UHGV virus genome: UHGV-1442816
Strand: one strand, 5' to 3'
Length of the DNA: 28,902 nucleotides
Source of the DNA: a virus
Shown: piece after piece, positions 1-28,902 of the stretch
Layout of the letters: the number at the start of each line of letters is the position of its first letter
Position numbering within the stretch: the first letter of the stretch is position 1
The notes under the pieces: model-generated
The model's input: only the letters and a program-made list of their open reading frames with translations
The model's database searches: none
Told to the model about the DNA's origin: nothing
Position numbers and translations under genes: made by a program

Positions 1-602
1 TGTGTGCTTGTTTTAGCCAGAATATCCCGTCCAACATTAGTCAGTGTTGTCAGGCTGGCTGTATCATTCCCCGTAAAATACGGTAGTTTGTCTGCCGCAG
101 TGGCAAGGCCTGCCAGTGCTGTCAAAGTGGCATCCAGCGGCTGCTTAGCTGCCAGCGCTGTAGTTAAACCAAGGTATGTGAGAATGTCAGCAATAGTATT
201 TTTCCCAATAATGTCACGGCCAACAGAAGTTAAATCAGTCTGCGCTGCTGTATCATTTCCAGTGAAATATGGGAGTTTATTTGCACCTGTTGCGAGCCCA
301 GCTAATGCCGACAGCGTGGCATCAAGCGCCTGGAAATCTTTCCCGAAAGCGGTCCCCATTTTGGATATAAACCCGTTCAGGTCTCCATCATCAAGCACAT
401 CCAGCCCGCTTTTGTTGGCGGTGTACTGCGCCAACGCTGCCGCGATAAAGCTGGCTTGCCGAATAGCTTTGTTGACCTGTGCGCTGGATGCTTTACCTGC
501 CGTAAACCCTGAAAGCAGAGCCGGAAGTGCTTCCCAGTCAGCTTGTGAGGTGACGTTAGCGTTCGGATCAAGCGCGAAAGGTTTAAAGTTGTTTATTGCC
601 AT
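1..602 (-). CDS. Tail fibre protein, N-terminal 200 codons (5' partial; gene continues beyond window start)
   Basis: Not in ORF track because it has no stop in the window. Minus-strand ATG at 602..600 overlaps the TAA of the upstream gene (TAATG). Translation MAINNFKPFALDPNANVTSQADWEALPALL... contains two copies of a ~63-aa repeat (LDATLxALAGLATxAxKLPYFTGNDTA...VGRDI) typical of phage tail fibre repeats. Confidence 0.7.
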   Translation of the reverse strand, partial: MAINNFKPFALDPNANVTSQADWEALPALLSGFTAGKASSAQVNKAIRQASFIAAALAQYTANKSGLDVLDDGDLNGFISKMGTAFGKDFQALDATLSALAGLATGANKLPYFTGNDTAAQTDLTSVGRDIIGKNTIADILTYLGLTTALAAKQPLDATLTALAGLATAADKLPYFTGNDTASLTTLTNVGRDILAKTST

Positions 603-1282
603 TAGAGTATTGTCCCCCATGCTCCAACATCGAACCCGCCGATGTATTCGTTATCCATATCAAACCCAAAGAATTTAGAGCCTTCTGACGGTGTTTCTAC
701 CGAAGGCGTTTCAACATCACCGGCCCATACGCCAGCTGATTTAACGGTGAGATAGCCCTGTTTGATAGCGGCGATCAGTTCGAGAGACACATCAGAAATA
801 TCAGTTTCAGGGAAAACCCAGACCGAAATCGTCATGTCCTGGTTGTCGACGATCTGCATCCTCAGGCCTGAGCCTGCGGTAGCAGCGTCAAGGATGGGAG
901 GCAGAGAGTCGTTCCGACCGTCCCAGTTGTTGATAGCGATTTTCGCTTTCAGAATGATGCGGTACGTCTCATCGCTTAGCGTCGTATAGCCAGAATCAGG
1001 ATCATATGGCCCTTGCCAGATGCCCTGGTCATACCCAAGCCCGTCAGTGTCCCAGCTGAAATAAACTCCGCTAATTGGCTGGCTGACTATGCGACTGCGT
1101 CCGATCCACAGACCGAGGATGTCGAGCTGTACACCGACAGCAGTATCGATATCGAAGGCTGTTATAAGCCCTGACATAGTGCTGGACACATCAATCAGCG
1201 GGCGGGTGCTCAGATCTATATGGTCAAAAAAGAGTGGCTTGGTAGCGTGGTAGTTAGTGATCAGTTCGGTGTATTTGCTCAT
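602..1282 (-). CDS. Baseplate wedge/tail protein (Mu gp48 / P2 gpI-like, DUF2612-like)
   Basis: 226-aa ORF immediately downstream of the baseplate J-like gene and upstream of the tail fibre gene, the conserved position for this family in Mu-like tail modules. Confidence 0.55.
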   Translation of the reverse strand: MSKYTELITNYHATKPLFFDHIDLSTRPLIDVSSTMSGLITAFDIDTAVGVQLDILGLWIGRSRIVSQPISGVYFSWDTDGLGYDQGIWQGPYDPDSGYTTLSDETYRIILKAKIAINNWDGRNDSLPPILDAATAGSGLRMQIVDNQDMTISVWVFPETDISDVSLELIAAIKQGYLTVKSAGVWAGDVETPSVETPSEGSKFFGFDMDNEYIGGFDVGAWGTIL

Positions 1283-2478
1283 GAGGTCACCGTGATACTG
1301 ATATTCGCGGTGCTACAGGACGCTGAAGCATCATAGGCAATATCAATGTTTGATGCCGATACGCTGCCAGACGACTTACCGATCAGCAGGTCGGTAATAT
1401 CGTAATAGCGGGCATTCCCGCCGCTCACAACGCCGAGGTTTGCCGGGGAATAAATACGGCTCAGCAGAACGTCGTCGCCAATTGTTAGGCCATTTATATA
1501 ATCGGCAACAGCCTGTTTAATCTGCTCGCCGATTTGAGAGGTATAGCCGGTAAAAACTTTCAGGGTAATGGCTACGAAAATTGGCACATAGGTAGAGCGC
1601 GAAAAACTGATGACGTGAGGATTACCATAAGTATCCGGCACTGTGACAGAAGTTTTACCGTAAGTTGCGGTTCCCTGCCCTTTATTCCCCCTGATGGTCT
1701 GGGCTATCTCGGTAACATCCCCTCCATCGACGATGGCGGAAATAGAGTGTGGCGGCAGCCCGTTGCTGTCGGTTGCCCCAGTGTCGTTCTCATATAGTTT
1801 GTGACGTGTCACGCCAGCAACATTAGCGATAGCACCGTCGACACCTTCAAACGGTGTGATCGATGGTAGCGCGACGCTTTGCCCCTGCCGAATGCGCAGC
1901 TCTGCGTCGGTTTCGGCTGGTGAACCGACAGTAGCCGCAACTGGATTGGTTACCGACACCCAACCTCGGGTCGGGGTGTTGATAGTGGTAATAGTCCCGG
2001 CCAGCGCCGCAACCGAACCGCTATTCGCACATGTGGCCGTCACCAGCACAGTACCATCAACGCCGATCGCCACACTCGCTGGAAAATTCCAGATAATGCC
2101 GTTTTTATCCCGTGCGGAGCCATTCGTGATAGTCGTGCCTGCCGTACCGGTTAACAGAAGGTCAGCAGTAGAGTTTGTCGCTACTTTTCGCGTGATCCCG
2201 TTAATTTTCACATTGTTGCTAAGCGCTGCGGCCTGCGCTGTCGTCGGTGAAAAAGAGTTGTAGATCTCGATAGCGGTATTGTTAGCGTCATGCACCGCAA
2301 GAGCCACCAGCGCGACCATTTGCCCATCTTTGCTGTCTGGTTCGAGGTAGGCATCACTACCGTAAATCTGCCTGAAATAGCTGGTCAGTGTATCAAGGAT
2401 TGTCTGGTAATCAGGCGCACTAATCCCCTGGGCGGTTACCGTTGCCGATAGCCCCAGCGTGTCGAGGTTCAAAGCCAT
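1279..2478 (-). CDS. Baseplate J-like protein (Mu gp47 / P2 gpJ family)
   Basis: 399-aa ORF; size and position between the gp25/W-like and wedge genes; start overlaps preceding stop. Confidence 0.75.
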   Translation of the reverse strand: MALNLDTLGLSATVTAQGISAPDYQTILDTLTSYFRQIYGSDAYLEPDSKDGQMVALVALAVHDANNTAIEIYNSFSPTTAQAAALSNNVKINGITRKVATNSTADLLLTGTAGTTITNGSARDKNGIIWNFPASVAIGVDGTVLVTATCANSGSVAALAGTITTINTPTRGWVSVTNPVAATVGSPAETDAELRIRQGQSVALPSITPFEGVDGAIANVAGVTRHKLYENDTGATDSNGLPPHSISAIVDGGDVTEIAQTIRGNKGQGTATYGKTSVTVPDTYGNPHVISFSRSTYVPIFVAITLKVFTGYTSQIGEQIKQAVADYINGLTIGDDVLLSRIYSPANLGVVSGGNARYYDITDLLIGKSSGSVSASNIDIAYDASASCSTANISITVTS

Positions 2479-2832
2479 TTATGCCTCGCTTGTTACAGTC
2501 GTCTGGCCGTAGATTGTGTCAATGGAGGAAGTGAAGGTGACGCGACGGCTGGTGCCGTCATAATTGGTATCGAAGGAAAGAATCGACAGAACGCCCGGTG
2601 TATCCTGTATGCGTTCGCGTATAGCCAGGATGTAGACATCTGATCGCTGCTTCCCAAGCACTGACTGAACATACGGCGTGCCTTCCGTCAGATCGAGAAA
2701 CCACTGACCGCGCCACAGCTCGAAACGGGTTTTTACGGCCTGGGCGACACATTCCGGACTGTCGATAAGGAAAGTATCGTCACCCTGGCCGAAAGTGTAA
2801 TCGCCTTCAGTATCTTCGCGACGGTATCGCAT
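2479..2832 (-). CDS. Baseplate protein, gpW/gp25-like (Mu gp46-like)
   Basis: 117-aa ORF abutting the spike gene upstream and the J-like gene downstream; typical size and position. Confidence 0.55.
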   Translation of the reverse strand: MRYRREDTEGDYTFGQGDDTFLIDSPECVAQAVKTRFELWRGQWFLDLTEGTPYVQSVLGKQRSDVYILAIRERIQDTPGVLSILSFDTNYDGTSRRVTFTSSIDTIYGQTTVTSEA

Positions 2833-3572
2833 TATTGCGGCCCTCCGGTAGTTCCCCCGCCAGTCTGTACTCCGCCATGTTTATGCGTGGCGACACTGAT
2901 ACCAGAAGCTGTTACGTCATTCGTTACCGTCACCGGCCCAAGCATCGTCGCAGTACCGCCGCTTTCGCCCATTCCCTGAGACAAGTTGCCATTAATCGTT
3001 ACGTTGCCGTTCAGCGTGATAGTCGGGGATGTGATTGTCGTTCCACCTTCAGCCGTAGCCGTGAGCTGGCCCGGTGTTTGAACGGTGATGTTATGTCCTG
3101 CGGCAACCTCTACGAACGCCGCACCATCATCGGTTCGCAGCTGCGCGGCGCTGGTACTGATACCGCTGATTTTCTGTGCTTGCGACTGCGGGCCAACGAT
3201 GGCGAACGCATCAGATAAGTCATGCTGTCGCGGATCGACGGTCTCCTGAACGCCGCCGCTCTGCCACCAGAAATCGATGCAACGGTCGGCAAAGATAAGC
3301 AGGCATTCGTCGCCTTCTTTTACCGGAAAAGTCAGCGTACAACCGCCGCCACGCGGGAAGATAACCGGCACATCCACCAGCGGTTTTAATTCGGTGGAGC
3401 CATCGCCAACGATACCGCGAAGCGCTACCTCTACCGTGCAGGTAACAGTATCAGGATCGAACGACTGAATGATGCCGGGCATCGCTACGCGCATCTGGGT
3501 AGACACCGAATCGGCAATGGCCTGCGCGGTCTGCTGCTCACCGCCGATCTGTGATTGAGTTGGAATTGGCAT
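2832..3572 (-). CDS. Baseplate spike / assembly protein V (Mu gp45 / P2 gpV-like)
   Basis: 246-aa ORF with glycine-rich C-terminus (GGVQTGGGTTGGPQ) and position between hub and gp25-like genes. Confidence 0.65.
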   Translation of the reverse strand: MPIPTQSQIGGEQQTAQAIADSVSTQMRVAMPGIIQSFDPDTVTCTVEVALRGIVGDGSTELKPLVDVPVIFPRGGGCTLTFPVKEGDECLLIFADRCIDFWWQSGGVQETVDPRQHDLSDAFAIVGPQSQAQKISGISTSAAQLRTDDGAAFVEVAAGHNITVQTPGQLTATAEGGTTITSPTITLNGNVTINGNLSQGMGESGGTATMLGPVTVTNDVTASGISVATHKHGGVQTGGGTTGGPQ

Positions 3573-3580
3573 AAAAACCC

Positions 3581-3608
3581 CATAAAAAAACCCGCTCGGT
3601 GGCGGGTT
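3581..3608 (-). terminator. Intrinsic terminator downstream of the moron genes
   Basis: Minus strand reads AACCCGC-CACCGA-GCGGGTT followed by TTTTTTT: 7-bp GC-rich stem, 6-nt loop, U-tract. Lies between the stop of the 106-aa moron ORF (3630) and the start of gene V (3572). Confidence 0.65.
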
Positions 3609-3629
3609 AAATTCATACTTGAAATGAAA

Positions 3630-3950
3630 CTATAGGTTCTTACTAAGCACAAGCTTACAATCTTCAGCGCTTAGACCAGTCATTTGAGCTGATTCAGGAT
3701 AGCTACAATACATTTTCACTCGACGAAACCCGAGCACTGCGAATTGATCACCTTTACTACTCATCAACTCTTTTTCGCTGCCACCCTCTCTGCGTGCAAA
3801 TCCAGCAGCCTCCATGCCAGAAGCTTTAGAAATCGCGGTGTGTATAGCAAGGTTATTATCCAAATCTGGATGTTTTACAAAAAAATCACTTAACGTTCCA
3901 GCGCAAACGGAGGTGGATAGCAGAAAAAGAAGAGATACAAATCCTTTCAT
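3630..3950 (-). CDS. Small secreted protein (moron), unknown function
   Basis: 106-aa ORF with hydrophobic N-terminal signal peptide (MKGFVSLLFLLSTSVCAG), two later Cys, AT-rich relative to flanking tail genes, followed by its own terminator. Confidence 0.55.
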   Translation of the reverse strand: MKGFVSLLFLLSTSVCAGTLSDFFVKHPDLDNNLAIHTAISKASGMEAAGFARREGGSEKELMSSKGDQFAVLGFRRVKMYCSYPESAQMTGLSAEDCKLVLSKNL

Positions 3951-3955
3951 TAATT

Positions 3956-4294
3956 TTATCCTTTTATTTTTACACAGTCATAAGTTGCATACTGACGTGG
4001 TGCATCCATATTTGCTTGCAGCCACTGAGCATTCAGGATTGCTTTACCATTACGGCCAATAAACTCCATTCCTACCCATCGCCCTGGTTGATTGGTCGCT
4101 AAGCGCCATTCAATTTTGACGTTGTTATAATCACCGTCATTTTTAAGAAATGTCACTTTTTGCGATTCAGGTTTAGCTCCGTTTACGCGAGCGAAACCAT
4201 CATCAGCCCAATGGATGTTGAAATCACCACACTGAGAATCAGCAATAGCCTGGAAAGAAAATAATGCTGCAATGGTAAAAATTACGAGTTTCAC
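3956..4294 (-). CDS. Small secreted/periplasmic protein (moron), unknown function
   Basis: ORF track gives 3956..4336; I place the start at the in-frame GTG at 4294..4292, giving (M)KLVIFTIAALFSFQAIA/DSQ..., a canonical signal peptide, with a GAGG-containing stretch upstream and no overlap with the hub gene stop at 4305. AT-rich. Confidence 0.55.
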   Translation of the reverse strand: MKLVIFTIAALFSFQAIADSQCGDFNIHWADDGFARVNGAKPESQKVTFLKNDGDYNNVKIEWRLATNQPGRWVGMEFIGRNGKAILNAQWLQANMDAPRQYATYDCVKIKG

Positions 4295-4304
4295 GTCCCG
4301 TACC

Positions 4305-5369
4305 TCAGTAGTTTGTTTTTTGCATAGCACCAGCATTAACTAAATCACGACTGCCACGCGCAAAACACATCAAATCCATGTACCACGCTTGACCTCTGGT
4401 GTCGCCAGTATAGTCGATAGCTTTGACGATATAAACGCCATCTGTCGCAATGCTGGCAGCCTGTGACGTCGTGCCGGTCAGCACACGGTTGCCGTTCTCT
4501 TCTGTTTCGGTGATACGCCCGGGCGACTGTGCGATTTCGCTATTGCCGAGCGCGGCGCGGTACACCGAAGCCTGATCGAGCTGGATAAGACCATTAATGC
4601 GGATGTTGGGGTTTATCAGGCACCGCACGTTTACGCCGCCGCCCATAGTCTGTTGCGGCATACCGATCAGGCCAGTATCAGCATTCAACACAATGGCTTC
4701 GTGAATATATTTATCCTCCGGCACCATCTGGACCTGACCATCCACCAGTTGCCATGTCGCTTTGCACTGCGCAGCAATATTATCCATCACGTTGCGGCTG
4801 GATGAGTAAATCGCGCGGCCACGAGGAAACACGGTATCAGGAAAATCGCCGGTAATGCCCTGTGTCACGCCGAACGCGTTGAAATCCTGCATCGTCGCCC
4901 GGTGCAGATCCGCAACGGTATAGCCAGCGGCAAGCGTGGTGATGGTGGTCGCATAGAGGAACGCTTCGTGATCACCAATGGCCTGAATCAACACCCAGGA
5001 ATCCGTAATGTTGTCCTTCCCGGTGACGGTGAAGCGAATATCACCGTCAAAAATCAGGCCGTAGTTCTGACCGTTCACCTGCCCTATCTGGTCTGGTGAA
5101 ATCTCCCGGGACACACCAACCTGGCTCGCATCAACATCCGGCACTATACCGTCATACCCGGCAATGATGCGAATTTTGGCAAACTCCTGCCCAAGTATCT
5201 TGTTCGTGGTATCGGTCGAAAGGTTGTAAATTTTCACGTTCGCCACGCGTGGCCAGCGTGTGTCTGCCCACTCGATCTGGAACGTGACCTTAAAGTCAGA
5301 CAGGGAAACGCCCTGCCCGTTCTGGTCCAACAGTTGCAGCTCAAAATGGCGCATCCAGTTAAGAGACAT
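4305..5369 (-). CDS. Baseplate hub protein (Mu gp44 / P2 gpD-like)
   Basis: 354-aa ORF in the conserved position after the tape measure and two small tail genes, before the spike gene. Confidence 0.55.
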   Translation of the reverse strand: MSLNWMRHFELQLLDQNGQGVSLSDFKVTFQIEWADTRWPRVANVKIYNLSTDTTNKILGQEFAKIRIIAGYDGIVPDVDASQVGVSREISPDQIGQVNGQNYGLIFDGDIRFTVTGKDNITDSWVLIQAIGDHEAFLYATTITTLAAGYTVADLHRATMQDFNAFGVTQGITGDFPDTVFPRGRAIYSSSRNVMDNIAAQCKATWQLVDGQVQMVPEDKYIHEAIVLNADTGLIGMPQQTMGGGVNVRCLINPNIRINGLIQLDQASVYRAALGNSEIAQSPGRITETEENGNRVLTGTTSQAASIATDGVYIVKAIDYTGDTRGQAWYMDLMCFARGSRDLVNAGAMQKTNY

Positions 5370-5371
5370 TT

Positions 5372-5677
5372 CTACTCCTGTACGAAAATGAGGTGGCTGT
5401 ATGTGCCGAGGTTGGTTTTGGTGGGCTCGTCTGGTGCGCCCTTATCGGTCGCCACCACCAGCGCGCCATCAATGCCAAGCTGTGGATATTGTCGTAATAG
5501 GTTCACGCCGGTCAGGAGAGGTACGCCAGAAAGAAGCGCAGCACCGCCGCTATCCATCACGTCCATAATCCAGCCAGCCGCATCACGCCAGATGATCCTG
5601 AGTGTATACGTGGTATTGCCCAGCAAAACGCGGAACTGCTGATTGTCAGGAGAAAGCGGTATTTCGTTAAACTGCAT
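5372..5677 (-). CDS. Tail/baseplate assembly protein, unknown function
   Basis: 101-aa ORF tightly packed between the 200-aa tail protein and the hub gene. Confidence 0.45.
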   Translation of the reverse strand: MQFNEIPLSPDNQQFRVLLGNTTYTLRIIWRDAAGWIMDVMDSGGAALLSGVPLLTGVNLLRQYPQLGIDGALVVATDKGAPDEPTKTNLGTYSHLIFVQE

Positions 5678-5678
5678 A

Positions 5679-6281
5679 TCATCCCCCGAATGCTGATGTA
5701 ACGCTTCCGCCCAGCTGGCTCAGCAAAGATTCGTTTGGCGGTGTAGTGGATTTCGTCCCGGAATTTTGCACCGCCGATGTGCTGACGCCATCCTGCATAT
5801 CTGATTTATCAGCAACGCTAACGCTCTGCGTTTGCGACATGATCACTTCACGCAGGGTAAGCGTGCAGTTCAGCACGTTCTCGCTGGTTTTGTCCGTTGT
5901 CACCTCGATGGCTCTCACCAGCATATTGCTGTACACCCGCTTCCCGGTCACCACATCGAACGGCACCCGGGAGGACTGGAGATCCAGCAGTTGCTGATAG
6001 GTCTCTTTCGGGCTCAGTCCGGCGCTGAGGCCGATTGAAGATGTATCAATGAAGTCCAGCAACGAACCGCCCCCAGCGAAGCCGCATTCCATTGTGACTT
6101 CGCTGGGGCGCTTATACGCATGATCGGCGATGAAACCCGAGGCGCTATTCGTTGTTGGCTTCTCCACCGGGTGCTCAGTAATTTCGAGCGCATCAGAATG
6201 CTTTTCGGAAACGACCACGCTGGGGATCAGCAGGCCAATTCGCCGTGATTGCTGGCGAAAAATCGCTGATAAAATATCCAT
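5679..6281 (-). CDS. Tail protein following tape measure (possibly DNA-circularisation N-domain-like)
   Basis: 200-aa ORF whose start overlaps the tape measure stop; position equivalent to Mu gp43 / P2 gpU. Confidence 0.4.
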   Translation of the reverse strand: MDILSAIFRQQSRRIGLLIPSVVVSEKHSDALEITEHPVEKPTTNSASGFIADHAYKRPSEVTMECGFAGGGSLLDFIDTSSIGLSAGLSPKETYQQLLDLQSSRVPFDVVTGKRVYSNMLVRAIEVTTDKTSENVLNCTLTLREVIMSQTQSVSVADKSDMQDGVSTSAVQNSGTKSTTPPNESLLSQLGGSVTSAFGG

Positions 6282-8548
6282 TATCTCGGTCCTGCGGGGA
6301 GTTGCTGGGTTAACTGTGAATTCACACCCTTTTGACGGTCAACAGTCAAACGGGCAGCTTCGCGAGGATCGGAAACGCCGTGGATGTTAATGTTCGTTTC
6401 CTGCTGAATCACCGGGGCGCTGGTGGGCATATTGCTCATTACTTTCGGAATGTAATTGCGCGTTTCCTGCGGCATTAGCCCCATTCCATAACGTTGAACG
6501 TTCCCGATTCCCCAGTTATATGATGCAAGTGCTTTGCTAAGGTCTCCGCCGTTCTGCCGCAATAGCTGGCTAAGGTACTTAGCGGCTGCCTGAGCTGACT
6601 TTTCCGGGTCGAACACATCGTTACCACGCAGGCCCATGTCTCGCGCCGTGCCATCCATGAACTGGAACAGCCCCTTTGCACCCGCGCCGGACATGGCGAA
6701 CTGGTTACCACCTGACTCGGTTATCGCCACACTTTTCAATAGACCAGCTGGAAGTTGATAAAGCGACTCAAGTTTATTGAACATTGGCCCCATCCAGTCG
6801 AGCAATACTTTGCCCTGGGCTGTGGCCTGTGGACGTTTGACTGATTGCGCAAACTGGGAGGGGTCACCCGATATATTTGGAGAGATTTCAGCAGCTCCAG
6901 CCGGGGAGAAAAATAAATTACCGATTTTGGCAATCCCGTCTGAGATTTTTTCAAGATAACCATTAGCAGCCTGCTGACGGTTTTTTATTTCATCTCTTTC
7001 ATGCGGGGCAATTTCATTACTACGAACATGCTGTTCCGCCCCGGGAATGTCAGGCTGAACATTATCGCCATAAACGACGCCATTGCTTTGCGCCTGACGA
7101 ATAATCTTACCTGGGCCACCATGCAGCCAATCCATCCATGCGGGCCATTCTCTTACCTCGCTAACATCTTTTCGCCCAAGGTCGGTTTTGATGCCAACCG
7201 TAGCAAGAGCATCACCAATGTTCCTTTTGGTATAGTCCAAAGATGATTTAGCACTGGCTTTTATGTTTTCACGATCTGAAACCAGGTAACCAGCATACGC
7301 TCCCCATAATTTAAGCCATGGAGGTATCGGAAGACCGGATATTTTTGCGAATGCTCCCAATACTTTTGTTACCCATACCCCAGCGATGAAAGTAGCCAAA
7401 ATTTCCAGCGAGTTCTGCCATCCACCAACAGAATCTTTCAGCCCCAGAAGCTTATCGCGCAGCCAGAGAATTGCCTTTTTCGCCTTTTCTATTGCAGGCT
7501 CCCACTTGGACCAGTCAATCAGGCTTTTACCGCCTTCTTTCCACGTCTGATAATCGTCATAGAGTAATCCGATCGCCAGAATCAGCGTGGTGATAATTCC
7601 AATCGGGGATTTCAGGAACGCAGAATTAAGCAGACGCCATGCGACAAGTAGAGCACCGAATATTTTCAGCAGATTTTTACTGCCATCGTCAAGACGCTTC
7701 CACCAGTCAATGACAGAGCCAGCGCCCTGTATGAGCCGCCACGCCATTCGCGTGAAGGCGTTCGCAAGCCAGATCACGCCTTTAATAACTCTGGTCAGCG
7801 TCTCTTCAATCTTCGGGAAGTTGTCGAGGATGCGCCGCCGCAGGCTGTCCAGCGAACCAGCAAGACCACCAGCGAGGTTTGAGCCGATCTTGTCCCGCAT
7901 AATGCCGAACAGCGACGTAAGCCCGCGCATGGACGTCATGAATTTATTGGACTGCACAGCCGCCTTATCAGCGTTGAACCCAGTCTTTTGCAGCATAGAC
8001 TGGTAATCGGCGGTAAAGCCATTCATGCCGCGCCGCATCGCCATCAGCGTGTTTTCATCGATGCCAAGCATCTGCGCGTATTGCTTCGCGCGGTAATACG
8101 GCATGTTGTTGAGCTTTTGCCCAACGCCAGTAAAGATGGCCGCAGTATCACGCATCTTTCCGCTGGCATCGCGAGTCTGGACGCCCAGGCGGTTCAGGAA
8201 GCCTTCCGCGCCCGGATTGCTACGCATGAAACCGGCCAGCCCTTCGAGGGAGGACATAGCCGACTCGGCGCTGGCACCGGTTTGCGATGCGGCGTATCCC
8301 AGCGCTTTGATGCCCTGGACACTGGCCCCCGTCCGCTGGGATGCCCAGTAAATTTTATCCAGACCGTTCGCGATCTGAGTGGTAAATCCGACAATGCTCA
8401 GCGCTGCGCCTTCCACCACCGCGCCGACCTTCAGAACGTTAGCTGTAACGCCTTTCAGCACGGCTTCAAACTTATTAGCGCCAGCCTGATCGATATCGAA
8501 TCCCAGCGAAACAAGGAAATCTTTAATCGTATCTGCGTTACCGCTCAT
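6281..8548 (-). CDS. Tail tape measure protein with C-terminal lytic transglycosylase (SLT-like) domain
   Basis: 755-aa ORF, alpha-helical Ala/Gly/Leu-rich body with hydrophobic segments, directly after the chaperone frameshift region; C-terminal motif ESGGNQFAMSGAGAKGLFQF resembles the SLT catalytic region. Confidence 0.8.
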   Translation of the reverse strand: MSGNADTIKDFLVSLGFDIDQAGANKFEAVLKGVTANVLKVGAVVEGAALSIVGFTTQIANGLDKIYWASQRTGASVQGIKALGYAASQTGASAESAMSSLEGLAGFMRSNPGAEGFLNRLGVQTRDASGKMRDTAAIFTGVGQKLNNMPYYRAKQYAQMLGIDENTLMAMRRGMNGFTADYQSMLQKTGFNADKAAVQSNKFMTSMRGLTSLFGIMRDKIGSNLAGGLAGSLDSLRRRILDNFPKIEETLTRVIKGVIWLANAFTRMAWRLIQGAGSVIDWWKRLDDGSKNLLKIFGALLVAWRLLNSAFLKSPIGIITTLILAIGLLYDDYQTWKEGGKSLIDWSKWEPAIEKAKKAILWLRDKLLGLKDSVGGWQNSLEILATFIAGVWVTKVLGAFAKISGLPIPPWLKLWGAYAGYLVSDRENIKASAKSSLDYTKRNIGDALATVGIKTDLGRKDVSEVREWPAWMDWLHGGPGKIIRQAQSNGVVYGDNVQPDIPGAEQHVRSNEIAPHERDEIKNRQQAANGYLEKISDGIAKIGNLFFSPAGAAEISPNISGDPSQFAQSVKRPQATAQGKVLLDWMGPMFNKLESLYQLPAGLLKSVAITESGGNQFAMSGAGAKGLFQFMDGTARDMGLRGNDVFDPEKSAQAAAKYLSQLLRQNGGDLSKALASYNWGIGNVQRYGMGLMPQETRNYIPKVMSNMPTSAPVIQQETNINIHGVSDPREAARLTVDRQKGVNSQLTQQLPAGPR

Positions 8549-9151
8549 TGGCCGCTCTCCATTTATCTACCCGGGCGTCGTTATCCTCGCGCATGTCGAG
8601 GTAGTCATTGAGAAGCGCGATGCGGCAAAGGTCTACCGCACCGCTGTTAAGGTCTTTCTGGTCAATATGGAAGGCAAGCGCCGGGCGAAGAATAAAATCT
8701 TCACCGCCCGGCAGGCTGTTGAAGGTTATTCCGCTAGCGGGGTGGGCGTCTCGCTGGTAGGGAGTCCTTGCAAAAAATTTCCCAGCGAGTCGGCGACCAC
8801 CCGCGCCACCAGTTGCAGCATGGTAAGCAGGTCGATATCGTCAAACGCCATTTCGCCATGCTGGCAGACCGGCACCCAGCCTTTCATGTGCTCGCGTGAA
8901 ACAACGGAAAGACAGGGGAACAGGATAGCGTCCACGTCGCCATCACTCAGATCGGACACAGCATTGGCAATCTTTGGCAGGATGGTAGCCATCGCGCCTT
9001 CGGTGTCTTTGCTGCTGATCTTCTCCTGAACGCTCCGGAAGTCAGAAACCATCCCGGCCAGAACCGGCAACAGCTTGCGGGACACCTTCAGCTGTTCGAA
9101 AACGCTGAGCTTTGCGGTGCGATATTTCACGCCTTTAATTTCGAATTCCAT
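8538..9151 (-). CDS. Tail assembly chaperone, predicted -1 frameshift fusion product (G-T / E-E' type)
   Basis: The -1 frame is open from the slippery heptamer TTTTTTG (minus strand, 8777..8771) to a TAA at 8540..8538, adding about 77 residues that overlap the tape measure start. Confidence 0.5.
8726..9151 (-). CDS. Tail assembly chaperone (zero-frame product)
   Basis: 141-aa ORF between the tail tube gene and the tape measure gene, the conserved chaperone position. Confidence 0.6.
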   Translation of the reverse strand: MEFEIKGVKYRTAKLSVFEQLKVSRKLLPVLAGMVSDFRSVQEKISSKDTEGAMATILPKIANAVSDLSDGDVDAILFPCLSVVSREHMKGWVPVCQHGEMAFDDIDLLTMLQLVARVVADSLGNFLQGLPTSETPTPLAE

Positions 9152-9154
9152 GCG

Positions 9155-9595
9155 TTAAAACTCCCCGAGAAGCTGGTCAATCTTGCCGCAGTCGAATACC
9201 CAGGCGACGGTTCCGCCCTCTTTAGCGTTATTGAAATCAGGCTGTTTCTGGAATGCACACGAACGCGCAGTAGAAATATCACCCGATGCCGTGTTGCGAA
9301 TGACGATCACGTTATTGCCCCAGGTGGCAGAGGACTGGCTTTGCGCGTTATACGCCAGAGACAGCTTCTTGTTAACCGGGGAGGTTTTCAGCAGCGTCAC
9401 CGTAATGGTGCCTGACTTATCGGCGTGCAGGCTGTGCATCACTTCGCCATCGGCACCGATGGTCATGGTGTTTTTGTTGCCGCCCATGGTCTGGGTAATA
9501 CCTTCCTCAGAGTTGGCAGAACCCTGACCAAGATCGATAACGCCGGTCGGCCCGGTGAGCGACGCGGTTACATCGAGAAAAGAATAAGTTGCCAT
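9155..9595 (-). CDS. Tail tube protein (contractile tail)
   Basis: 146-aa ORF immediately downstream of the sheath gene. Confidence 0.7.
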   Translation of the reverse strand: MATYSFLDVTASLTGPTGVIDLGQGSANSEEGITQTMGGNKNTMTIGADGEVMHSLHADKSGTITVTLLKTSPVNKKLSLAYNAQSQSSATWGNNVIVIRNTASGDISTARSCAFQKQPDFNNAKEGGTVAWVFDCGKIDQLLGEF

Positions 9596-9605
9596 TTATC
9601 GCTCC

Positions 9606-10766
9606 TTAGCGAACCACGTTGATCTGCACATCGGCATAATGAACTGCGCCAGCCAGCTTACAAGCCACCTGGATTAACGGCGCTTTGCGTGCTTCTCGGT
9701 CAGCCTGTGCTTGCTCGGAAAGAGGTTGCGCATACACGTAATAACCTTTTGTCAGCGTATCGCCGGAATTCAGTTGCCCGATAGGGCCACCATTCCACAC
9801 GCCAGCCGCTACCAGACCGTTCGTGACGGACTGATCCATGGACTGTTCAACGTTGGAAAGCAGACGGGTCACACCGGCATCAGTCTGCGGAATTTTGGTG
9901 GTGCTGGTGTAAAGCAGGTTATAGAGGTTGGTCTGAACGTAGTTCTGCAACCAGTCGAGCCCGTGGCGCTCGTCGAAGAAGTCACCGTTCGCCATGACAC
10001 CCTGTTGCAGGATCGCCGTGTCGTTGGCGTAGTACACGAACACGTTCGCATTCTTCGCATCCACAGCCGCCGCCTGTCCTACCGTCAGCGTTTCGTAGGT
10101 TACGCTCGGTTCCTGTTTGAATTTCAGGGTAATGGTGGTATTGCTGCCGTTGAAATTGACAGTAAACGCGCGACCGAAAGCTGAAACCGCCGCATAAGGG
10201 CTGCTGGTGGAATATTGAATAAAGGTACGGGAATACTTACCGGCCTTTAATTTAGACGCAACATCGGTCGTCGAAGTCGTGCTGATGATCTCAGCGTCGG
10301 CTGACGTTACCCCGAAAATGCGGCTCAGGCTGGACGCTTCGATGAGTTTAGCAACCTCAATCACGTCGTCAGCATCAAGCACATCATCGCCATCAGCAAC
10401 ATCATCAGCGACAACCAGCCCATACCAGTTGGTATACTGCAGGCAGGCATTAACAGCTTGCACGATGGTTTCCACGCTTCCACCTTCGGAAGAGGTCAGC
10501 GTCTTCGCCCAGCGGCCAACATAAACCTGCGTCGGCTTCGGCGACTGGCTGAAGAAAACCTGCGCCGCTTCATATTCCGGGCTGTCGACTCCGAAGTCCT
10601 CGCCAATGTCCTCAACGGACGCATAAAGGCGAACGCGCTCCTGCACCGGAATGACAGTGGAAGAACCGAGGATCAGCAGTGCGCCGAAGTTACGACCAGT
10701 AGCCGCTTTCGGCGAGATGATCACATCAACGTTTACAACGTTGGATACAGGTAAGCCCTGCGTCAT
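9606..10766 (-). CDS. Tail sheath protein
   Basis: 386-aa ORF; size and position before the tube gene; sequence character resembles the myovirus sheath family. Confidence 0.8.
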
Positions 10767-10769
10767 AGT

Positions 10770-11375
10770 TTATTCTCCAAAAAAGGTGACTGGCGCTTCC
10801 ACCAGCGATTTAATGCCGTACTCGCGCACGACCTTCCGGCGCAGGCGCACCGTCATGTCGTAGCGGCGAACCCATTGCTGGTTGATAAGTTCGGGGAAAG
10901 GGGTCAGGCCGGTATAGTCTCCCAGGGACAAACCGAGCGCATTCAGCTCAGCATTGTTTTGCGGGACAGATATGCCATCACGAAAACGGGACGCATAAGA
11001 CATACCAGCCGGGCCATAGAACGACGCCATGCACTCGAACGTTTCATGCCGCCAGAGCTGTGCGCCCTCGTCGGTCTGATTGGTGAATGCAGGACTGTTA
11101 TCAATGGGCCACCCGGTAACGCCGAACGCACACCAGTTCGTTTCAACTGACGGTAGTGATGGCTGTTCTTTCTGCCAGCGCGGGCGAACCATCCCCGCAG
11201 GCAAGCCGGAAACATTGCGCATCCATCGGCTTAGCAGCCTGTCGAGCGCTTCGTCATAATCAGGATCGCCGCTGGTGGGTGTCAGCCAGCCGCGCTCTGT
11301 GCTGGTGTTATTGCTCAACGGGAGTTCCCCCATCAAACGGCAGTAATTCGCAATGTGCCTGGACAAAGCCAGCAC
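10770..11375 (-). CDS. Head-tail joining / tail completion protein, unknown function
   Basis: 201-aa ORF between head genes and sheath; true start may be an internal Met because the 5' end overlaps the preceding ORF. Confidence 0.4.
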   Translation of the reverse strand: MLALSRHIANYCRLMGELPLSNNTSTERGWLTPTSGDPDYDEALDRLLSRWMRNVSGLPAGMVRPRWQKEQPSLPSVETNWCAFGVTGWPIDNSPAFTNQTDEGAQLWRHETFECMASFYGPAGMSYASRFRDGISVPQNNAELNALGLSLGDYTGLTPFPELINQQWVRRYDMTVRLRRKVVREYGIKSLVEAPVTFFGE

Positions 11376-11697
11376 CGTAAGCCGTGTACGGGTCGACGAA
11401 TGTCACACGATAATCACGGTTCTGGTACGTCACGATATCGGCATCACGGCCAGTCTGCCCCTGCGTCAGCCGCTCAGTTGTCACGATGAGAATCGCGCCA
11501 CTGATAACCTGGCCGGACTGCATACGTCGGTTTTCCAGGGAGCGGTCAACAGTAACATCCCCGGCAAACTGCTTTTTAACTTCACTGTCGCTGCCGATCC
11601 CGTCCTCATCCACCGTTTGCACTCGGCGTGTTACCCACAGGTTGAAGTCGCAAAAATCGGGGTCAAAAAGTACGTCCGTCACATCAAGATTCGGCAT
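11308..11697 (-). CDS. Head-tail joining protein, unknown function
   Basis: 129-aa ORF in the structural operon. Confidence 0.4.
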   Translation of the reverse strand: MPNLDVTDVLFDPDFCDFNLWVTRRVQTVDEDGIGSDSEVKKQFAGDVTVDRSLENRRMQSGQVISGAILIVTTERLTQGQTGRDADIVTYQNRDYRVTFVDPYTAYGAGFVQAHCELLPFDGGTPVEQ

Positions 11698-12238
11698 CTT
11701 TATCCCTCACAACATGGGTAATGGCTCTGCGATATTGCCCGGTGTCAATTAGCGGTTTCACCAGGTCGGTTCCGGGAGACTCGCCAGCAGCGCGCCGCGC
11801 AAGTTCCGCTTTTGCCCCTTTGCGGCCACGGCGTGCACGGGCTTCAACGGTGCTATCAGCAAGCGGTGTAAAGCCGGTAATGGTCATGTAACGCCTGACG
11901 CCATTAGCGGCCAGCGTTCCGGCGCGGTTGAGCGCTCTTTCCGCACCCGCCGCATTACCATCAAGCGCAGCCTGCGCTGCTGCTTTTAGCTGCGGCACTG
12001 TCTGTTCTTCTACCGATTTAACACCGGGGATCAGGTGTGGTCGTGGGGGGATGTTTTGCGCCGGTGAGCCGTATTCATTGACGTAGCCGATCCCCGCATT
12101 ACCAAACGGAACATCTTCACGCTCGCTGTCTTCTTCCGGGATGCCCACCAGCACTTCTTTTTTACTGATGGATTTGAGCGCATCCAGGATGGCCTGAGCG
12201 TTATCCACCCTCGTTGTTACACCGCTTTTGAAACTCAT
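11684..12238 (-). CDS. Virion morphogenesis / neck protein, unknown function
   Basis: 184-aa ORF in the structural operon; start overlaps preceding stop. Confidence 0.4.
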
Positions 12239-12642
12239 AGCTGGCGACCGCCCGCACCGAACATCGTGATCAGCTGATAAAATTCAGCGCCATATCGGGT
12301 GTTATTCCAGAAGCCTGCGTCAGGGTTTAGCGTCGCGCTGGTGTCATAGCTGACGCTTACCTTGTCAACGGACTTGGAGGACTGAACACCATTGGTTGAG
12401 CCACCCGGGCCGCCGACGAGCATTGCCCGGCTATCTGCCGCCCAGAGCGTCATGTAGTGAGCCACGAACAACTCGACAAAGTACGGAAACAACTCTTTGC
12501 CGGTGACGTTTTCGCTCAGCAGCACATCAGCCAGATTCAGACGAAACTGGATTTGTGCTTCGGGATATTTGGCAGGGTCAGCAAACTGTGGAAAGTCGCG
12601 CCGAAAATCACTTACTGTTGGCAGGCTTTGATTCTTTGGCAT
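12235..12642 (-). CDS. Head completion / connector protein, unknown function
   Basis: ORF track gives 12235..12741; the first 30-odd codons overlap the upstream gene, so I favour the internal Met at about 12642. Confidence 0.4.
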
Positions 12643-12997
12643 CTTTCGCCCCATTACCGCCAGTCTGGGCGGCAGCAATCTGCGCTTGCAGGCTGTCGTT
12701 CTGCTCTTGCAGCTTGAGCAGCGCTTCTCGCAGATCGGCAATCAGCTGATCTTTATCGATAATCTGCTTATCTTTGTCGGCAATCTGAGCTTGCAGGCTG
12801 TCGATAATGGGTTGCAGATCATCGGTGTCGCTAATCACGCTTTCGGAAAGCTCGGAGTGCGCCTGGGTGAACCAGTGCGACGCGACCTCTTCCGGTACGT
12901 TATGCCGTCCCCGGCCAAACTCCCTTTTTGACTGATCGCCGAGCGTCAGCGTAAACGGGGTGTGAACATGGATGGTAACCAGCTTTTCTTTCGCCAT
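12608..12997 (-). CDS. Structural protein with C-terminal coiled-coil repeats, unknown function
   Basis: 129-aa ORF directly after the capsid gene and a stem-loop; C-terminus has heptad-like Q/D/K/L repeats mirrored by DNA repeats. Confidence 0.45.
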
Positions 12998-13038
12998 TTT
13001 CAGTTCCCTTCTGGCCCCTTTCGGGGCCGTTCTGGTTA

Positions 13039-13398
13039 TCAGATACCGTCCACGTAGGACAGGGTTTCTTTGTACACTGGCTCAACCGCACCGAGCTTGC
13101 CGTAGTAGGTCGCAATCTGATACAGACCGCGATACTGGACAGGAACGCTCTGCAACGGCACCAGCGGATAGCGCACGTATTTCTTGTCGTTGGTGTAGGC
13201 GATCATACGGTCTTTACCGCCAACCCCACGCCCTTTCAGCCATTTGACCGCTTTGATTTCAAGCGGAACGCCGTTCTGGTGGAAAGCGATAGTGTTCACA
13301 GCCAGATAGGTCAGCAGTGACTGGTTACCCGCTTCGGAAACCTTACGGCTCGCCAGCAGTGAATACTGCTCTGGCGGAATGCGCAGATCAGAAGGCAC
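13039..13398 (-). pseudogene. Major capsid protein, C-terminal part, downstream of an in-frame TAG
   Basis: Same frame as 13420..13980 and separated from it only by TAG at 13422..13420 plus seven sense codons. No Shine-Dalgarno sequence before the GTG at 13398. Confidence 0.55.
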
Positions 13399-13419
13399 GA
13401 TGGAATAACCGGATGCTGC

Positions 13420-13980
13420 CTAGGCATTAGACAGAATGCTGTTCACGCTATCGAGGATCTCGTCGTTGGTTGAGTTCGCCCAGGTCTTCGGCGCGTTGTT
13501 CAGCGTCACACCGACGAGGTTTGCCAGACCTTTCAGGCCGAGTGCGTCATCACCGATGTAAACCTGCTCGTCGTTGTCCATCTGCCATTTGAGCTGCATC
13601 CCGTCGTACTTCTGGGTATCAATCGGGCGGCCTACCTGCTGAGCAGCTGCCAGCTCTACAACGGTCCAGCCCAGTTCCATACCCCAGAGGTTCAGTGGAT
13701 TGCCGTCTTTGCTGATATCCACGTTCACGCCAGCAATAGCGGTGGAGTCTTTGCCTACCCAGTTTTTACCATTCGGATTTGCACCAGTACCCGCAGCGGC
13801 GAAGCTGGTATTCGTCCAGCTGGAAATGTCATCTGCGATAGACACGTCTTCACGCAGTTGAATATCTCGGGTCCAGGTGTACCCCACCAGAGGCAGGTTC
13901 AGCGTCTGGTCGAGTCGCTCCAGCTCCCCGATGAGAAAGGCACCAGAGCTATCAACGGTTGCCTGATCAAAAGTAATCAT
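13420..13980 (-). CDS. Major capsid protein, N-terminal part, ending at an in-frame amber codon
   Basis: 186-aa ORF in the position expected for the major capsid gene (after scaffold and a 167-aa head protein). The two parts together give about 313 aa, a typical capsid size. Confidence 0.55.
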   Translation of the reverse strand: MITFDQATVDSSGAFLIGELERLDQTLNLPLVGYTWTRDIQLREDVSIADDISSWTNTSFAAAGTGANPNGKNWVGKDSTAIAGVNVDISKDGNPLNLWGMELGWTVVELAAAQQVGRPIDTQKYDGMQLKWQMDNDEQVYIGDDALGLKGLANLVGVTLNNAPKTWANSTNDEILDSVNSILSNA

Positions 13981-13991
13981 TCGTCTGTTCC

Positions 13992-14495
13992 TTAAATCTT
14001 CCAGGAGATTTCTGCATTGCCGTTAGCGTCACCGGCCCCTGTGAATTCGGCGTTGGTCAGCGCCACGTTTTTGCCACTGACGGACGTGGACATGAAGCCG
14101 CCCAGCGGCACTTTGATGGATTCATCAGTGGAGACGACAACGTATACCGGGTCGCCTTTTTTGATGGTGCTGGCATCAAAATCAGAACCGAGATTAACGG
14201 TCATGTAGCCACGCTTCATGGCGTCACCCGGGAAGTTCTTATCCGTCCCCACCTGGCGAACCATGTCTGGCTGCGATGTGGTCGGATACGGACGAACGTA
14301 GATCCCCTTCACCTTGTCGGCGGTGTCACCGTCCGCCAGCGGCACGAAAAAGCCGTCAGCGTCATATTTGCCAGCCAGACCATAGGCAGCGAAGGCGTTA
14401 GCGGATTTAAGGATCACCGGCTCGACGGTTAAATCCTGCGGGCGAGAGATAGCCCCGGCAATGCCAACAGGCATCCGGTACAAATATGCAGTCAT
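13992..14495 (-). CDS. Head protein (possible decoration or accessory head protein)
   Basis: 167-aa ORF between scaffold/protease and major capsid genes. Confidence 0.45.
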   Translation of the reverse strand: MTAYLYRMPVGIAGAISRPQDLTVEPVILKSANAFAAYGLAGKYDADGFFVPLADGDTADKVKGIYVRPYPTTSQPDMVRQVGTDKNFPGDAMKRGYMTVNLGSDFDASTIKKGDPVYVVVSTDESIKVPLGGFMSTSVSGKNVALTNAEFTGAGDANGNAEISWKI

Positions 14496-14499
14496 TGGA

Positions 14500-15732
14500 T
14501 TATCCTTTGCGGTTAGACCAGAAGTCGGCGTTTTGTTTGTTCAGGGAAGCGATGCTGGTCATGCCCATATTTGGACGTTGTGCATCGCCCGTGGTGCTGC
14601 GGGTGTTTCGCCCTTTGGCAATCTCTGACACGGCGTTAAACGCCATATCTACCGATTGCTTGGGCAATTTGCGGATATCCGCATCACCGACAACCTGGCG
14701 AACCAGTGTTTTGTCAGCGGCAGCCAGCACATCACGTTTGAACGCGGTCGGTTTCACCTTACGGCTCAGATCGATACCCGGGACGATAACCTCGGCACGA
14801 TAGGCAGAGTCACCGGTAATCGTGGTTTCCTCTTCGTCGTCCTCGCCGTCGCCGGTCGGATCTTTTTTGTCTTTTTCGTCAGGCTTATTGTCGTTATCGC
14901 CCGTCGCAGTTCCTTCGAGCTTAGCCAGCAGGGCTTTGAGCAAGGTTTTGATATCGTCCTCGCCGTCGCCGGTTGGATCTCCGCCCATTTCCGGCTTTTT
15001 GTCCGGCAATGGTTGCTGCGGTGAAAGGTTAATGTTGAGGTTAACGCCGCTCGGCAGATCCCCTTCGTCACCCGTTACCGCCGCTGGCGCAGAGTCCAGC
15101 AGTTCGTTCATGGTGTCAGCGTCACCCGTTTTGATGGCCGTGCGCATGCGGGTCCACCAGCTTTTCTTTTGATTTGCCATTGTGTCTCTGTCTCCAATTG
15201 CACAACGATTTCCGGCTCTGCCTTTAGGGACAAGAGCCACATGGTTTCCGGTAATATCGACCTGCTCGGCTTTACCTGGCTCGGTCTGCTCGTACTCCGC
15301 GTCATAGCCGCACGACACTTCGCGCAGACCATCTTCGATAAGCTGAATGGCGCTTTCGTCTTTGACGATAAGGTCTGCCAGCATCAAATCAGACTGGTCA
15401 CCAGTCCCGCGCCGCACATTCTGAAGATGCCCGACAGCAAGCTCTTTCCAGTTCTCGGGATTTACCAGCCGCACATTCCCGTTTTCATCTTCAGGATGCA
15501 GGATCGTGATGCTCATCCCTTCGAATGAGGCGAGCGTGGCCGGATGGAATACCTGCTCAGGAGAACGCGTTACGACTATCTCACCGAGCTTGTCGGGTTT
15601 GAGGTTTGGCAGATCGGCAGCGCCGTAGAGCTGCTTACCCGTTCGACCTATCGGCACGTCTTTACACAACAGCGAGCCGTCAGCCAGCTGATAGCGGGTT
15701 TCCCCCAGCCGGGTATTGAAAAAATATTTCAT
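14500..15732 (-). CDS. Putative prohead protease / scaffold protein (Mu gpI-like)
   Basis: 410-aa ORF after the MuF-like gene; C-terminal half is highly acidic and low-complexity with repeated DPTGDGEDD motifs, typical of scaffolding domains. Confidence 0.5.
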   Translation of the reverse strand: MKYFFNTRLGETRYQLADGSLLCKDVPIGRTGKQLYGAADLPNLKPDKLGEIVVTRSPEQVFHPATLASFEGMSITILHPEDENGNVRLVNPENWKELAVGHLQNVRRGTGDQSDLMLADLIVKDESAIQLIEDGLREVSCGYDAEYEQTEPGKAEQVDITGNHVALVPKGRAGNRCAIGDRDTMANQKKSWWTRMRTAIKTGDADTMNELLDSAPAAVTGDEGDLPSGVNLNINLSPQQPLPDKKPEMGGDPTGDGEDDIKTLLKALLAKLEGTATGDNDNKPDEKDKKDPTGDGEDDEEETTITGDSAYRAEVIVPGIDLSRKVKPTAFKRDVLAAADKTLVRQVVGDADIRKLPKQSVDMAFNAVSEIAKGRNTRSTTGDAQRPNMGMTSIASLNKQNADFWSNRKG

Positions 15733-15746
15733 GGTTTACCTGCGAT

Positions 15747-16520
15747 TCAGGCGAGATAAGAATGAGGGTTGGGGAAGACGATTTCTTTGTAACAGCGGCA
15801 GTTCGGCAGCTCACCAGCGTGACCGGTCATACCGTCAAGCGTTGGAGGTCGGCCCCATTCGACAAACTTACCTTCCATCTCCCGATGAGAATGCCGGACG
15901 TCGCCATCTTCGGCTGTACGCCAGATATAACCATTCGAGCCGATTGACAGCGCACGCGCCTGATCCAGCGCGCCGGTTGCGCGTCCAAGCTCGGTACGGG
16001 CGATAAGGTTCGCTCGTGAGCGTGACACGTCACCGGACGCAGCTATCTCTTTCGCGAATGGCTCAGCGCGGCCACCAGCCACAACGGCCTCGATGGCTTT
16101 GTTCTGAATGTCATACACCCGATCGGCGGCCTCAAGAGGCAGTGACTTGATGTACTTAATTTGCTCGGCGACGATGGATTTCATCACCTGGCCTACCGGG
16201 GCGCGGTCGACCATGTTGCGTAGTTCTGCGCTGATGTTCCGGCTGTGCTGACGCCACTGCTTTTCATTCTGGCGCGCTATGTCTGCGGTGAAGTTCTCAG
16301 CAACCTTCGTCGCCCAGGGGGTGATGATTTCGCTGTAGCGCTCCAGCGCATCCATTATTTCGGTGACGCTATCGTTTGAACCATCGTAGCGCCCATTTAC
16401 GATATCCCCGACCGCCCGCGCTATCTGCCGTAGGCTCGTTCGATATCGGATCTCCGCCTGGCGACTCTGGCGGTTTGTCGCCAAGTTCGCCGATGCCTGG
16501 CGGCGCTTCGTCTTCGGCAT
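15747..16520 (-). CDS. Head morphogenesis protein (Mu F / SPP1 gp7 family)
   Basis: 257-aa ORF immediately after the portal gene; start uncertain because the first ~50 codons overlap the portal 3' end. Confidence 0.6.
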   Translation of the reverse strand: MPKTKRRQASANLATNRQSRQAEIRYRTSLRQIARAVGDIVNGRYDGSNDSVTEIMDALERYSEIITPWATKVAENFTADIARQNEKQWRQHSRNISAELRNMVDRAPVGQVMKSIVAEQIKYIKSLPLEAADRVYDIQNKAIEAVVAGGRAEPFAKEIAASGDVSRSRANLIARTELGRATGALDQARALSIGSNGYIWRTAEDGDVRHSHREMEGKFVEWGRPPTLDGMTGHAGELPNCRCYKEIVFPNPHSYLA

Positions 16521-17838
16521 TCTCGATATCCTCGTCGGTAATGGATGCCCCGATGCCGGTGACGTCAGAGTTTTCGCGCAGGTCGGTCATCGCCGCCTTA
16601 CGCGTCATCAATCCGTCGCCCAGCGCGGTACTGATCGCGTTGGTGGTGTTTACGGCCACCGTTGATCGGTCAACGTCTGACATTTGCCATAGCGGGTTAA
16701 ACTCAAACGTGAAATCGTCCGGCAGCGGCTTACCGAGTTCCGATCGGTGCATAATGTCCAGTATCCGGCGCATCGGCAGCCGTAAGCGGCGCTCCTGCAA
16801 TGAGCTCACCCGGTCGTAATAGTTGGCGAGGTCTGCGTCACCAGTAGAGAAGCCTTTTGGGGACTGACCGAACAGGCGTACCAGCGGGATACCAACGGCA
16901 CCGCTGATCTGCTCAGCGAACTGCGAAAGAATGTCATCCAGACCACTGAAGCTGTACTGGTGGGTTTCGAACTTATCCCGCGAGTCCATGAGCGTCATGC
17001 CTTCATTGCTCTGGAACTGGCGGATCAGGTCGATGTTCTTCAGCAGCGCCTCGAACGCCGGGCCGCCAAGCGCGATAAGCTCTCGCAGCTTCTCCACGCT
17101 GTAGGTGCGCAGATGCGCTTTGTAGACCAACTGAGCCGCGCCGACAGTGGCGCTGTCGAACGCAGTAAGCCGATCCCAGATACGCTCTACAACCGACATT
17201 CCCCATTCGTTTTCGGTCATCTTCTGCTGGAATGGCAGCGTCACCCCGTCGAAGCGGATCAGGCGACTGTGATGGATGCGCCAGGCCGGGATGCCCGTTG
17301 CGGTGGTCACCACGTCGTAAAACTCAGGTTTGCCGAGATCTGGCCCCATCTCTTTAATGCGGCGTGTCAGCACCGGGTTAATCATCCAGCGGTCGAGCGG
17401 GAGAATGCCCTTAAACTTGCCCTCGCCAATGGTTTCGAGTCGCAGCGGGGTCATTGGTGCCTGCCCCTCGATCATGATGAAGCCGACCGCGCCGCCGTAG
17501 AGACGCGACCATTTCAGCACGTCGTTCAGCGCATCCCAGATCTGCAACTCATCCAGTTGCGCTTCGAGGGTGCCACGGTCTTTGGCGTCAATCTCCGAAG
17601 TGATGCGAATGCCTTTACGGGTCATGTCGTCCGGGATAGCGTCGACCGCTTCGCCGATAACCCACGAACCGCGATATGACCATTCCACCAGCATGCGGTT
17701 GCGGCTGGTGGAGTTCGCCCGGTAGGTTGATGCTGAATGCTGGTTAGGCGTCTGCATCCCCACGCGGGCGAAAAAGTTCTCATAGCCATCAGCGGTGGCC
17801 TGTGCCGTTCGCTGAGAGGATTGCTTGTTTCGTGCCAT
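16369..17838 (-). CDS. Portal protein
   Basis: About 490 aa; I place the start at the Met whose ATG overlaps the terminase stop (TGATG) rather than the upstream Met of the ORF-track call 16369..17865. Position directly after the large terminase. Confidence 0.75.
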   Translation of the reverse strand: MARNKQSSQRTAQATADGYENFFARVGMQTPNQHSASTYRANSTSRNRMLVEWSYRGSWVIGEAVDAIPDDMTRKGIRITSEIDAKDRGTLEAQLDELQIWDALNDVLKWSRLYGGAVGFIMIEGQAPMTPLRLETIGEGKFKGILPLDRWMINPVLTRRIKEMGPDLGKPEFYDVVTTATGIPAWRIHHSRLIRFDGVTLPFQQKMTENEWGMSVVERIWDRLTAFDSATVGAAQLVYKAHLRTYSVEKLRELIALGGPAFEALLKNIDLIRQFQSNEGMTLMDSRDKFETHQYSFSGLDDILSQFAEQISGAVGIPLVRLFGQSPKGFSTGDADLANYYDRVSSLQERRLRLPMRRILDIMHRSELGKPLPDDFTFEFNPLWQMSDVDRSTVAVNTTNAISTALGDGLMTRKAAMTDLRENSDVTGIGASITDEDIENAEDEAPPGIGELGDKPPESPGGDPISNEPTADSAGGRGYRKWALRWFKR

Positions 17839-19283
17839 CAGGCTTGCCTCCCGAGCAATTCCCAAATATCCATTGTTGTATCGGTCGGCGCGAACGCCAT
17901 TATGAAAGCGTCGGCAATGTTAGGTGAGGGGATATCGCGCTTAGCCAAATCTTTCTTGCTTTCAACCATAACCCTACCGTTACGATCAAAGTCTCGGTGC
18001 GGGGTCGTCAGCTCAAGCTTTAGTTTCTCCAGGTGCGGGCACGATGAATCGATACTTATCAACTCATCAACAGGATATTCCTCTCCATTTTTCACCGCGT
18101 TGAACGTATTACGAAAGCGATCAGCTACCAGCCACCATGCCTGGGCTTTCAGATTGGCAAAGAAGTCTTTATTCGGAATGCCGTTATATTCAGAATCTGG
18201 CTCGTTCACACCAGCGCCAGCATTGAAGCGTTGATAATTAACTGGTCGTGAATAAGGATTTTCACGTCGTCTGTCTTCGTTAATTTCCGAGAATTTAGCA
18301 CCAGCAGAAGCGCCAACACCAATGGAGTCATAAACGATATCAGCACTTCTCTCTGTGGCTGCCTGATATGCCCGCTGGCAGCTTTTAAGAAGCTCGTCTT
18401 CTTTTGCCTTCCATTCATCAGCCCAATACACAACGGAGCCATGACGATAAACATTGGAGCACTTATCCGCACCGCTATCGGCAACGTCGAAGCCTATTCG
18501 CTTTCGTCCGTTTGGCTCAAAACCAAGCACCTTATGGGCATCTATTGCAGCCTCAATCCACGAAAGTTTAATAATTGCCGCGTCATCATCAGATTCGGGA
18601 ACCCCCATATAAACGTGGTCAAACCCCTCCGGATCACGACGCTTTGCAGCCGAGATAACCTTAAGCATGGTGTCTGAGAGGAATGGGTTTTCGTCGTAAT
18701 TGATTTTTCGCACCAACGTATCTTCTGGTGGATCAACAACGAAATTACGCCATACAAAGTCAGTCACCAGACCAGGGTTAAAAATAAACCAGCATTCAGA
18801 TCCGCTTTTACGAATGGTTGGTTCCAGTATCTTCCACTGGTATTCCGTTAGTGCATGGGCTTCTTCAAGCCACAAAACGCTGATACCTTCCAGGGATTTA
18901 ATTTCTTCGATATTGCGCCATAAACCGTAAAACACGAATTCTGAGCCAGTGACCCGGTTGATAATTTTATTATTCAGAATTCGGAAGCGATGCCGCAGCC
19001 CAAACCGTTCAATCTGTATTTTGAGCAGGGTATAAACCGACTCTTCGATTTTGTTCTGAATTTGACGTGCGCAACAGAAACGCAGGTTGTATTTATTTGC
19101 CAGAAAGACAGCAAACCCAGCAGCATCCCATGACTTTGACGATGAGCGCCCACCAAAAAGTACTTTATTTCGAGCCTGTGTCGTCCAGAAGTTCCTTAGG
19201 GCCGGATTCAGGGTCGGTTTGGATGTCAGAGTAGAAGTCATTAAGGTCACGATCTCCATTACCGTCATCAACGCCAGCATCAC
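17838..19283 (-). CDS. Terminase large subunit
   Basis: 481-aa ORF with Walker A-like GGRSSSKS near the N-terminus; size and position. True start may be an internal Met near 19241. Confidence 0.8.
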   Translation of the reverse strand: MMLALMTVMEIVTLMTSTLTSKPTLNPALRNFWTTQARNKVLFGGRSSSKSWDAAGFAVFLANKYNLRFCCARQIQNKIEESVYTLLKIQIERFGLRHRFRILNNKIINRVTGSEFVFYGLWRNIEEIKSLEGISVLWLEEAHALTEYQWKILEPTIRKSGSECWFIFNPGLVTDFVWRNFVVDPPEDTLVRKINYDENPFLSDTMLKVISAAKRRDPEGFDHVYMGVPESDDDAAIIKLSWIEAAIDAHKVLGFEPNGRKRIGFDVADSGADKCSNVYRHGSVVYWADEWKAKEDELLKSCQRAYQAATERSADIVYDSIGVGASAGAKFSEINEDRRRENPYSRPVNYQRFNAGAGVNEPDSEYNGIPNKDFFANLKAQAWWLVADRFRNTFNAVKNGEEYPVDELISIDSSCPHLEKLKLELTTPHRDFDRNGRVMVESKKDLAKRDIPSPNIADAFIMAFAPTDTTMDIWELLGRQA

Positions 19284-19920
19284 GACGAAGGCGATCCGCT
19301 TCCAGAGACACTTTGTCAGTGGAGGCGAGCCGATGCTCTATAGATGCCTTTGTGAATTCCAGCGACTCAATGCGGGCCGTGTTACGGTGCATGGCTTTTT
19401 GCGCAGATGAAATTAGCTCGTGAAGATTATTGGCGGTATCGCCATCAGCTATTTCAAGCTCAGTCTGCCAGCGGCCAATATTTTCAGCAGCGGTAAGGTT
19501 CGCCGCACGCAACCAGAAAAGCTCATCATCAAGAGTGAGCGCCTGAGCATCCTCGGTAATGGCATCAGATAGAAGCATTCGGCGTCCATAGCCACCATGC
19601 TTCAATGCGTTCTGATTTCCGGGTCTGGAATTATAATGAGCGCGTTTCGTTTCTGGTGAGTTTGATGGTTTTGCGACTTCGCAGTTATCCACTAAGCCCG
19701 CTGGTGGCTTACTCTTTGCCACTTTCTCCTTTTGCGAATTCGCAGTTTTATTCGCACTTTTCTTTTGCGAATTCGCACTACCATTCGCAATTTTGATATA
19801 GCGCTTTGCAGTCGAGTAATTCAGTCCCTGCGCTTCGCACCATTCTTTGGGGGAAATGCCGGTTTTGGCATGTTCGGACAGGAACCGTTGCTGAAGCTCG
19901 CCCCAGTCCGGCTTTGCCAT
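19165..19920 (-). CDS. Terminase small subunit (putative)
   Basis: 251-aa ORF directly upstream of and overlapping the large terminase gene; central lysine-rich linker with internal repeats. Confidence 0.6.
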   Translation of the reverse strand: MAKPDWGELQQRFLSEHAKTGISPKEWCEAQGLNYSTAKRYIKIANGSANSQKKSANKTANSQKEKVAKSKPPAGLVDNCEVAKPSNSPETKRAHYNSRPGNQNALKHGGYGRRMLLSDAITEDAQALTLDDELFWLRAANLTAAENIGRWQTELEIADGDTANNLHELISSAQKAMHRNTARIESLEFTKASIEHRLASTDKVSLEADRLRRDAGVDDGNGDRDLNDFYSDIQTDPESGPKELLDDTGSK

Positions 19921-19976
19921 GAATATTTCCTCTTAATGATATTATCGAAGCCCCTCAGTGAAGAGCTTCTGTAATG

Positions 19977-20162
19977 TCAGTCCCGGACGAACGTAACCTT
20001 TGTGGTTATCATTCGCCGTACAAGGCGCGTCGCTTCGCGTTGCATTTCATCAATTACTTTTGGCGTCAGCGGCTGACGCGCATATTTGCGCTCAATCTCT
20101 GCAAAAATCCCGTTCAGCACCTCGCTGTCTGGTGGGATAACTTCAACGTTTAATCGTGCCAT
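19977..20162 (-). CDS. Hypothetical protein
   Basis: 61-aa ORF between the spanin genes and the small terminase gene; no recognisable features. Confidence 0.3.
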   Translation of the reverse strand: MARLNVEVIPPDSEVLNGIFAEIERKYARQPLTPKVIDEMQREATRLVRRMITTKVTFVRD

Positions 20163-20421
20163 CTGTTTGTCCTGCCCTGTTGTTCTCGAAAGTCCTGATA
20201 TCAGCCTTATCCCTGTTGCACTGTGCTAACGCTGACAACAACGCAACATTCAGGTTAAGGCTTGCTCCCCACGTAAACGGATCGGGTAAATCTGGCTGGG
20301 GTGTTTCAGCCGTCAGGCTGGCTGGTAATGGAACTACCGGAACCGGCACGTAGACCGTTCGCGTATTCGTGCAGCCGCTTAACTGCGCCAGCAGGCACAA
20401 CACGAACAGCACAATCATCAT
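20143..20421 (-). CDS. o-spanin (Rz1-like outer-membrane lipoprotein)
   Basis: ORF track gives 20143..20487; I start at the internal Met giving MMIVLFVLCLLAQLSGC, a lipoprotein signal with lipobox LSGC, followed by a proline-rich segment. Partly overlaps the Rz 3' end in another frame. Confidence 0.55.
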   Translation of the reverse strand: MMIVLFVLCLLAQLSGCTNTRTVYVPVPVVPLPASLTAETPQPDLPDPFTWGASLNLNVALLSALAQCNRDKADIRTFENNRAGQTDGTIKR

Positions 20422-20698
20422 CCGCAACAGCCACTTTGATATCTTTCTGGGTTCTCTGTGACTCCAGTGCGATCTGCTGTTTTGCATGCTGGTTAACCTC
20501 TATAACTGTATTGACGAGTTGCAGTGATTGCAGGACGTTACGGGTAATGGCTGTTGCAGATTCAGCATTTTGTACAGCCTCATCAGCACGTTTCTTTTCG
20601 TGCTGATATTTGCTGTAGTAGTGGTTGGCAGACCAGATGAAAGAACCAATGACAGTAAAGAAGAATGCAGCGATAACCAGCTTATAGCTCAACTTCAT
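20306..20698 (-). CDS. i-spanin (Rz-like), not lambda Rz
   Basis: 130-aa ORF with an N-terminal transmembrane helix and a charged, coiled-coil-like periplasmic region; start overlaps the endolysin stop. Confidence 0.6.
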   Translation of the reverse strand: MKLSYKLVIAAFFFTVIGSFIWSANHYYSKYQHEKKRADEAVQNAESATAITRNVLQSLQLVNTVIEVNQHAKQQIALESQRTQKDIKVAVADDDCAVRVVPAGAVKRLHEYANGLRAGSGSSITSQPDG

Positions 20699-21158
20699 TT
20701 ACCACCCCACCTGCCTCTTTAAACCGGGAAATCAGGTCACTGATTTTATGTTCATACTGACCGTAACCTGCACCGGGTAACGACGCCCAGATATTGCTGC
20801 AACGGTCGATAGCCTGACGAATATCACCGCGATCAATCATCGGCAAAGCGCCACGTTCCTTAATCTGCTGCAATGCCACAGCGTCCTGGCTTTTCGGAGA
20901 GAAATCTTTCAGGCCAAGTTGCTTACGGTAGGCATCCCACCAACGGGAAAGAAGCTGGTAACGTCCGGCTGCTGTTGATTTGAGTTTTGGGTTTAGCGTG
21001 ACAAGTTTGCGAGGGTGATCTGAGTAATCAGTGAATAGCTCTCCGCCAACAATGACGTCATAACCATGATTTCTGGTTTTCTGTCGTCCGTTATCTGTTC
21101 CCTCTGACCACGCCAGCATATCTAGGAACGCCTTACGTTGATTATTGATTTCCACCAT
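20682..21158 (-). CDS. R: Endolysin, lambda R-type lytic transglycosylase
   Basis: 158-aa translation [49 protein letters not shown]... matches lambda R over most of its length by my recollection, diverging at the C-terminus. Confidence 0.9.
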
Positions 21159-21465
21159 CTTCTACTCCGGCTTTTTTAGCAGCGAAGCGTTTGATAAGCG
21201 AACCAATCGAGTCAGTACCGATGTAGCCGATGAACACGCTCGTTATATAAGCGAGATTGCTACTTAGTCCGGCGAAGTCGAGAAGGTCACGAATGAACCA
21301 GGCGATAATGGCGCACATCGTTGCGTCGATTACTGTTTTTGTAAACGCACCACCATTATATCTGCCGCGAAGGTACGCCATTGCAAACGCAAGGATTGCC
21401 CCGATGCCTTGTTCCTTTGCCGCGAGAATGGCGGCTAACAGGTCATTTTTTTCTGGCATCTTCAT
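21142..21465 (-). CDS. S: Holin, lambda S-type, with dual-start motif
   Basis: 107-aa translation [39 protein letters not shown]... is near-identical to lambda S by recollection; Met1-Lys2-Met3 dual start is retained. Confidence 0.9.
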
Positions 21466-21860
21466 GTCTTACCCCCAATAAGGGGACTTGCTCTATTTAA
21501 TTAGGAATAAGGTCGATTACTGATAGAACAAATCCAGGCTACTGTGTTTAGTAATCAGATTTGTTCGTGACCGATATGCACGGGCAAAACGGCAGGAGGT
21601 TGTTAGCGCAACCTCATGCCGCCCGCTTTCACGAAGATCATGTGTAGAAGGCCGCAGCGTAACTATCACTGATGAATTCAGGATAGCCAGTGGCTACGGC
21701 TCAGTTTGGGTCGTGCTGTTGCTGGGCGGCGATGACGCCTGTACGCATTTGGTGATCCGGTTCTGCTTCCGGTACTCGCTTAATTCAGCACAACGGAAAG
21801 AGCACTCAATGCATTTAAGCCAAGCCCCATAAGGGAGAATGCTCTTACCTGTTGCACAGA

Positions 21861-21923
21861 TATAAAAAATCCCGAAACCGTTATGCAGGCTCTAACTATT
21901 ACCTGCGAACTGTTTCGGGATTG
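21861..21923 (-). terminator. tR' intrinsic terminator (end of 6S RNA)
   Basis: Minus strand reads AATCCCGAAACAGTTCGCAGGTAATAGTTAGAGCCTGCATAACGGTTTCGGGATTTTTTATA: long hairpin plus U-tract, matching my recollection of lambda tR'. Confidence 0.75.
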
Positions 21924-22056
21924 CATTTTGCAGACCTCTCAGCCTGCGATGGTTGGAGTTCCAGACGATACGTCGAAGTGACCAACTAGGCGGAATCGGT
22001 AGTAAGCGCCGCCTCTTTTCATCTCACTACCACAACGAGCGAATTAACCCATCGTT
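21864..22056 (-). ncRNA. 6S RNA-like late leader transcript (pR' to tR'), about 190 nt
   Basis: Interval between the predicted pR' start site and the tR' U-tract; no ORF. Sequence closely matches my recollection of the lambda pR' leader. Confidence 0.6.
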
Positions 22057-22062
22057 GGGTCA

Positions 22063-22091
22063 AATTTACCCAACTTTATTCAAAAAGTCAA
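22063..22091 (-). promoter_or_regulatory. Late promoter pR' (-35 TTGACT, 17-bp spacer, -10 TAAATT) with adjacent qut region
   Basis: Minus strand TTGACTTTTTGAATAAAGTTGGGTAAATT at 22091..22063, immediately downstream of the Q stop. Confidence 0.75.
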
Positions 22092-22133
22092 TATTATGCC
22101 GTTAATATGTTGCCATCCGTGGCAATCATGCTG

Positions 22134-22757
22134 TTAACGTGTGACCGCATTCAAAATGTTGTCTGCGATTGACTCTTCTTTGTGGCATTGCACCACCAGA
22201 GCGTCATACAGCGGCTTAACAGTGCGTGACCAGGTTGGTTGGGTAAGGTTGGGTATTAGCATCGTCACAGCGCGATATGCGGCGCTTGCTGGCATTCTTG
22301 AATAGCCGACACCTTTGCATCTTCCGCATTCTTTCTCAACAACTCTCCCCCACAGCTCTGTTTTTGATATATCAACCGCACGGCCTGTACCGTGGCAATC
22401 TCTGCACCTTGCTCCCGGCGTCGCGGCACTACGGCAATAATCCGCATAAGCGAATGTTGCGAGCACTTGCAGTACCTTTGCCTTAGTATTTCCTTCAAGC
22501 TTTGCCACGCCACGGTATTTCCCCGATACCTTGTGTGCAAATTGCATCAGATAGTTGATAGCCTTTTGTTTGTCGTTCTGGCTGAGTTCGTGCTTACCGC
22601 AGAATGCAGCCATACCGAATCCGGCTTGTGATTGCGCCATCCCCATAGCAGCCATCACATCAGTACCGGAAAGAGAGTCAGAAGCCGTGGCCCGTGGTGA
22701 GTCGCTCATCATCGGGCTTTTTGGCGAATGAAATTTAGCTACGCTTTCGAGTCTCAT
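22134..22757 (-). CDS. Q: Late gene antiterminator Q (lambda Q-type)
   Basis: 207-aa translation matches my recollection of lambda Q along its length, including the Cys-rich zinc-binding region (CRDCHGTGR...CGRCKGVG). Confidence 0.9.
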   Translation of the reverse strand: MRLESVAKFHSPKSPMMSDSPRATASDSLSGTDVMAAMGMAQSQAGFGMAAFCGKHELSQNDKQKAINYLMQFAHKVSGKYRGVAKLEGNTKAKVLQVLATFAYADYCRSAATPGARCRDCHGTGRAVDISKTELWGRVVEKECGRCKGVGYSRMPASAAYRAVTMLIPNLTQPTWSRTVKPLYDALVVQCHKEESIADNILNAVTR

Positions 22758-22942
22758 GGCCTTCCCCTTTTTCCCTGTTTGACCATCAGGACGCCGTTAA
22801 CTATTACGTGACGCTCGCCTTTACTGTCTCGGTTGTACTTGAGCACTGTTCCTCTTGCGTAGGAAAGCATCCTTGCCACTTCGGTCTGATTGCCTCGTGT
22901 CTGGATAAGAAGCTCTGGTATCGTTTGAATTGTGGCGTTCAT
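22754..22942 (-). CDS. ninH: NinH-like small DNA-binding protein
   Basis: 62-aa ORF with TIPELLIQTRGNQTEVARML...RGTVLKY resembling lambda NinH; ATGA overlap with Q start. Confidence 0.7.
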   Translation of the reverse strand: MNATIQTIPELLIQTRGNQTEVARMLSYARGTVLKYNRDSKGERHVIVNGVLMVKQGKRGRP

Positions 22943-23301
22943 ACGTTCTCCAGTTCGGTGATTTTTATTCCAAGCCGTCCGCCTGGTACTTTCACACCAC
23001 GAATTACGCGAATGTCATCGAATTGCTCGTCGTCTTCCGCAAATCCGGCGTGGATAAGGGAGTCGAGTAAACCTTTCAGGATGTTGTCGAGGTCGCGGCG
23101 GCGGGAATCTGGAACGTCTGCGATGACTTTGATGCGGAGTCGTGATTTGGTGAAAATGTCTAACTTGAGTTGGCGAATGATTTGCTGAACGTCTTTTCGG
23201 TATTTCTGGCCTTTATCGCTGATGTAGTATTGGCTTTCCCGTCTTCGCCAGTAGGTGTTCACCGACGGCGGGTACGGAAGCACAAACTGATATTCGTTCA
23301 T
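22939..23301 (-). CDS. rusA: RusA-type Holliday junction resolvase
   Basis: 120-aa ORF with LPYPPSVNTYWRRR..., DVPDSRRRDLDNILKGLLDSL and GGRLGIKITE, matching RusA signature regions. Confidence 0.85.
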   Translation of the reverse strand: MNEYQFVLPYPPSVNTYWRRRESQYYISDKGQKYRKDVQQIIRQLKLDIFTKSRLRIKVIADVPDSRRRDLDNILKGLLDSLIHAGFAEDDEQFDDIRVIRGVKVPGGRLGIKITELENV

Positions 23302-23576
23302 TGGACAAACACCCTCCCATTGTTAACCAATTTTTTAAGGGTAAGCACAATGGCCCGATCCATTTCAGCCCTTCGCTCTTCCCTGCTCATATCTCTCCCA
23401 TTATCAATTCTTGAATGACAATCAACACATAGCGCAGCAGTAAGGCAATCATCTACTTTAATCCCAACCCCCTTCCCTTCATTTCTGTGAGCGGCCTGAA
23501 CTCCGTATCTTCCGCAAAGAACGCAAAATTCAATATCCCTGACTGCCTGAAGCCATTTTTTGCTTCTAAACATCAA
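23298..23576 (-). CDS. Small Cys/His-rich nin-region protein (DUF1364 / YbcO-like, putative nuclease)
   Basis: 92-aa ORF with CVLCG...H...C...CVDCH pattern; located just upstream of rusA as in other lambdoid prophages. Confidence 0.45.
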   Translation of the reverse strand: MMFRSKKWLQAVRDIEFCVLCGRYGVQAAHRNEGKGVGIKVDDCLTAALCVDCHSRIDNGRDMSREERRAEMDRAIVLTLKKLVNNGRVFVQ

Positions 23577-24075
23577 TCCCCTCCAAAAAACGTCGGTACG
23601 CTGATTTGTTTTTTATGTTGCACACTGTCTGCGCACAAACACCAAATTCTTTGGCTATATCTCTGTATTTGCCTTTTGATTTATATATTGATTTCACTTG
23701 TTCTGGCGTTAGTTTGCAGAAGTGATGATTAAACCCATGAACAAGCAATCCGGAATCAAATCCATGTTTCGCATTTTCTGTTCGCGTTACCCACTCAAGA
23801 TTTTCAACTTTATTATTAAGTTTATTTCCATCCTTGTGATTAACTTCCGGTTTGCCATCTGGGTTATCAATAAATACTTCTGCAACAATTCTGTGAACCA
23901 TTTTATATGATGGTCTTTTCCCGCCACCTGGATACAGACCGACAAATGCATATCCTCCTGGTTTAATGCCATGAGATAATTTTTTTGATTTACGGCATGA
24001 AATGATGTCTCCATTTTCAGTTACTTTATATATACCCTCAAAGCCGGGGATATCTTTTTCTTTAACATCACTCAT
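23566..24075 (-). CDS. HNH homing-endonuclease-like protein (NUMOD4 plus HNH_3-like)
   Basis: 169-aa ORF with N-terminal GFEGIYKVTENGDIIS, central VNHKDGNKLNNKVENLEWVTRTEN (HNH core) and a C-terminal helix-turn-helix-like segment; conspicuously AT-rich. Confidence 0.75.
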   Translation of the reverse strand: MSDVKEKDIPGFEGIYKVTENGDIISCRKSKKLSHGIKPGGYAFVGLYPGGGKRPSYKMVHRIVAEVFIDNPDGKPEVNHKDGNKLNNKVENLEWVTRTENAKHGFDSGLLVHGFNHHFCKLTPEQVKSIYKSKGKYRDIAKEFGVCAQTVCNIKNKSAYRRFLEGIDV

Positions 24076-24244
24076 CGTCTTCTTCCTCGTACATTGAGCT
24101 ATTCGGATCGCTCATCAGTTCTGCGCAGCAATCTGAGCACACGTGAACTTCCAGCACATGCAGCTTCTGACCGCAGTTAGCGCACGTTAAAGCCCGCTCG
24201 ACGCTTTCTTTCTGGTATTGAAGGGATTGGGATGGGCTAAGCAT
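24068..24244 (-). CDS. ninF: NinF
   Basis: Below ORF-track size cutoff. Translation MLSPSQSLQYQKESVERALTCANCGQKLHVLEVHVCSDCCAELMSDPNSSMYEEEDDE matches my recollection of lambda NinF. Confidence 0.7.
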   Translation of the reverse strand: MLSPSQSLQYQKESVERALTCANCGQKLHVLEVHVCSDCCAELMSDPNSSMYEEEDDE

Positions 24245-24651
24245 TATTGGCGTCCTGCATCATGAGAAAGACAATCATGGCGGCGCGTAGTGGATTAGAC
24301 TGATGCTGAATTCCGAACTTTTGACAAGATGAAATCGCATCACACCACTCGTGATATTCGCCTTCATATCTCGTATCGGTACTATCAAACATTATGCTGA
24401 TTTTGTTTTCAGTGATAATTGGCCATGCGTCTTCAGGATTATTGCAAGGATTGAAGCAATTTCCGTTTGAAGCACGGAAGCCATTAATATCCCTTTTTTG
24501 CGTCTGCCAAATAGGACCTCTTTCGTCAGTGGGGATCTCAGAATCGAAATCTGCTTCGTCATCAGGTATGAAGAAATGCTCCTCCATATCTAAAGCCTCA
24601 CATACTCGCTTGTTAATTTCAAAATCACTTAACTGTGAATAATCCATTGTC
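24237..24651 (-). CDS. Nin-region protein (possibly NinX-like), unknown function
   Basis: ORF track gives 24237..24689; I favour the Met whose ATG overlaps the ninE stop (ATGA), giving [14 protein letters not shown]... (138 aa). Sits between ninE and ninF. Confidence 0.45.
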
Positions 24652-24826
24652 ATTTCCTCGCACGATGTCTTAGCCACCGGATATCCCACAGGTGAGCCGT
24701 GTAGTTGAAGGTTTTTACGTCAGATTCTTTTGGGATTGGCTTGGGTTTATTTCTGGAGCGTTTCGTTGGAAGGTATTTGCAGTTTTCACAGATTATGTCG
24801 GTGATACTTCGTCGCTGTCTCGCCAT
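24650..24826 (-). CDS. ninE: NinE
   Basis: Below size cutoff. Translation [58 protein letters not shown], with AGGAGG Shine-Dalgarno upstream; matches my recollection of lambda NinE. Confidence 0.7.
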
Positions 24827-24966
24827 ACGTCCTCCTTTTCCTGCGGTAGTGGTAAAACTCCTGTTGGTGTTCTTTCACACCGGAGACACCATCGATTCCA
24901 GTAAGGTTGATTTGGTCTGAAGCGGTTATCTTCTTTGCATTCACCGCACCGATCACATCGCATCAT
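24793..24966 (-). CDS. ninD: NinD (zinc-ribbon-like)
   Basis: 57 aa from the Met whose ATG overlaps the ninB stop: [34 protein letters not shown]... Overlaps ninE by 34 nt as I recall for lambda ninD/ninE. Confidence 0.6.
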
Positions 24967-25403
24967 GCTGCCCGGTCTCCCCATCGCGCTTTCCATTCGA
25001 GAGCCAGTCGCGCTTCGTCTGACCACTTAACGCCACGCTCTGTACCGAATGCCTGTATAAGCTCTAATAGCTCCGCAAATTCGCTTACACGCATCCTGCT
25101 GGTTGACTGGCCTATTACCACAAAGCCATTCCCGGCAAGGTTAGGAACAACATCCTGCTGCTTTAATGCTGCGGTAAACACACACTTCCAGCTTTCTGCA
25201 TCCAGCCAGCGACCATGCCATTCAACCTGACGAGAGACGTCACCAAGGCAAGCCCAAAGCTTTCGGTTCTGGTCTAAGCTGCGGTTGCGTTCCTGAATGG
25301 TTACTACGATTGGTTTGGTTGGGTCTGGAAGAATTTGCTGTATCGCGTGAATAGCGTTTTGTTGATGAATGGGGCTTCTTAGTTCAAACGTTAGCTTCCT
25401 CAT
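24963..25403 (-). CDS. ninB: NinB (Orf-family recombination mediator)
   Basis: 146-aa translation is near-identical to lambda NinB by recollection (...[56 protein letters not shown]...). Confidence 0.9.
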
Positions 25404-25638
25404 TGCTCACCTTCTGCACGCATGGATTAATTAACGCCAAAATAGCTTCTGGTTTCTCAATAACATCGAACCGCTCACCACTTGTCATTCTTACAATCGT
25501 AATCCCGGCCTCAAATAGGGTTTCGATGTTGTCAGAGTTAACGTACAAGGGCTCATATGCACTTCTGGTGCTTTCTATCACGCCTGTGCTTGGTGGCTGA
25601 TAGATGCTGCATTGCATGGTTAATTTTATAAATGGCAT
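25384..25638 (-). CDS. Hypothetical protein in the position of lambda ren
   Basis: 84-aa ORF between helicase-side accessory genes and ninB; no lambda Ren similarity. Confidence 0.4.
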   Translation of the reverse strand: MPFIKLTMQCSIYQPPSTGVIESTRSAYEPLYVNSDNIETLFEAGITIVRMTSGERFDVIEKPEAILALINPCVQKVSNEEANV

Positions 25639-25642
25639 ATAC

Positions 25643-25963
25643 TCACTCCTTCACTTTGATTCCAGCAGCGCGGATGTTTTCCTCATAAGCATCCATTGCA
25701 TCACCGAAGCCATTGGAATAATCAACAGTAAACCCTTTGGCTAATGCTTCTCTGCTGTCGATAAACTTTGGCGCGGTTATTTCAATAGCTGATCGCGATG
25801 CCTGCCACGTTTGCCAGTGGCCTTGAACATCGTCCATCACGTATTGACCACCAATATTACCACTGCCAATTTCATGGTGATTTTCAGGGTAACGGATAAG
25901 GTCTGAGGATTCGCCTCCACGTCGCAACCAACTTTCTTCAAACTGCCTTCTTGATTCGTCCAT
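25643..25963 (-). CDS. Hypothetical protein
   Basis: 106-aa ORF, tightly packed with neighbours. Confidence 0.4.
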   Translation of the reverse strand: MDESRRQFEESWLRRGGESSDLIRYPENHHEIGSGNIGGQYVMDDVQGHWQTWQASRSAIEITAPKFIDSREALAKGFTVDYSNGFGDAMDAYEENIRAAGIKVKE

Positions 25964-25980
25964 CGGTACTTACCCTCAGT

Positions 25981-26187
25981 TCAACTCAAAAAACGCCACG
26001 CCATTTTTGCTACAGCGACAGGCATAACACCGATAATCACCCAGACAAATGCAGCGCCAAACAACGTATACCATGGGTCTTTACCGTCATTCACAAGACG
26101 AATGTAGCCATGCAGAACAATAAAAAACGTCAGAAGAATCCATCCAACGCCGACGCATTTGAGTGCGACGAGCATAAACTCAACCAC
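25981..26187 (-). CDS. Small membrane protein with two predicted transmembrane helices
   Basis: 68-aa ORF starting at GTG; hydrophobic stretches VALKCVGVGWILLTFFIVL and FGAAFVWVIIGVMPVAVA. Confidence 0.45.
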   Translation of the reverse strand: MVEFMLVALKCVGVGWILLTFFIVLHGYIRLVNDGKDPWYTLFGAAFVWVIIGVMPVAVAKMAWRFLS

Positions 26188-26263
26188 GATTTACTCTCCC
26201 CCAAATAAAAAGGCCTGCGATTACCAGCAGGCCTGTTACAAGCTCAGTGATGTAGATGGTCAT
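26180..26263 (-). CDS. 27-aa hydrophobic peptide, translationally coupled to helicase
   Basis: Not in ORF track. ATG overlaps helicase stop (TGATG) with AAGGAGG 7 nt upstream; product MTIYITELVTGLLVIAGLFIWGRVNRG is one transmembrane helix; its stop overlaps the start of the 68-aa gene. Confidence 0.35.
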   Translation of the reverse strand: MTIYITELVTGLLVIAGLFIWGRVNRG

Positions 26264-27714
26264 CAGAATCCTCCTTTCTTCTTGGACTGCGGTTCCTCGC
26301 GTTCACGTCGGCGCATTTCAGCAGACTGTTGGTCTGTGTCATAAATAGCGCCATTTGCCTGAATGCAATACACCGTGCCGGTATTGCCATGACGATTGAG
26401 ACGAAGGATTAGTTCGGTTTCACCAGGTGGAACACTGTCATCAAAAGCGCCTTCACGATGGATCCCAACCCAATAATCGCAATCCTGTTCAATCTGCCCT
26501 GTATCGCGCGAGTCACTTGGTAATGGGCGTTTATTGGTTCGGCTTTCCAATGCGCGGTTAAGCTGTGTCAGAAGCACAACAACGCAATCAAGCTCTTTGG
26601 CAAGGTTCTTCAATCCTTTGGTGATCATGCCGTAAGCAAGGTCGTTGCGATCGGCCTTCTCAGCAGTCATTAGTGTCAGGTAATCGACCAGAATCATGCC
26701 AACGCATCCTTTTTCTCGCTTGATTCGACGGCTTTCGCTGACGATTTGAGCCAGAGATAATCCCGGCGTGTCGTCGATGTAAAGCAGGTCGATTTCACTC
26801 AAGCGATTGGCTGTTTCGATCGCCCTGTTGAAGTCACCATCGTAATCACCCTGATAGCCGTCATCAGCGTCATTTGTCGCCGGAAGGTAAAAAATATTCG
26901 GGTTAACACCTGACTTCTGTCCTACCAGTTTTTCCAGTATCTGGTCACCTGGCATTTCAAGGCTGAACATCAGAGCGGGCTTTTTCTCATGCACCGCACA
27001 GTTGATTGCCATCTGGCTGTATAGCGTCGTTTTCCCCATCTTAGGGCGAGCGCCAATGACGAACAGAGAGCCTTTCACCAGACCTTTCGGTGACAGCATC
27101 CTGTCCAGCGATGGGATCCCTGTGCTCATTCCCCGTTGTTCGCCTGATGGGTCAAATCGTTTCTCAAGGTCGCTAACCCAGTCTTCCATAACCTCACCAA
27201 ATGAGCGAAGGCCGCGACGCGATCCGGTTTTTGCATGGTCTGTCAGTTGCGTGAAAATCGCCTGAATAGCTTCGTACTTCTGCGTCGCAGTCATTCCGTT
27301 GCGGGAATAGAGCAATTCCGTCGCTTCAGTCATGCGGTTGATGGCGTAGCGTTCCATTGCGGTTTCGCGAACCTGCATTGCATAGGCAACGATGTTTGCG
27401 GCGCTTGGCGTGTTCTTTGCGATCTCAGTGATATAAGCAAAACCGCCAACAGACGCCGTTAACGATTTACGCTCCAGTTCATCGAAAAGCGTCAGGCCAT
27501 CTACTGGCTTTTGCTCCCGGTGCATTCTGGTTATTTCTTCGAAAATGATTTTGTGTGGTCGGCTGTAAAATGAATCAGGCTTCAGCATCGCCAGAACTTT
27601 CTGGACGCGCTCACTGCTGTCATCATCCAGAAGCAATCCACCAATCACCGCCTGCTCTGCCTCGATGCTATGGGGCGGCGCATAAAAATTATCGGTCATC
27701 GTGTTCACCCTCAC
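26263..27714 (-). CDS. Replicative DNA helicase, DnaB family (P22 gp12-like)
   Basis: 483-aa ORF with N-terminal AEQAVIGGLLLDDD (DnaB N-domain-like) and Walker A GARPKMGKTT. Confidence 0.85.
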   Translation of the reverse strand: MRVNTMTDNFYAPPHSIEAEQAVIGGLLLDDDSSERVQKVLAMLKPDSFYSRPHKIIFEEITRMHREQKPVDGLTLFDELERKSLTASVGGFAYITEIAKNTPSAANIVAYAMQVRETAMERYAINRMTEATELLYSRNGMTATQKYEAIQAIFTQLTDHAKTGSRRGLRSFGEVMEDWVSDLEKRFDPSGEQRGMSTGIPSLDRMLSPKGLVKGSLFVIGARPKMGKTTLYSQMAINCAVHEKKPALMFSLEMPGDQILEKLVGQKSGVNPNIFYLPATNDADDGYQGDYDGDFNRAIETANRLSEIDLLYIDDTPGLSLAQIVSESRRIKREKGCVGMILVDYLTLMTAEKADRNDLAYGMITKGLKNLAKELDCVVVLLTQLNRALESRTNKRPLPSDSRDTGQIEQDCDYWVGIHREGAFDDSVPPGETELILRLNRHGNTGTVYCIQANGAIYDTDQQSAEMRRREREEPQSKKKGGF

Positions 27715-28579
27715 GAACTTTCAGGTAGGTATTATCGTTAAGCAGGAAATCAAATCCCTTTTTGTGCCAGACGGTTCCGCGTTGATGGTTTTGGCGCTCT
27801 TCGAACATCCATCGGCAATTTTCGCCTACGTAGCTCAAATAATTTCTCCAGTCCTGCATCGTGAACCCATGCCCGTCAAGCTGGCGGGTTATCACTCCGG
27901 CTTTGCGCCAGAACGTTCGGATCTGGTTTTTACGCTTGTCATTCAGTGCGCGGATTTTTGGCGCTTCAGGAAGGATTTCGTGGTAAGCATCGACAACATC
28001 CTGACAGCTAACGGAAGGTTTTTTCTTGTCAGACTTTTTGTCTGCTGCGGTACTCTCTAATACGTCAGTATTAGAGATATTATTTATATTATTGTTTATG
28101 GACAACCGTTGGACAACCGTTGGACAATCTCCGCTGAGAGCCGCGCCATTACTGGTGTTTGCGTTGGACAACCGTTGGACAACCGTTGGACAATTTTTTG
28201 CCTGAAAATCGTCATATTTAACGATTGTAAACAGGCTAAATTTCTTCCCCATCGAGCAAATATTAAGCATCCCTTTCGACTCAAAAGTCCGTAATAAGCT
28301 CCGAACTTTGTTGTCGGGGATGAATGTTTCTCTGACCAGCGACGGGCGTCCAGTTATCATCTGACCGCGATCAACAGTTATCGGCCCGATATCCGTATTG
28401 ACGACAGTAGATTCGTGATTAGCCTTGAGGATTAAGTGAAGCCAAAGATGTACTGCCTGAGAGTCCTTATAGAGCCTGCTGTCCATAAACTGGCGGTGTA
28501 TAGAGACATACCCCATACTGGATGCCTCCTGATGTTGTACAGGGTTATGCCTGTAATCAGCTAACTTAACGACGCCCAT
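27689..28579 (-). CDS. Replication initiator, O-like, with origin iterons inside the coding sequence
   Basis: 296-aa ORF directly upstream of the helicase gene; mid-gene iteron clusters encode the repeated peptide CPTVVQRLS. Confidence 0.75.
   Translation of the reverse strand: MGVVKLADYRHNPVQHQEASSMGYVSIHRQFMDSRLYKDSQAVHLWLHLILKANHESTVVNTDIGPITVDRGQMITGRPSLVRETFIPDNKVRSLLRTFESKGMLNICSMGKKFSLFTIVKYDDFQAKNCPTVVQRLSNANTSNGAALSGDCPTVVQRLSINNNINNISNTDVLESTAADKKSDKKKPSVSCQDVVDAYHEILPEAPKIRALNDKRKNQIRTFWRKAGVITRQLDGHGFTMQDWRNYLSYVGENCRWMFEERQNHQRGTVWHKKGFDFLLNDNTYLKVREGEHDDR
28099..28195. repeat. Replication origin iterons: two clusters of TGGACAACCGT repeats
   Basis: TGGACAACCGT at 28099, 28110, 28165 and 28176, each pair followed by a partial copy (TGGACAAT); 35-bp spacer; AT-rich tracts on both sides (28040..28098 and 28191..28245). 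Confidence 0.7.
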
Positions 28580-28727
28580 GTTTCACTCCTGCTTTGGCTA
28601 GTCTGTAAACACCAACAAGGCGCTCTGCGAACGCCCTGTTATTTGCTGCGGCTACCACTAATCCCTCAGGTGAATCAGGGTGTCGAATCTCTTCTTTTTC
28701 CTGGTATTTCTTACGACGTTTTGTCAT
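28569..28727 (-). CDS. Small basic protein between cII and O, unknown function
   Basis: Not in ORF track. ATG at 28727 preceded by AGGAG 5 nt upstream; product MTKRRKKYQEKEEIRHPDSPEGLVVAAANNRAFAERLVGVYRLAKAGVKHGRR (52 aa); stop overlaps the O start. Confidence 0.4.
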
Positions 28728-28736
28728 AATGACTCC

Positions 28737-28815
28737 TGTGGATTGATCCAGTAATGACCTCAGAATTGCATATCAATTTGCTTAAAATCCTCGGTGGCGG
28801 CCGGGGATTTTTTCT
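28737..28815 (+). ncRNA. oop-like antisense RNA overlapping the cII 3' end (putative)
   Basis: Plus-strand hairpin AAAATCCTCGG-TGGCGGC-CCGGGGATTTT followed by TTCTTTGT at 28784..28820 lies antisense to the cII 3' end, as for lambda oop. A possible -10 CATAAT at 28725..28730 would give a ~77-nt transcript. Confidence 0.4.
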
Positions 28816-28902
28816 TTGTGATTTCATCAAGCGCATACTTAAAAGCCCTGCTAATCGGACTGATGTCTGATGCCATTCCTAAAGCACACAAGACCGAAGC
28901 AA
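28760..28902 (-). CDS. cII: CII-like transcriptional activator, C-terminal 47 codons (5' partial)
   Basis: Minus-strand ORF entering from beyond the window end and stopping at TGA 28762..28760; C-terminus ...ITKKKSPAATEDFKQIDMQF resembles lambda CII ...NKKRPAATERSEQIQMEF. Confidence 0.65.
   Translation of the reverse strand, partial: ASVLCALGMASDISPISRAFKYALDEITKKKSPAATEDFKQIDMQF

Follow-up and report, generated by a model that had tools for sequence, protein, structure and literature searches.

A putative accessory-gene slot with an exported first gene, flanked by baseplate hub and spike genes in a SEN34-like temperate phage

The 732-bp segment at positions 3573–4304 of the window, which is the whole 28,902-nucleotide stretch of viral DNA analyzed here (UHGV-1442816), is interpreted as an accessory-gene slot of a SEN34-like temperate phage, located between the genes for the baseplate hub and the baseplate spike. 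A probability of about 45% is assigned to this interpretation. The anatomy of the slot, which recurs in related loci, comprises a fixed frame, an exported first gene (gene A), a variable position (occupied here by gene B) and a terminator border. Recombination between the conserved borders swaps both A alleles and cargo, uncoupled from the tail genes, and there is little doubt about this arrangement. Gene A and the terminator belong to the fixed equipment of the phage family; gene B alone is swappable cargo.

The elements of the slot lie on the minus strand in the order hub, gene A, gene B, terminator, spike. The hub gene (4305–5369; PF22759, E217_GP41; phrog_196 “baseplate hub,” E = 2.2e-82) delimits the slot on its left (5′) side, as it does in all 111 surveyed loci. 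It is followed by gene A (3956–4294, 112 aa, exported), the family-specific “anchor” gene of the slot, by gene B (3630–3950, 106 aa, exported), one of many alternative cargos at the variable position, and by a predicted intrinsic terminator (3582–3608), the fixed right border. Directly after the terminator T-run, a ribosome-binding site read from the sequence (GGGG, 3581–3578; together with the ATG at 3572–3570, positions 3570–3581) leads into the first gene past the slot, a baseplate spike gene of the gpV type with an apex motif (2832–3572; PF18352, E = 8.2e-42; PF18946 Apex, E = 3.5e-8; TIGR01644 phage_P2_V). The same order of T-run, GGRG or GGAG, and ATG precedes the spike gene in relatives. 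The two small open reading frames, the AT-richness and the hairpin terminator reported between hub and spike in a preliminary description of this DNA are thus all present. The SEN34-like phage type combines lambdoid regulation with a contractile tail and an E217/Pam3-type baseplate. Genes for a Q antiterminator (PF03589, 22134–22757) and a lambda-type holin lie upstream, and the tape measure of the window phage carries an SLT domain. The lineage, also labeled “temperate 26,” is found in Escherichia, Citrobacter, Enterobacter, Klebsiella, Salmonella, Serratia, Pantoea, Yersinia, and other Enterobacterales. A literature search for the hub-to-spike slot, protein A or protein B found no account of them.

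The segment has a GC content of 0.415, as opposed to about 0.55 in its flanks, and falls within the lowest 2.3% of 732-bp windows in the 28.9-kb window. GC3 values of 0.32 for A and 0.33 for B likewise contrast with 0.55–0.64 in seven neighboring tail genes. These values bear out the AT-richness relative to the tail genes, and the composition differs from that of the flanking phage genes as is expected of a moron. Slot GC ranges from 0.37 to 0.47 in relatives (30 slots of the first locus set) and from 0.35 to 0.47 in IMG/VR slots.

The locus census covers 111 related loci in Enterobacterales prophages and phages (a first set of 30 and additional IMG/VR loci). Gene A stands directly after the hub gene in 105 of these, at 31–99% identity and overlapping the hub gene in some relatives, while the other six loci have a different exported protein or lipoprotein first. 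First genes other than A encode either a lipoprotein (L009, L017, L051, L074, L093) or another signal-peptide protein (Hafnia phage yong1, L035, deposited as a complete phage genome), and the lipoboxes LSGC, VTGC, and LTSC occur in these alternative first-position proteins. The position after A ranges from empty to approximately 1.8 kb, with cargo on either strand. In total, 97 distinct slot sequences with lengths of 396–2467 bp represent approximately 33 architectures and 30 cargo families, with bordering hub and spike genes that are up to 99% identical; prophages with hub and spike genes more than 95% identical hold unrelated genes at the B position. The cargo includes a homologue of PD-lambda-1/SNIPE (L022, E = 2.8e-82), PDC-S42 (L021, E = 1.7e-36), and Phd/Doc (L008 and L016), as well as antisense EACC1 or DUF4236 genes, T5orf172, HEPN-like pairs and Arc plus KilA-N/ANT antirepressor modules. 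Among the uncharacterized cargo, the most frequent families are a 128-aa secreted protein, a 149-aa protein paired with a coiled-coil/TM protein, a 260-aa protein paired with a HEPN-like one, and the antisense EACC1 and DUF4236 genes. Antisense cargo, identified in L006, L007, L010, L012, L029, L035, and many IMG/VR loci, requires promoters of its own, so the slot houses genes which are transcribed independently of the late operon. Conserved flanks with variable content and known anti-phage systems among the cargo, the two marks of a hotspot, are therefore both found here. Gene B is present in 12 of the 111 loci, where it is paired with three different A subtypes. Its 90%-identity cluster is found on more than 500 contigs with an automatic “lipoprotein” label as sole annotation, and the exact pairing of A and B is uncommon, as one of 53 matching complete Escherichia coli genomes spans the whole query; E. 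coli strain 81 (NZ_CP088131) contains the same A and B slot. The proposal of a two-gene moron therefore survives in part: B is present or absent at the same position, as swappable cargo would be, while A belongs to the backbone of the family, and the two cannot be read as a single acquired cassette.

The right border of the slot is a hairpin with a stem of 7 bp (AACCCGC/GCGGGTT, 3608–3602/3595–3589), five of them G-C pairs, and a loop of 6 nt (3601–3596), followed by a run of seven T (3590–3584). This combination of hairpin and T-tract has the make-up of an intrinsic terminator and is predicted to act as one. It is the sole strong canonical minus-strand terminator in a scan of positions 1–20000 of the window, where the structural genes lie; as terminator-like matches in general were no commoner than in shuffled sequence, the case for the terminator rests on its conservation and not on the scan. 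A GC-rich hairpin and a T-run stand ahead of the spike ribosome-binding site at every one of the 111 loci, whatever the cargo, including those with A alone (L015, L028, L112, L114), those with antisense cargo and those lacking A. Furthermore, across 31 distinct sequences three of the seven stem pairs show compensatory double changes, and the five core pairs are never broken. The clean intrinsic terminator at the end of the segment is thus corroborated, whereas its assignment to the cassette itself has to be abandoned in favor of a backbone feature. A terminator in a Q-read operon could also serve otherwise, by stabilizing the mRNA 3′ end or by partial attenuation.

Gene A starts with a GTG located 11 nt past the hub stop and preceded by a TGAGGT Shine-Dalgarno sequence, and the same start is used in RefSeq for E. 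coli strain 81. A longer form starting at ATG 4336 (126 aa) was rejected, since it overlaps the hub gene in a different frame, the starts of homologues lie close to the GTG, and the RefSeq form has 112 aa. The N-terminus consists of the predicted signal peptide VKLVIFTIAALFSFQAIA (residues 1–18) followed by DSQCG, and a heuristic check divides the signal peptide into MK, LVIFTIAALFSF, and AIA before the cleavage at D. The mature part of approximately 94 aa carries the invariant cysteines C22 and C107 of the family alignment near its two ends and is predicted to fold into an 8-stranded up-and-down beta-barrel. A positive N-terminus and a hydrophobic core (maximum Kyte-Doolittle 10-residue window >1.6) precede the invariant Cys-Gly in 56 of 58 family members. 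By eye, most members also show a small-x-small motif such as AxA-D-S/T-Q before the Cys-Gly. The signal-peptide regions are otherwise without sequence conservation, and the family has many invariant residues. Lipoproteins of two loci (L014, L020) contain A as their C-terminal domain, and their N-terminal domain is homologous to that of the L009 and L017 proteins (blastp E = 1e-8 to 1e-14); this fusion ties A to the envelope. A itself was rejected as a lipoprotein of the Cor/Llp type, as it has no lipobox and its cysteine is preceded by D-S-Q.

Gene B encodes the predicted signal peptide MKGFVSLLFLLSTSVCA (residues 1–17) followed by GTLSD. Its parts are MK, GFVSLLFLL, and VCA before the G, the latter corresponding to ASA before G in homologues. 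The mature part is predicted to form a helical bundle and contains the family-conserved cysteines C82 and C98. B was likewise rejected as a lipoprotein, having no lipobox, while its Cys16 is preceded by S-V and is found otherwise in the closest homologue only (P0113, 99% identical). In the heuristic check, both proteins thus show the features of a Sec signal peptide of the signal peptidase I type, and together with the family alignments this agrees with the signal peptides and the two cysteines per mature part originally proposed.

Profile searches of PADLOC, Pfam (E up to 0.1), NCBIfam, and PDB revealed no match to A or B, and a Foldseek search of BFVD revealed nothing for A at E up to 0.001. 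Remote homologues of A were rejected: a full profile search of 1.8 billion representative proteins returned 68 matches at E up to 0.001, and the long multi-stretch ones are spurious, coming from repeat-containing surface proteins of Gram-positive bacteria (Flg_new, MucBP). According to profile and locus searches, the A family is found in one phage lineage and one slot only. Neither protein had been recognized in the preliminary description, and the HMM and structure searches likewise assign them to no characterized family. Co-evolution of A with hub, spike or neighboring baseplate genes was rejected, as their identities are uncoupled: in L008, mature A is 65% identical as opposed to 98% for the spike and 99% for the next gene (window 2479–2832), and in L011 A is 72% identical while the Dit-like and plug genes reach 99%.

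A weak candidate sigma-70 promoter (TTTATA-17-TATACT, 4435–4407, minus strand) lies inside the hub 3′ end approximately 110 nt upstream of A, matching 9 of 12 consensus positions, and its location is shared by 19 of 30 loci. The −10 codons TAT and ACT are kept in 18–20 of 20 loci with a hub identity below 90%, whereas nearby fourfold-degenerate codons vary; as the peptide encoded there, DGVYIV..YTGDTRG, is conserved too, the retention of the promoter codons is not decisive. A B promoter at 3981–3953 is not credible, since its −10 element TAAAAT (3958–3953) would start transcripts at or after the B ATG (3950). No convincing promoter for A or B was found, and A adjoins the hub gene in a manner suggesting co-translation within the late operon; the autonomous expression initially proposed is accordingly not supported. 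The accompanying idea that Q-antiterminated transcription crosses the slot is strengthened by the Q gene upstream, which renders late read-through plausible. During lytic growth, a Q-modified RNA polymerase from the late promoter would read through the terminator, and A and B would thus be made along with the tail genes. In the lysogen, transcription begun in or just upstream of the slot would be stopped before the spike gene.

Both proteins would be exported by Sec and their signal peptides then cleaved, and a periplasmic disulfide is presumed between the two cysteines of each. A and B therefore probably act in the envelope. Their most plausible role, proposed tentatively by analogy and given a less than even chance, would be to block the entry of superinfecting phages from within the periplasm. 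As neither protein has database matches, this function is drawn from position and analogy only. The A alleles do not co-vary with the hub, the spike or the tape-measure C-terminus, and the family has its many invariant residues, which is unlike a self-matched exclusion protein.

Due to its position 11 nt past the hub stop, or overlapping it in relatives, A may be a purely late gene. It could then be a late lytic helper which is expressed only with the tail genes and acts in the periplasm of the dying cell, masking receptors as T5 Llp does or modulating cell-wall breakdown. This reading fits the Q-dependent late operon and the want of a proven lysogenic promoter, but it is considered unlikely, given that the universal terminator would serve no evident purpose were the slot crossed by antiterminated late transcription only, and that the slot also holds cargo of a kind typically expressed in lysogens, antisense genes among it. 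A link to the tape-measure transglycosylase is not supported either, as A is present with SLT-less tape-measure C-termini (L034, L036) and absent from the SLT-bearing yong1.

The predicted barrel also invites the reading that A, and perhaps B, serves the fitness or virulence of the lysogen by acting on the host, with no part in phage-phage conflict, for example a lysozyme inhibitor resembling PliC/MliC or a ligand-binding calycin-type barrel. A shares the predicted fold class (calycin-type, 8-stranded), size and periplasmic location with PliC/MliC, avidins and the Cap15 barrel. Conversely, searches of Pfam, NCBIfam, and PDB revealed no sequence match to the MliC/PliC families, and PliC scores below generic barrels in the fold comparison, so that A cannot be placed in the MliC/PliC group by either measure. 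The restriction of the family to one lineage and one slot is a further point against a host factor, and its occurrence in prophages of the plant- and insect-associated genera Pantoea, Erwinia, Rahnella, and Serratia argues against an animal-host target. A host-directed role is accordingly rated as quite unlikely.

A self-contained moron, in which A and B arrived jointly as one foreign cassette that brought along a promoter and a terminator, and are expressed by the prophage to bring about lysogenic conversion, would account for the deviant GC3, the 3′ terminator, the signal peptides on both products and the rarity of the A and B pairing. It is nevertheless improbable: A is retained down to 31% identity in nearly all loci, B accompanies different A subtypes in its 12 loci, the terminator is present in slots with A alone or with other cargo, and the one site considered for B has its −10 element overlapping the B start codon.

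The notion of A as a baseplate protein with a structural or assembly role, and with an N-terminal hydrophobic segment that is not a cleaved signal peptide, would explain the fixed place between hub and spike, the strict synteny and tight packing on the hub, the confinement of the family to this site and its many invariant residues, but is very improbable in view of an N-terminal sequence which varies freely while charge and hydrophobic core are kept, the lipoprotein fusions, the replacement by unrelated exported proteins in six loci including yong1, a C22/C107 pair that would fit a periplasmic disulfide, alleles uncoupled from those of hub and spike, and a GC3 unlike that of every nearby structural gene. 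Conservation in all related tail modules as a baseplate component had been named beforehand as grounds for giving up the moron proposal; A does prove to be kept in nearly all of these modules, yet it is exported and replaceable.

Entry exclusion in the periplasm remains the tentatively preferred role of A and B. Gene A itself raises the question of why almost every member of the family has, between two baseplate genes, an AT-rich gene that encodes a small barrel predicted to be periplasmic. It is conceivable, if doubtful, that A and its lipoprotein alternates represent an unrecognized class of periplasmic phage-exclusion or envelope-remodeling proteins and that the slot is an unmined defense hotspot whose approximately 30 cargo families are largely new anti-phage or conflict genes. 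Accessory hotspots of P2, P4, and other prophages are productive sources of new anti-phage systems. The hub 3′ end with the exported first gene on one side and the conserved terminator on the other provide sharp borders, so cargo can easily be harvested computationally, and this cargo already includes a homologue of the validated injection-blocking nuclease SNIPE as well as toxin-antitoxin pairs.

Among known systems, the T4 protein Spackle (Sp) is periplasmic and blocks the tail-tip lysozyme of superinfecting phages. A and B resemble it as small Sec-exported periplasmic phage proteins with a proposed action on the incoming phage in the periplasm; no similarity of fold was found. A Spackle-like cis inhibitor of the phage’s own tape-measure transglycosylase was rejected for A on the SLT distribution given above. 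Cor of phi80, N15, and T1 and Llp of T5 are receptor-blocking outer-membrane lipoproteins encoded beside tail genes. They share with the slot products their small size, export and location within or beside tail genes, and loci without A as well as the A fusions do encode lipoproteins; by contrast, A and B of the window have no lipobox, with AIA before DSQC in A and an unconserved Cys16 in B.

Morons of lambdoid phages were reportedly described by Juhala and colleagues in 2000. The slot shares with them extra genes of deviant composition set among the conserved tail genes of a phage under Q regulation, an intrinsic terminator after these genes, envelope proteins as products, and the presence or absence of B among otherwise near-identical phages. 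It differs in that the terminator and A belong to the family backbone and not to the insert, and in that no moron promoter was identified. One moron inside a tail gene cluster is HK97 gp15, a superinfection-exclusion protein according to the work cited in a later study (Cumby et al., 2012, cited in PMC13190303). This protein is located in the inner membrane, while A and B are predicted to be soluble and periplasmic and resemble it in neither sequence nor fold.

The hotspots Z/fun and old/tin of P2-like phages hold anti-phage systems (Rousset et al., 2022, PMC9122126; bioRxiv 10.1101/2024.10.15.618418). The hub-to-spike slot corresponds to these hotspots in its fixed position between conserved morphogenesis genes and in its many alternative cargos, among them toxin-antitoxin pairs and validated defense genes, here SNIPE/PD-lambda-1. 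SNIPE was shown experimentally to block phage genome injection while sparing myoviruses (PMC13190303). In contrast to the P2-like hotspots, the slot belongs to SEN34-like phages, lies between hub and spike, and has as borders a first gene that is exported and nearly always the same and a terminator that is always present. It is best read as a hotspot for accessory genes whose anchor gene is exported and specific to the family.

The hub-to-spike slot has a fixed frame around changing contents. Slot intervals were gathered from GenBank phage records, complete E. coli genomes, GTDB (one genome per species) and IMG/VR viral contigs, together with contigs encoding homologues of gene B (3630–3950) or distant homologues of gene A (3956–4294). 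This yielded 111 loci with both borders present, representing 97 distinct slot sequences, whose hubs are about 50% to 100% identical to that of the window. Their comparison shows a constant order of hub 3′ end, exported first gene, variable cargo, terminator and spike ribosome-binding site, and shows that the contents are swapped independently of the tail genes. At one locus, in Escherichia phage vB_EcoM-606R2, the hub (locus positions 2956–4020) is annotated as two CDS of 140 and 213 aa, which suggests a frameshift or sequencing error.

Every gene in the slot part of the window lies on the minus strand, in the order tape measure with a C-terminal SLT domain (6281–8548), Dit-like protein (5679–6281), Pam3-gp18-type plug (5372–5677), hub (4305–5369), the two small ORFs A and B, spike (2832–3572), a 117-aa ORF (2479–2832) and baseplate-J protein (1279–2478). 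The 117-aa ORF is without family match in the window, and its relatives match Sheath_initiator (PF10934). Together with a lambda-S-type holin (21142–21465) and a Q antiterminator (22134–22757; PF03589) encoded further upstream of the slot, this gene order marks the element as a SEN34-like phage, which combines lambdoid regulation with a contractile-tail baseplate of E217/Pam3 type. SEN34 itself is described as genetically lambda-like and of myovirus morphology (PMC5261728). The element's nearest records are Citrobacter phage Omnitron and, at 97.5% identity across 2.6 kb, a prophage in E. coli strain 81.

About 45 nt beyond the 3′ end of the Q gene, the minus strand carries a promoter-like TTGACT-17-TAAATT (22063–22091). 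It may be the late promoter, analogous to pR′, that would send Q-modified transcription into the slot. The second AT-rich patch of the window (23100–24200, GC 0.39–0.43) contains an endonuclease gene with NUMOD4 and HNH_3 domains (23566–24075, minus strand). Flanked by a NinX-like gene and RusA within the nin-like region, this gene resembles a homing-endonuclease-type insertion. A strong terminator-like hairpin (26211–26234, minus strand), with six G-C pairs in its 8-bp stem and a T-run after it, follows the ORF at 26263–27714 in the early/replication region. The SLT lytic-transglycosylase domain, found in the tape measures of the window and most relatives, is missing from the C-terminal 500–560 residues at two loci (L034 and L036); in the SEN34-like family this end of the protein is modular too. 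T4 Spackle inhibits gp5; a Spackle-like inhibition of the phage's own tape-measure transglycosylase by A was rejected, as A is present with SLT-less C-termini and absent from yong1, whose tape measure has SLT.

A (GTG start, 11 nt past the hub stop, preceded by the Shine-Dalgarno sequence TGAGGT) is followed after 5 nt by B. Both N-termini consist of a charged stretch, a hydrophobic core and a small-x-small motif (AIA|DSQCG in A, VCA|GTLSD in B), and each mature protein contains two family-invariant Cys. The charged N-terminus and hydrophobic core are kept in 56 of 58 A-family members, the sequence of this region being otherwise free. The GC content of the hub-spike segment (0.415) is among the lowest 2.3% for windows of that length, and GC3 is 0.32–0.33 in A and B versus 0.55–0.64 in seven neighbouring genes. 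The preliminary description of exported-type N-termini, paired Cys, low GC and a terminator is accurate. At the 23 loci for which the composition of A alone was determined, the gene is AT-rich, with GC values of 0.41–0.49 across six E. coli relatives, and slots containing only A reach 0.42–0.47 against 0.52–0.54 in the adjacent hub, where measured. This AT-richness persists although the family's age in the lineage has allowed divergence down to 31% identity; the composition may be either selected (e.g., for silencing or regulation) or maintained by repeated re-import of alleles.

The first position is nearly always held by A, with homologues (31–99% identity) after the hub in 105 of 111 loci, directly so in 103. 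The farthest homologues found (41–47% identity) occupy the same place, and an exhaustive profile search, covering 1.8 billion representative proteins, returned 68 matches at E up to 0.001, mostly small proteins, the long multi-stretch ones being spurious repeat proteins. Judged from these sequence searches, the A family thus appears confined to the hub-spike slot of the SEN34-like lineage. At two loci, L008 and L011, mature A is 65% and 72% identical to that of the window, with hub, spike and post-spike gene at 96–99%; A alleles are themselves shuffled relative to the tail genes. The first gene after the hub encodes a predicted exported protein in all 111 loci. A lipoprotein comes first in five of the six A-less loci (L009, L017, L051, L074, and L093), and another signal-peptide protein in the sixth, Hafnia phage yong1 (gp67). 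The annotated first-gene starts in yong1, SEN34 (SEN34_20) and L032 (a 79-aa gene call) are set too far downstream and leave the signal peptide out; the full ORFs carry typical ones. In Enterobacter bugandensis (L014) and Phytobacter ursingii (L020), A forms the C-terminal domain of a lipoprotein of ~290 aa, whose N-terminal domain is homologous to that of the 371–379-aa lipoproteins replacing A in L009 and L017. These fusions are domain shuffling among first-position exported proteins and, together with the six substitutions, place the function of A in the envelope.

Variability is limited to the stretch between A and the terminator, which may be empty or extend to about 1.8 kb and holds ~30 families in ~33 architectures by an approximate greedy ORF census. 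B is the cargo in 12 of the 111 loci; its homologues, down to 55% identity, all occupy the post-A position and are paired with three A subtypes, and A and B therefore assort independently. Other cargo includes a 128-aa secreted protein (Omnitron and L014), a transmembrane protein that has a Mu-F-like Cys-rich domain, Phd/Doc, PDC-S42 (E=1.7e-36), antisense EACC1-like and DUF4236 genes, HEPN-like two-gene sets, and Arc/HicB plus KilA-N/ANT antirepressor modules. A Pantoea dispersa prophage encodes, at +458 to +1687 past the hub stop, a 409-aa protein with transmembrane, DUF4041-like and T5orf172/GIY-YIG parts which matches PD-lambda-1 (SNIPE; E=2.8e-82). SNIPE is an injection-blocking nuclease reported to be inactive on myoviruses (PMC13190303), which would agree with a contractile-tailed prophage carrying it unharmed. 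At three loci (L036, L054, and L062), small Arc/HicB-like repressors accompany KilA-N/ANT or BRO-type antirepressor genes, resembling a P22 immI-type module, here inside a baseplate operon.

The right border is a hairpin, AACCCGC-CACCGA-GCGGGTT, followed by T7 (3582–3608, minus strand), the sole strong canonical terminator found when positions 1–20000 of the coding strand were scanned. It ends 2 nt before the spike Shine-Dalgarno (GGGG, 3581–3578) and 11 nt before the spike ATG (3572). A GC-rich hairpin and T-run stand just ahead of the spike ribosome-binding site in 111/111 slots, including A-only slots of 396–417 bp (L028, L114, L015, and L112), slots with antisense genes and A-less slots. 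The stem varies (ACCCGC/GCGGGT, AGCCGC/GCGGCT, ACCAGC/GCTGGT, CCCACC/GGTGGG, ACCCGTC/GACGGGT), and among 31 distinct sequences three of seven pairs show double compensatory changes, while five core pairs are never broken. The terminator is thus a fixture of the slot and not, as had been proposed, the cassette's own. The preliminary observation is confirmed, but its moron interpretation is only partly supported and loses the unity of A and B, one a fixture and the other an occasional passenger.

Q-modified RNA polymerase ignores intrinsic terminators, so late transcription would cross the slot and A and B would be made together with the tail genes. The conserved terminator would then serve only to stop other transcription. 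That it is retained everywhere, and that antisense cargo must have promoters of its own, suggests that the lysogen, too, transcribes the slot; the terminator would keep this transcription from the spike and downstream baseplate genes. A candidate promoter, TTTATA-17-TATACT, lies within the hub 3′ end (4435–4407); across the 20 loci whose hubs are less than 90% identical, the -10 codons of this promoter are unusually conserved at synonymous sites (TAT 18/20, ACT 19/20). It is a weak candidate because the encoded peptide is conserved as well.

Pfam, NCBIfam and PADLOC searches gave no match for A or B, BFVD gave none for A, and a PDB sequence-profile search with A gave only a marginal avidin segment. 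PHROGs assigns them to two families of unknown function. Examined A members are publicly named “hypothetical,” “uncharacterized,” “secreted protein” or “putative exported protein,” and one UniRef entry names a B member “Lipoprotein.” AlphaFold2 models A (58 homologues, pLDDT 84.7) as an up-and-down barrel of eight strands, which scores 6.0 with a T6SS immunity protein and 4.9–5.2 with PliC in structure comparison. Where phages encode exported proteins within their tail genes, these typically block entry or mask receptors, as do HK97 gp15, Cor, Llp and T4 Sp/Imm. By analogy with these, and with the other conflict genes of the slot, including the injection-blocking nuclease homologue, we tentatively favour envelope-level exclusion of superinfecting phage, at a probability of roughly one in three. 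A late lytic helper is a lesser possibility and a host-directed factor a doubtful one. A single moron unit is improbable, given the independent assortment of A and B and a terminator indifferent to cargo. A structural role is very improbable, as fusions and substitutions by other exported proteins show that the virion does not require A as a component.

A and B are uncharacterised families, and the literature searched gave no description of either a near-obligatory, lineage-specific exported “anchor” gene or an invariant terminator as right border. The locus is clean, testable and promising for accessory-gene mining; it brings no new principle, as morons and prophage hotspots are well known and the slot is of that kind.

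Follow-up and report, generated by a model that had tools for sequence, protein, structure and literature searches.

The window analysed here, a stretch of 28,902 nucleotides (UHGV virus genome UHGV-1442816), is an E. coli prophage whose tail genes follow one another in the order sheath, tube, chaperone and tape measure. The features discussed below are collected in Table 1. The product of the chaperone gene matched Pfam family PF21822 (Phage_TAC_15) with 114.9 bits (cut-off 22; E=4.4e-33) over 121 of the 127 profile positions. In 37 of 5,426 complete E. coli genomes a match covers 80% or more of a 1-kb query spanning the locus, and 119 have any match; the annotation problem discussed below concerns at least those 37 and many other Enterobacterales.

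Table 1. Coordinates of genes, signals and domains at the chaperone locus
Feature	Position	Strand	Basis
Tail tube gene (KPP10_Orf10/DUF3277 family), directly upstream of the chaperone	9155..9595	-	Pfam E=5.8e-60; RefSeq annotation
Tail assembly chaperone ORF, 0-frame (TAC-N, 141 aa; lambda gpG equivalent)	8726..9151	-	Phage_TAC_15 match
GGGTGG, possible SD-like stimulator	8797..8802	-	anti-SD affinity; frozen codons
Composite slip region GGGAAATTTTTTG (13-mer, three consecutive in-phase X_XXY_YYZ heptamers)	8771..8783	-	sequence; conservation
G_GGA_AAT, third in-phase heptamer	8777..8783	-	in 29/31 close loci
A_AAT_TTT (P site Asn AAT, A site Phe TTT), most likely slip heptamer	8774..8780	-	xxT_TTT conservation; E. 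coli rules
T_TTT_TTG, in phase, possibly secondary slip site	8771..8777	-	kept in close relatives
-1 extension, 78 codons and TAA stop	8538..8774	-	translation
RefSeq/PGAP CDS 'DUF6889 family protein' (WP_084832721.1), ATA start	8538..8729	-	judged annotation artefact
DUF6889 (PF21829) domain, compact helical C-terminal domain of the fusion	8553..8660	-	Pfam, phrog, AF2
Tape measure protein gene (755 aa, C-terminal SLT domain)	6281..8548	-	SLT E=1.2e-24; PhageMin_Tail weak

An open -1 frame between the chaperone and tape measure genes

A preliminary description of this DNA had placed the end of the chaperone ORF at 8726, with a 177-nt apparent gap before the tape measure gene. Both coordinates hold on the minus strand, the 0-frame stop being TAA 8728..8726 and the gap spanning 8725..8549. 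Equally correct was its statement that the -1 frame is open for about 77 codons to a TAA at 8540..8538 that overlaps the start of the tape measure gene; from GCA (8771..8769) the count is 77. Counted from further upstream, this frame stays open for 100 codons (8840..8541). Its stop overlaps the tape measure start by 11 nt, and the tape measure ATG (8548..8546) and ribosome binding site GGAGAG (8560..8555) both lie within the end of the extension. The chaperone and -1 ORFs thus overlap one another and together occupy the space between the tube and tape measure genes. The first ATG, GTG or TTG of the -1 ORF is an ATG 18 codons before its end, and no canonical start is kept for this ORF across 31 related loci. 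A +1 frameshift was ruled out, since the +1 frame has stops across the whole interval.

Stops occur at a frequency of 0.067 in the -1 frames of the window's long ORFs, so that 100 open codons in a row have P ~1e-3, more than chance would provide. The window's ORFs of at least 100 aa contain 39 in-phase heptamers, about one per 300 codons, and only five of these enter a -1 frame that stays open for 77 codons or more. Three of the five are those of the chaperone. The other two were discarded as candidates: for one, the -1 frame is merely the next gene (Dit-like, after the tape measure), and the other lies inside a spurious ORF within the DUF2213 gene.

The -1 frame is coding. Its peptide matched Pfam PF21829 (DUF6889) with 44.5 bits (cut-off 23.9; E=1.3e-11) and phrog_4364 with E=2.4e-17, and its alignment is conserved from ARTP[RY] onward. 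Within the chaperone, the third codon position of the 0 frame is the most variable (entropy 1.08 vs 0.53 and 0.33), while past the 0-frame stop it is the third position of the -1 frame that varies most (1.16 vs 0.54 and 0.48). Judged by this pattern of variation, the -1 frame is under purifying selection.

Among database proteins, three carry both domains (P0001, P0110 and P0004), and only P0004, which has T7 in place of T6, is clean, although a homopolymer error could account for it too. P0001 and P0110 were not accepted as proof of an in-frame fusion, since the frame is switched elsewhere in them and they look like noisy assemblies. In Logan contig L113, with T7 for T6, TAC_15 and DUF6889 are joined in one 213-aa ORF with the junction LGNFFA. 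This contig encodes the exact predicted fusion; its T7 may be a homopolymer sequencing error and not a viable variant. The AF2 model of the L113 fusion has two confident domains separated by a disordered linker that starts at the junction, the C-terminal domain following the linker with a pLDDT of ~90. The N-terminal domain is structurally similar to the tail assembly chaperone fold (HK97 TAC, PDB 2OB9). A PDB sequence search with the fusion found no relative.

Conservation of the extension and of the slip site

In 30 of 31 loci from enterobacteria (54-100% aa identity), the -1 ORF runs 62-66 codons past the 0-frame stop. The sole exception, L098, has a short extension explained by a 5-nt duplication and was not taken as a counter-example. 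Nine distant phages (27-42% identity) all have the -1 ORF, extending 55-75 codons past the stop and containing the LPGGEDW...DIALMND domain. In eight of the nine, its end falls just short of where the following gene is annotated to start, or 3-10 nt beyond that point; in AbTJ it extends 58 nt beyond it. In every one of the 31 close loci and nine distant phages, the -1 frame is open over the whole stretch between the slip site and the 0-frame stop. As the preliminary description pointed out, a frameshift would have been contradicted by homologues that had no extension and began independently in this interval. No canonical start is conserved among the homologues, and the starts given in databases are scattered over at least six positions inside the conserved peptide.

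The 0-frame codons at the site are GGA (8782-8780), AAT (8779-8777), TTT (8776-8774) and TTG (8773-8771), and the heptamers precede the 0-frame stop by 16-18 codons. All 31 close loci have AAATTTTTT in phase. Averaged over the gene, synonymous codon entropy is 1.05; it drops to 0.42 at codons 121-128, where GGA, AAT and TTT are each used in 31 of 31 loci and TTG in 30 of 31. Codons on the 3' side of the slip site are frozen as well (CAA 28/28, GAA 23/23, CTC 29/30), which can be explained by dual coding alone.

The preliminary description had named T_TTT_TTG (8777..8771) as the slippery heptamer. Its X_XXY_YYZ phase is borne out by the 0-frame codons, and it is kept in 30 of the 31 close relatives, the remaining one having TTTTTTA. 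In distant relatives, however, it is lost, the TTG position reading ATC, ATT or ATG, whereas 13 of 14 lineages, some with identities as low as 27%, retain the xxT_TTT homologous to A_AAT_TTT. In E. coli, the best slip motifs permit cognate re-pairing in the A site and R_RR.U_UU.Y has been named shift-prone, while UUG is a 'heterogeneous' A-site codon, weaker than UUU (PMC4066793). A_AAU_UUU permits such cognate re-pairing, UUU to UUU. T_TTT_TTG is therefore probably not the main site, because TTG is replaced where xxT_TTT is kept and UUG is the poorer A-site codon; from the comparative data and the published E. coli rules, A_AAT_TTT is most likely the main slip heptamer. At the one homologous codon pair, the family presents A_AAT_TTT, C_CCT_TTT, G_GGT_TTT, T_TTT_TTT and bare T_TTT, a series that could be used to calibrate frameshift predictors. 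The third heptamer, G_GGA_AAT, is also found in Acinetobacter and Bordetella phages.

A downstream stem-loop or pseudoknot stimulating the slip, a feature raised in the preliminary description, did not emerge in any conserved form from single-sequence, consensus or shuffle-controlled folds. The single-sequence fold downstream of the slip site was not unusually stable (window z=-1.49). The RNAalifold consensus of 25 homologues reached -10 kcal/mol with a covariation term of -0.08, giving no conserved structure, and shuffle-controlled downstream folds of 31 homologues had a mean z of -0.28, with z below -2 in 3/31. One pairing, GGGA/UCCC around the slip site, is uninformative because it is invariant. 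Scanning 8300..9300 against Rfam gave no match above threshold; the only hit in that interval, a sub-threshold one to ssnA on the opposite strand, was judged to be chance.

Upstream, GGGTGG is a candidate element that may help slippage. It lies on the 5' side of the slip region, 16 nt from A_AAT_TTT and 13 nt from G_GGA_AAT, and the anti-SD duplex of the 9-mer 8805..8797 (-7.1 kcal/mol) falls in the top 2% within the gene. CGG (28/29) and GTG (30/31) are synonymously frozen here while neighbouring codons vary, an observation confounded by the conserved R-V-V residues. A similar SD-like element is present in most lineages and is missing in 2 of the 18 scored (Bordetella L115 was left out). In E. 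coli, heptamers without stimulators raise frameshifting only ~2- to 10-fold over no-motif controls, from a background of ~0.05% (PMC4066793). The slippage rate at this site could thus be very low, given that unstimulated heptamers are weak in E. coli and that no conserved downstream stimulator was found.

Ribosomal slippage and the alternatives to it

We consider a lambda G/GT-type -1 programmed ribosomal frameshift in the tail assembly chaperone the probable explanation of the locus (probability about 0.85). The preliminary description had likened the locus to the lambda G/GT and P2 E/E' arrangements, and that reading is supported by the gene order, the startless -1 ORF with its Pfam domain, selection and conservation, the frozen codons and the curated homologues.

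The same fusion (...LGNFFART...) could arise by transcriptional slippage, if RNA polymerase stuttered on T6 (8777..8772) and added an extra U to some transcripts, which we regard as improbable. Inserting one T does yield exactly the fused ORF, and nothing is better conserved among close relatives than the T-run, which is T6 in 79 of 80 viral contigs and in each of the 31 genome and phage loci analysed. Bacterial RNA polymerase, however, usually slips to an appreciable extent at runs of ~8-9 or more, and T6 falls below that. Distant relatives in Burkholderia and Acinetobacter with T4 only (CCCTTTTATC, AAATTTTATT) also retain the -1 ORF, and in these relatives polymerase slippage is implausible while an X_XXT_TTT ribosomal slip remains workable. 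The long conserved homopolymer expected of programmed transcriptional slippage is absent, the run being T6 here and T4 in those relatives. Homopolymer A/T runs are known slippage sites (PMC5009743), and UUUUUUU is under-represented in E. coli genes, possibly owing to slippage (PMC4066793); yet the flanking GGGAAA is synonymously frozen and in heptamer phase, neither of which polymerase slippage needs.

Very improbable, in our estimate, is a separate small gene, that is, a stand-alone DUF6889 protein of ~63 aa starting at ATA 8729..8727 by termination-reinitiation at the chaperone stop. PGAP calls a CDS here, and DUF6889 is a family of its own in Pfam and NCBIfam. Because the ATA and the TAA stop overlap, the geometry would permit coupling, and some distant phages have annotated ORFs in the interval (BgManors32 gp60 from the chaperone stop, ZHS_22 18 nt after the stop). 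Against this, no canonical start is conserved, the first ATG/GTG/TTG here lying 18 codons from the end of the -1 ORF; the PGAP start codon differs among relatives (ATA or CTG); and of the scattered database starts some fall within the conserved LPGGED/ILRP block. Throughout the 31 close loci and nine distant phages the open frame reaches back to the slip site, and the peptide there starts with the conserved ARTP[RY]. A separate gene would also leave the synonymous freezing of GGA AAT TTT TTG unexplained.

That the 177-nt gap is non-coding, and the open frame and heptamers coincidental, is refuted, common though single in-phase heptamers are in the window, by the improbability of 100 open codons, the Pfam match in the -1 frame, the codon-phase purifying selection, and conservation across genera down to 27% identity.

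The evidence points to DUF6889 being the C-terminal domain that frameshifting adds to Phage_TAC_15 chaperones, and we judge the separate-gene call of RefSeq to be mistaken. Stand-alone database calls of the -1 ORF range from 42 to 75 aa, and in some records the ORF is misnamed "lytic transglycosylase". Curated GenBank records join both frames in Klebsiella phage Mulock and Burkholderia phage Magia. The paper announcing the Mulock genome is silent on the frameshift, and our literature search found no paper naming DUF6889. The practical value lies in an annotation fix, by which the DUF6889 CDS would become the chaperone C-terminal domain in RefSeq/PGAP, Pfam and NCBIfam.

Predicted products and comparison with known systems

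Under the ribosomal frameshift, most ribosomes would read the 0 frame to the TAA at 8728..8726, giving the chaperone of 141 aa (TAC-N, the counterpart of lambda gpG). A minority would slip back by one nucleotide on GGGAAATTTTTTG (8783..8771), most likely when the P site holds tRNA-Asn paired to AAT and the A site tRNA-Phe paired to TTT, and would then read 78 codons of the -1 frame to TAA 8540..8538. The predicted product consists of the first 126 codons of TAC-N and the extension, a 204-aa fusion ...VVADSLGNF-FARTPYQRD... (TAC-NC, like lambda gpGT), laid out as the chaperone domain, a disordered linker of ~20 residues and the small helical DUF6889 domain. Candidate junction peptides are VVADSLGNFFAR and VVADSLGNFLAR, the latter obtainable only from a ribosomal slip on T_TTT_TTG. 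The slip would rely on the slippery string itself, perhaps helped by the GGGTGG 13-16 nt upstream, and would involve no downstream RNA structure. By analogy with lambda, both forms would coat the tape measure protein, and recruitment of the tube protein would fall to the rare C-terminal domain, so that tube and sheath polymerise to the length of the tape measure; neither form would stay in the virion.

A further idea, which we offer tentatively and think doubtful, is that the 13-mer may act as a stacked 'slip ramp', in which two or three overlapping heptamers each offer ribosomes an opportunity to slip and, with GGGTGG as the sole stimulator and perhaps a minor share of polymerase stuttering on T6, set the TAC-N:TAC-NC ratio without RNA structure. 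If this were true, the family would be a compact natural system for studying how the effects of tandem slip sites combine in E. coli.

This kind of frameshift is already known. It is the ordinary, long-known lambda G/GT arrangement; tail chaperone frameshifts are among the most widespread recoding events and have already been curated in phages of the same family.

Sites of the dnaX/IS911/IS3 type have RNA structure, either a stem-loop or a pseudoknot, beginning 5-9 nt on the 3' side of the slip site, for which nothing conserved was found here, and an SD-like element ~10-14 nt 5' of it, for which the GGGTGG 13-16 nt upstream, confounded by conserved residues, is a possible candidate.

The long and short chaperones of lambda are made in a ratio of about 1:30. 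In the lambda G/GT system (Levin, Hendrix & Casjens 1993; Xu, Hendrix & Duda 2004, 2013, 2014; summarised in PMC5009743), the N-domain binds the tape measure and the C-domain the tube protein, and both products are needed and are absent from the virion. The locus resembles lambda in having overlapping ORFs between the major tail (tube) and tape measure genes, a second ORF without a start codon or ribosome binding site of its own, an N-terminal chaperone domain common to both products, a rare (here predicted) long form that gains a small C-terminal domain, and no evident downstream RNA structure. Lambda slips on G_GGA_AAG, from which the G_GGA_AAT here differs by one base. Unlike lambda, the families are Phage_TAC_15 and DUF6889, with no detectable similarity to gpG/gpT; the phage is a myovirus whose contractile tail is of the KPP10/E217/SEN34 type; the likely slip pair is Asn-Phe (A_AAT_TTT) instead of Gly-Lys; and three heptamers are stacked in a 13-mer.

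The myoviruses P2 (E/E') and Mu (gp41/gp42) likewise have a chaperone pair between the tube and tape measure genes and a -1 shift, although the protein families differ and the searches made detected no similarity. They are contractile-tail examples of the chaperone frameshift, and the efficiency in P2 is reported to be 2- to 3-fold above that of lambda (PMC5009743).

In Pakpunavirus / Vandenendeviridae and Andersonviridae, which have a related KPP10-type tail, a conserved -1 chaperone frameshift with an invariant GTTTTT motif has been reported (PMC12846349, 2025). They are also myoviruses with the same tail Pfam families (KPP10_Orf10 tube, DUF3383/E217_gp31 sheath), in which a short TAC-N and a long TAC-NC arise by a -1 poly-T slip near the 3' end of TAC-N, and annotations routinely treat the downstream ORF, wrongly, as a hypothetical gene in its own right. 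In contrast to the present locus, they are lytic phages of Pseudomonas and Acinetobacter with larger genomes, and their GTTTTT motif provides no canonical triple heptamer.

Klebsiella phage Mulock (MN098327; CPT_Mulock_014/015) and Burkholderia phage Magia (gp15/gp16, 'tape measure chaperone frameshift product') belong to the same family as the chaperone described here. Mulock shares 60.6% aa identity and an identical GGGAAATTTTTTG, whereas Magia shares 42% over the C-terminal part and has C_CCT_TTT at the homologous codons. Both have the same gene order and a -1 ORF running 63 codons past the 0-frame stop and ending in the tape measure start, and their records annotate the (predicted) join that the RefSeq annotation of the prophage does not.

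Organisation of the chaperone locus

The window is an E. coli prophage carrying lambdoid early and lysis genes together with a SEN34/Mulock-like contractile tail module, and the nucleotide region around the chaperone locus is 97.7% identical to Citrobacter phage Omnitron. The mosaic consists of a SEN34/Mulock-type myovirus head and tail module (1..21600) and, at about 21800..28902, a lambdoid nin region, Q-like antiterminator, RusA, holin/endolysin and replication genes.

The chaperone end and the tape measure ATG are separated by 177 nt on the minus strand. The preliminary description had placed in this interval a -1 frame entered at T_TTT_TTG, and all of its coordinates (ORF, gap, heptamer phase, -1 frame and TAA overlap) were found to be correct on rechecking. 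T_TTT_TTG lies in X_XXY_YYZ phase, because the 0-frame codons close to the chaperone end read CTG GGA AAT TTT TTG CAA. Two adjoining in-phase heptamers, G_GGA_AAT and A_AAT_TTT, had been overlooked, and the three combined form a 13-mer slippery element, GGGAAATTTTTTG. The 77 codons following the slip, which overlap the tape measure start by 11 nt, are likewise part of a longer -1 opening of 100 codons that had not been noticed. The interval was said to be missed by the ORF track, yet RefSeq does have a CDS there. No ATG, GTG or TTG was found on scanning the -1 ORF until 18 codons before its end.

Features of the chaperone locus and of other heptamers considered in the window
Feature	Position	Strand	Remarks
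Sheath			First in gene order; DUF3383, E=4.9e-104
Tube	9155..9595		Second in order; KPP10_Orf10, E=5.8e-60
Chaperone ORF, 141 aa	9151..8726	minus	Third in order; Pfam Phage_TAC_15, E=4.4e-33; phrog_1688 'tail assembly chaperone', E=4e-57
Open -1 stretch, 100 codons	8840..8541	minus
SD-like CGCGGGTGG	8797..8805	minus	Spans GGGTGG
GGGTGG	8802..8797	minus
G_GGA_AAT	8783..8777	minus	In phase; adjoins T_TTT_TTG stretch
A_AAT_TTT	8780..8774	minus	In phase
T_TTT_TTG	8777..8771	minus
-1 frame after slip, 77 codons	GCA (8771..8769) to TAA (8540..8538)	minus
RefSeq CDS 'DUF6889 family protein', WP_084832721.1	8729..8538	minus	Start codon ATA
Tape measure ORF, 755 aa	8548..6281 (ATG 8548..8546)	minus	Fourth in order; C-terminal SLT domain
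A_AAG_GGT	6326..6332	minus	In tape measure gene
Dit-like baseplate gene	6281..5679
Baseplate proteins			Last in order; Dit-like, Pam3 gp18 and E217 gp41 types
A_AAA_AAG	14862..14868	minus	In phase with 101-aa ORF
101-aa ORF	15071..14766
DUF2213 gene	14500..15732

The -1 frames of the window's long ORFs contain stop codons at a frequency of 0.067, so that 100 open -1 codons would be expected by chance with P ~1e-3. Among 39 in-phase heptamers in window ORFs of at least 100 aa, five are followed by at least 77 open codons in the -1 frame, and three of these five belong to the chaperone. The other two of the five were rejected as candidates. A_AAG_GGT, in phase 16 codons ahead of the tape measure stop, shifts reading into the frame of the Dit-like gene that follows, which is open throughout; slippage there would join the tape measure protein to the Dit-like protein, and the open frame is probably a mere consequence of the ATGA gene overlap. 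The 101-aa ORF containing A_AAA_AAG is spurious, since it lies inside the DUF2213 gene in another frame.

Conservation of the putative slip site and choice of heptamer

The alignment comprised 31 distinct homologous loci drawn from a wide range of enterobacterial genera, with 54-100% chaperone identity. In-phase AAATTTTTT was present in all 31 and the leading GGG in 29, and TTTTTTA replaced TTTTTTG in one. The -1 ORF reached 62-66 codons beyond the 0-frame stop in 30/31 loci. The exception, from Enterobacter sp. R1(2018) (L098), has a 5-nt duplication, CCGGC, ~100 nt 3' of the slip site; its -1 ORF ends 23 codons beyond the 0-frame stop, with the remaining domain recognisable out of frame, and the duplication stems either from prophage decay or from faulty assembly. 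T6 was present in 79 of 80 near-identical viral contigs. Synonymous codon entropy, computed among sequences having the same amino acid, averaged 1.05 over the gene as compared to 0.42 at codons 121-128. Gly124 (GGA), Asn125 (AAT) and Phe126 (TTT) were each invariant in codon (31/31), Leu127 was TTG in 30/31 and Gln128 was CAA in 28/28. Such low synonymous entropy and the frozen codons 124-128 point to selection on the nucleotides themselves.

Each of nine distant phages (27-42% chaperone identity), from Burkholderia, Bordetella, Ralstonia, Acinetobacter, Providencia and Edwardsiella hosts, retains a -1 ORF that extends 55-75 codons beyond the stop and encodes the same domain. It ends 3-10 nt beyond the next gene's annotated start, or just short of the start, in eight of them, and 58 nt beyond it in AbTJ. 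By protein-guided codon alignment, the homologous slip codons were AAT TTT in the window, Mulock, SEN34 and the Acinetobacter phages, CCT TTT in Magia and BgManors32, TCT TTT in E192a, GAT TTT in Edwardsiella ZHS, GGT TTT in Ralstonia PY059, AGT TTT in Providencia PSTCR3 and, shifted one codon later, ACT TTC in Bordetella IFTN9. The TTG of T_TTT_TTG is replaced by ATC, ATT or ATG in distant relatives. Retention of xxT TTT while TTG changes argues for an in-phase T_TTT that puts the Phe codon in the A site as the conserved core, the window's version being A_AAT_TTT. Systematic measurements in E. coli point the same way: the best motifs permit cognate A-site re-pairing (ZZN to ZZZ), UUY and AAR shift most readily in the A site, R_RR.U_UU.Y is named shift-prone and 'heterogeneous' codons, e.g. 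UUG and AAU, are poorer (PMC4066793). Thus T_TTT_TTG, the heptamer originally named, is present in phase, but A_AAT_TTT is most likely the slip heptamer within the 13-mer, since distant relatives do without TTG; T_TTT_TTG and G_GGA_AAT may contribute too in the window's own clade. A less likely reading is a slip ramp, in which the stacked, overlapping in-phase heptamers would each allow slippage.

Slippage at G_GGA_AAT or A_AAT_TTT predicts the junction ...LGNFFART... and the tryptic peptide VVADSLGNFFAR, and slippage at T_TTT_TTG predicts ...LGNFLART... and VVADSLGNFLAR. Transcriptional slippage on T6 would produce an identical protein, a T7 transcript also giving VVADSLGNFFAR, but is disfavoured because relatives with only T4 retain the arrangement and the adjacent GGGAAA, in phase with the heptamers, is frozen too.

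For -1 frameshifting at the heptamers, a downstream stem-loop or pseudoknot had been suggested, and no conserved one was found. The window's own fold was unremarkable (z=-1.49), a consensus fold built from 25 homologues scored -10 kcal/mol (covariation term -0.08), the 70 nt downstream averaged z=-0.28 over 31 homologues (3/31 below -2), and Rfam returned no match at the locus. Upstream, GGGTGG is located 13 nt from G_GGA_AAT and 16 nt from A_AAT_TTT, and its anti-SD affinity is in the top 2% within the gene. Most lineages carry comparable G-rich elements 7-18 nt upstream, e.g. GGGAGG in the Ralstonia phage. The GGGTGG codons are synonymously frozen (CGG 28/29, GTG 30/31) and the adjoining Val and Ala codons vary. 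This suggests GGGTGG as a candidate SD-like stimulator of the dnaX/IS911 kind, though it overlaps conserved R-V-V residues and is missing from two lineages.

The predicted fusion product and the annotation of DUF6889

The -1 translation matched Pfam DUF6889 at 44.5 bits (cut-off 23.9, E=1.3e-11) and phrog_4364 (E=2.4e-17). In the 31 loci, the 0-frame third position varies most 5' of the slip site (entropy 1.08 vs 0.53 and 0.33), and the -1-frame third position varies most 3' of the 0-frame stop (1.16 vs 0.54 and 0.48). The extension peptides align right after the slip site, as ARTP[RY]...LPGGEDYILRP...DLxDIALMNDYL...KWR. Judged by these patterns, the -1 frame is coding.

The predicted fusion in the window has 204 aa, 126 from the 0 frame and 78 from the -1 frame. 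One homologous locus (L113, a 10.9 kb Logan contig from SRR23924998, whose cluster has 16 member sequences) has T7 rather than T6 at the slip site, position about 1896, and encodes Phage_TAC_15 and DUF6889 within a single 213-aa ORF with the junction LGNFFA. Its T7 is either a genuine variant producing the long form only or a homopolymer sequencing error. Two further database 'fusions' were discarded as noisy assemblies. The AlphaFold2 model of the L113 fusion (mean pLDDT 85.5) comprises a confident N-domain (1-136), a disordered linker (139-155) that starts where the two frames join, and a C-domain that is compact and helical (156-213, pLDDT ~90).

An independent small DUF6889 gene, as annotated by PGAP, is disfavoured: conservation of a canonical start is lacking, and PGAP was forced onto ATA. 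Stand-alone DUF6889 database entries (P0121-P0148) also speak against it, being 42-75 aa long with at least six different starts within one conserved peptide, some of which fall within the conserved LPGGED/ILRP block. The name 'lytic transglycosylase' given to several entries seems to come from the adjoining tape measure gene. In Edwardsiella phage vB_EpM_ZHS (L116, 1678..), the gene after the chaperone pair, at the tape measure position, is annotated 'portal protein', probably an error of the deposited record. The DUF6889 match, the codon-position signal and conservation in the 31 loci and nine distant phages rule out a non-coding gap. The comparisons support DUF6889 being the frameshift-encoded C-terminal domain of Phage_TAC_15 chaperones, with no gene of its own, and the useful outcome is an annotation correction for DUF6889.

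Relation to known systems

The G/GT-type -1 frameshift proposed in the preliminary description is supported, at the level of sequence, by gene order, the DUF6889 match, the codon signal and slip-site conservation. The arrangement is that of lambda G/GT, where -1 frameshifting at a low level yields a pair of products in a critical ratio; the domain common to both binds the tape measure, the C-terminal domain of the rare form recruits tube protein, and both products are needed for normal-length tails (PMC5009743). Such an arrangement is already on record: GenBank entries for Klebsiella phage Mulock, with an identical 13-mer, and for Burkholderia phage Magia carry a 'tape measure chaperone frameshift product' at the homologous locus; the Mulock paper makes no mention of a frameshift. 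According to a 2025 paper, the chaperone gene in Pakpunavirus and Andersonviridae has a conserved -1 frameshift on a poly-T motif, and there too the downstream part is habitually annotated as a separate hypothetical gene (PMC12846349).

Follow-up and report, generated by a model that had tools for sequence, protein, structure and literature searches.

A single amber codon at a former Dcm site probably inactivates the major capsid gene of a SEN34-like Escherichia coli prophage

The Salmonella phage SEN34 is an inducible, plaque-forming temperate myovirus whose tail is contractile and whose early region resembles that of lambda (PMC5261728). Its major capsid protein (YP_009191613.1, Brunovirus) is encoded by a 942-bp gene, preceded by the genes of a DUF1073 portal, a Mu F-like protein, a DUF2213 protein and a cement protein; the same neighbours accompany the gene of the intact 313-aa protein WP_000627486.1, which is recorded on 907 contigs. 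In the more distant phage Pam3, the T=7 capsid is built from gp7, a major capsid protein with the canonical HK97 fold, and gp6 is the cement protein (PMC9942802). The stretch of DNA analysed here, 28,902 nucleotides long and referred to below as the window, is an entire draft contig of E. coli that carries most of a SEN34-like (Brunovirus-type) temperate myovirus prophage with a lambdoid early region. Its virion module, which runs through the terminase, portal, Mu F, DUF2213, cement, capsid, sheath, tube and baseplate genes, is collinear with those of SEN34 and of the prophage in E. coli CX12, and its capsid gene has the same length as that of SEN34, the same neighbours as the SEN34 and WP_000627486.1 genes, and 91.2% DNA identity to the former. 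Unlike both of them, however, the window copy carries TAG rather than TGG at codon 187.

Dcm methylates the inner cytosine of CCWGG, and the resulting 5-methylcytosine deaminates to thymine, giving T:G mismatches, of which very-short-patch repair corrects only a part. Such deamination at Dcm sites is reportedly the classical source of the amber hotspots in lacI, an account said to go back to Coulondre et al. in 1978. The change in the capsid gene resembles those hotspots in its ancestral CCWGG, in the mutated inner cytosine, in the C-to-T direction and in the amber product. The two cases differ in strand and codon: in lacI, CAG becomes TAG on the coding strand, whereas in the window gene TGG becomes TAG and the deaminated cytosine would be that of the non-coding strand. 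The interrupted locus comprises the following features.

13039..13980, minus strand: major capsid protein gene, now a pseudogene, of 313 codons plus TGA with one internal TAG (PF09950/DUF2184, HK97 fold)
13420..13980, minus strand: ORF of the 186-aa N-terminal truncated product, with an ATG start and ending in ...SILSNA followed by TAG, from ORF translation
13420..13422, minus strand: amber TAG replacing TGG (Trp187), from codon comparison with CX12, AR_0119, SEN34, IMG/VR relatives and solved homologues
13420..13424, plus strand: former Dcm site, now CTAGG and ancestrally CCAGG, with a C-to-T change at base 13421 (the inner cytosine)
13039..13398, minus strand: ORF of the 119-aa C-terminal remnant, with an internal GTG start, from ORF translation, in the same frame as the 186-aa ORF

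The original prediction had described two minus-strand ORFs lying in one frame and split by a TAG and seven codons, the downstream one lacking a Shine-Dalgarno sequence before its GTG, and the two together giving about 313 aa in the slot of the major capsid gene. This description was borne out. The ORF list and the translation agree on the common frame and on the seven sense codons (AASGYSI) between the TAG at 13422..13420 and the GTG at 13398, the joined frame has 313 codons with a family match across the stop, and inspection of the 25 nt preceding the GTG (CTAGGCAGCATCCGGTTATTCCATC) revealed no Shine-Dalgarno motif. An AAGGA Shine-Dalgarno motif stands 9 nt 5' of the ATG at 13980. Since it has no ribosome-binding site, the 119-aa remnant is probably untranslated, and its product alone would be of no use; the 186-aa fragment is the sole product expected in a non-suppressing host. 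In the databases the 3' part is labelled by NCBI as 'major capsid family protein, partial' (MEF0411046.1 / WP_331435871.1), and the 186-aa ORF is called as a gene of its own in the Logan and ENA assemblies.

With the tryptophan restored, the 313-aa product matched the Pfam family PF09950 (Major_capside, formerly DUF2184) with a score of 275 bits against a curated cut-off of 26.8 bits, covering positions 4-251 of the 251-position profile; each separate fragment is also tagged PF09950 among the precomputed matches. A sequence search of the PDB returned two solved capsid subunits, 8hdt_A (Pam3 gp7, E=2.8e-18, residues 72-312) and 7kmx_A (the XM1 major capsid protein, PDB 7KMX, E=1e-6, residues 75-297), and in both alignments a tryptophan is placed at position 187. 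Pam3 and XM1, which are minimal myophages, resemble the window element in this capsid homology, in the tryptophan and in the adjacent cement protein families PF22758 and PF23982, but they are distant from it in sequence and infect a cyanobacterium and a Vibrio, respectively. The alignment to related capsid proteins that the original prediction had proposed thus showed homology running through the stop, in the Pfam profile as well as in 8hdt_A. Because the profile match spans the stop and the gene is only one base off its CX12 counterpart, the juxtaposition of the two ORFs is not due to chance, and the locus is one interrupted gene. With a TAG at codon 187 it does not have the uninterrupted frame of a family member and is a PF09950 pseudogene rather than a functional representative.

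The closest intact counterpart is the 942-bp gene of E. coli CX12, an allele also carried by CX08 and TOK-001. It is identical to the window gene at 941 of 942 bases, the sole difference being a coding-strand G-to-A change at gene position 560 (window 13421), which converts codon 187 from TGG to TAG. Codon 187 is TGG in strain AR_0119 and in SEN34 too, as it is in all of the best 80 relatives in IMG/VR (63 distinct DNA alleles), none of which has an internal stop, and in 341 complete E. coli genomes the gene is annotated as a single DUF2184 protein. A 61-nt stretch around the site was matched by 24 complete E. coli genomes, none with TAG at codon 187; an exact-pattern scan with TCNAATGCCTAGGCNGCNTCCGG gave no match in IMG/VR or in GTDB representative genomes, and the same scan of JGI metagenomes gave only one match, which was unrelated and due to chance. 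Recurrence of the amber in other lineages was rejected on the present data from these scans and the 24 genomes. Given TGG in CX12, AR_0119, SEN34 and the 80 IMG/VR relatives, together with the tryptophan aligned in the PDB homologues, comparison of sequences identifies a conserved tryptophan as the ancestral residue and the stop as a derived nonsense mutation. The question of which residue relatives carry at the stop, left by the original prediction among seven possibilities, is therefore answered by tryptophan (TGG) within a single 313-aa gene; homologues with two separate genes at this position, which would have spoken against the prediction, were not found among the relatives examined, all of which have one 313-aa gene.

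Several other sequences break near the same codon. Two proteins, from S. flexneri (P0041) and K. michiganensis (P0042), seemingly start at codon 187/188, but they are partials at contig ends and not the result of stops. A further protein of this kind (P0010, from the Logan locus L088) carries indels and no amber. Contigs of S. flexneri (GCA_052322695.1) and K. michiganensis (GCA_020117715.1) have their position 1 within 3 nt of capsid codon 187, and the divergence between the window gene and that of SEN34 falls from 67/558 before this codon to 15/381 after it. The two draft contigs ending there and the drop in divergence suggest a mosaic or recombination boundary near codon 187, a feature that would cause assembly graphs to fork.

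The rest of the element was compared with the CX12 prophage. Upstream of the capsid gene lies the head module:

13992-14495, minus strand: cement protein (PF22758/PF23982), with no stop
14500-15732, minus strand: DUF2213 protein, 100% identical in protein to CX12
15747-16355, minus strand: Mu F-like head morphogenesis protein, 100% identical in protein to CX12
16369-17838, minus strand: DUF1073 portal, 100% identical in protein to CX12
17838-19241, minus strand: large terminase, PBSX-type, 100% identical in protein to CX12
19165-19920, minus strand: 251-aa protein, 100% identical in protein to CX12

All genes of this module (13992..19920, minus strand) are full length and stop-free, with protein identities to CX12 of 99.4-100%, and 3' of the capsid gene follow the head-tail connector, sheath, tube and baseplate genes. 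When the 46 annotated proteins of the CX12 prophage were searched against the window by tblastn, 41 were matched and only the capsid alignment held a stop; the other matched proteins were of full or near-full length, with three exceptions: two whose genes run off the ends of the window, and the sheath, present as a shorter allele. The replication, tail and lysis genes (the last comprising holin, GH104 lysozyme and DUF2570) are intact, and the amber is the only visible lesion in the 28.9-kb window. Over 12207-17364 the window and CX12 differ by three nucleotides, the amber included. Because the gene has no further changes, because so few differences separate this region from CX12 and because the carrier lineage is narrow, the mutation is most likely very recent, judging from the sequences compared.

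A change at a CCWGG motif could be a sequencing or assembly artefact, the true codon being TGG and the prophage intact, as the original prediction had allowed. Dcm sites are recognised as difficult for nanopore basecalling, methylated motifs provoke nanopore errors (PMC11610603), and two related sequences have lesions of this kind: L088 (Logan SRR8494922, positions 1-703; an allele 95% identical) has 2-nt and 1-nt deletions at two CCTGGG sites, at codons 167 and 187, and P0007 from ENA has a 1-nt deletion at the CCTGGG motif of codon 187. These deletions look like methylation- or homopolymer-related long-read errors rather than real mutations, whereas the window change is a clean substitution. 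Moreover, the two ends of the window fall within a tail-fibre gene and within cII, and since short-read assemblies break at repeats in this way, we infer that it was assembled from short reads, and base calls from short reads are unaffected by 5-methylcytosine. The same base was also obtained by several assemblers from several runs. A Logan contig (ERR11812232) common to five samples is identical to the window at 17,018/17,018 bases, amber included, another Logan contig (SRR35898253) is identical at 1,481/1,481 bases, and the allele is present in the 32,651-bp ENA contig k119_80076 (ERZ27229930), which bears the MEGAHIT-style name of a metagenome assembly. In all, an NCBI isolate draft carries the amber allele, as do the MEGAHIT metagenome contig from ENA and the Logan k-mer assemblies of no fewer than six runs; these are independent as assemblies and runs, although they may share one strain or study. 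With 100% identity over up to 17 kb among such assemblies, we regard an artefact as highly unlikely.

If the base is real, the gene might still be expressed through a host amber suppressor tRNA or efficient read-through of UAG, leaving the prophage functional. The perfectly preserved frame 3' of the stop and the intactness of the remaining prophage agree with such expression, but a preserved frame is expected of any very recent mutation, here one difference in 942 bp. Three other genes of the window (plug, portal and NinX) have TAG as their normal terminator, and, as TAG, TAA and TGA all serve as terminators there, stop-codon reassignment was ruled out. A phage-borne suppressor tRNA was rejected as well, as ARAGORN found no tRNA in the window; the cassette between holin and Q, a spacer in which relatives have tRNAs, gave neither a tRNA with ARAGORN nor a match in Rfam. 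The usual suppressors insert Gln, Tyr or Ser instead of the conserved tryptophan, and a T=7 capsid demands about 415 subunits. The marks of programmed read-through are thus missing from the locus, where the stop is not conserved, no suppressor tRNA lies nearby and TAG is not avoided; since the stop is likewise absent from the best 80 IMG/VR loci, the 24 E. coli genomes and the IMG/VR and GTDB pattern scans, the dependence on amber suppression that the original prediction had considered found no support, and we hold it to be improbable. Low-level natural read-through of UAG could nevertheless yield a little full-length protein. That gene callers annotate two ORFs might point to two separate genes, or to a capsid gene with a programmed split or recoding, but the single 313-aa gene in 341 complete E. 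coli genomes, 80 IMG/VR loci and SEN34, the lack of a ribosome-binding site before the downstream ORF, and a stop conserved nowhere leave this idea with practically no probability. Finally, selection might keep the headless state, the lineage gaining inducible lysis and headless contractile tails as a tailocin-like weapon with no spread of phage. Intact tail, baseplate and lysis genes and the occurrence of the allele in several samples are compatible with a weapon of this kind, to which we give a very small chance; if true, the lineage would be a snapshot of the first step in tailocin domestication.

We therefore consider it very probable that a recent TGG-to-TAG mutation at a Dcm site inactivated the capsid gene and that an otherwise intact prophage is now defective. 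Among the three alternatives of the original prediction, a capsid-defective prophage fits best with the one-base nonsense change, the homology through the stop and the conserved tryptophan. Its main reading of one capsid gene with one amber stands, and the ancestral TGG and the position at a Dcm site are additions that go beyond it.

As to the origin of the mutation, the coding strand ancestrally read GCCTGGGC, in which the codons GCC TGG GCA contain CCTGG, and this motif is kept in 78 of the 80 IMG/VR relatives; the window thus differs from an ancestral CCWGG by a C-to-T change at the inner cytosine. Dcm sites occur three times in the gene, each time in the frame NCC-TGG (W36, W167 and W187), and at each of them deamination of 5-methylcytosine on the non-coding strand would convert TGG (Trp) to amber. 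A stop could be created in the gene by 100 single substitutions, of which 35 are transitions, and since only 3 of these 35 lie on a Dcm 5-methylcytosine, the position of the amber is a suggestive pointer to an origin by methylation. PMC9520237, citing Cherry 2018, states that the inner C of CCWGG undergoes C-to-T mutation about 8-fold faster than other cytosines do in the genomes of E. coli and Salmonella. From such an excess it would follow that roughly seven in eight C-to-T changes at a site of this kind are due to methylation; the attribution to Dcm is probabilistic because G:C-to-A:T transitions are common anyway. Deamination of 5-methylcytosine is most likely the source of the amber, with the dcm status of the host and the methylation of the site assumed from general E. 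coli biology. In the proposed course of events, the Dcm-methylated inner cytosine of CCAGG would have deaminated spontaneously to thymine, and the resulting T:G mismatch would have escaped very-short-patch repair.

Translation of the mutated gene would end after residue 186, giving a product that lacks 126 residues (40%) at the C-terminus of the HK97-fold subunit; by sequence alignment to 8HDT, the lost part corresponds approximately to residues 184-310 of Pam3 gp7. Because of this loss, the truncated subunit should fail to assemble and no capsids would be made. Since the replication, lysis and tail genes are intact, induction would be expected still to allow replication, the making of tails and cell lysis, and induced cells may free tails while releasing no infectious particles. 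Like defective (cryptic) prophages that arose by point inactivation of structural genes, the element is an integrated phage with one lesion in an essential virion gene, but unlike those that have long decayed it would be at the very first step, with every other gene intact. All of its parts are of known kinds, namely a populated capsid family, a familiar prophage type and a textbook mutation, and no new mechanism is involved. In annotations, a single capsid pseudogene with an internal stop (W187amber) would be the right label for the locus, in place of two 'partial' or hypothetical proteins, and the prophage ought to score as defective although it is gene-complete; tools that judge prophage completeness by counting genes would call it intact. 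The locus offers a clean natural example of a Dcm 5-methylcytosine hotspot leading to an amber and of the first mutational step of prophage decay.

Some further differences from CX12 and features of the window ends were observed. The window starts inside a tail-fibre ('glycine-rich domain') gene (1-602) and stops inside cII (28763-28900), both ends probably being assembly breaks at sequences common to other prophages; the equivalent prophage in CX12 adjoins tRNA-Arg and intS. Between the holin (21142-21465) and the Q antiterminator (22134-22757), the window has at 21710..21862 an unrelated cassette of about 150 nt with flanks identical to CX12, which carries tRNA-Thr and tRNA-Asn in this spacer. 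The window segments 24826..26263 and 3572..4305 have no counterpart in CX12, and conversely the window lacks a match for the CX12 N-6-adenine methyltransferase beside NinB and for the small CX12 genes between baseplate V and a 354-aa protein; these unmatched segments are typical lambdoid mosaicism. The tail sheath (9606..10766, minus strand) is an intact ORF of its own of 386 aa, as in the locus L004 and near the 1152-bp gene of SEN34, against 496 aa in CX12. Its N-terminal 98 aa are only 48% identical to those of the CX12 protein and a middle segment is absent, which marks a mosaic replacement or an insertion-domain difference.

Follow-up and report, generated by a model that had tools for sequence, protein, structure and literature searches.

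The 28,902-nt stretch of viral DNA that we analysed (virus genome UHGV-1442816; hereafter, the window) is very probably a SEN34-type temperate prophage of the lambdoid group, combining lambda-like regulation with a contractile-tail virion. Sequence comparison places a late switch and part of the lysis genes of lambda type upstream of spanins, a terminase and a contractile-tail virion that come from elsewhere. The joint lies within the endolysin gene R and, judged from related prophages, is old, ancestral and widespread across E. coli prophages rather than recent in this genome. We propose that the late operon, whose genes like all others in the window lie on the minus strand, consists of at least four exchangeable modules that would have been assembled piecewise: (i) a lambda/HK97-type block running from Q through pR', qut, the 6S leader, tR' and S into the 5' part of R; (ii) an SfII/SfIV/SfV-type block of the R 3' part, Rz and Rz1, together with a 61-aa ORF; (iii) a PBSX-type terminase cassette; and (iv) a SEN34/Omnitron-type module from portal to tail fibre. 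The patchwork is real but ordinary for lambda-like phages, an instance of the textbook lambdoid mosaicism that is already known.

The lambda-type late switch and holin

A first-pass annotation of this DNA had described Q, pR', the 6S leader, tR', S and most of R as closely similar to lambda, and the alignment bears this out. A single blastn block joins window positions 22767-20746 to lambda (NC_001416) 43875-45905 at 95.2% identity over 2031 nt, and it contains Q, pR'/qut, the 6S leader, tR', S and R codons 1 to ~137. The similarity is not weak, and it does not continue through Rz and the terminase genes. The closest relative on this left-hand side is Dewey/HK97-like, which matches at 97.2% over 20746-24210 and is closer than lambda.

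Q (22134-22757) encodes a late-gene antiterminator of the lambda type that is 99.5% identical to lambda Q at the amino acid level and matches both Pfam Antiterm (E = 1.2e-57, 192 bits against a cut-off of 26.7) and PDB 7UBM (E = 6.7e-139). Upstream of Q the window carries ninH-rusA, whereas lambda carries ninG-ninH-ninI. A consensus scan located the late promoter pR' with its qut/Q-binding region (TTGACT-17-TAAATT) at 22063-22091 on the minus strand. At 27 of 29 positions it matches lambda, the two substitutions falling in the pR' spacer/qut, and it is identical to the annotated PR'/qut of HK633. The promoter hexamers and the AACGAT pause element downstream of pR' are shared with lambda.

The 6S leader RNA region (21862-22055, minus strand) was assigned by near-identity to lambda 44588-44781; with the +1 position placed through lambda coordinates, the leader would be ~194 nt long. 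It ends in tR', whose hairpin (~21869-21921) is shared with lambda, folds at -28.3 kcal/mol (z = -4.9) and is followed by AUUUUUU (U6; U-tract 21862-21867). A patch of ~35 nt 3' of tR' is substituted relative to lambda. A simple terminator scan did not pick up tR' because the hairpin loop exceeds the limit of the scan, and direct folding recovered it. On the coding strand from S to the terminase small subunit, the simple scan found no terminator-like site. An Rfam scan of the whole window returned no family reaching its gathering score; evidently Rfam has no curated family for the lambda 6S leader. A tRNA scan of the window found no tRNA, and E2348/69-type relatives have tRNA-Asn and tRNA-Thr between Q and S.

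The holin/antiholin gene S (21142-21465) is 98.1% identical to lambda S in amino acids and retains the Met1-Lys2-Met3 dual start (N-terminus MKMPEK). It scores 125.7 bits against the TIGR01594 equivalog (cut-off 55) and matches Pfam Phage_holin_3_1. By analogy with lambda, Q would load on RNA polymerase at pR'/qut and read through tR', and one ~22-kb transcript would express the holin, transglycosylase, overlapped spanin, terminase and myovirus structural genes, which are all co-oriented.

The endolysin gene R and its joint

R is complete (20682-21158, 158 codons) and 92.4% identical to lambda R in amino acids; the substitutions are concentrated in the final ~24 residues. The protein matches PDB 1AM7 (E = 3.9e-100) and is a member of PHROG 90; searches with Pfam and NCBIfam matched no family. 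Glu19, which we take to be the catalytic residue of the lambda R transglycosylase, is conserved within AWSEGTD. Lambda R ends in ...GQFEHKADSLIAKFKEAGGTVREIDV and the window protein in a different 26 residues; the first-pass annotation had given both C-termini correctly.

We compared R with lambda and with SfIV, one of the Shigella flexneri serotype-converting myoviruses SfII/SfIV/SfV, whose lysis cassette is orf51-53 (PMC3851460). Three parts can be distinguished. Codons 1-41 (21037-21158) are lambda-type, at 95.1% nucleotide identity to lambda, 99.2% to Dewey and 74.6% to SfIV. Codons 42-124 (20785-21036) form a 252-nt core that is 94.0% identical to lambda and 94.8% to SfIV, and that stays at ~91-96% across all lineages. 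Codons 125-158 (20682-20784) are of the SfII/SfIV/SfV type, at 61.2% to lambda and 97.1% to SfIV. Synonymous sites follow the same division. Across codons 1-41, 42-124 and 125-158, pS was 0.23, 0.25 and 0.92 between the window and lambda, 0.73, 0.22 and 0.08 between the window and SfIV, and 0.85, 0.20 and 0.91 between lambda and SfIV. For any pair, pS in the core was 0.20-0.38, and the flanking segments were saturated.

The affinity switch gave a maximum chi-square of 135 over 177 informative sites, a value reached in 0 of 2000 permutations, with the maximum at the 5' edge of the core, between 21036 and 20971. Inside the core, SfIV-like and lambda-like informative sites are intermixed. SfIV-type similarity begins by ~21040, lambda similarity collapses from ~20784, and the blast match to lambda ends at 20746, ~64 nt before the R stop. 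On these alignments, the crossover can be placed only within 21036-20785. An earlier suggestion that the joint lies near the 3' end of R therefore stands in that the joint is inside R and that lambda similarity collapses at the 3' end; the crossover itself could lie anywhere in the core. The closer relatives Dewey, MB19 and ABWA45 did not narrow the interval because each of them shares 95.6-96.0% of its core sequence with the window.

The last ~34 codons are another allele than lambda's (61% nucleotide identity). Comparative evidence identifies this 3' end as another allele of the same gene, not foreign sequence, that travels with Rz/Rz1 of the SfII/SfIV/SfV type. The R 3' alleles are colinear homologues of equal length (158 codons) that differ by no indel and conserve the motif GQ[FY]EHK..LI..FKEAGG. 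Among 11 R genes, 5 of the 6 possible combinations of 5' and 3' alleles are present. HK633 and vB_EcoM-689R6, for example, have identical 3' alleles (pS 0.00) and saturated 5' parts (pS 0.84); a literature search on the vB_EcoM-606R2 phage series found nothing. HK633 and HK106 (Hendrixvirinae, with siphovirus virions) share with the window the lambda-type Q, an identical pR'/qut, S, and the 5' part and core of R. Their R likewise stops being lambda-type towards its 3' end, and this 3' end and Rz are of a third allele type, at 76% (R 3') and 55% (Rz) to the window. Transition points are staggered by lineage: 720R4 and E2348/69 are lambda-like over 20784-20769 and SfIV-like beyond. The similarity of all lambda-type phages ends at one and the same coordinate, so that the drop in R marks a boundary between alleles throughout the population and not a breakpoint peculiar to the window.

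We suggest that the E. coli prophage pool holds R as alternative 5' and alternative 3' alleles flanking a shared 252-nt core, within which homologous recombination would reassort the holin side and the spanin side. The 3' allele would stay with its Rz because the Rz start and upstream signals sit in the last 17+ nt of R. Neither lambda nor SfIV is the true parent: Dewey is closer on the left-hand side, and MB19/ABWA45 on the right-hand side.

Spanins, terminase and virion module

Rz (20306-20698) is predicted to encode an i-spanin of the DUF2570/phrog_214 type (phrog_214 E = 3e-44) with an N-terminal transmembrane segment (N-terminus LVIAAFFFTVIGSFIW). The DUF2570 profile scored 22.1 bits, under its cut-off of 26.6. 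Rz overlaps R by 17 nt, its start and upstream signals lying within the R 3' segment. The Rz1/LysC-type o-spanin ORF (20143-20487; Pfam LysC 66.5 bits against a cut-off of 27; phrog_456 E = 3.5e-31) has the lipobox LSG|C, and its true start is likely Met23, at about 20421. Rz1 runs 163 nt past the Rz stop, an overlapped architecture. With the i-spanin transmembrane segment, the o-spanin lipobox and an out-of-frame start inside Rz, the pair has the features of P2 LysB/LysC-like two-component overlapped spanins (Kongari et al. 2018, PMC6139136). Membership in the embedded lambda Rz/Rz1 family was rejected: Rz shares 26% identity with its lambda counterpart across 103 aa (E = 4e-6), Rz1 has no significant match to lambda Rz1, and Rz1 outruns Rz, whereas the lambda pair is embedded. 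The spanins are thus non-lambda, as the first-pass annotation had proposed. The RefSeq annotation of several relatives omits the DUF2570-type Rz gene.

SfIV shares with the window the R 3' end (97%) and the beginning of Rz (95%), as well as an overlap of 17 nt between R and Rz and an overlapped Rz1; at the amino acid level its Rz is 81% and its Rz1 73% identical. This R-Rz-Rz1 stretch is the sole nucleotide match between the two. The SfIV holin is unrelated (24% amino acid identity), the 5' part of R is 75% identical and Q belongs to another family. Downstream of Rz1 in the window, a 61-aa ORF without an assigned function (19977-20162; phrog_12811, E = 2.1e-35) travels with the spanin module and is conserved in E2348/69 and ABWA45. 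The similarity of relatives around it persists down to 19902.

The terminase cassette (17838-19920; phrog_370 E = 1.7e-75; Terminase_3; TIGR01547 143.9 bits) comprises a small subunit (19165-19920) and a PBSX-type large subunit (17838-19283). It is ~80% identical in nucleotides to Klebsiella phages, and E2348/69-type relatives have another terminase in its place. Apart from the joint in R, module boundaries occur at ~19902 and 17867, so the terminase cassette was exchanged as well, as a separate module.

Pfam and PHROG matches assign positions 1-17867 to a SEN34-like (Brunovirus-like) virion module that extends from portal to tail fibre and is 96-97% identical in nucleotides to Citrobacter phage Omnitron. 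A contractile tail had been anticipated, and the gene content agrees: the module encodes a DUF1073 portal (16369-17865), a DUF3383 tail sheath (9606-10766; phrog_205 E = 3.7e-129), a KPP10-type tail tube (9155-9595), a tape measure, Baseplate_J and a gpV-apex spike, and the tail fibre runs off the start of the window. Blastn and tblastx against lambda found no similarity over window 165-20745. The idea that everything downstream of the joint is unrelated to lambda holds for 20745-165; in its absolute form it was rejected, because a 154-nt tail-fibre piece (11-164) matches lambda stf at 76.6%.

An SfV/SfIV/Mu-like virion, which had also been suggested, was rejected. A tblastn search of the whole SfIV genome with 17 protein queries from 16 virion genes, of which the capsid gene was split into two halves, gave no match at E <= 1e-3. 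The SfIV virion has an HK97-type head and a Mu-type tail and nothing in common with that of the window, which is SEN34-like instead. Salmonella phage SEN34, of the genus Brunovirus, has a lambda-like genome and a contractile tail by electron microscopy (PMC5261728). SEN34 and the window share the order Q, holin, endolysin, Rz, small and large terminase subunits, DUF1073 portal, Mu-F-like protein, DUF2213, capsid, sheath, tube, tape measure, baseplate and tail fibre. From portal to tail fibre they are collinear at 65-84% nucleotide identity, and all 11 structural proteins tested from the portal onwards match SEN34 at 62-97% amino acid identity (portal 94%, DUF2213 97%, sheath 65%). Upstream, SEN34 Q and holin are 26% and 29% identical to their counterparts in the window, the large terminase subunit is 34% identical, and the SEN34 endolysin, Rz and small terminase subunit found no match in the window. 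Because the SEN34 counterparts are dissimilar or unmatched, the window carries a lambda-type late switch and lysis cassette with a different terminase. Judged on the 28.9-kb window, membership in the genus Brunovirus is doubtful, since outside the virion part neither the late switch nor the lysis genes and terminase are related to those of SEN34.

An amber codon at 13420-13422 interrupts the major capsid gene, so this particular prophage may not be viable. Our description of a working late operon accordingly draws on the relatives. The stop bears on inducibility, and electron microscopy may find no particles.

Distribution and origin of the joint

Among 5,426 complete E. coli genomes, 56 carry the chimeric S-R-Rz cassette at 92-98% identity, EPEC E2348/69 being one of them; in all, ~2,300 E. 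coli genomes gave a match in this search. The chimeric R allele pattern occurs in 9 IMG/VR contigs. An exact-pattern scan for this allele in GTDB species representatives gave 0 matches. The ABWA45 prophage (NZ_CP022154) shows the complete arrangement: it is 98.5% identical over 19100-22800, and its collinearity with the window spans 11308-23301. However, it differs in a ~12-kb integrative element at the equivalent of window ~14480 and in lacking the nin-region HNH gene. E2348/69 (NC_011601) resembles the window in S, chimeric R, Rz, Rz1, the 61-aa ORF and the SEN34-type portal/head module, and differs in its Q, in its terminase and in an HNH gene plus the two tRNAs between Q and S. In CX12 and CX08 the join is collinear across 19100-22800. 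The joint in R does not in itself mark where the myovirus module was attached: in MB19 the same cassette precedes an HK97-type head module.

Lambda similarity stops sharply at 20746, ~64 nt before the R stop, and the genes downstream of R are non-lambda, as they would be if lambda had recently recombined with a resident myovirus prophage in this host alone, with a crossover at the extreme 3' end of R. We consider such an event very unlikely and largely refuted. The arrangement is identical in the 56 genomes and the IMG/VR contigs, and divergence of 2-8% argues against recent descent of the other carriers from this prophage. The closest left-hand relative is Dewey/HK97-like, not lambda, all lambda-type phages drop off at the same coordinate, which is an allele boundary, and SfIV-type similarity is present from ~21040 already. 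Still less likely is a chimeric contig in which a lambda-like prophage and an unrelated myovirus prophage were joined through the R core as a repeat. Short-read assemblies could plausibly collapse at the 252-nt core, given its ~95% identity, and an E. coli genome holds up to 5 places matching the S-R-Rz query (median 1), but the closed genomes ABWA45, CX12 and CX08 contain the join over the ranges given above, as do the S-R-Rz matches in the 56 genomes. Evolution without recombination, with R termini evolving faster than the core and the SfIV resemblance arising by convergence or rate variation, is practically out of the question. The core does encode the catalytic body of the transglycosylase, which is invariant at the protein level; however, it is synonymous divergence that sets the segments apart (core pS 0.20, flanks 0.85-0.91), the window and SfIV differ by 0.08 in the 3' part and 0.73 in the 5' part, HK633 and 689R6 pair an identical 3' part with saturated 5' parts, and no permutation matched the maximum chi-square.

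In the model of Hendrix, illegitimate recombination followed by selection would have made the boundary between core and 3' segment, and homologous exchange in the core would have spread it later. Lambda identity falls from ~94% to ~61% in about 40 nt, and such abrupt transitions are typical at lambdoid module boundaries (PMC5261728, citing Juhala et al. 2000 and Clark et al. 2001). Against this stand the staggered transition points and the 3' alleles themselves: because they are colinear homologues of equal length, with no indel and a conserved motif, ordinary divergence and homologous exchange are enough, and we regard an illegitimate origin as unlikely. The low core pS could partly reflect constraint at the nucleotide level rather than recent shared ancestry. 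It is unlikely that the core is a selected nucleotide-level 'linker' in the sense of Susskind and Botstein, or conceals an RNA structure, an internal signal or some other functional element; if so, it would have been kept for promoting or tolerating exchange of the holin and spanin sides across thousands of E. coli prophages.

For annotation, outside of which the significance is small, we advise labelling the window a SEN34-like lambdoid myovirus prophage, and R is unsuitable as a single phylogenetic marker. The window offers a clean, quantifiable case of modular evolution in lambdoid phages, in which a lambda Q/pR' switch is paired with a contractile-tail virion of unrelated ancestry and the endolysin gene R would serve as a point of homologous exchange between holin and spanin modules.

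A lambda-type late regulatory region

Every gene of the window lies on the minus strand. We compared the region around 19921-22133 with the complete lambda genome and found a single block, in which 22767-20746 corresponds to lambda 43875-45905 (95.2% over 2031 nt). This block covers the late-gene antiterminator Q (22134-22757), the holin gene S (21142-21465) and most of the endolysin gene R (20682-21158), whose products are 99.5%, 98.1% and 92.4% identical to those of lambda. Q and R also matched the lambda structures 7UBM (E = 6.7e-139) and 1AM7 (E = 3.9e-100), respectively. Phage Dewey is the best upstream relative (97.2% over 20746-24210), and it shares with the window an HK97-style rusA-ninH-Q arrangement and the same HNH gene in the nin region. 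This homing-endonuclease gene (phrog_59, E = 7.6e-51; 23566-24075, minus strand) adjoins a DUF1364-like ORF, and E. coli ABWA45 lacks it at that position.

The 668-nt non-coding stretch between Q and S (21466-22133) aligns with lambda at a mean column identity of 96%. The late promoter pR' has the hexamers TTGACT and TAAATT spaced by 17 nt (22091-22063); over its 29 nt there are two differences from lambda, both in the spacer, and none from the PR'/qut annotated in coliphage HK633. The hairpin and U-tract of the terminator tR' are intact (-28.3 kcal/mol, z = -4.9). A patch of about 35 nt just past tR', at ~21800-21837, is substituted relative to lambda 44807-44845. Among relatives this spacer is a hot spot for insertions (tRNA-Asn/Thr, HNH and methylase genes), and similarity breaks at 21636, 21709, 21806 and 21862.

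The sequence shows a lambda Q gene, the 6S leader and tR', and a pR'/qut of lambda type that includes the pause element. All genes are co-oriented down to the tail fibre, and on the coding strand we found nothing that resembles a terminator between S and the gene of the small terminase subunit. Q-modified RNA polymerase would pass tR' and transcribe the whole late operon of ~22 kb, as in lambda.

A three-part endolysin gene

Megablast assigned the sequence just past the lambda match to the lysis cassette that the Shigella myovirus SfIV and the E. coli phages vB_EcoM-720R4 and vB_EcoM-689R6 carry. The SfIV 'lysin' is homologous to lambda R over its full length and likewise has 158 codons. In a three-way alignment, the window is 93-97% identical to lambda and 68-80% to SfIV from the R start to ~21040, resembles both between 21040 and 20800, and from ~20780 on is 97% identical to SfIV and 55-63% to lambda. 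Where lambda and SfIV have different bases, the window agrees with lambda almost always to 21036, is mixed over 21021-20805 and agrees with SfIV from 20784. The maximum chi-square was 135 (177 informative sites; reached in 0 of 2000 permutations), with the optimum between 21036 and 20971.

R thus divides into a 5' part (codons 1-41, 21158-21037; 95.1% to lambda, 74.6% to SfIV), a core (codons 42-124, 21036-20785; 94.0% and 94.8%) and a 3' part (codons 125-158, 20784-20682; 61.2% and 97.1%). For these parts in order, pS was 0.85, 0.20 and 0.91 between lambda and SfIV, 0.23, 0.25 and 0.92 between the window and lambda, and 0.73, 0.22 and 0.08 between the window and SfIV. Synonymous differences therefore support the same three-part pattern, independent of protein constraint. 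These data confirm what the first-pass annotation had observed, including a close lambda match from Q through most of R and the C-termini of both R proteins, which it had given exactly. It had also placed a recombination joint near the R 3' end; lambda similarity does collapse there, but the crossover itself can be bounded only to the shared core, 21036-20785.

All lambda-type phages of the phage collection lose similarity to the window at 20746. The 11 aligned R genes comprise two 5' alleles and three 3' alleles and show five of the six pairings that these allow. The lambda 5' allele is joined to the lambda 3' allele in lambda and Dewey, to the SfIV 3' allele in the window, ABWA45, MB19, E2348/69 and 2016C04-116, and to a third type in HK633; the SfIV 5' allele is joined to its own 3' allele in SfIV and 720R4 and to the third type in 689R6. 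HK633 and 689R6 have identical 3' segments and 5' segments saturated at synonymous sites. The transition points are staggered among lineages, as expected from homologous exchange in a shared stretch. The R joint is an allele boundary shared across the population rather than an event private to the window.

The chimeric order of lambda-type S and R with SfIV-type Rz was present in 56 of 5,426 complete E. coli genomes, counted with a query that only this arrangement can cover at 80% or more. A shorter query, which also admits the HK633 type, found 86 complete E. coli genomes. EPEC E2348/69, O145:H28 RM13514 and APEC BEN2908 are among the carriers. The exact pattern of the chimeric R allele occurred in nine IMG/VR contigs and in none of the GTDB species representatives.

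We suggest that lambdoid prophages resident in one host recombined homologously within the R core, and that this created the joint and continues to spread it. The R 3' allele would stay with its own Rz because the start and the ribosome-binding region of Rz lie within the last R codons. Least ordinary is the uniformly low synonymous divergence of the core among lineages, which fits the old 'linker' idea but is explained equally well by frequent recombination. Lambdoid phages are well known for pervasive mosaicism, intragenic module boundaries and, in the SfV group and SEN34, lambda-like regulation combined with myovirus virions. The exact arrangement is already present in public genomes.

Spanin and terminase modules

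As had been proposed, the spanins are not those of lambda: the product of the Rz-like gene (20306-20698) is 26% identical to lambda Rz, and that of the Rz1-like gene (20143-20487), whose start lies within Rz in a different frame and whose end lies past it, has no significant similarity to lambda. R and Rz overlap by 17 nt in the window and SfIV and by 4 nt in lambda. By sequence, the cassette encodes a dual-start holin, a transglycosylase that has Glu19, an i-spanin whose N-terminus carries a membrane segment, and an o-spanin with an LSGC lipobox; the spanin genes have the overlapped architecture in the classification of Kongari et al. (PMC6139136).

A further mosaic boundary lies within the spanin pair at 20143-20347 (Rz 3' end and mature part of Rz1), where SfIV similarity falls from ~95% to ~60%. 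MB19 Rz is 97% identical up to ~20347 and then has a diverged C-terminus, and its Rz1 is shorter and diverged. It seems that the two spanins exchange their C-terminal regions as a unit. A conserved 61-codon ORF (19977-20162; phrog_12811), which shares 20 nt with the 3' end of Rz1, accompanies this spanin module in E2348/69, ABWA45 and several IMG/VR contigs. RefSeq lists LysC/Rz1 and omits the intact overlapping 130-codon Rz (DUF2570) in ABWA45 (L005 22103-22495) and E2348/69 (L007 6723-7115).

Only three complete genomes are wholly collinear over 19100-22800 (ABWA45, 98.5%; CX12 and CX08, 96.7%), and ABWA45 remains so from 23301 to 11308, the end of the compared locus. In E2348/69-type prophages and several IMG/VR contigs, similarity to the window runs from S to 19902, is then lost, and resumes at 17867; the E2348/69-type relatives and five loci carry another terminase pair between flanks like those of the window. 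The terminase cassette (small subunit, 19165-19920; PBSX-type large subunit, 17838-19283, ~80% identical in nucleotides to Klebsiella phage terminases) is therefore exchanged as a module of its own. In MB19, an S-R-Rz cassette 97.8% identical to that of the window is followed by a P27-type terminase and an HK97-type head, so the R joint does not itself mark the lambda/myovirus junction.

The contractile-tail virion module

From the portal gene (16369-17865), head, neck, sheath, tube, tape-measure, baseplate and tail-fibre genes follow to the window start. Pfam and PHROGs identified a DUF1073 portal, Mu-F-like head protein, DUF2213 protein, cement protein, major capsid protein and neck terminator; a tail sheath (phrog_205, E = 3.7e-129; DUF3383), KPP10-type tube, tail assembly chaperone and tape measure with an SLT domain; and a baseplate hub, gpV-apex spike, Baseplate_J and DUF2612 proteins. 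Citrobacter phage Omnitron is 96-97% identical from portal through tail fibre. Salmonella phage SEN34 (genus Brunovirus) is collinear over the same span (65-84% nucleotide, 62-97% amino acid identity). SEN34 was described as genetically lambda-like with a contractile tail by electron microscopy (PMC5261728). These matches uphold the proposed contractile-tail module. SfIV is also a lambdoid myovirus (PMC3851460), and none of 17 protein queries from 16 virion genes matched it by tblastn. The hinted SfV/Mu-like affiliation thus holds for the R 3' end and spanins, but not for the virion.

Everything downstream had been called unrelated to lambda. This is correct for 165-20745, where blastn and tblastx found nothing, but not for 154 nt of the tail-fibre gene (11-164; 76.6% to lambda stf), the sole lambda similarity in the virion region. 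This segment is the N-terminal part of a gene running off the window start, matches the start of lambda stf (orf-314, 21032-21185) and holds repeated DATLTALAGLA..KLPYFTGNDTA motifs.

ABWA45 carries an insertion of ~12 kb (L005 28501-40326) between the DUF2213 and cement-protein genes, at the equivalent of ~14477-14482, that the window lacks. It encodes an arm-type integrase, an Icd-like protein, a second tyrosine recombinase, a TOPRIM/DUF927 primase and an M41-type peptidase, and looks like a P4-like satellite or integrative element within the head-gene cluster.

The major capsid gene (13039-13980) contains an in-frame TAG at 13420-13422 on the minus strand, which divides it into two ORFs, one of 186 codons (Pfam Major_capside positions 4-122) and one of 119 (positions 132-251). 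The same codon is TGG (Trp) in ABWA45, an IMG/VR relative (L012) and Omnitron. This amber codon is either a base error or a real nonsense mutation that leaves the prophage defective unless suppressed. Given this codon, the prophage may be unable to build heads.

Follow-up and report, generated by a model that had tools for sequence, protein, structure and literature searches.

A candidate free-standing homing endonuclease of the I-HmuI type beside a DUF1364-like gene in a lambdoid nin region

How does an AT-rich gene for an HNH endonuclease come to lie in the nin region of a lambdoid phage genome, and does it spread there by homing? We analyzed this locus in the virus genome UHGV-1442816, the whole 28,902-nucleotide stretch of which is referred to below as the window. 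A first-pass annotation of the sequence had interpreted the gene as a free-standing homing endonuclease that invaded a conserved block of recombination genes. Homing endonucleases are well studied in T-even phages and in phages of Gram-positive bacteria. To our knowledge, lambdoid phages have received little attention in this respect, and their mosaicism is usually credited to passive recombination at gene boundaries. From profile searches, a structural model and comparison of related loci, we think it fairly probable that the product of this gene is a free-standing, I-HmuI-type homing endonuclease. Such an enzyme would be expressed during lytic growth or induction and would cut or nick nin-region DNA that lacks the gene, and repair would then copy the gene together with its downstream neighbour.

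Position, composition and predicted fold of the HNH gene

The genes of the region follow the classic lambdoid early-right order, and all are encoded on the minus strand. NinB, NinE, NinX, NinH and Q were assigned from the open reading frame list, Pfam and PHROG, and the basis for the remaining assignments is given in brackets.

24963–25403, minus strand: NinB
24650–24826, minus strand: NinE
inside 24237–24689, minus strand: NinX
24068–24244, minus strand: ninF, the upstream neighbour of the HNH gene (Pfam NinF, E 8e-14; break-points among HNH-positive loci at 24090–24296)
23566–24075, minus strand: HNH endonuclease coding sequence, 169 aa, I-HmuI-like, with NUMOD4, HNH_3 and helix-turn-helix (HTH) parts (open reading frame list; Pfam; PHROG; PDB; AlphaFold2/Foldseek; PADLOC)
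23298–23573/6, minus strand: D91, a 91-aa DUF968/DUF1364(YbcO)-like His-Me-finger gene downstream of the HNH gene (PHROG 131, E 6e-31; weak Pfam DUF968/YbcO matches)
22939–23301, minus strand: rusA, the conserved gene downstream of D91 (Pfam RusA, E 2e-16)
22754–22942, minus strand: NinH
22134–22757, minus strand: Q

The open reading frame list and the translation give an ATG-initiated protein of 169 residues with the motif NHKDGNKLNNKVENLEWVTRTEN at 23566–24075, as the first-pass annotation had it. The start codon (24073–24075) overlaps the TGA stop codon of ninF (24068–24070) in the sequence ATGAGTGA (24068–24075), an overlap that had also been noted and is confirmed here. At the other end of the gene, the TAG stop codon (23566–23568) overlaps the ATG of the downstream gene (23571–23573) in the sequence ATGTTTAG (23566–23573). 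This downstream gene, which we call D91, encodes a 91-residue DUF1364/YbcO protein of the 'W' subtype (M[FY]RS.KWL...). The DUF968/DUF1364(YbcO) family is classed with the His-Me-finger proteins (PMC5714182). A location between ninF and a DUF1364-like gene is borne out by the Pfam NinF match upstream and the PHROG 131 match downstream. The description of this location as roughly where lambda carries ninG holds for the slot within the nin region, but ninG is replaced here by the DUF1364 and rusA pair, which the HNH gene precedes.

The composition of the HNH gene is foreign to its surroundings. The gene has a GC content of 0.367 and a GC3 of 0.276, compared with a GC content of 0.515 for the whole window and 0.42–0.51 for the neighbouring genes. 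Within the 28.9 kb, AT-richness peaks over these 510 nt, with a fraction of only 0.0004 of all 510-nt windows at or below its GC content, in agreement with the contrast to neighbouring genes remarked on earlier. No Rfam family reaches its gathering score anywhere in the window, no tRNAs are present in it, and no group I or group II intron or intein was found around the open reading frame. An intron-encoded or RNA-associated gene was rejected on the absence of Rfam matches and tRNAs, and a transposon-like insertion on the absence of direct, inverted or terminal repeats of note flanking the gene. We call the gene free-standing because it lies outside any intron or intein, has start and stop codons of its own, and sits between the ninF stop codon and the D91 start codon. 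Promoter-like sites near the gene are no commoner than in shuffled sequence, and no terminators were found there.

The predicted protein can be divided into three parts.

23932–24057, minus strand: NUMOD4 N-terminal beta-sheet DNA-binding domain, residues 7–48 (Pfam PF07463, E 1e-6; model strands)
23770–23904, minus strand: HNH_3 beta-beta-alpha-metal core, residues 58–102 (Pfam PF13392, E 6e-11; alignment to 1U3E)
23569–23712, minus strand: C-terminal helical DNA-binding domain with HTH, residues 122–169 (AlphaFold2; Foldseek; sub-threshold Pfam)

The first two domains exceed their curated Pfam cut-offs, with 29.2 bits against 23.4 for NUMOD4 (PF07463) and 42.2 bits against 24.8 for HNH_3 (PF13392). 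This domain search, which the first-pass annotation had proposed as a check, supports an HNH fold and agrees with its description of a NUMOD4-like N-terminus and HNH core. The protein also matches PHROG 59 ('HNH endonuclease', E 8e-51) and the 'homing endonuclease' (HEase) models of PADLOC (E 1e-24), and NCBIfam returned no match for either the HNH protein or D91. Identical proteins are named 'NUMOD4 motif-containing HNH endonuclease' in RefSeq, selfish phage genes of this kind are common, and this one already carries its correct name there.

The only solved relative found by sequence is I-HmuI (PDB 1U3E; E 9e-19, residues 6–121), which is encoded in the DNA-polymerase intron of Bacillus phage SPO1. 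An AlphaFold2 model of the HNH protein was built on 49 homologues (pLDDT 94.3), and a Foldseek search with this model returned 1u3e as the top and only significant PDB match (E 4.5e-10, 164 columns of 169 residues, approximately 29% identity). The two proteins are of similar length (174 residues for I-HmuI and 169 here) and share the arrangement of a NUMOD4 beta-sheet, an HNH core and a C-terminal HTH. In the model, the NUMOD4 region contains strands at residues 6–8, 16–19, 24–26 and 43–47, and the beta-beta-alpha-metal core is made up of strands 77–80 and 93–96 and helix 98–108. Three helices follow at residues 124–132, 137–144 and 148–155, the last two of which form the predicted HTH. Pfam detects this element only below threshold (CENP-B_N at residues 139–157), and weaker Foldseek matches are to the HTH domains of Tc3 transposase, sigma-4 and resolvase. 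The C-terminal HTH suggested earlier is upheld by these two helices and by the length of the I-HmuI alignment.

The catalytic residues of I-HmuI are D74, H75 and N96 (PMC12724721). These align to N79-H80 (23836–23841) and N101 (23773–23775) of the HNH protein, such that the histidine and asparagine of I-HmuI are conserved, whereas its metal ligand Asp74 is replaced by Asn79. N79, H80, N92 and N101 are invariant across the 49 homologues. Asparagine at the D74-equivalent position (N-H) is kept in 110 of 120 homologues, which makes Asn79 a conserved feature of the branch rather than a lesion, and plausibly it still acts as a metal ligand. By profile and predicted fold, the HNH protein is an I-HmuI/HNH_3-type enzyme, with the three parts predicted to form a single extended monomer. 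This branch belongs to the His-Me-finger homing endonucleases (PMC5714182). I-HmuI itself differs in its genetic setting: its gene belongs to a group I intron, and the enzyme makes a nick in one strand where that intron inserts, whereas the HNH gene is free-standing.

Junctions, distribution and selection

The boundaries of the HNH gene were located by comparison with related loci that hold other genes in the same slot.

24067–24075, minus strand: left (5') mosaic junction ATGAGTGAT, HNH start over ninF stop (alignment; blastn break-points)
23566–23573, minus strand: right (3') junction, HNH stop over D91 start (alignment; blastn)

In 683R2, mEp235, ECP1 and phiv205-1, ninF and rusA are 96–99% identical to those of the window, and the HNH and D91 genes are replaced by a 70- or 89-aa hypothetical gene followed by a type 2 DUF1364 gene, a subtype only 27% identical to D91. 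On the ninF side, similarity to phages with other slot genes ends exactly after the left junction, and every alternative slot gene starts with the same nine bases. On the other side, blastn similarity to HNH-less phages with a type 2 DUF1364 gene resumes in rusA. The D91 allele of the window is present in 37 E. coli genomes, in 34 of them after an HNH gene and in three without one. In RM8082, DETEC-S565 and NCTC9104 there is no HNH gene, and immediately upstream of D91 is another ninF allele, which overlaps the D91 start. Compared with these three genomes, identity resumes 1–2 nt past the HNH stop codon. The break-points on both sides thus show the foreign segment to coincide almost exactly with the HNH open reading frame itself (about 23566–24066).

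None of the 160 fetched loci is a clean empty site that shares both immediate flanks and lacks the HNH gene. Aligning nin regions with and without the insert, as had been proposed, therefore yields relatives with other slot genes but no empty site matched on both flanks. On this comparison, the idea that the gene was simply inserted between ninF and a DUF1364 gene already present there has to be revised, although the first-pass reading of a free-standing gene with an HNH fold, here of the I-HmuI type and outside any intron or intein, is upheld.

Since no pair of loci with and without the insert shares both flanks, ordinary lambdoid module shuffling could give the same pattern. The protein would then be a former homing endonuclease that no longer homes, and the HNH-D91(-rusA-ninH) block would be one of many modules swapped by ordinary homologous or boundary recombination, with the HNH gene riding along as neutral or mildly useful cargo. 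The slot between ninF and DUF1364 does hold many alternatives, including the 70-aa and 89-aa hypothetical genes, roi and, further on, ninG. The left junction is common to unrelated slot genes, as for a generic mosaic boundary, and the lack of a clean empty site is also in keeping with shuffling. Moreover, the ninF-side break-points vary among HNH-positive loci (24090–24836), and the block 22753–24090 is always co-inherited. We nevertheless regard passive carriage as unlikely in view of the evidence for selection. Polymorphic sites among ten near-identical HNH alleles comprise 11 synonymous and three non-synonymous changes, which indicates purifying selection on the protein, and this ratio, together with the invariant catalytic residues, argues against a dead passenger. 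There are no internal stops in 19 full-length copies. Passive carriage also leaves unexplained the behaviour of the HNH gene relative to D91, which is described in the next section: a position and overlap fixed in five genera despite changing other neighbours, and a disagreement between the two gene trees at this fixed junction.

The HNH gene is rare. Of 50,697 phage records, only the two of the P22-like phages Louie and Dewey contain identical DNA, at the same position in both, and the next-best phage proteins are at most 43% identical to the HNH protein. Rather than being universally present in relatives with native GC content, the gene, with its foreign GC, was located 36 times in a set of 5426 complete E. 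coli genomes, 34 of which carry it. The neighbouring ninF is found at 2118 places in 1695 of the E. coli genomes, so that the HNH gene is present in fewer than 2% of comparable nin regions. Two E. coli genomes, E10 and ET729, each contain two copies of it. Outside E. coli, the nearest DNA-level matches to the HNH core are lactococcal and enterococcal phage genes. Decayed copies are also present. An in-frame 330-nt deletion (window positions 23585–23914) that removes the HNH core and HTH is carried by E. coli AH19B041 and by one IMG/VR prophage, and frameshifted or partial HNH proteins appear in the protein database (P0028, P0013 and P0042). Such deleted and frameshifted copies are decay products as expected of the life cycle of a homing endonuclease.

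The link between the HNH gene and D91

A database search identified relatives of the HNH protein, at 53–75% identity, in E. coli, Salmonella, Klebsiella aerogenes, Citrobacter koseri and Superficieibacter. The HNH gene lies directly 5' of D91, with the same 8-nt stop/start overlap, in eight of the nine lineages for which the context was read. The overlap sequence of these pairs takes the form ATG-T[TA]x-AGA, encoding M-[FY]-R-S. The other neighbours vary. Upstream of the pair lies ninF, an 81- or 100-aa hypothetical gene, a DNA methylase gene or DUF1367, and downstream of D91 lies either RusA or a Q-type antiterminator. On sequence comparison, what appears to be newly seen is this clade of HNH genes tied to a single spot next to one D91 subtype, with relatives in five genera.

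Two lineages, L011 and L012, illustrate how the pair may move. Their HNH genes are 98% identical in nucleotide sequence and their D91 genes 95%, and the DNA on both sides is unrelated. This pattern of apparent cassette transfer between unrelated flanks fits biased inheritance. Deeper relatives (about 50–55% identity) still adjoin YbcO-family genes, in the orders NinB-HNH-YbcO in a metagenome and YbcO-HNH-RusA in Aggregatibacter, and in P0046 the HNH gene is downstream of the YbcO gene. A relative at 59% identity, P0021, has no adjacent D91 and precedes a gene for a RecA-dependent nuclease, and a relative at 42% identity is in an unrelated context.

To describe the site from the D91 side, we assembled 134 D91 loci from IMG/VR, GTDB species representatives and earlier searches, a sample biased towards window-like sequences, in which 33 loci carry the HNH gene, two carry a deleted form and 99 are without it. 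Presence/absence polymorphism at one defined site, directly 5' of D91, is seen among related genomes. D91 genes without an HNH partner begin at least two codons further upstream (M-A-I-Y-R-S...). HNH carriers are polyphyletic on the D91 tree, where they lie dispersed, and for four of five HNH-positive groups the closest D91 allele comes without an HNH gene (98.9% against 74.7% for the window). In 964 of 1000 bootstraps the HNH gene of Superficieibacter (lineage L114) falls with the E. coli types, a grouping recovered in 0 of 1000 for D91, and the Superficieibacter D91 groups with the Salmonella and Klebsiella types in 1000 of 1000. Similarly, the Salmonella HNH is 69–72% identical to HNHs that have D91 partners 93–95% identical to the Salmonella D91. 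These genealogies are discordant, which fits movement of the HNH gene relative to D91. We also looked for a gradient of co-conversion in D91 by comparing HNH-positive lineages with their nearest HNH-less alleles, and found no 5' enrichment past the first four codons.

The constancy of this address raises a second alternative, in which the HNH protein and D91 cooperate to the benefit of phage replication or recombination and are not selfish. They might act, for example, as a sequence-specific nickase and a structure-specific nuclease feeding the NinB/RusA pathway, or as a nuclease and its partner or regulator. The recurrent adjacency and 8-nt overlap, which suggest translational coupling, the broadly correlated divergence of the two genes and the placement of the pair in a block of recombination genes (NinB, RusA) are all compatible with a joint role. 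We consider such a module improbable, as D91 occurs so often without the HNH gene, including as the allele 98.9% identical to that of the window, and as HNH genes are found without D91 (P0021) or on the other side of a YbcO gene (P0046). Furthermore, at least two prophages that retain D91 tolerate loss of the HNH core, and the two genealogies disagree. An obligate pair can be rejected because each gene is found without the other, D91 in 99 of the 134 loci and the HNH gene in P0021.

A candidate homing mechanism and its relation to known systems

Our preferred reading remains that of a homing endonuclease, which could operate as follows. The HNH gene would be expressed from pR as part of the early-right operon, its translation coupled to that of ninF. 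The enzyme would then be on hand while a lambdoid phage, or a prophage after induction, replicates beside its relatives. The enzyme would bind a long asymmetric site at or near the DUF1364 locus of HNH-less lambdoid DNA, and would nick or cut it there. Repair by the phage Orf/NinB-RusA functions or by those of the host would then copy the HNH gene and the linked D91 allele, itself presumably uncut, into the recipient. In the window lineage the homology arms would be the conserved 3' end of ninF and rusA; in general, ninF or a stub (described below) would provide one arm, and D91 or rusA the opposite one. The outcome would be super-Mendelian spread of an HNH-D91 cassette, which from the viewpoint of the other phage amounts to marker exclusion. 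The role in phage-phage competition that the first-pass annotation raised would thus be the same mechanism seen from the other side.

Homing itself we infer. It is supported indirectly by the family and predicted fold of the protein, its conserved H80 and N101, the signature of selection, its foreign GC content and rarity, its fidelity to one site, the presence/absence polymorphism there and the discordance of the two trees. Counting against it are the lack of an empty site matched on both flanks, the absence of a co-conversion gradient within D91, the asparagine in place of the metal ligand Asp74 and the relative with no adjacent D91 (P0021). HNH proteins with other roles are common in phages and prophages (PMC12724721), and a terminase helper such as HK97 gp74 or the Skunavirus 'HrdP', or a component of prophage anti-phage defence, might also be considered, the more so as PADLOC holds models that match the HNH protein. 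Both are very improbable: a terminase-associated HNH of the HK97 gp74 type is rejected on position and family, since packaging HNH genes adjoin terminase whereas this gene lies between ninF and rusA in the early operon, separated from the terminase region by some 4 kb and a lysis cassette, and matches HNH_3 and NUMOD4 of the I-HmuI branch rather than PF01844; a defence system is rejected because the matched PADLOC models are labelled 'homing endonuclease' and match the HNH protein only, with no defence model for D91, and a pR-dependent gene with no promoter above chance would not be expressed from a repressed prophage.

The proposed mechanism has precedents among free-standing endonucleases. 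The MobE, SegF and SegG genes of phage T4 spread by 'intronless homing', in which an endonuclease gene located between conserved genes is transferred with its flanking markers through break repair, and the adjacent allele of the carrier is resistant to its own endonuclease. MobE belongs to another branch of HNH enzymes and the Seg enzymes are of the GIY-YIG type, and their hosts are virulent T-even phages with their own recombination-dependent replication. The activity of these enzymes was demonstrated experimentally, whereas for the HNH gene we infer it. The free-standing I-HmuI-like HNH genes of lactococcal Skunavirus phages are variable in number and presence, and truncated copies are common (PMC12724721). 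Each of their phylogenetic clusters corresponds to one insertion location, mostly in the replication or early module, and some cause marker exclusion (PMC12724721). The HNH gene resembles them in being free-standing and variably present, in having decayed copies and in the attachment of a cluster to a single location. It differs in that the Skunavirus phages are virulent siphoviruses of Gram-positive hosts whose enzymes keep D74, and in that a link to a DUF1364 gene is not described for them (PMC12724721). We found no paper on an HNH homing endonuclease at the ninF/DUF1364 position, and the gene goes unmentioned in the paper announcing the Louie and Dewey genomes.

If it homes, a clade that keeps its DUF1364/YbcO-RusA address across the Enterobacteriaceae, and apparently in Pasteurellaceae, would actively drive exchange of nin regions. 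Louie and Dewey carry the identical copy and grow on E. coli K-12, and would therefore make a cheap experimental system. The link between the HNH gene and D91 may also offer a handle on the DUF1364/YbcO His-Me-finger proteins.

A possible trace of earlier events is present at the 5' end of some HNH genes. In six lineages (L011–13, L014–16, L018–19, L040 and L114), the HNH open reading frame opens with approximately 15 codons, MANLRKEARGRECQV and variants of it, that correspond at both the protein and the DNA level to the 5' end of a type 2 DUF1364 gene. In these lineages the unrelated upstream DNA begins right at the ATG of the stub. The stub is absent from L017 as well as from the window copy. 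Its presence in the HNH reading frames shows that the cassette at one time recombined within a type 2 DUF1364 gene, and it may be a former cleavage and repair junction, or a homology arm. A more specific proposal, which we put forward tentatively and think doubtful, is that the clade is a homing element dedicated to one locus in lambdoid nin regions, which works by allele replacement. Its mobile unit would be the HNH gene together with a divergent, cleavage-immune D91, which would overwrite a resident DUF1364 gene of another subtype after a cut near codon 15. The in-frame 15-codon stub would be the scar or left homology arm of this event, and the window lineage would have become re-anchored on the 3' end of ninF. 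If this is true, the element would bring with it an isofunctional replacement for its own target gene.

A fusion of similar construction has been described in the Salmonella phage epsilon34, where gene 31 consists of the N-terminus of eaE fused in frame to an HNH homing endonuclease of Gram-positive-phage affinity (PMC2629481). This phage is lambdoid and P22-like, and the anatomy of its gene 31 is the same as that of the DUF1364-stub::HNH fusions in relatives of the window copy, although it lies in the early-left operon and carries a different endonuclease, and the window copy itself has no stub.

Boundary sequences around the HNH gene

In most related lineages, the open reading frame of the HNH gene begins with approximately 15 codons (MANLRKEARGRECQV) of a DUF1364 subtype distinct from D91, the 91-aa DUF968/DUF1364-like gene on its 3' side. 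Changes between lineages in this stub are mostly synonymous, and the stub is more diverged in comparison loci L014 and L018. It may descend from a single acquisition or may be renewed through recombination with local DUF1364 genes. Positions in four other comparison loci are as follows.

DUF1364 stub, locus coordinates
L011, 4001-4045
L012, 4001-4045
L040, 1972-2016
L114, 1465-1509

The opposite junction is informed by D91 loci that have no HNH gene, found in E. coli RM8082, DETEC-S565 and NCTC9104 (L007-L009). Here D91 is preceded by another ninF allele, and the two genes share 23 nt at the D91 start (locus positions 1760-1782). A 23-nt stretch just within D91, AAATGGCTTCAGGCAGTCAGGGA, is conserved between the alleles with and without the HNH gene and looks like the recombination break-point.

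Two IMG/VR prophages, L035 and L036, carry a further gene between ninF and the HNH gene.

Roi/antirepressor-like gene, locus coordinates
L035, 1239-1961, 240 aa; also present in L036

Approximately 29 nt from the 3' end of ninF (window 24062-24090) are duplicated on either side of the Roi-like gene, and the HNH protein of these prophages begins MDD rather than MSD. The repeat looks like a boundary segment reused as a recombination linker.

Deleted HNH genes and the adjacent D91 gene

Comparison of loci revealed an identical in-frame deletion of 330 nt (window 23585-23914) in E. coli AH19B041 (L010) and IMGVR_UViG_2663763227_000001 (L025), which removes the HNH core and the helix-turn-helix. 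The remnant is a 59-aa open reading frame containing only NUMOD4. It still overlaps both ninF and D91, which argues that translational coupling of D91 has been kept in both loci despite loss of the nuclease.

D91 itself (window 23298-23576) has a GC content of 0.437 and a GC3 of 0.387, below those of rusA and ninF (approximately 0.50). It belongs to the DUF968/DUF1364 His-Me-finger family, falling under the Pfam thresholds for both DUF968 and YbcO; NCBIfam has no model for it, and RefSeq labels it 'hypothetical protein'.

Mosaicism and multiple HNH genes

The window is a mosaic in which the structural module (598-17867) and the region 21000-28900 differ in affinity. Over the structural module, identity is 96% to Citrobacter phage Omnitron and approximately 79% to Hafnia phage yong1, whose record is annotated as baseplate-bearing (myovirus-like), whereas in the nin/replication region the matches are to P22-like and lambda-like E. 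coli phages. Since the identical HNH gene is present in the podoviruses Louie and Dewey, the HNH-bearing early module has been exchanged across virion types.

In the complete genomes of E. coli E10 (NZ_CM143887.1) and ET729 (NZ_CP100927.1), the HNH gene and the D91 allele are each present twice per genome, which could have arisen by transfer between co-resident prophages.

Some related prophages also have extra HNH genes near the locus, and lambdoid early regions may therefore offer several endonuclease insertion sites.

Additional HNH genes, locus coordinates
L012, 2996-3544, second HNH_3 gene, flanked by ninB and the slot gene
L010 (AH19B041), 1-247, 'HNH endonuclease signature motif' gene, directly downstream of Q

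Follow-up and report, generated by a model that had tools for sequence, protein, structure and literature searches.

The DNA analysed here (the window) is a stretch of 28,902 nucleotides from the virus genome UHGV-1442816, a lambda-like prophage, in which the interval of interest is bounded by two genes that were identified with Pfam and lie on the minus strand. The upstream flank is a DnaB-type replicative helicase gene (26263..27714; DnaB and DnaB_C), and the downstream flank encodes a NinB/Orf recombination mediator (24963..25403; NinB, E = 2e-54). Between them, also on the minus strand, are a tR2-type intrinsic terminator (26201..26234), which a terminator scan detected as an 8-bp GC-rich stem (AGGCCTGC/GCAGGCCT) with a T-run, and three small open reading frames that encode proteins of 68 (25981..26187), 106 (25643..25963) and 84 (25384..25638) amino acids. 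An earlier note on this DNA had placed the last two ORFs at these positions, between the replicative helicase and ninB; both the ORF list and the Pfam-identified flanks agreed with that placement. Its claim that these genes lack a lambda counterpart was also borne out, since the best tblastn match to positions 27000-48502 of lambda had an E value of 4.

The 106-residue and 84-residue genes were packed in an operon-like manner. The GAGGG Shine-Dalgarno sequence of the former was overlapped by the stop codon of the 68-residue ORF, the AAGGAG Shine-Dalgarno sequence of the latter lay within the final codons of the 106-residue ORF, 9 nt before the ATG, and the 3' end of the 84-residue ORF overlapped the start of ninB by 20 nt. 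No RNA elements were returned by an Rfam scan of the whole window on both strands.

The description of these genes as unrecognised had to be abandoned. The 84-residue protein, which has the FlbD/SwrD fold, matched PF06289 and PHROG 8458 and is named 'flagellar FlbD family protein' by PGAP; the 106-residue protein belongs to the Phage_phiTE_015 family (PF26207, PHROG 343) and is named 'phiTE_015 family protein'. Both are already public, with identical proteins in the databases, orthologues in HK022 and Sf6, and exact sequences on 22 and 275 public contigs, respectively. NCBIfam gave no match for either protein, and the literature search turned up no publication about phage FlbD or phiTE_015.

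The first gene past tR2 is the 68-residue ORF, which was omitted from the earlier note. It encodes a predicted membrane protein with two transmembrane segments (pI 9.0) and matched PHROG 1165 (E = 2e-38), whose function label is unknown; RefSeq labels it hypothetical. The HK022 counterpart is 57% identical, and the exact sequence was present on 10 public contigs, in a cluster of 440 members.

Position relative to tR2 and ren

A block of approximately 70 nt that contains the tR2 hairpin (26234-26211 plus the T-run) was near-identical, when aligned, both to the lambda ren-ninB segment and to the tR2 annotated in Sf6. In the window tR2 immediately follows the helicase stop codon, with no ren-like gene in between, which places the ORFs downstream of tR2 in the first nin slot; in contrast, lambda ren lies upstream of tR2. 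The ren position proposed in the earlier note therefore needs correction, and these genes belong to the nin region behind tR2, a region already known to recruit its mosaic, dispensable genes from a pool of 30-50. No Ren homologue was found in the window by tblastn of Ren homologues (E values of 0.46 or worse), and neither the 84-residue nor the 106-residue protein matched PHROG 142, which represents lambda Ren. Of the 17 viral loci of the HK022/Sf6 type, 14 carried the tR2 sequence upstream of the FlbD-like gene, at a distance of 530-900 nt.

The 84-residue protein and its family

The match of the 84-residue protein to PF06289 was borderline, with 27.7 bits (E = 2e-6) where the cutoff is 24.7, and its Klebsiella relatives scored 17.7 bits, which is under the cutoff. 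In the other direction, a profile of the phage family recovered canonical FlbD proteins carrying the TPDT motif from 1.8 billion proteins at E values of 1e-5 to 1e-3; these proteins score 68-92 bits to PF06289. At the level of sequence, these searches showed that the 84-residue protein is a true but divergent FlbD/SwrD homologue within a phage branch. The protein as a single query found only four proteins; its relatives came from an alignment seeded with phage homologues. Searches of PDB sequences with single sequences and with a profile produced chance matches only. The dN/dS ratio of the gene between the window and Sf6 was 0.58, a value that derives from only 13 substitutions, too few to be read.

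The predicted model has the order b1-b2-3_10-b3-b4-b5-alpha and is RemA/LytTR-like; in a structural search its best match was RemA, followed by the LytTR domain. A beta-hairpin of 15-17 residues is inserted after strand 1. Alignment with SwrD indicated that N34, I38, E39 and T47 correspond to the retained residues Asn15, Ile19, Glu20 and Thr28, and that Arg6, Glu23, Pro26 and Asp27 are replaced by Met8, Phe42, Gly45 and Ile46, respectively. Many other members of the phage branch have Val or Ala at the position of Asn15. With a pI of 4.48 and a net charge of about -5.5, the 84-residue protein is acidic; the median pI of the family is 4.98.

Relatives were found in prophages of Klebsiella, Pectobacterium, Salmonella, Enterobacter, Plesiomonas and E. 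coli; the best 120 were mostly from Klebsiella, and the gene was rare in E. coli, where it was present in 14 of 5426 genomes. Klebsiella and Shigella, the latter being the host of Sf6, are non-flagellate. All 71 viral loci of FlbD-like genes had a phage early-gene context, and the slot varied, from the nin region to a site after Abc2 in the P22-like PL operon or one between N and cIII. A Ren homologue lay immediately upstream, with a 4-nt overlap, in 44 of the 71 loci, in which the FlbD-like gene is translationally coupled to it; in support of the earlier note, comparative genomics links the 84-residue family to ren. This synteny could nevertheless mirror a common insertion hotspot instead of a common function. 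The Ren/FlbD-like gene pair was observed behind three different replication modules. One Ren::FlbD-like fusion, P0251, was rejected as Rosetta-stone evidence because it was seen only once, on a contig of 3 kb.

In the 17 HK022/Sf6-type loci a phiTE_015 gene was always directly upstream of the FlbD-like gene (17/17), and by gene order this pairing is constant only inside that branch. A fixed pair was considered and rejected: phiv205-1 carries the phiTE_015 gene alone, and FlbD-like genes of Salmonella, Klebsiella and ZF40 have no phiTE_015 neighbour.

If the database label were correct, the 84-residue protein would be a flagellar or swarming factor that alters MotAB stator output and thereby host motility. 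Such a role would be consistent with a PF06289 score above the gathering threshold, with the motility of hosts such as E. coli, Salmonella and Pectobacterium, and with the findings that loss of SwrD impairs swarming and that AlphaFold predicts contact between SwrD and MotA (PMC13232269). It is, however, highly improbable. The FlbD-like gene was never found within a flagellar operon, either in the 71 viral loci or in the annotated contexts, and the family occurs mostly in prophages of Klebsiella, with Sf6 on Shigella, neither host having flagella. Furthermore, Arg6 and Asp27, which belong to the predicted MotA interface of SwrD (PMC13232269), are replaced together with the peripheral Pro-Asp, and Escherichia itself is reported to lack PF06289 (PMC13232269). 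The phage offshoot of FlbD/SwrD probably has no role in flagella, and the 'flagellar' label in PGAP and PHROGs is probably misleading on function for this branch.

The structural matches suggest another reading, in which the protein would be a RemA-like DNA-wrapping or architectural regulator that acts on phage DNA with the winged-helix protein Ren, in replication or in the control of transcription. RemA (DUF370; PDB 7bme/7p1w), the top match, is a biofilm regulator, and the coupling to a Ren-like gene right behind the replication genes, the description of Ren as 'likely involved in DNA replication', its interaction with Rex proteins in two-hybrid assays (10.1101/2021.04.19.439022) and the single P0251 fusion all point in this direction. 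In RemA, though, DNA binding uses a helical insertion with Arg that lies between b3 and b4, and the periphery is basic, whereas the 84-residue model has a tight turn (G45-I46-T47) at this point and the protein is acidic. Together with the lack of a Ren homologue in the window and the singleton status of the fusion, these differences make such a regulator improbable.

Anchors and cassettes of the 106-residue protein

The 106-residue protein matched phrog_343 over residues 1-106 (E = 9e-30) and has every conserved anchor of the Phage_phiTE_015 family. The PF26207 assignment was taken from precomputed annotation of relatives that are 95-97% identical, since the local Pfam copy did not include this model. 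The protein is acidic (pI 4.9), and alignment of the family revealed three anchors, F8, W50..W53.ASR57.AIEI.P65 and I97..AG101.KVK105, with little or no variation at F8, W50, W53, S56, R57, E61, I62, P65, I97, A100, G101, V104 and K105. Between the anchors are two swappable cassettes, at residues ~10-49 and ~66-96. An N cassette of the type in the window was found together with 16 different C cassettes, and a C cassette of the window's type with 17 different N cassettes; in E. coli genomes, DNA matches to the gene break at the middle anchor. This anchor-and-cassette design is a clear case of intragenic mosaicism. The AlphaFold2 model had a pLDDT of 80, rising above 90 across the C-terminal half, and a b-a-a-b topology.

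A C-terminal stretch of ~30-45 residues of the 106-residue type appears to recur on Ead/Ea22-like proteins (PF13935) and on some FlbD-like proteins. In Ead/Ea22-like proteins of Klebsiella and Salmonella prophages the likeness takes the form LP...[FWY]xx[GD]Y..G...A[IM][DE].....[IL]..AG[IL]KV[KE]. Comparison of this module with Ead/Ea22 by hhalign gave a probability of 82% (P = 1e-5) over 29 columns and of 51% over 26 columns, and a local HMM gave E = 8e-6, all of these being short alignments. One Klebsiella phiTE_015 protein had a weak Ead_Ea22 match; the 106-residue protein itself did not match Pfam Ead_Ea22 at E values of up to 1. Ead/Ea22-like proteins, which are encoded in the lambdoid exo-xis/ea region, are likewise early, dispensable and highly mosaic, but they have a central coiled coil and the 106-residue model has no long coiled coil. 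Homology of the module with the C-terminal domain of lambda Ea22, whose structure has been solved, was rejected because that domain is b-b-a-b-b-a and the predicted topology is b-a-a-b. Lambda Ea22 is pro-lysogenic (PMC7093339, PMC10834534).

Such mosaicism raises the question of whether the genes have little or no selected function and are filler left by recombination at conserved junctions. Under laboratory conditions the genes of the nin region can be dispensed with, and they arise via illegitimate recombination (PMC5630979); the 84-residue gene is rare in E. coli. The conserved C-terminal K-V-K-E codons of the 106-residue ORF also serve the following gene as its ribosome-binding site, so some of the conservation may be at the DNA level. 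Nevertheless, filler is a very unlikely explanation: both families are conserved as proteins across genera, down to 30-40% identity and with invariant residues, the phiTE_015 anchors are kept in Pseudomonas phages in which no DNA homology is left, and confident fold predictions were obtained for both proteins.

Expression, function and comparison with known systems

No promoter-like site was detected within 24800-26500 by a crude sigma-70 consensus scan, for which 2.0 sites were expected. Because tR2 lies upstream and there is no such site, expression from a repressed prophage is unlikely, and so is host-protecting exclusion, which requires it.

The accessory nature of the locus, as put forward in the earlier note, was supported by comparative genomics, in which the interval proved highly mosaic. 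Homology to housekeeping replication proteins, which was to count against that proposal, was searched for and none was found, so the proposal stands on this point. In its strong form the proposal was a superinfection-exclusion or anti-exclusion module akin to Rex/Ren. The accessory slot after the replication genes, the adjoining small membrane protein and the tie of the FlbD-like family to ren would all fit such a module; hypervariable cassettes would suit an arms race, and FlbD-like genes elsewhere are near anti-defence genes (Abc2) or in the ral/sieB slot. However, PADLOC returned no defence or exclusion match for any of the three ORFs at E values of up to 1, neither protein resembles Ren, and the location behind tR2 disfavours expression in a lysogen. 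In addition, phiTE_015 proteins are found in strictly virulent phages, which have no lysogen to protect. The strong form is consequently considered unlikely; an anti-exclusion or host-modulating role in lytic growth is possible.

The explanation preferred here, which as a whole is held tentatively and at somewhat less than an even chance, is that the tR2-ninB interval is a dispensable three-gene accessory cassette of the early-right operon. The cassette would be made only under N antitermination, and hence during infection or induction, since it is behind tR2 with no promoter-like site of its own. The 84-residue protein probably assembles as a small ring, as the RemA-like fold and the retained Asn-x3-Ile pore motif suggest; judged from the residues at this position, assembly is not guaranteed across the phage branch, many members of which have Val or Ala in place of Asn15. 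Occupying a post-replication slot associated with Ren, the protein may act as a small oligomer that binds some protein of the host or the phage, and as neither a motor component nor a DNA binder, because it has lost peripheral and MotA-interface residues, has gained a hairpin, is acidic and belongs to a family with mainly non-flagellate hosts. The 106-residue protein would be a scaffold of three anchors on which two hypervariable cassettes are presented, most likely as a modular protein-binding adaptor. Both proteins are most likely delayed-early, dispensable protein-binding modulators.

A more specific proposal, which is regarded as a long shot, is that phage rings of the FlbD/SwrD fold form a distinct functional class, which works with Ren in the slot after the replication genes. 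They could act either as a counter-exclusion (anti-abortive-infection) factor or as a binder of the cytoplasmic face of MotA-type 5:2 motors (ExbB, TolQ, ZorA) that blocks superinfection or Zorya-type defence; these ion-driven motors are present also in non-flagellate hosts. Such a class would give the fold its first non-flagellar function and would offer a handle on the mechanisms of SwrD and Ren, two poorly understood proteins toward which the Ren/FlbD-like pair is a lead. The locus itself is an ordinary accessory cassette, with the FlbD-like protein as one curious member, and the picture of lambdoid biology is so far unchanged by it.

Lambda Ren resembles the window proteins in being a small, dispensable product encoded right after the replication genes, and in other phages it is usually a Ren homologue whose gene precedes the FlbD-like one; lambda Ren differs in having no sequence similarity to them and in the location of its gene on the other side of tR2.

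With FlbD/SwrD, sequence homology is significant both ways, the strand order and C-terminal helix are common to both, and RemA and LytTR are structural neighbours of each. The 84-residue protein has the Asn-x3-Ile pore motif, the equivalents of Glu20 and Thr28, an S/N-G turn and a conserved helix start, V-x-E-[ST]-P-E-E-I. In SwrD the pore motif (Asn-x3-Ile/Leu19) stabilises the hexamer, and Asn15 is essential. In contrast, the inserted hairpin is a feature of the phage branch, in which Arg6, Glu23, Pro26 and Asp27 are not conserved. FlbD/SwrD genes are in flagellar operons (fla/che, motAB) of flagellated Bacillota, Actinomycetota and Spirochaetota, whereas the phage branch is encoded in phage early operons in Enterobacterales, many of them non-flagellate.

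Closely similar loci are those of HK022 and Sf6 (gp48/gp49 in the latter), which share the order phiTE_015, FlbD-like, ninB with the window, as well as the same tR2 and helicase type. The 84-residue protein is 98% identical to its orthologue in HK022 and 89% identical to that in Sf6; for the 106-residue protein, which has another cassette combination in these phages, the values are 72% and 35%, respectively. In Sf6 two other small genes, 46 and 47, replace the 68-residue ORF of the window.

Position of the small genes behind tR2

At its right end the window carries a lambdoid prophage's early-right operon, which is encoded on the minus strand. The O-like initiator (27689-28579) and DnaB-type helicase (26263-27714) genes are followed by three small ORFs of 68, 106 and 84 aa, and then by NinB (24963-25403), NinE, NinX, NinF, a 169-aa HNH_3 + NUMOD4 homing-endonuclease-like gene (23566-24075), a YbcO/DUF968-like ORF, RusA and NinH; Q (22134-22757) comes last, and all of these genes lie on the minus strand. 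The nearest relatives of the replication genes and the small-ORF interval were HK022 and Sf6. Direct repeats of 11 bp (TGGACAACCGT) occur within the O-like initiator gene at 28088-28205, three in each of two clusters that are separated by 66 bp. They encode the repeated CPTVVQRLS peptide of the initiator and are presumably iterons of the replication origin, which the Sf6 annotation shows at the corresponding position.

The 106-aa ORF (25643-25963, minus strand) and the 84-aa ORF (25384-25638, minus strand) were located exactly where the earlier note had placed them, and its statement that neither has a lambda counterpart was borne out by tblastn against lambda 27000-48502 (best E = 4). Since both proteins have numerous relatives that retain the invariant residues at identities down to 30-40%, these ORFs are real genes; that they are small genes with no selected function is considered quite improbable. 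Their description as unrecognised did not hold, as both belong to known families that are already annotated in public records. The 84-aa protein scored 27.7 bits against Pfam FlbD (PF06289; cutoff 24.7) and matched PHROG 8458 'flagellar protein' (E 2e-40), while the 106-aa protein matched PHROG 343 (E 9e-30) and has 95-97%-identical relatives that carry PF26207 (Phage_phiTE_015). A 98.6%-identical RefSeq locus labels the products 'phiTE_015 family protein' and 'flagellar FlbD family protein', and the pair is orthologous to Sf6 gp48/gp49 and to HK022 ORFs that lack annotation. Exact copies of the 84-, 106- and 68-aa sequences were present in 22, 275 and 10 public contigs, respectively. The 68-aa ORF (25981-26187, minus strand; PHROG 1165, unknown function), the third in the tR2-to-ninB interval, had been left out of the earlier note. 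The product is a basic protein (pI 9.0) that could form a small membrane hairpin from its two hydrophobic segments, and it shares 57% identity with its HK022 counterpart.

The helicase stop codon is followed, 29 nt on, by a strong terminator-like hairpin with a T-run (26234-26211, minus strand). The block of approximately 70 nt around it has near-identical counterparts in lambda, between the end of ren and the start of ninB, and in Sf6, where the segment is annotated as tR2. In lambda, ninB begins directly after this block, whereas in the window the three small ORFs intervene. Because they lie between the tR2 block and ninB, the 106-aa and 84-aa genes are, with the 68-aa ORF, the first genes of the nin region, a slot held by ninA in other phages, and not occupants of the ren position to which they had been assigned. 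No Ren homologue was found anywhere in the window.

The spacing of the small ORFs is operon-like. The stop codon of the 68-aa ORF overlaps the GAGGG Shine-Dalgarno sequence of the 106-aa ORF; the AAGGAG Shine-Dalgarno sequence of the 84-aa ORF, 9 nt before its ATG, is formed by the final codons of the 106-aa gene (AAG GAG TGA); and the 84-aa ORF overlaps the start of ninB by 20 nt. The K-V-K-E C-terminus, which hardly varies in the phiTE_015 family, corresponds to GTG AAG GAG TGA at 25643-25660 (minus strand), so that a protein anchor coincides with a gene junction and its codons double as the ribosome-binding site of the FlbD-like gene. No sigma-70-like promoter was detected in 24800-26500, where 2.0 would be expected by chance. 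The simplest reading is that the cassette would be expressed as a delayed-early, N-dependent unit.

Modular organisation of the 106-aa protein

Members of the phiTE_015 family have three anchors (MDESRKQF, W..W.ASR.AIEI.P and I..AG.KVK), which flank two freely exchanged cassettes. The window-type N cassette was paired with 16 different C cassettes, and the window-type C cassette with 17 different N cassettes. DNA matches to part of the gene were present in 265 E. coli genomes and to the whole gene in 51; the partial matches stopped at the middle anchor. The gene is an intragenic mosaic. Clusters of small early genes in virulent phages (among them swi2-like coliphages, Jersey-like Salmonella phages and Pseudomonas Pakpunavirus) also contain members of the family. 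Many relatives (P0130-P0148 and the P0124/P0128 type) have been called with N-terminal extensions, one of which is Cys-rich (MSKCQKCNNTGMCDSGG...ECDC) while another, from contigs of approximately 47 kb, starts MRWAIKHKSGRTLFVTSDEF...; such extensions could represent true additional domains, or gene callers may have fused small upstream ORFs to the gene.

The structural model of the 106-aa protein had a pLDDT of 80 overall and >90 in the C-terminal half. It comprises a helix (3-14), a disordered loop (28-41), a second helix (43-58), a strand (61-63), two further helices (70-75 and 80-99) and a final strand (103-105). No solved structure resembling this model was found, and its BFVD matches were uncharacterised phage proteins only.

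Ead/Ea22-like proteins appear to end in the same kind of sequence as the last 30-45 residues of the 106-aa protein, and so do some FlbD-like proteins, such as a 120-aa Atlantibacter protein from a five-member cluster. Alignment of the phiTE_015 module with Ead/Ea22 gave hhalign probabilities of 82% and 51% over short stretches, and the link is only moderately supported. This module (consensus LP...GY..G...A[IM][DE]...AG[IL]KV[KE], approximately 30-45 aa) was seen in loci L008 (4879-5265), L014 (3037-3516) and L010 (5033-5470) and in proteins P0252 and P0016; in the hybrid protein of L010 an Ea22-type coiled coil is combined with an N-terminus of the phiTE_015 type. The module seems to be passed among early accessory proteins that are not otherwise related. 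The solved C-terminal domain of lambda Ea22 was rejected as its fold, since the topologies differ.

Neighbours of the FlbD-like gene and the link to Ren

Complete E. coli genomes seldom carry the FlbD-like gene (14 of 5426), which abutted ninB in every case. A scan of IMG/VR, with neighbours annotated locally, gave 71 viral loci. In the 17 loci of the HK022/Sf6-type branch the gene is preceded, at 5 nt, by the end of a phiTE_015-family gene and overlaps ninB on its downstream side; a lambda-type tR2 lies 530-900 nt upstream in 14 of the 17. In 44 of the 71 loci the gene directly upstream, which overlaps the FlbD-like gene by 4 nt, encodes a Ren homologue (either a direct BLAST match to lambda Ren or of the PHROG 1687/142 winged-helix type); this coupling was seen behind lambda-P-type, DnaB-type or DUF6475-type replication genes. 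Other sites were after Abc2 in the PL operon of P22-like Salmonella prophages, and between N and cIII/kil. These varied contexts and the frequent coupling to Ren mark the FlbD-like gene as an early accessory gene that is mobile and strongly favours a Ren-associated site behind the replication genes.

This preference partly rescues the intuition of the earlier note, in which exclusion, anti-exclusion or host-modulating functions were named as candidates. The window copies lie behind tR2 and without Ren, and an exclusion or anti-exclusion module is regarded as a rather improbable reading of the cassette. Ren itself is poorly understood, being described as 'likely involved in DNA replication' and interacting with Rex proteins in two-hybrid assays (10.1101/2021.04.19.439022). 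The coupling to Ren also favours a RemA-like DNA-architectural role with Ren for the 84-aa protein. Such DNA binding is unlikely for a protein that lacks the Arg-bearing insertion and is acidic (pI 4.48; family median 4.98).

In Klebsiella phage vB_Kpn_RAH1 (L005, 3001-3225), GenBank calls the FlbD-like ORF17 'exclusion protein ren'; this is probably a slipped annotation, the Ren-like winged-helix gene being the upstream ORF16. One 150-aa protein (P0251; ENA contig of 3087 nt) has a Ren-like winged-helix N-terminus fused to an FlbD-like core that lacks strand 1 and the hairpin; it is a singleton and could stem from misassembly or from an isolated deletion. No paper on the phage FlbD branch or its ren coupling was found in the literature; we regard both as a modest curiosity, not a surprise.

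The 84-aa protein compared with FlbD and SwrD

When 1.8 billion representative proteins were searched with a phage-family profile, 99 matched at E <= 1e-3. Canonical TPDT-motif FlbD proteins (68-92 bits to PF06289) were among them, so the homology is real. Most of the best 120 relatives came from Klebsiella prophages and the remainder from Pectobacterium, Salmonella, Enterobacter and Plesiomonas. Klebsiella pneumoniae and Shigella, the host of Sf6, are non-flagellate.

The SwrD/FlbD family is reported to be absent from Escherichia; its conserved residues in SwrD are Asn15, Ile19, Glu23 and Pro26-Asp27-Thr28, and a contact with MotA has been predicted, although confirmation was not achieved (PMC13232269). 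In our alignment, the 84-aa protein shares with FlbD/SwrD the pore motif N34...I38, Glu20, Thr28, the S-G turn and the V-x-E-x-P-E-x-I helix start. In contrast, flagellar-family motif residues have been lost (Arg6 to Met8, Glu23 to Phe42, Pro26 to Gly45 and Asp27 to Ile46), and 15-17 residues have been added after strand 1. Taken together, the replaced residues, the acidic character and the occurrence in non-flagellate hosts make a flagellar-motor role unlikely, and we give very little credence to a flagellar function for this protein despite its family name.

We tentatively favour a reading in which the 68-, 106- and 84-aa genes would form a dispensable delayed-early cassette, with the 106-aa product probably a modular adaptor displaying variable surfaces, the 84-aa product probably a small acidic ring, and binding to proteins of the host or the phage the most plausible mode of action of both. 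In crystal structures, SwrD (= FlbD) of Bacillus and that of Borrelia form hexameric rings (2026 preprint, PMC13232269), and these rings and the 84-aa protein are alike in strand order and structural neighbours.

Follow-up and report, generated by a model that had tools for sequence, protein, structure and literature searches.

Two small ORFs behind the replicative helicase gene of a lambdoid prophage very probably form a ninA/tR2 cassette and an accessory gene for a 68-aa membrane protein

What are the two very short reading frames that lie directly behind the replicative helicase gene of a lambdoid prophage, and do they encode a new pair of membrane proteins? The DNA that we analyzed, a window of 28,902 nt, carries on its minus strand a 27-aa and a 68-aa open reading frame (ORF). 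A sequence-only reading had taken them for a rarely annotated pair of membrane proteins translationally coupled to the helicase, with candidate roles as holin-like proteins, membrane-depolarising toxins, superinfection-exclusion factors or membrane anchors of replication. Along the minus strand, the genes run from an O-like initiator (phrog_345) through the DnaB-like helicase to the 27-aa ORF, the 68-aa ORF, the nin genes, Q and the lysis genes. The early genes that follow the 68-aa ORF comprise a 106-aa phrog_343 ORF, an 84-aa FlbD-like ORF, NinB, NinE, NinF, two HNH genes, RusA and the Q antiterminator, and the window, read from right to left, continues from Q to a holin (phrog_126), an endolysin and an Rz spanin. 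The helicase, named 'DnaB-like helicase C-terminal domain-containing protein' in RefSeq, ends with a TGA at 26265-26263. Gene order and gene family matches place the two small ORFs in the early-right (pR) operon of a lambdoid prophage, where the replication module meets the nin region. We consider it very likely that this pR-operon junction consists of a ninA/tR2 cassette and an accessory nin-region gene for a 68-aa membrane protein (Table 1).

Table 1 Features at the junction of the replication module and the nin region, with coordinates in the 28,902-nt window.
Feature	Coordinates	Strand	Basis
DnaB-like replicative helicase gene, 483 aa	26263..27714	-	Pfam DnaB E 9e-32, DnaB_C E 3e-60
Shine-Dalgarno-like AAGGAGG	26270..26276	-	Read directly; 6 nt 5' of the ninA ATG, within the helicase coding sequence
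ninA ORF, 27 aa, MTIYITELVTGLLVIAGLFIWGRVNRG	26180..26263	-	phrog_5907 match, E 1.1e-18, residues 1-26 of 27
Intrinsic terminator tR2	26203..26234	-	Terminator scan; 8-bp stem AGGCCUGC/GCAGGCCU, 8-nt loop, then UUUUAUUU
Shine-Dalgarno-like GGGGGAGAG	26194..26202	-	Read directly; 6 nt 5' of the GTG of the 68-aa ORF
68-aa two-helix membrane protein gene (helices predicted)	25981..26187	-	phrog_1165 match, E 2.2e-38, residues 1-68 of 68
106-aa ORF, phrog_343	25643..25963	-	phrog_343 match, E 9e-30

Homology identifies the 27-aa ORF as ninA, the counterpart of lambda Orf26 and P22 NinA, a short bridging ORF that spans the terminator tR2. Its ATG (26263-26261) has one base in common with the helicase stop (TGATG, with 26263 shared), and its own stop codon is the TGA at 26182-26180. 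The ninA DNA is 99% identical to that of HK620, whose record labels the same ORF ninA ("similar to P22 NinA") and marks tR2 inside it; the Nil2 record likewise has a ninA with tR2 marked inside. The record of phage 434 lists the product as hypothetical, with similarity to lambda Orf26, and marks a terminator inside the ORF. In the P22 record, a ninA of 81 nt follows the gene 12 helicase and precedes ninB, and ninA is annotated in 933W as well. A published listing gives P22 NinA a length of 26 aa (PMC4837284). Megablast and blastn searches of phage records found the ~70-nt ninA/tR2 cassette, at 94-100% identity, in more than 400 of them. Bacterial genomes carry it too: copies 100% identical to a 106-nt core occur in RefSeq E. 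coli genomes, and of 5426 complete E. coli genomes, 1995 contained the cassette, with 2918 matches in total. The NinA frame was described by Kröger and Hobom in 1982, as cited in PMC4824070, where Liu et al. 2013 (ribosome profiling) is in turn cited as support for NinA translation; in the reporter used in that paper, the NinA initiation site was "not weak" (PMC4824070). With a description from 1982 and entries in the P22, HK620, Nil2, 933W and 434 records, ninA can hardly be called rarely annotated. The length of 27 codons is by itself no more than chance would give. It is because of comparative data, namely the phrog matches, intact frames and recurring overlaps, that we take neither the 27-aa nor the 68-aa ORF for a chance frame.

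The terminator scan placed its top-scoring terminator-like site of the whole 4-kb region within ninA, where it covers codons 10-20. This site reads AGGCCTGC-TGGTAATC-GCAGGCCT followed by the U-tract TTTTATTT; six of the eight pairs in its stem are G-C, and the stem is also present in the centroid fold. The fold of the whole 96-nt ninA segment was unremarkable (z-score -0.53), and it is the local hairpin alone that matters. A search of 24800..28902 returned no Rfam family match at E <= 1. To our knowledge, Rfam has no families for intrinsic terminators. The 34-nt core of the oligonucleotide with which termination at lambda tR2 has been assayed, AACAGGCCTGCTGGTAATCGCAGGCCTTTTTATT (supplement of Li et al. 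2015, PMC4824070), matches 26237..26204 of the minus strand exactly, and by sequence the site is lambda tR2. Much of the behavior of this terminator has been described in lambda. It sits 30 bp past the NinA AUG and 16 bp before the NinA stop codon, and it terminates with an efficiency of ~0.9 in vivo when at least 30 nt from an upstream stop codon (PMC4824070). Translation from the NinA site lowers this efficiency by only ~10%, and the terminated transcripts are non-stop for NinA, with an effect that was seen in the reporter (PMC4824070).

The presence of tR2 changes how the peptide is to be read. NinA has the hydrophobic core GLLVIAGLFIW because the hairpin and U-tract of tR2 encode these residues, and since the terminator dictates them, they are no evidence for a membrane function. 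The sequence-only reading had described a 27-aa single-helix peptide. Its ORF is real, but it had missed that the hydrophobic core is the translated hairpin and U-tract of tR2.

The two ends of ninA are joined to its neighbors in a similar way. At its 3' end, ninA and the 68-aa ORF overlap by 8 nt, GTGGTTGA. The GGGGGAGAG-type Shine-Dalgarno motif stands directly 3' of the U-tract and is kept in all downstream contexts; the phage 434 record marks it as the ribosome binding site for ninB. The genes found upstream of the cassette are of at least seven types, including two helicase types, ren-like genes and a 633-codon gene. All of them end with a stop codon that overlaps or abuts the ninA ATG (ATGA, TGATG/TAATG, TAAATG), and a GGAG/GAGG-type or AAGGGG motif lies 6-12 nt before this ATG in every upstream type. 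On the other side, at least eight different genes begin at or within the ninA stop (ATGA, GTGA, GTGGYTGA, ATGGTTAA, TAAATG); the occupants of this slot are ninB, the 68-aa family, 108-aa and 90-aa single-pass membrane proteins, a phrog_343-like protein and three others. Exceptions to the geometry were singletons with indels in runs of G or T. The coupling geometry that had been proposed for this locus is therefore real and kept across upstream and downstream contexts, and each of its elements was found in place: the ATG of the 27-aa ORF overlapping the helicase stop, the AAGGAGG inside the 3' end of the helicase gene and the stop of the 27-aa ORF overlapping the GTG of the 68-aa ORF. Collectively, the conserved Shine-Dalgarno motifs, the overlaps and a synonymous bias among ninA variants (see below) argue that ninA is translated and bridges its neighbors across the terminator on which it is superimposed, in agreement with the 1982 description by Kröger and Hobom.

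We compared ~300 related loci, collected in three sets that were anchored on the 68-aa protein, on the hairpin, or on a back-translated pattern of the NinA N-terminus; the last of these excluded the canonical sequence. Divergence was calculated as the mean pairwise value between the two main clades of the 68-aa-anchored set, which is unbiased for the cassette. It was 1.0% in the tR2 hairpin, 2.9% in the U-tract and Shine-Dalgarno motif and 4.7% in ninA codons 1-10, and codons 5-45 of the 68-aa gene differed by 48-53%. Part of the near-identity that the cassette shows among phages could come from frequent recombination at a module boundary and not from selection on each base. In divergent copies, compensatory changes preserved a terminator-like hairpin: three loci (L305, L307 and L308) had a compensatory change from G-C to A-U (AGGCCUAC...GUAGGCCU), and a locus from Enterobacter (L301; GGGCUGC...GCAGCC) had a C-G pair flipped to G-C. 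Across an 18-sequence alignment, 97.2% of cells were paired, with double changes in two of the eight pairs and three changes to G-U. The observed covariation score was reached in 1 of 500 shuffles and reflects few independent events. In one further locus (L008), the loop is inverted, such that the hairpin is kept and the peptide is altered to GLRLPAG. These comparisons indicate that RNA is the dominant constraint over the hydrophobic core of ninA.

The codons in front of the hairpin vary in a different manner. Among the variants in ninA codons 2-10, 15 were synonymous and 11 changed the amino acid (p = 6e-4 against a neutral expectation of 26% synonymous, with each of the 26 variant codons taken as an independent event). 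Codon 2 makes use of all four Thr codons, and codon 8 of five Leu codons. Divergent copies of ninA retain MT-x-YITEL-x-TGLL, and the frame survives a net change of +3 nt in Enterobacter. A metagenome scan for divergent ninA with the back-translated pattern gave 0 matches. The variation among these loci indicates that the ninA frame is under peptide-level as well as RNA-level constraint, and the constraint on the N-terminal MTxYITEL suggests that the NinA peptide itself may have a role.

The second ORF is, on comparative evidence, a genuine and already catalogued protein-coding gene. Its relatives form 61 protein clusters, which come from Escherichia and Salmonella only; almost every one is 68 aa long, and none has a name other than hypothetical. 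The closest of these clusters are 94-96% identical to the product encoded here, and RefSeq WP_063113106.1 (hypothetical protein) uses the same GTG start (26187-26185). The records of HK620, H-19B and HK022 omit the ORF. The frame was intact in 172 of 178 loci and its start lay at one position; 155 loci, of E. coli types, begin with GTG, and 17, the Salmonella clade, begin with ATG. Six loci of a single H-19B-like lineage have a nonsense codon at position 15 in common, and the gene is therefore dispensable. Among three clades dN/dS was 0.25-0.56 (Nei-Gojobori), with pS up to 0.69; the ratio was ~1.2 within the small Salmonella clade, and the constraint between clades is moderate. Conservation of the two reading frames, to which the earlier reading had looked as a check on the pair, is borne out by these between-clade ratios and by the synonymous bias in ninA.

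The 3' end of the 68-aa ORF showed low synonymous divergence. A candidate second terminator in this part of the gene (26017..25999) was rejected; its pattern was weak and its fold no better than that of shuffled sequences (z = +0.82).

Hydropathy analysis identified two hydrophobic segments in the 68-aa product, and AlphaFold2, run with a 22-sequence alignment, predicted a helical hairpin (H2-33 and H38-67) with a mean pLDDT of 91. Both agree with the two-helix membrane protein that had been proposed. The topology is probably N-in/C-in by the positive-inside rule, with two basic residues at the C-terminus. A Foldseek search of BFVD and PDB with the AlphaFold model returned no match at E <= 0.001 and found generic helical hairpins only. 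Two candidate matches of the small ORFs in Pfam/NCBIfam, to T4SS_pilin (E 0.008; 16.7 bits, below the cut-off of 26.6) and to antiporter subunit G (E 0.054), were sub-threshold and driven by composition, and we discarded them.

A profile search of 1.84 billion representative proteins found only 25 relatives of the 68-aa protein. Those of 63-66 aa share the motif K..G.GWM...DP....W...G..PV..VKF.W. In Enterobacter, Izhakiella and Erwinia, these relatives are immediately preceded by replication genes, which their starts overlap, and ninA is absent between the two. A locus search with a tighter alignment of distant homologues (A4) gave 4 loci. In E. coli and Salmonella, a phrog_343-like gene follows in 100 of the 135 unique loci that have the 68-aa gene, as against 6 of the 65 that lack it. 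The 106-aa phrog_343 protein is thus a possible functional partner of the 68-aa protein, as judged from this co-occurrence.

How would such a junction work? In lambda, transcripts from pR stop at the U-tract of tR2 unless a phage antiterminator has modified RNA polymerase. By analogy with lambda, N-type antitermination would override tR2 in this prophage as well, with N and nutR lying outside the window. On the read-through RNA, ninA would then serve as a translational bridge, its start overlapping the upstream stop and its stop overlapping the downstream start, and its translation would carry ribosomes across the terminator to the start of the 68-aa ORF. Terminated transcripts, if they behave as in lambda, would contain ninA without a stop codon and would thus be non-stop messages. 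The GTG of the 68-aa ORF lies ~15-20 nt past the point of release at tR2, and because it lies beyond this point, the gene can be expressed only from transcripts that read through tR2. A scan of the region found no promoter-like site before the 68-aa ORF. The gene would accordingly be coupled in its translation to ninA and would yield its product only after read-through. The predicted hairpin would insert in the inner membrane. We infer that its most likely role would be that of a non-essential delayed-early factor that acts on a host membrane component, possibly together with its 106-aa neighbor.

A more ambitious version of this model combines two proposals: that ninA is dual-coding with a regulatory role, and that the 63-68-aa family forms a delayed-early membrane module for host takeover. 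For ninA, it pictures ~70 nt selected both as terminator RNA and as a membrane micro-peptide, MTxYITEL..GLL..F, with synonymous-biased variation across phages of Escherichia, Salmonella and Enterobacter. The regulatory role would be exerted by the NinA peptide, or by translation over tR2, at the transition from replication to nin genes. For the 63-68-aa family, the observation is that it comes first after the replication module in several Enterobacterales prophages, where it is usually followed by a phrog_343 gene. Taken jointly, we regard the two proposals as an unlikely combination that nonetheless deserves mention.

The constraint on ninA could also be explained if its translation over tR2 mattered and its peptide did not. 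Ribosome traffic would then tune termination or mark transcripts for tmRNA-dependent decay, and it would link translation of the replication genes to expression of nin and Q. The spacing is suggestive: in every context the hairpin begins 29 nt after the upstream stop, close to the ~27-30 nt limit beyond which a terminating ribosome stops repressing tR2 (PMC4824070). Terminated transcripts, moreover, lack the ninA stop, and expression of the upstream gene was halved in the reporter (PMC4824070). However, silencing NinA initiation shifted termination efficiency by only ~10% (PMC4824070), and a pure spacer or traffic role leaves the conservation of MTxYITEL at the amino-acid level unexplained. 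We therefore hold this explanation to be doubtful as a replacement for a bridging ORF under both kinds of constraint, though it has a real chance of being correct.

We think it improbable that NinA and the 68-aa protein are membrane-active effectors, whether holin-like proteins, depolarising toxins or superinfection-exclusion factors. Both products are hydrophobic, the 68-aa product is confidently predicted to be a helical hairpin, the same slot elsewhere holds single-pass membrane proteins (108 aa and 90 aa), and the N-terminus of NinA is constrained at the peptide level. But the hydrophobic core of NinA is fixed by the sequence of the terminator, one lineage has a nonsense mutation in the 68-aa gene, neither small ORF matched a holin, toxin or defence family in Pfam, PHROGs or NCBIfam, and the fold searches with the 68-aa model gave nothing significant. 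The pair also lies in a delayed-early operon behind tR2, without a promoter-like site of its own, unlike exclusion genes that are expressed in the lysogen. Furthermore, a holin (phrog_126), an endolysin and an Rz spanin are encoded elsewhere in the window, at 20306..21465; the 68-aa gene is located ~5 kb upstream of them, in the nin region, and in view of this location and the lack of a family match we rejected a holin role for its product. As for a type I toxin with a cis-encoded antisense RNA, the region gave no Rfam match (E <= 1), and the strand opposite the ORFs had no promoter-like site near them. Class II holins and pinholins such as S21 are small phage proteins with two transmembrane domains. 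The 68-aa protein is similar to these in size and in its two predicted membrane helices; however, it matches them neither in sequence nor by profile, has no charged C-terminal tail and is encoded outside the lysis cassette. In sum, the holin-like, toxin, exclusion and replication-anchor roles that had been put forward for the pair found no positive support, given the absence of a family or fold match, the separate lysis cassette and the delayed-early location behind the terminator.

It is very improbable that the 27-aa frame is no gene and lies open by accident over tR2 and its flanks: hairpin and U-tract are indeed its most conserved part, the L010 type keeps the hairpin alone without the ninA N-terminus, ATA replaces ATG in one locus and PGAP leaves the ORF unannotated, but a Shine-Dalgarno-like motif and a stop/ATG overlap are present in all of the at least seven upstream contexts and a stop/start overlap in at least eight downstream ones, codons 2-10 vary mostly synonymously, the frame is kept despite indels in divergent copies, initiation at the NinA site was efficient in the reporter (PMC4824070), and even in the L010 type an upstream frame of 62 codons runs across the hairpin in the ninA frame and ends at the usual overlapping stop.

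Read as a ninA/tR2 cassette followed by an accessory membrane protein gene, the junction is largely ordinary and already known: knowledge of ninA and tR2 dates back to the early 1980s, and the 68-aa gene belongs to a catalogued family. What may be modestly new is the dual constraint on ninA as RNA and peptide, the consistency of the bridging overlaps across gene contexts and the conserved position of the 63-68-aa family immediately behind replication genes. The locus also carries a caution, namely that a hydrophobic "micro-protein" can be a translated intrinsic terminator, in which a G+C-rich hairpin provides Gly/Leu/Ala codons and a U-tract Leu/Phe/Ile codons. More than 40 years after its description, ninA offers an accessible example of a sequence on which RNA and protein constraints overlap. 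The 68-aa gene is present in many Stx phages, and even a modest function of its product would apply to many prophages of pathogens.

Compared with known systems, the locus departs little from the lambdoid pattern. The full-length match of the 68-aa product to phrog_1165, a family of Escherichia/Salmonella lambdoid phages (e.g. WP_063113106.1), revealed no difference. Lambda Orf26 and the NinA proteins of P22, HK620, Nil2 and 933W are encoded in the same place, directly after the last replication gene or ren. The ORF described here resembles this family in its start overlap, in the peptide MTIYITEL[VI]TGLLVIAGLFIWGR and in the tR2 embedded within it. It differs at the C-terminus, where the tail is RVNRG here and RGKS in the lambda and P22 NinA types, because the downstream junction sets the tail and the next gene here is the 68-aa ORF, not ninB. 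The terminator holds the same genomic position as lambda tR2, at the start of the nin region, and its hairpin, loop and U-tract are identical to those of lambda, with no sequence difference. Finally, replication gene, ninA and first nin gene are chained here in the way of the interlinked ATGA-type nin chain (Kröger and Hobom 1982, as cited in PMC4824070 and PMC8022706), except that TGATG and GTGGTTGA take the place of the canonical ATGA at this locus.

The ninA/tR2 cassette lies between the replication module and the nin region. Some megablast matches to other phages start exactly at the helicase stop/ninA start (window 26263/26264), and others run precisely up to the 68-aa ORF's stop codon (window 25981) and no further. 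The cassette therefore doubles as a mosaic boundary where modules with no other relationship have been joined by recombination.

Within the 68-aa gene, a nonsense codon at position 15 is common to one lineage of the related loci (L003, which is H-19B, L076, L077, L079, L081 and L082), indicating that the gene can be lost without the phage being lost. Between clades, codons 46-68 had a pS of 0.20 versus 0.6-0.9 elsewhere in the gene. Either constraint at the nucleotide level or a mosaic joint inside the gene could account for this low synonymous divergence in the C-terminal third. The same third contains a weak match to a terminator pattern, which folded no better than shuffled sequences.

In some Salmonella prophages (proteins P0012, P0014 and P0018; locus L168), NinA and the 68-aa protein are fused in frame, caused by an indel in the G/T run 3' of the U-tract. 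The fusions are annotated as ORFs of 93-94 aa, and their products would have three predicted helices.

The hairpin and the ninA frame themselves vary. In L010, L108, L187, L258 and L286, an unrelated 62-codon frame (MELMRVKH...KDK) takes the place of the ninA N-terminus; it runs in the same frame as ninA through the tR2 hairpin and uses the same stop codon, with its overlap. The tR2 loop of L008 is inverted, reading GGCCTGC-GATTACCT-GCAGGCC versus the usual GGCCTGC-TGGTAATC-GCAGGCC, which alters the NinA peptide and retains the stem, as if the inside of the hairpin had been flipped. L012 carries an in-frame 15-nt duplication inside the hairpin.

Coordinates of features in the window and in related loci
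Feature	Position	Strand	Remark
FlbD-like ORF, 84 aa	window 25384..25638	-	nin region; Pfam and phrog matches
Codons 46-68 of 68-aa ORF	window 25981..26052	-	low pS
Weak terminator-like match	window 26017..25999		68-aa ORF C-terminal third
O-like initiator gene	window 27689..28579	-	
Repeated DNA	window 28026..28300	both	within O-like gene
L301 (Enterobacter sp. R1) divergent ninA/tR2-like ORF and terminator-like hairpin	3454..3543 and 3194..3214		
L301 FlbD-like homologue	3233..3457		adjoins distant 2-TM relative
62-codon replacement frame	L010 2813..2999		example
L008 inverted-loop tR2 hairpin	about 2950..2975		just 5' of 68-aa gene

The 84-aa ORF of the nin region matched Pfam PF06289 (FlbD, 'Flagellar and Swarming motility proteins') at E 2e-6, with a score above gathering, and also phrog_8458 ('flagellar protein', moron/host-takeover category). 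Among the 135 unique loci with the 68-aa gene, only 7 also have this ORF. Enterobacter sp. R1 (L301) has a homologue of this ORF next to a distant two-helix relative of the 68-aa protein. The same locus carries a divergent ninA/tR2-like ORF (MTAYITELSTGLLTIIAAFFICAAGRKDK) with ATGA and GTGA overlaps, located after the FlbD-like gene and not after the replication gene. A second, separate terminator-like hairpin lies directly 3' of the 63-aa two-helix gene.

Upstream, repeated DNA within the O-like initiator gene is mirrored by a duplicated peptide, CPTVVQRLSN, and by promoter-like matches (TGGACA...GACAAT) that recur at 28099 and 28165. The repeats are probably origin iterons.

Follow-up and report, generated by a model that had tools for sequence, protein, structure and literature searches.

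What does the small open reading frame (ORF) between cII and the replication initiator gene of this phage belong to: the lysis-lysogeny decision or DNA replication? The window, by which we mean the whole stretch of 28,902 nt analyzed here (UHGV virus genome UHGV-1442816), carries at this junction the 3′ end of cII, the small ORF, an O-like initiator gene and a helicase gene, all on the minus strand. The gap between cII and the initiator gene (28580-28759) measures 180 nt; the corresponding gap in lambda, between the end of cII (38653) and the start of O (38686), is 32 nt. Both figures agree with the original prediction, which had put them at about 180 and about 30 bp. It went on to describe an expanded junction, in which a highly basic ORF of 52 residues had added coding capacity to the lysis-lysogeny decision region and an oop-like terminator faced the other way. 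We asked how much of that description the sequence bears out.

The genes at the junction were readily identified (Table 1). The cII 3′ end, which we aligned with the cII genes of lambda, HK97 and HK629, matched Pfam Phage_CII (E = 7.4e-8) and phrog_191 (E = 3.4e-11). The initiator gene has its ATG at 28579-28577 on the minus strand and contains the origin iterons (28099-28197), where the Sf6 record annotates a rep_origin. The same 483-residue helicase comes after the 296-residue initiator in related loci, and homologous contexts gave Pfam DnaB/DnaB_C matches. An HK97-type cII end, a gene of the HK97 gp53 family and an Sf6-type initiator of 296 residues form the combination found in HK106, mEp234 and HK75, and HK106 and mEp234 match the 503-bp junction as a whole with 99% identity. 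Of 5,426 complete E. coli genomes, 299 contain 80% or more of a 291-bp stretch from the junction. We are nearly certain of the identity and architecture assigned to the junction, and it is very likely that the region is the place where, in a lambdoid phage or prophage, the immunity module gives way to the replication module through a standard HK97/Sf6-type junction.

Table 1. Features of the cII-initiator junction, with positions in the window
Feature	Position	Strand	Details
DnaB-like replicative helicase, 483 aa	26263..27714	-	From the ORF list; start overlaps the initiator gene end
O-like replication initiator, Sf6 gp43 type, 296 aa	27689..28579	-	phrog_345, E = 3.5e-85
Putative coupling junction	28566..28590	-	Initiator AGGAG (28590-28586) within gp53; initiator ATG 14 nt before the gp53 stop
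gp53-family gene, 53 codons	28566..28727	-	phrog_1331
pO-like promoter	28702..28730	+	-10 CATAAT, 28725-28730; TG extension, 28722-28723; -35 TGGTAT, 28702-28707
Lambdoid "boundary sequence" (Sf6 bsq5), 33 bp	28720..28752	-	32/33 to the consensus ACTGGATCaATCcACAGGAGTaATTATGaCAAA (PMC3349717)
Predicted oop antisense RNA, 77 nt	28738..28814	+	5′ end placed by homology to lambda oop
oop terminator (tO-like), 12-bp stem, 4-nt loop	28784..28811	+	T-run to 28813
cII 3′ end, HK97-type	28760..28902	-	Runs off the window end; stop codon 28760-28762

The key to the layout is the boundary sequence, which the Sf6 record annotates as bsq5. In the window it contains the oop 5′ end, a ribosome-binding site (AGGAG, 28737-28733) and the codon at which the next gene starts. 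Alignment of the window with lambda, HK629, HK97 and Sf6 revealed that the 32-nt spacer, the AGGAG and the ATGAC with which lambda O begins are homologous to those with which the small gene begins; lambda and the window have them in common. The small gene therefore sits between the boundary sequence and O. Judged from this alignment, cII and the next gene are 32 nt apart, just as in lambda, and the junction is not stretched; the idea of an expanded junction is not supported. In lambda, it is O itself that begins from the spacer, the ribosome site and ATGAC, and P (233 aa) comes after it. In the window, these elements start gp53 instead; the initiator then opens with a different decapeptide (MGVVKLADYR) and, unlike in lambda, is followed by a phage helicase.

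To see what follows the boundary sequence more widely, we compared 127 boundary-sequence junctions, drawn from a pattern scan of IMG/VR, the loci already fetched and the window itself. A gene of the gp53 type came next in 52 of the 127, lambda O directly in 45, an ORF of the P22 orf48 type (48 aa) in 27 and something else in the remaining 3. The gp53 arrangement is thus the commonest of the three in this sample.

We next considered the opposite strand. A GC-rich hairpin with a T-tract lies over the cII 3′ end on the plus strand, as had been predicted, and it is the only terminator-like site in 28300-28902. The fold-energy check proposed with the prediction also came out in its favor: the hairpin folds at -16.4 kcal/mol (z = -3.5), and only 1 of 200 shuffles folds as well. 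Its likeness to oop extends well beyond position. The predicted RNA aligned with the 77-nt lambda oop without gaps and with 60 of 77 positions identical, and it folds into two hairpins as the lambda RNA does (-27.2 kcal/mol, z = -3.65, versus -28.5 kcal/mol, z = -4.27, for lambda). Identity is 25 of 27 at the 5′ end and 35 of 50 in the cII-overlapping part; the latter figure reflects the HK97-type C-terminus of the window's cII, and two of the stem pairs differ by compensatory changes. Of the predicted RNA, 55 nt (28760-28814) lie over cII, the stop codon among them, and the figure for lambda oop is also 55 nt (Hayes et al. 2012, PMC3349717). oop is annotated at the same place in the HK629, HK633 and P22 records. 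A scan of 27500-28902 against Rfam (E up to 10) returned chance-level matches only, none of them oop; Rfam seemingly has no oop model.

The terminator appears to be maintained across phages. Among 16 distinct variants of the lambda and HK97 types, 99% of cells in the terminator were paired. In two pairs both partners have been replaced (C-G to U-A and G-C to C-G), although as evidence of covariation this is thin because the changes amount to essentially one lineage split. The compensatory changes alter cII itself, turning a lambda Arg into Ser at one arm and an Arg into Asp at the other. cII ends of the P22/Sf6/ES18 type carry their own hairpin and T-run, built from unrelated sequence, and relatives from Cronobacter, Erwinia and Enterobacter also build their own at the end of cII. 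By its alignment and fold, the plus-strand hairpin is a homologue of the oop terminator.

The promoter that would serve it, pO, is preserved in part. The -10 hexamer CATAAT, with its TG extension, is the same as in lambda and overlaps the ATG of the small ORF, but the -35 hexamer is weak, matching the consensus at 2 of 6 positions; the oop RNA is therefore a prediction. A consensus promoter scan made no call at the window's pO, whereas the same scan called pO in lambda (TTGAGT-17-CATAAT) and P22 (TGGTCA-17-CATAAT). The window's -35 and upstream sequence lie in gp53 rather than in O, and by alignment they are entirely unlike those of lambda. In lambda, 45 nt of promoter was insufficient and 94 nt was required, and a LexA site has been reported within oop-pO (PMC5869508). 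In diverged relatives whose start-codon surroundings differ, TAAAAT, TATAAT or CATACT stands at the place of the -10 element.

The poor -35, the silent promoter scan and the loss of the roughly 94 nt on which lambda pO depends (PMC5869508) are what would be expected if gp53, in replacing the 5′ end of O, had cost the promoter its -35 and upstream sequence and had left the hairpin as a relic, or as a structural element of the cII 3′ end, with no oop RNA made. We consider this unlikely. The -10 hexamer and its TG have been kept, and diverged relatives retain a -10-like hexamer of their own. The terminator, for its part, has been held by substitutions that come at the expense of cII residues and has been rebuilt from unrelated sequence in the P22/Sf6/ES18-type ends; a terminator that is both kept and rebuilt is difficult to account for unless some transcript ends at it. 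We therefore favor the view that oop RNA is made in this phage, which we regard as probable, and oop expression in the HK97-type class is likely.

The small ORF encodes a protein of 53 residues including the initiating Met, rather than 52, and it is indeed highly basic (pI 10.7; 14 K/R versus 6 D/E). Its ribosome-binding site, the AGGAG of the boundary sequence, lies 5 nt upstream of the ATG and is as good as had been predicted. All 53 residues of the protein aligned with the 53 positions of the phrog_1331 profile (E = 1.4e-37). HK97 gp53 and Sf6 gp42 are 100% identical to it, and ES18 gp58 and epsilon34 gp49 are closely similar; each of these is encoded in the same slot, between cII and O, and shares its last 14 nt with the initiator gene as in the window. 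No difference of substance sets the window's gene apart from the HK97 gp53 family, and we refer to it as gp53 below. The family occurs in 97 phage records, which include phages of Escherichia, Shigella, Salmonella, Cronobacter, Enterobacter and Erwinia and a number of Stx phages.

Beyond these phages, gp53 has few relatives. A search of 5.8 billion proteins yielded 68 matches, every one of them labelled "hypothetical." A profile search of 1.84 billion representative proteins detected no remote homologues; only 24 small clusters matched, and none of these contained a larger homologue, an annotated one or a protein fused with an initiator. The sequence had no match in Pfam, NCBIfam, PADLOC or the PDB, and phrog_1331 was its sole match among PHROGs at E up to 1. 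Judged by sequence, the gp53 family is narrow. The AlphaFold2 model (pLDDT 69) places a basic tail at residues 1-20, which is probably disordered, followed by helices at 21-29 and 31-49. Compared with viral structures using Foldseek, this model, which is short and uncertain, gave nothing at E below 6. A small binding protein could look like this, but the model is no proof of one.

A comparable gene is found in P22, where the order c1-oop-orf48-18-12 gives the same layout: a CII-like gene is followed by the boundary sequence, an ORF of about 50 codons that overlaps the start of the initiator gene, and a DnaB-like helicase, and the other strand carries the promoter and terminator of oop. However, comparison of the gp53 and orf48 profiles detected no similarity (hhalign probability 0.05%, E = 0.83), and the overlap of orf48 with the initiator gene is 8 nt, not 14. 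At the level of sequence, orf48 is a positional analogue of gp53, with homology not detected. The literature on the function of HK97 gp53 or P22 orf48 held positional mentions only. The "orf48" of PMC12373910 is unrelated to that of P22; the number comes from that paper's own library numbering.

The overlap with the initiator gene proved to be a constant feature of gp53. Most of the ORF lies in the gap, as had been predicted, but its last 14 nt (ATGGGCGTCGTTAA) do not, being shared with the initiator start. The gp53 stop overlaps the ATG of the next gene by 14 nt in 46 of 46 scorable IMG/VR loci, and an overlap of 14-26 nt is retained in 12 diverged homologues. The initiator that follows gp53 invariably opens with the MGVVKLADYR decapeptide and then diverges into at least three types, of 296, 273 and 282 residues. 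In their paper on epsilon34, Casjens and colleagues grouped the gp53 homologue with the replication genes and noted that the likeness of the epsilon34 initiator to lambda O begins only at residue 17. Among contigs that carry diverged homologues, all 10 contexts have the order cII-slot gene, gp53, overlapping initiator. Pfam Phage_rep_O was found in 8 of these 10 initiators (of the other two, one is truncated at the edge of its contig and the other gave no Pfam match), and a DnaB-like or Toprim helicase comes next in all 8 contigs that reach past the initiator. Contig L141 has an additional ORF between cII and gp53, and in contig L133 the cII slot is occupied by a gene without a Pfam match.

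On the cII side, the picture is one of exchange. The cII 3′ ends and their oop fall into four unrelated classes, which are freely combined with gp53, orf48 and lambda O. Because gp53 assorts freely with these classes and always overlaps the initiator, it belongs with the initiator and not with cII, and the proposal that coding capacity had been added to the lysis-lysogeny decision region is not supported. In our sample, a small ORF (gp53 or orf48) accompanies the phage helicase, and direct lambda O starts precede lambda P in 34 of 35 cases. This association of the small ORFs with a phage helicase could reflect function or mere linkage in a mosaic genome.

The same evidence bears on whether gp53 might itself be a regulator of the lysis-lysogeny decision that, for example, stabilizes or antagonizes CII in the manner of lambda CIII and stands beside cII for co-expression. 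Such a role would suit a small, basic protein with a probable amphipathic helix that is encoded directly after cII on the same early transcript, and the overlap of the oop promoter with the 5′ end of gp53 would even allow the two to interfere with each other's expression. Yet gp53 mixes with all four cII/oop classes and is never parted from the initiator, it is separated from cII by another ORF in L141, and the gene in the cII slot of L133 has no recognizable Pfam domain. Nor was there a CIII-like family among the PHROG matches, even at E up to 1. We regard a regulatory role of this kind as improbable.

We then examined whether the gp53 peptide is under selection. Relative to homologues from Cronobacter, Erwinia and Enterobacter phages, dN/dS was 0.08-0.16, with pS values of 0.55-0.70 that place synonymous sites near saturation. 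Across 13 diverged sequences, the median pN/pS was 0.39 in the gp53 frame versus 1.40 and 1.44 in the shifted frames, and the start, ribosome-binding site, stop and length (52-57 residues) were conserved in all 13. The frame is thus conserved in relatives, in keeping with the original prediction. From these substitution patterns, we conclude that gp53 is a real gene whose peptide is under purifying selection.

A selected peptide is difficult to reconcile with the idea that the ORF is merely a translated leader, through which ribosomes deliver themselves to the initiator start or unmask it, with a product that has no function of its own. What commends this idea is the geometry: the ORF contains the ribosome site of the initiator, the overlap of its stop with the initiator start has been conserved, and P22 has in the same place an unrelated ORF of 48 codons with an 8-nt overlap. 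A leader of this type does not explain why the amino acid sequence has been so strongly conserved despite saturated synonymous divergence, or why the conserved motifs HPDSPDGLV and FAERLIGVYRLAKAG are situated well away from the overlap. An unmasking role is also at odds with the mRNA, in which no conserved structure sequesters the initiator start: pairing probabilities at the initiator's ribosome site were unremarkable (0.36-0.76), and the RNAalifold consensus at the initiator start was -1.9 kcal/mol, with no convincing covariation. We therefore set the mRNA structure aside as support for coupling that it would enforce, and we hold out little prospect for the leader as a whole. That the ORF is a chance reading frame in a region kept merely as regulatory DNA, as its shortness, its lack of a Pfam family and its omission from several records might suggest, we count as refuted by the frame-specific substitution pattern, the conserved signals and length in the 13 diverged sequences and a PHROG match that spans the full protein.

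The reading that we prefer, tentatively, is that gp53 is a small accessory protein of the replication module, as suggested by the purifying selection on the peptide together with its constant company of an initiator and a phage-encoded helicase. Under this reading, the pR transcript would be translated through cII, gp53 and the initiator gene. The boundary sequence would provide a ribosome site and start codon for any gene placed after cII, and gp53 would be read from that site as part of the early-right operon. Translation of the initiator may in turn be coupled to that of gp53, as the observed 14-nt overlap and the position of the initiator's AGGAG inside gp53 suggest. The initiator has a good ribosome site of its own, so it may not depend on coupling. 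Once made, gp53 could bind or tune the initiator or the helicase, for example through its helical C-terminal half and basic tail.

On the opposite strand, oop would start near 28738 and end at the terminator (28784-28813). By analogy with lambda, the 77-nt RNA would pair with the last 55 nt of cII and the spacer on the pR transcript, its 5′ end stopping just short of the AGGAG that serves gp53. In lambda, pairing of oop leads to RNase III-dependent cleavage and less CII. The homology of the two RNAs suggests that oop may lower CII in this phage as well.

The arrangement of the junction is not new. It has been annotated since the genome papers of HK97, Sf6, ES18 and P22, and Hayes et al. (2012) set the cII, oop, orf, O and P of 23 lambdoid phages side by side (PMC3349717, Figs S1 and S2), naming both the HK97 gp53 homologue and P22 orf48.

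What the comparison adds concerns both sides of the junction. On the replication side, gp53 emerges as a strongly conserved micro-protein linked to the replication initiator in numerous prophages of E. coli, Shigella and Salmonella, some Stx phages among them. On the immunity side, pO of the HK97-type class has lost the -35 element and upstream region of lambda pO, which bears on how the level of cII is set in these phages. More speculatively, and with low confidence, the proteins of about 50 residues encoded in this slot (gp53 and orf48) might serve as partners to those lambdoid replication modules that encode a helicase of their own, acting as an adaptor, a loader-like factor or a regulator of the initiator. 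Lambda P is the loader of the host helicase. If the proposal is true, gp53 and orf48 would do what lambda P does for modules that borrow the host DnaB.

Across the loci compared, the first ten codons of the initiator gene (MGVVKLADYR), which encodes an O-like replication protein, stay with gp53, the small HK97 gp53-family ORF between cII and the initiator gene. Beyond this decapeptide, the initiator is exchanged among at least three types in the gp53 loci compared. A mosaic joint therefore lies approximately 30 nt inside the initiator gene. According to the epsilon34 paper, the initiator of that phage resembles lambda O from residue 17 onward only.

The gene that follows cII starts within the boundary sequence, a conserved lambdoid element. 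Among related loci L012-L141, a small ORF after this element, either of the gp53 type or of the type of orf48 (its positional analogue in P22), co-occurs with a phage-encoded helicase, which is DnaB-like (458 or 483 aa) or a Toprim-helicase. Where the boundary sequence leads directly into lambda O, lambda P was present in 34 of 35 loci. In one relative, L141, an additional 84-aa ORF (2168-2422) separates cII from the gp53 homologue, and in another, L133, the cII slot is occupied by a 121-aa gene (2563-2928), for which a Pfam search returned no match.

The window's helicase ORF, opening with GTG at 27714, shares 26 nt with the end of the initiator gene, so gp53, initiator, and helicase form a chain of overlapping genes. 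The real helicase start may be an ATG five codons downstream of this GTG. The ORF antisense to the initiator gene is probably a chance frame. The initiator gene also contains an origin-like region, in which two clusters of an 11-bp iteron (GTTGGACAACC) are adjoined by an AT-rich stretch; in Sf6, a rep_origin is annotated at the equivalent place.

Features of the window discussed here
Feature	Position	Strand	Remarks
Virion genes	3903-18000		
Helicase/initiator overlap	27689-27714	-	
119-aa ORF	27701-28060	+	antisense within initiator gene
Origin-like repeat region	28070-28197		within initiator gene; 11-bp iterons
Iteron clusters	28099-28131, 28165-28197		three 11-bp copies per cluster
Initiator codons 1-10	28550-28579	-	
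5' hairpin of oop	28738-28781	+	

The 5' hairpin of oop, the predicted antisense RNA overlapping the cII 3' end, is conserved in lambda-type and HK97-type RNAs, whereas its pairing registers with the cII-overlapping part differ between the two types. Natural hybrids of the two fold more poorly (for example, -24.1 kcal/mol in the related locus L018, compared with about -30 kcal/mol).

The window's virion genes are similar to those of Citrobacter phage Omnitron (96%) and also to those of E. coli phages with annotated genes for a DUF3383-domain protein and terminase. HK97 and HK106 have the cII–O junction in common with the window, but their virion genes are unlike those found here. The window is a mosaic.

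Follow-up and report, generated by a model that had tools for sequence, protein, structure and literature searches.

We asked whether a repeat-bearing segment in the middle of a phage initiator gene is the replication origin of the phage that carries it, and if so, to which class of origin it belongs. The segment lies within one stretch of 28,902 nucleotides from UHGV virus genome UHGV-1442816, which was analyzed at its full length and is referred to here as the window. A preliminary description of this DNA had proposed an iteron-type origin with the architecture of ori-lambda, embedded in an 'O-like' gene and served by an initiator of distinct specificity.

The initiator gene and its two arrays of 11-bp repeats

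The region is the early-right replication region of a lambdoid phage. A cII-like gene lies at the window end, and a conserved oop promoter sequence and the oop terminator are found just upstream of the initiator gene (27689..28579, minus strand; 296 aa), which is of the HK022/Sf6/L 'O-like' type and contains the whole of the putative origin. The end of this gene is overlapped by a gene for a DnaB-type replicative helicase (26263..27714, minus strand; Pfam DnaB_C E = 2.7e-60, DnaB E = 8.6e-32; phrog_19), with no lambda-P-type loader gene between the two. The structural genes of the window are close to those of Citrobacter phage Omnitron, and a search of positions 27000-28902 against Rfam returned no credible match. 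Of 5426 complete E. coli genomes, at least 144 contain the replication module, and variants with other unit sequences occur in Shiga-toxin phages, for example VT2-Sakai and Stx2 phage 86.

At the nucleotide level the initiator gene is ~99% identical to Sf6 gene 43 and to its counterparts in HK75, IME10, HK106, and mEp234. The protein is 98-99% identical to those of Sf6 and HK75 and 65% identical to those of HK022 and HK620, with identities to the non-Sf6 members of the related modules with putative origins ranging from 63 to 83%. Along its entire length it matched phrog_345 ('replication initiation O-like'; E = 3.5e-85). Zero Pfam or NCBIfam families scored above threshold, Pfam Phage_rep_org_N appeared only below threshold and in two of nine relatives (E = 0.039), and neither the protein nor a profile of its N-domain had a significant match in a sequence search of the PDB. 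The N-domain did, on the other hand, align by BLASTP with SPP1 G38P (28% identity over 111 aa, E = 8e-13), with no similarity beyond this domain, while the initiator showed no significant similarity to lambda O (BLASTP E = 4.1) and no match to Pfam Phage_rep_O. Judged by sequence similarity, the N-domain is a homologue of SPP1 G38P and not of lambda O; the label 'O-like' therefore fits the position and role of the gene, but not its ancestry.

We used structure prediction to characterize the parts of the initiator. The N-terminal domain (aa 1-128, encoded by 28196..28579, minus strand) was poorly modelled (pLDDT 52.7) in a full-length AlphaFold prediction built on a shallow alignment. Rebuilt alone from 45 diverse sequences, it reached a pLDDT of 81.5 and a pTM of 0.70 and adopted a helix-helix-beta-hairpin topology. 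All of its best Foldseek matches were winged-helix DNA binders (TubR, CodY, CRP/Vfr, MarR, AspA), although these matches were generic and weak (E at least 7e-3, TM ~0.46). Together with the relation to G38P, the model predicts a winged-helix origin-binding domain. Residues 122-188, the linker that encodes the origin, had pLDDT values below 50 in the full-length model and are predicted to be disordered. The C-terminal domain (about aa 186-296, 27689..28024, minus strand), a presumed helicase recruiter, was predicted with pLDDT 75-88 across residues 190-290, and the last 136 aa of the protein are weakly similar to the C-terminal part of P22 gp18 (24% identity, E = 0.002).

The repeats are far above chance expectation. 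Exact copies of TGGACAACCGT start at 28099, 28110, 28165, and 28176 on the plus strand and nowhere else in the window; the expected count for these four copies is 0.46, and four or more were obtained in 0 of 100 shuffles. The core TGTCCAAC has five copies in the window, all of them within the arrays (0.79 expected). Tandem Repeats Finder likewise recovered two period-11 arrays, of 2.6 and 2.9 copies, each scored at 100% matches, and a partial unit, TGGACAAT, terminates both. These results agree with the two clusters, each of two full copies and one partial copy, that had been noted before. Read on the coding strand, the unit is TTGTCCAACGG and each array holds three units. Array 1, the first in gene order (28161..28193, minus strand), reads TTGTCCAACGG TTGTCCAACGG TTGTCCAACGC, and array 2 (28095..28127, minus strand) reads TTGTCCAACGG TTGTCCAACGG TTGTCCATAAA. 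All four full units are identical in the window copy. The partial third unit noted before corresponds to the TGGACAAT ends; read on the coding strand, the third unit of array 1 matches TTGTCCAACGG at 10 of 11 positions.

Spacing follows the same period. The arrays start 66 nt apart, that is six times 11, in a layout of 33 nt of array, 33 nt of spacer, and 33 nt of array. The spacer (28128..28160, minus strand; GC 0.58) is conserved in length and variable in sequence. For the arrays as read on the plus strand, the gap is 36 nt (28129-28164); the two clusters are thus separate as previously reported, but not by the 35 bp given for the spacer. The repeats lie mid-gene in the initiator open reading frame (27689-28579), where, as had been noted, they are read as the peptide CPTVVQRLS, which is encoded twice in the 296-aa translation. 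Since three units of 11 bp amount to 33 bp, the reading frame is preserved from array to array, whereas a single 11-bp unit spans three frames, so that selection on the peptide would be unable to generate the periodicity.

Annotations at this site already exist. A 96-bp rep_origin in the GenBank record of Sf6 maps exactly to window positions 28099-28194 and is described as 'putative; repeat region reminiscent of the phage lambda origin; similar to phage HK620'. HK620 has a rep_origin annotated at the homologous site, and VT2-Sakai has there two 30-bp sites, 'ori iteron 1' and 'ori iteron 2', labelled as O-protein binding sites. In gene 18 of phage L, six 11-bp TGTCCAACGGA repeats were described in 2020 as the likely origin and set against the ~20-bp iterons of lambda and P22, and the same work cites genetics in which the P22 replication region could be replaced by the whole L region only and not by single genes (PMC8022706). 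Our literature search for footprinting, binding, or origin-cloning studies of the HK022/Sf6/L origin type found none. Because near-identical and related phages have already been annotated or published, the feature is known, and its interpretation as an origin is the accepted one, still labelled putative or likely in the annotations. The discovery value of the present analysis is accordingly small; it places the origin of a widespread lambdoid replication module. Beyond what was known, our additions are modest: a kinship with SPP1 G38P/oriL, a 66-bp phasing maintained with one to three arrays, and a covarying palindrome outside the annotated origin.

Repeat units vary together with the N-terminal domain

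To follow the repeats across relatives, we compared 41 homologous genes from phage records and 33 bacterial genome loci, with protein identities of 36% to 100% to the window copy. CCA at all six phased positions together with the 66-nt spacing was found in 39 of the 41, and the offset of the arrays from the KYDD[FY]Q motif at the end of the N-domain was likewise identical in 39 of 41. The two exceptions, from Leclercia and Silvania, have three units per array with a 12-bp period. None of the homologues examined, including the close relatives, where an absence had been named as evidence against the origin, lacked repeats.

While the spacing is fixed, the unit itself changes from group to group. 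The window and Sf6 carry TTGTCCAACGG, L and ST64T carry ATGTCCAACGG, and HK022, HK620, and VT2-Sakai carry ATTACCAGCAA; further units are AATGCCAACAA in Klebsiella, Raoultella, and Yersinia, ATGTCCAGCCA in CobraSix and Enterobacter, and AAATCCAAGGA in Ewingella and Biostraticola. From one subtype to another, the peptides encoded by these units bear no relation to each other (CPTVVQRLS, VPADYQQITT, VPTECQQSA, NPKEIQGKS). Repeat divergence tracked that of the N-domain (Mantel r = 0.66, p = 0.0002), also with the C-domain controlled (partial r = 0.66), but not that of the C-domain (partial r = -0.11). HK620 illustrates this pattern: relative to the window its C-domain identity is 0.98 and its palindrome (described below) is identical, whereas N-domain identity is 0.50 and 48% of repeat positions are mismatched. 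The C-domain has thus been swapped independently of the N-domain among relatives. The joint change of unit and N-domain across the 41 homologues suggests that these initiators differ in DNA specificity, in line with the distinct specificity that had been predicted. With at least five unit types, each with its own N-domain and some sharing C-domain and helicase, the family amounts to a natural specificity series, and offers a clean setting in which to study the recognition of short direct repeats by a winged-helix initiator.

Close relatives give a finer view of constraint. Among 72 distinct sequences of about 99% identity, we found no polymorphic site in the CCAAC cores, none in the AT-rich stretch (0/21), and one in the palindrome (1/24), while the spacer was the most polymorphic segment (14/36). 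Array number also varies: the peptide occurs once in proteins of 274 aa, twice in those of 296 aa, and three times in those of 318 aa, and at one locus (L123) the additional 66 bp is visible in the DNA. One-array variants are frequent in chromosomes, where two 274-aa proteins were found on 26 and 33 contigs; either a single array is sufficient or such prophages are replication-defective.

An AT-rich stretch and a covarying palindrome

Downstream of array 2 in gene order lies an AT-rich stretch of 21 bp (28078..28098; TAAACAATAATATAAATAATA on the coding strand) that we presume to be a DNA-unwinding element. GC content reaches its minimum of 0.175 at 28060-28099, downstream of the repeats, and is 0.275-0.35 on the opposite flank of the arrays, which is only mildly AT-rich. 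The AT-rich flanks reported earlier were therefore clear on one side and weak on the other. All homologues examined have an AT-rich run separating array 2 from the palindrome, and the segment that starts 10-11 nt within array 2 and extends to the palindrome measures 32-38 nt with a GC content of 0.18-0.34.

Next to this stretch is a perfect 24-bp palindrome (28054..28077), TCTCTAATAC-TGAC-GTATTAGAGA, with 10-nt arms at 28054-28063 and 28068-28077 around a 4-nt centre. It is absent from the preliminary description, and the origin annotations of Sf6, HK620, and VT2-Sakai do not extend to it.

Every homologue has a 24-bp palindrome after the AT-rich run. The inner nine pairs are 100% Watson-Crick in 21 distinct homologous sequences, with zero G-U pairs, and across these 21 versions each of the nine pairs has changed on both sides. 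Overall, 91% of palindrome cells were paired, compared with 35-48% when partners were slid, and the observed values were reached in 0 of 500 shuffles. The stem contains only three G-C pairs; folded as a single-stranded DNA hairpin it has a predicted energy of -7.5 kcal/mol (z = -5.0). The compensatory changes, seen in more than 12 sequence versions, fall within the coding region, and the Watson-Crick double changes alter the encoded peptide. This combination of a strict Watson-Crick pattern with changes in the encoded peptide suggests that the palindrome is an element of the DNA, and points to selection at the DNA level rather than the RNA level.

The palindrome sequence tracked the adjacent C-domain (partial r = 0.52) and not the N-domain (0.08). 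We dropped the idea that it is read specifically by the helicase, as the correlation with helicase had a partial r of 0.07 once the C-domain was controlled. Neither the N-domain correlation nor the C-domain-controlled helicase correlation gave any sign of a protein that reads the palindrome sequence. The association of the palindrome with the C-domain, and of the repeats with the N-domain, may also reflect adjacency alone, with recombination breakpoints in the AT-rich stretch. We tentatively raise the possibility, to which we would give rather less than even weight, that the palindrome is a required, structure-specific, and previously undescribed part of this origin class, perhaps a hairpin or cruciform that stabilizes opening or positions the phage helicase. 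If so, the class would be an enterobacterial branch of SPP1 G38P/oriL that has converged on the lambda layout, and not a variant of ori-lambda. The covarying palindrome is in any case an element that can be tested.

A probable replication origin within the initiator linker, and its relation to known systems

We conclude that the segment is very probably the replication origin of an HK022/Sf6/L-type lambdoid module, placed within its own initiator gene. An iteron-type origin at this position, as originally proposed, fits the comparative evidence and coincides with the site annotated in Sf6, HK620, VT2-Sakai, and L. The best explanation of the locus is that its carrier is a prophage or phage of Enterobacteriaceae in which a theta replication origin is written into the flexible linker of the initiator. 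By analogy with lambda O at ori-lambda and with SPP1 G38P at oriL, the winged-helix N-domain would bind the 11-bp direct repeats, three units per array, recognizing a unit of four variable bases, an invariant CCA, and then R-C. Because the arrays lie six periods (66 bp) apart, all six sites share the same 11-bp register, and the initiator could oligomerize over both arrays and bend or wrap the DNA. Such a distortion would stress the adjacent 21-bp AT-rich element and lead to its melting, and the C-domain would bring in the phage-encoded DnaB-type helicase without a lambda-P-type loader. The palindrome, as a probable selected element of the DNA, may stabilize the opening or mark the loading site.

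The repeats might, alternatively, be initiator-binding sites that serve autoregulation, titration or handcuffing, or fork arrest, with the true origin elsewhere in the genome. A precedent exists in SPP1 oriR, a second site bound by G38P that has been proposed to stall forks rather than to fire (PMC6316719), and since the window is part of a phage genome a second site could lie beyond it. Several observations make this reading improbable: the adjacent AT-rich element and palindrome are kept in every homologue, ori-lambda and SPP1 oriL, two proven origins inside an initiator gene, have a matching layout, and the 28.9 kb contain no further copy of the core. We regard as very improbable the proposal that the repetition exists for the sake of the protein, with CPTVVQRLS as a linker motif and the DNA periodicity as a by-product. 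The peptide is indeed duplicated in all relatives, and the 22-codon spacing might reflect a required linker length. Against this, the peptide differs completely by subtype while there is no change in the 11-bp period, in the phasing of CCA, or in the 66-bp spacing; the unit is read in three frames and the peptide has no internal repetition; the linker is predicted to be disordered; and the double changes that preserve Watson-Crick pairing in the adjacent palindrome alter the peptide.

Signals on the antisense (plus) strand would offer another account, in which the arrays are weak sigma-70 promoters and the palindrome with its T-rich run is an intrinsic terminator. A consensus scan did find TGGACA-18-GACAAT, a 9/12 match, in each array, and at 28054-28077 the plus strand has a hairpin that resembles a terminator and is followed by a T-rich tail. 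The promoter-like hexamers are nevertheless not retained in subtypes with other units (for example ATTACCAGCAA in HK620), four promoter-like sites do not differ significantly from the 2.0 expected, and the putative terminator has a stem with only three G-C pairs and no G-U pair at the nine inner positions in 21 variants, and Rfam returned nothing, all of which leaves this account scarcely tenable. Just as hard to sustain is the idea that a host factor such as DnaA, instead of the phage initiator, binds the repeats. TTGTCCA is similar to a portion of the DnaA box TTATCCACA, at ~6-7 of 9 positions, yet a scan for TTWTNCACA found no match near the origin, and among phages that share a host range the units vary in step with the phage N-domain.

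With the segment taken as an origin, we compared it with known systems. Like ori-lambda, it lies inside the initiator gene between the parts that encode the N- and C-domains, shows the order of repeats, AT-rich stretch, and palindrome along the direction of transcription, and has repeats that travel with the N-domain in mosaic relatives. Lambda also has a palindrome in the equivalent place, with 12-nt arms, to the right of its AT-rich region. It differs in having four ~19-bp units with internal dyad symmetry, in place of six 11-bp direct repeats in two arrays, and in using P to capture host DnaB, while the module in the window encodes a DnaB-type helicase of its own. The ori-lambda architecture given in the preliminary description thus holds for order and placement and does not extend to 19-bp dyad units or a P-type loader. 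The suggested comparison with lambda-like and P22-like origin sequences gave repeats of 20 nt at spacings of 20-24 nt for lambda and P22, unlike the 11-bp units found here. P22 gene 18 was rejected as a close comparator, being of the lambda-like type with ~20-bp dyad-symmetric repeats.

SPP1 oriL resembles the segment in other respects. It lies inside gene 38 directly after the part encoding the N-domain, consists of a period-11 tandem array followed by AT-rich DNA (Tandem Repeats Finder), and has a DnaB-family phage helicase encoded downstream. G38P is reported to bind the oriL repeats, and oriL to support theta replication in vitro (PMC6316719); combined with the homology of the N-domains, these data are the strongest indirect evidence that the N-domain binds the 11-bp units. 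Differences from SPP1 include a single array of ~4.6 units where the window has two phased arrays, a search of gene 38 for a palindrome that found none, C-terminal initiator parts unrelated to those of the window, a gene for the loader G39P between initiator and helicase genes that overlap in the window, and an unrelated host (Bacillus). As a working analogy we also considered TubR and tubC, as TubR was the best structural match of the N-domain model, though a weak one (E = 7e-3, TM 0.46, 10% identity) from which we claim no homology. TubR is a winged-helix protein that coats clusters of ~12-bp head-to-tail repeats at the tubC centromere, and its role is in plasmid segregation, not replication.

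The closest systems are the modules of HK022/HK620/VT2-Sakai, Sf6, and L/ST64T, which share with the window the gene family, the site within the gene, and the DnaB-type helicase, along with a layout in which two arrays of three 11-bp units are accompanied by an AT-rich stretch and a palindrome. The window unit TTGTCCAACGG is that of Sf6 and is one base off the units of L and ST64T. Sf6 differs in having two single-base variants among its units, where the four full units of the window are identical, and the module in the window sits in a background of Omnitron-like structural genes that sets it apart from the HK022/Sf6/L phages. In its replication module, the window copy shows no difference of substance from the HK022/Sf6/L type.

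Array number and repeat period in related initiators

Natural variants of the initiator come in sizes exactly 22 aa (66 bp) apart, with one, two or three iteron arrays, as seen in a set drawn from L123 (1501-2457), a locus with an initiator homologue, and from the homologous proteins P0001-P0022, P0032, P0037 and P0095. One-array forms are common across E. coli and Shigella chromosomes, and a Salmonella subtype, a protein of 277 aa, likewise has a single array. A further subtype, found in a Leclercia MAG (L032) and in Silvania hatchlandensis (L033), has a repeat period of 12 bp at gene positions ~420-520, with the repeats ATTACCAACCAA, ATTACCAGGAGG and ATTACCAAGCC. These repeats are in frame and encode the peptide NYQ/DYQ; each array holds three of them, as elsewhere, and the distance from one array start to the next is 68 bp.

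On the antisense strand, each array of the window contains a weak sigma-70 pattern, TGGACA-18 nt-GACAAT (9/12), at 28099-28128 and 28165-28194 (+). Because this pattern is not kept in subtypes with other repeat units, the matches are probably incidental.

A frame-shifted homologue and unexpected assemblies

In the homologue P0041 (292 aa, from a Logan assembly), the stretch between the arrays is read in an alternative frame, giving IVQRLSNGCPTQTPVMARLSAEIVQRLS, which implies small deletions in both arrays that jointly restore the frame. This change could be an assembly artefact, or it could reflect real slippage inside the repeats.

Enterobacterial-type initiator genes were also observed in two assemblies labelled as distant taxa: a contig titled Chryseobacterium sp. 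18061 (L015, Bacteroidota label; 86% identity) and a 501-bp contig of Catenulispora yoronensis (L043, Actinomycetota label; 55% over a C-terminal fragment). Their occurrence there suggests contamination or mislabelling, not real hosts.

Genomic setting and the region upstream of the initiator

The stretch carries a replication module of the Sf6/HK75 type, with a nin region (NinB, 24963-25403) after the DnaB-type helicase gene. The rest of the stretch, 1-25000, is mosaic; Citrobacter phage Omnitron matches ~61% at 96% identity, including the portal, terminase and baseplate genes.

Upstream of the initiator gene lies an antisense RNA unit of the oop type (28722-28818, + strand), which matched no Rfam model. 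Here the minus strand carries the conserved lambdoid oop promoter/5' sequence, ACTGGATCAATCCACAGGAGT, at 28732-28752. At its 3' end the cII-like ORF overlaps a strong hairpin that resembles a terminator and has a T run (28784-28811, + strand).

The initiator gene and the oop region flank a 53-aa ORF (28566-28727, minus strand), which overlaps the initiator start and matches phrog_1331, a family of unknown function. The label 'tail protein' that some RefSeq records give this ORF is apparently an annotation error. In Sf6 the same position is occupied by gene 42, annotated as a homologue of HK97 gp53, and in P22 and HK022 the equivalent position holds 48-aa ORFs, orf48 and Orf48, respectively.
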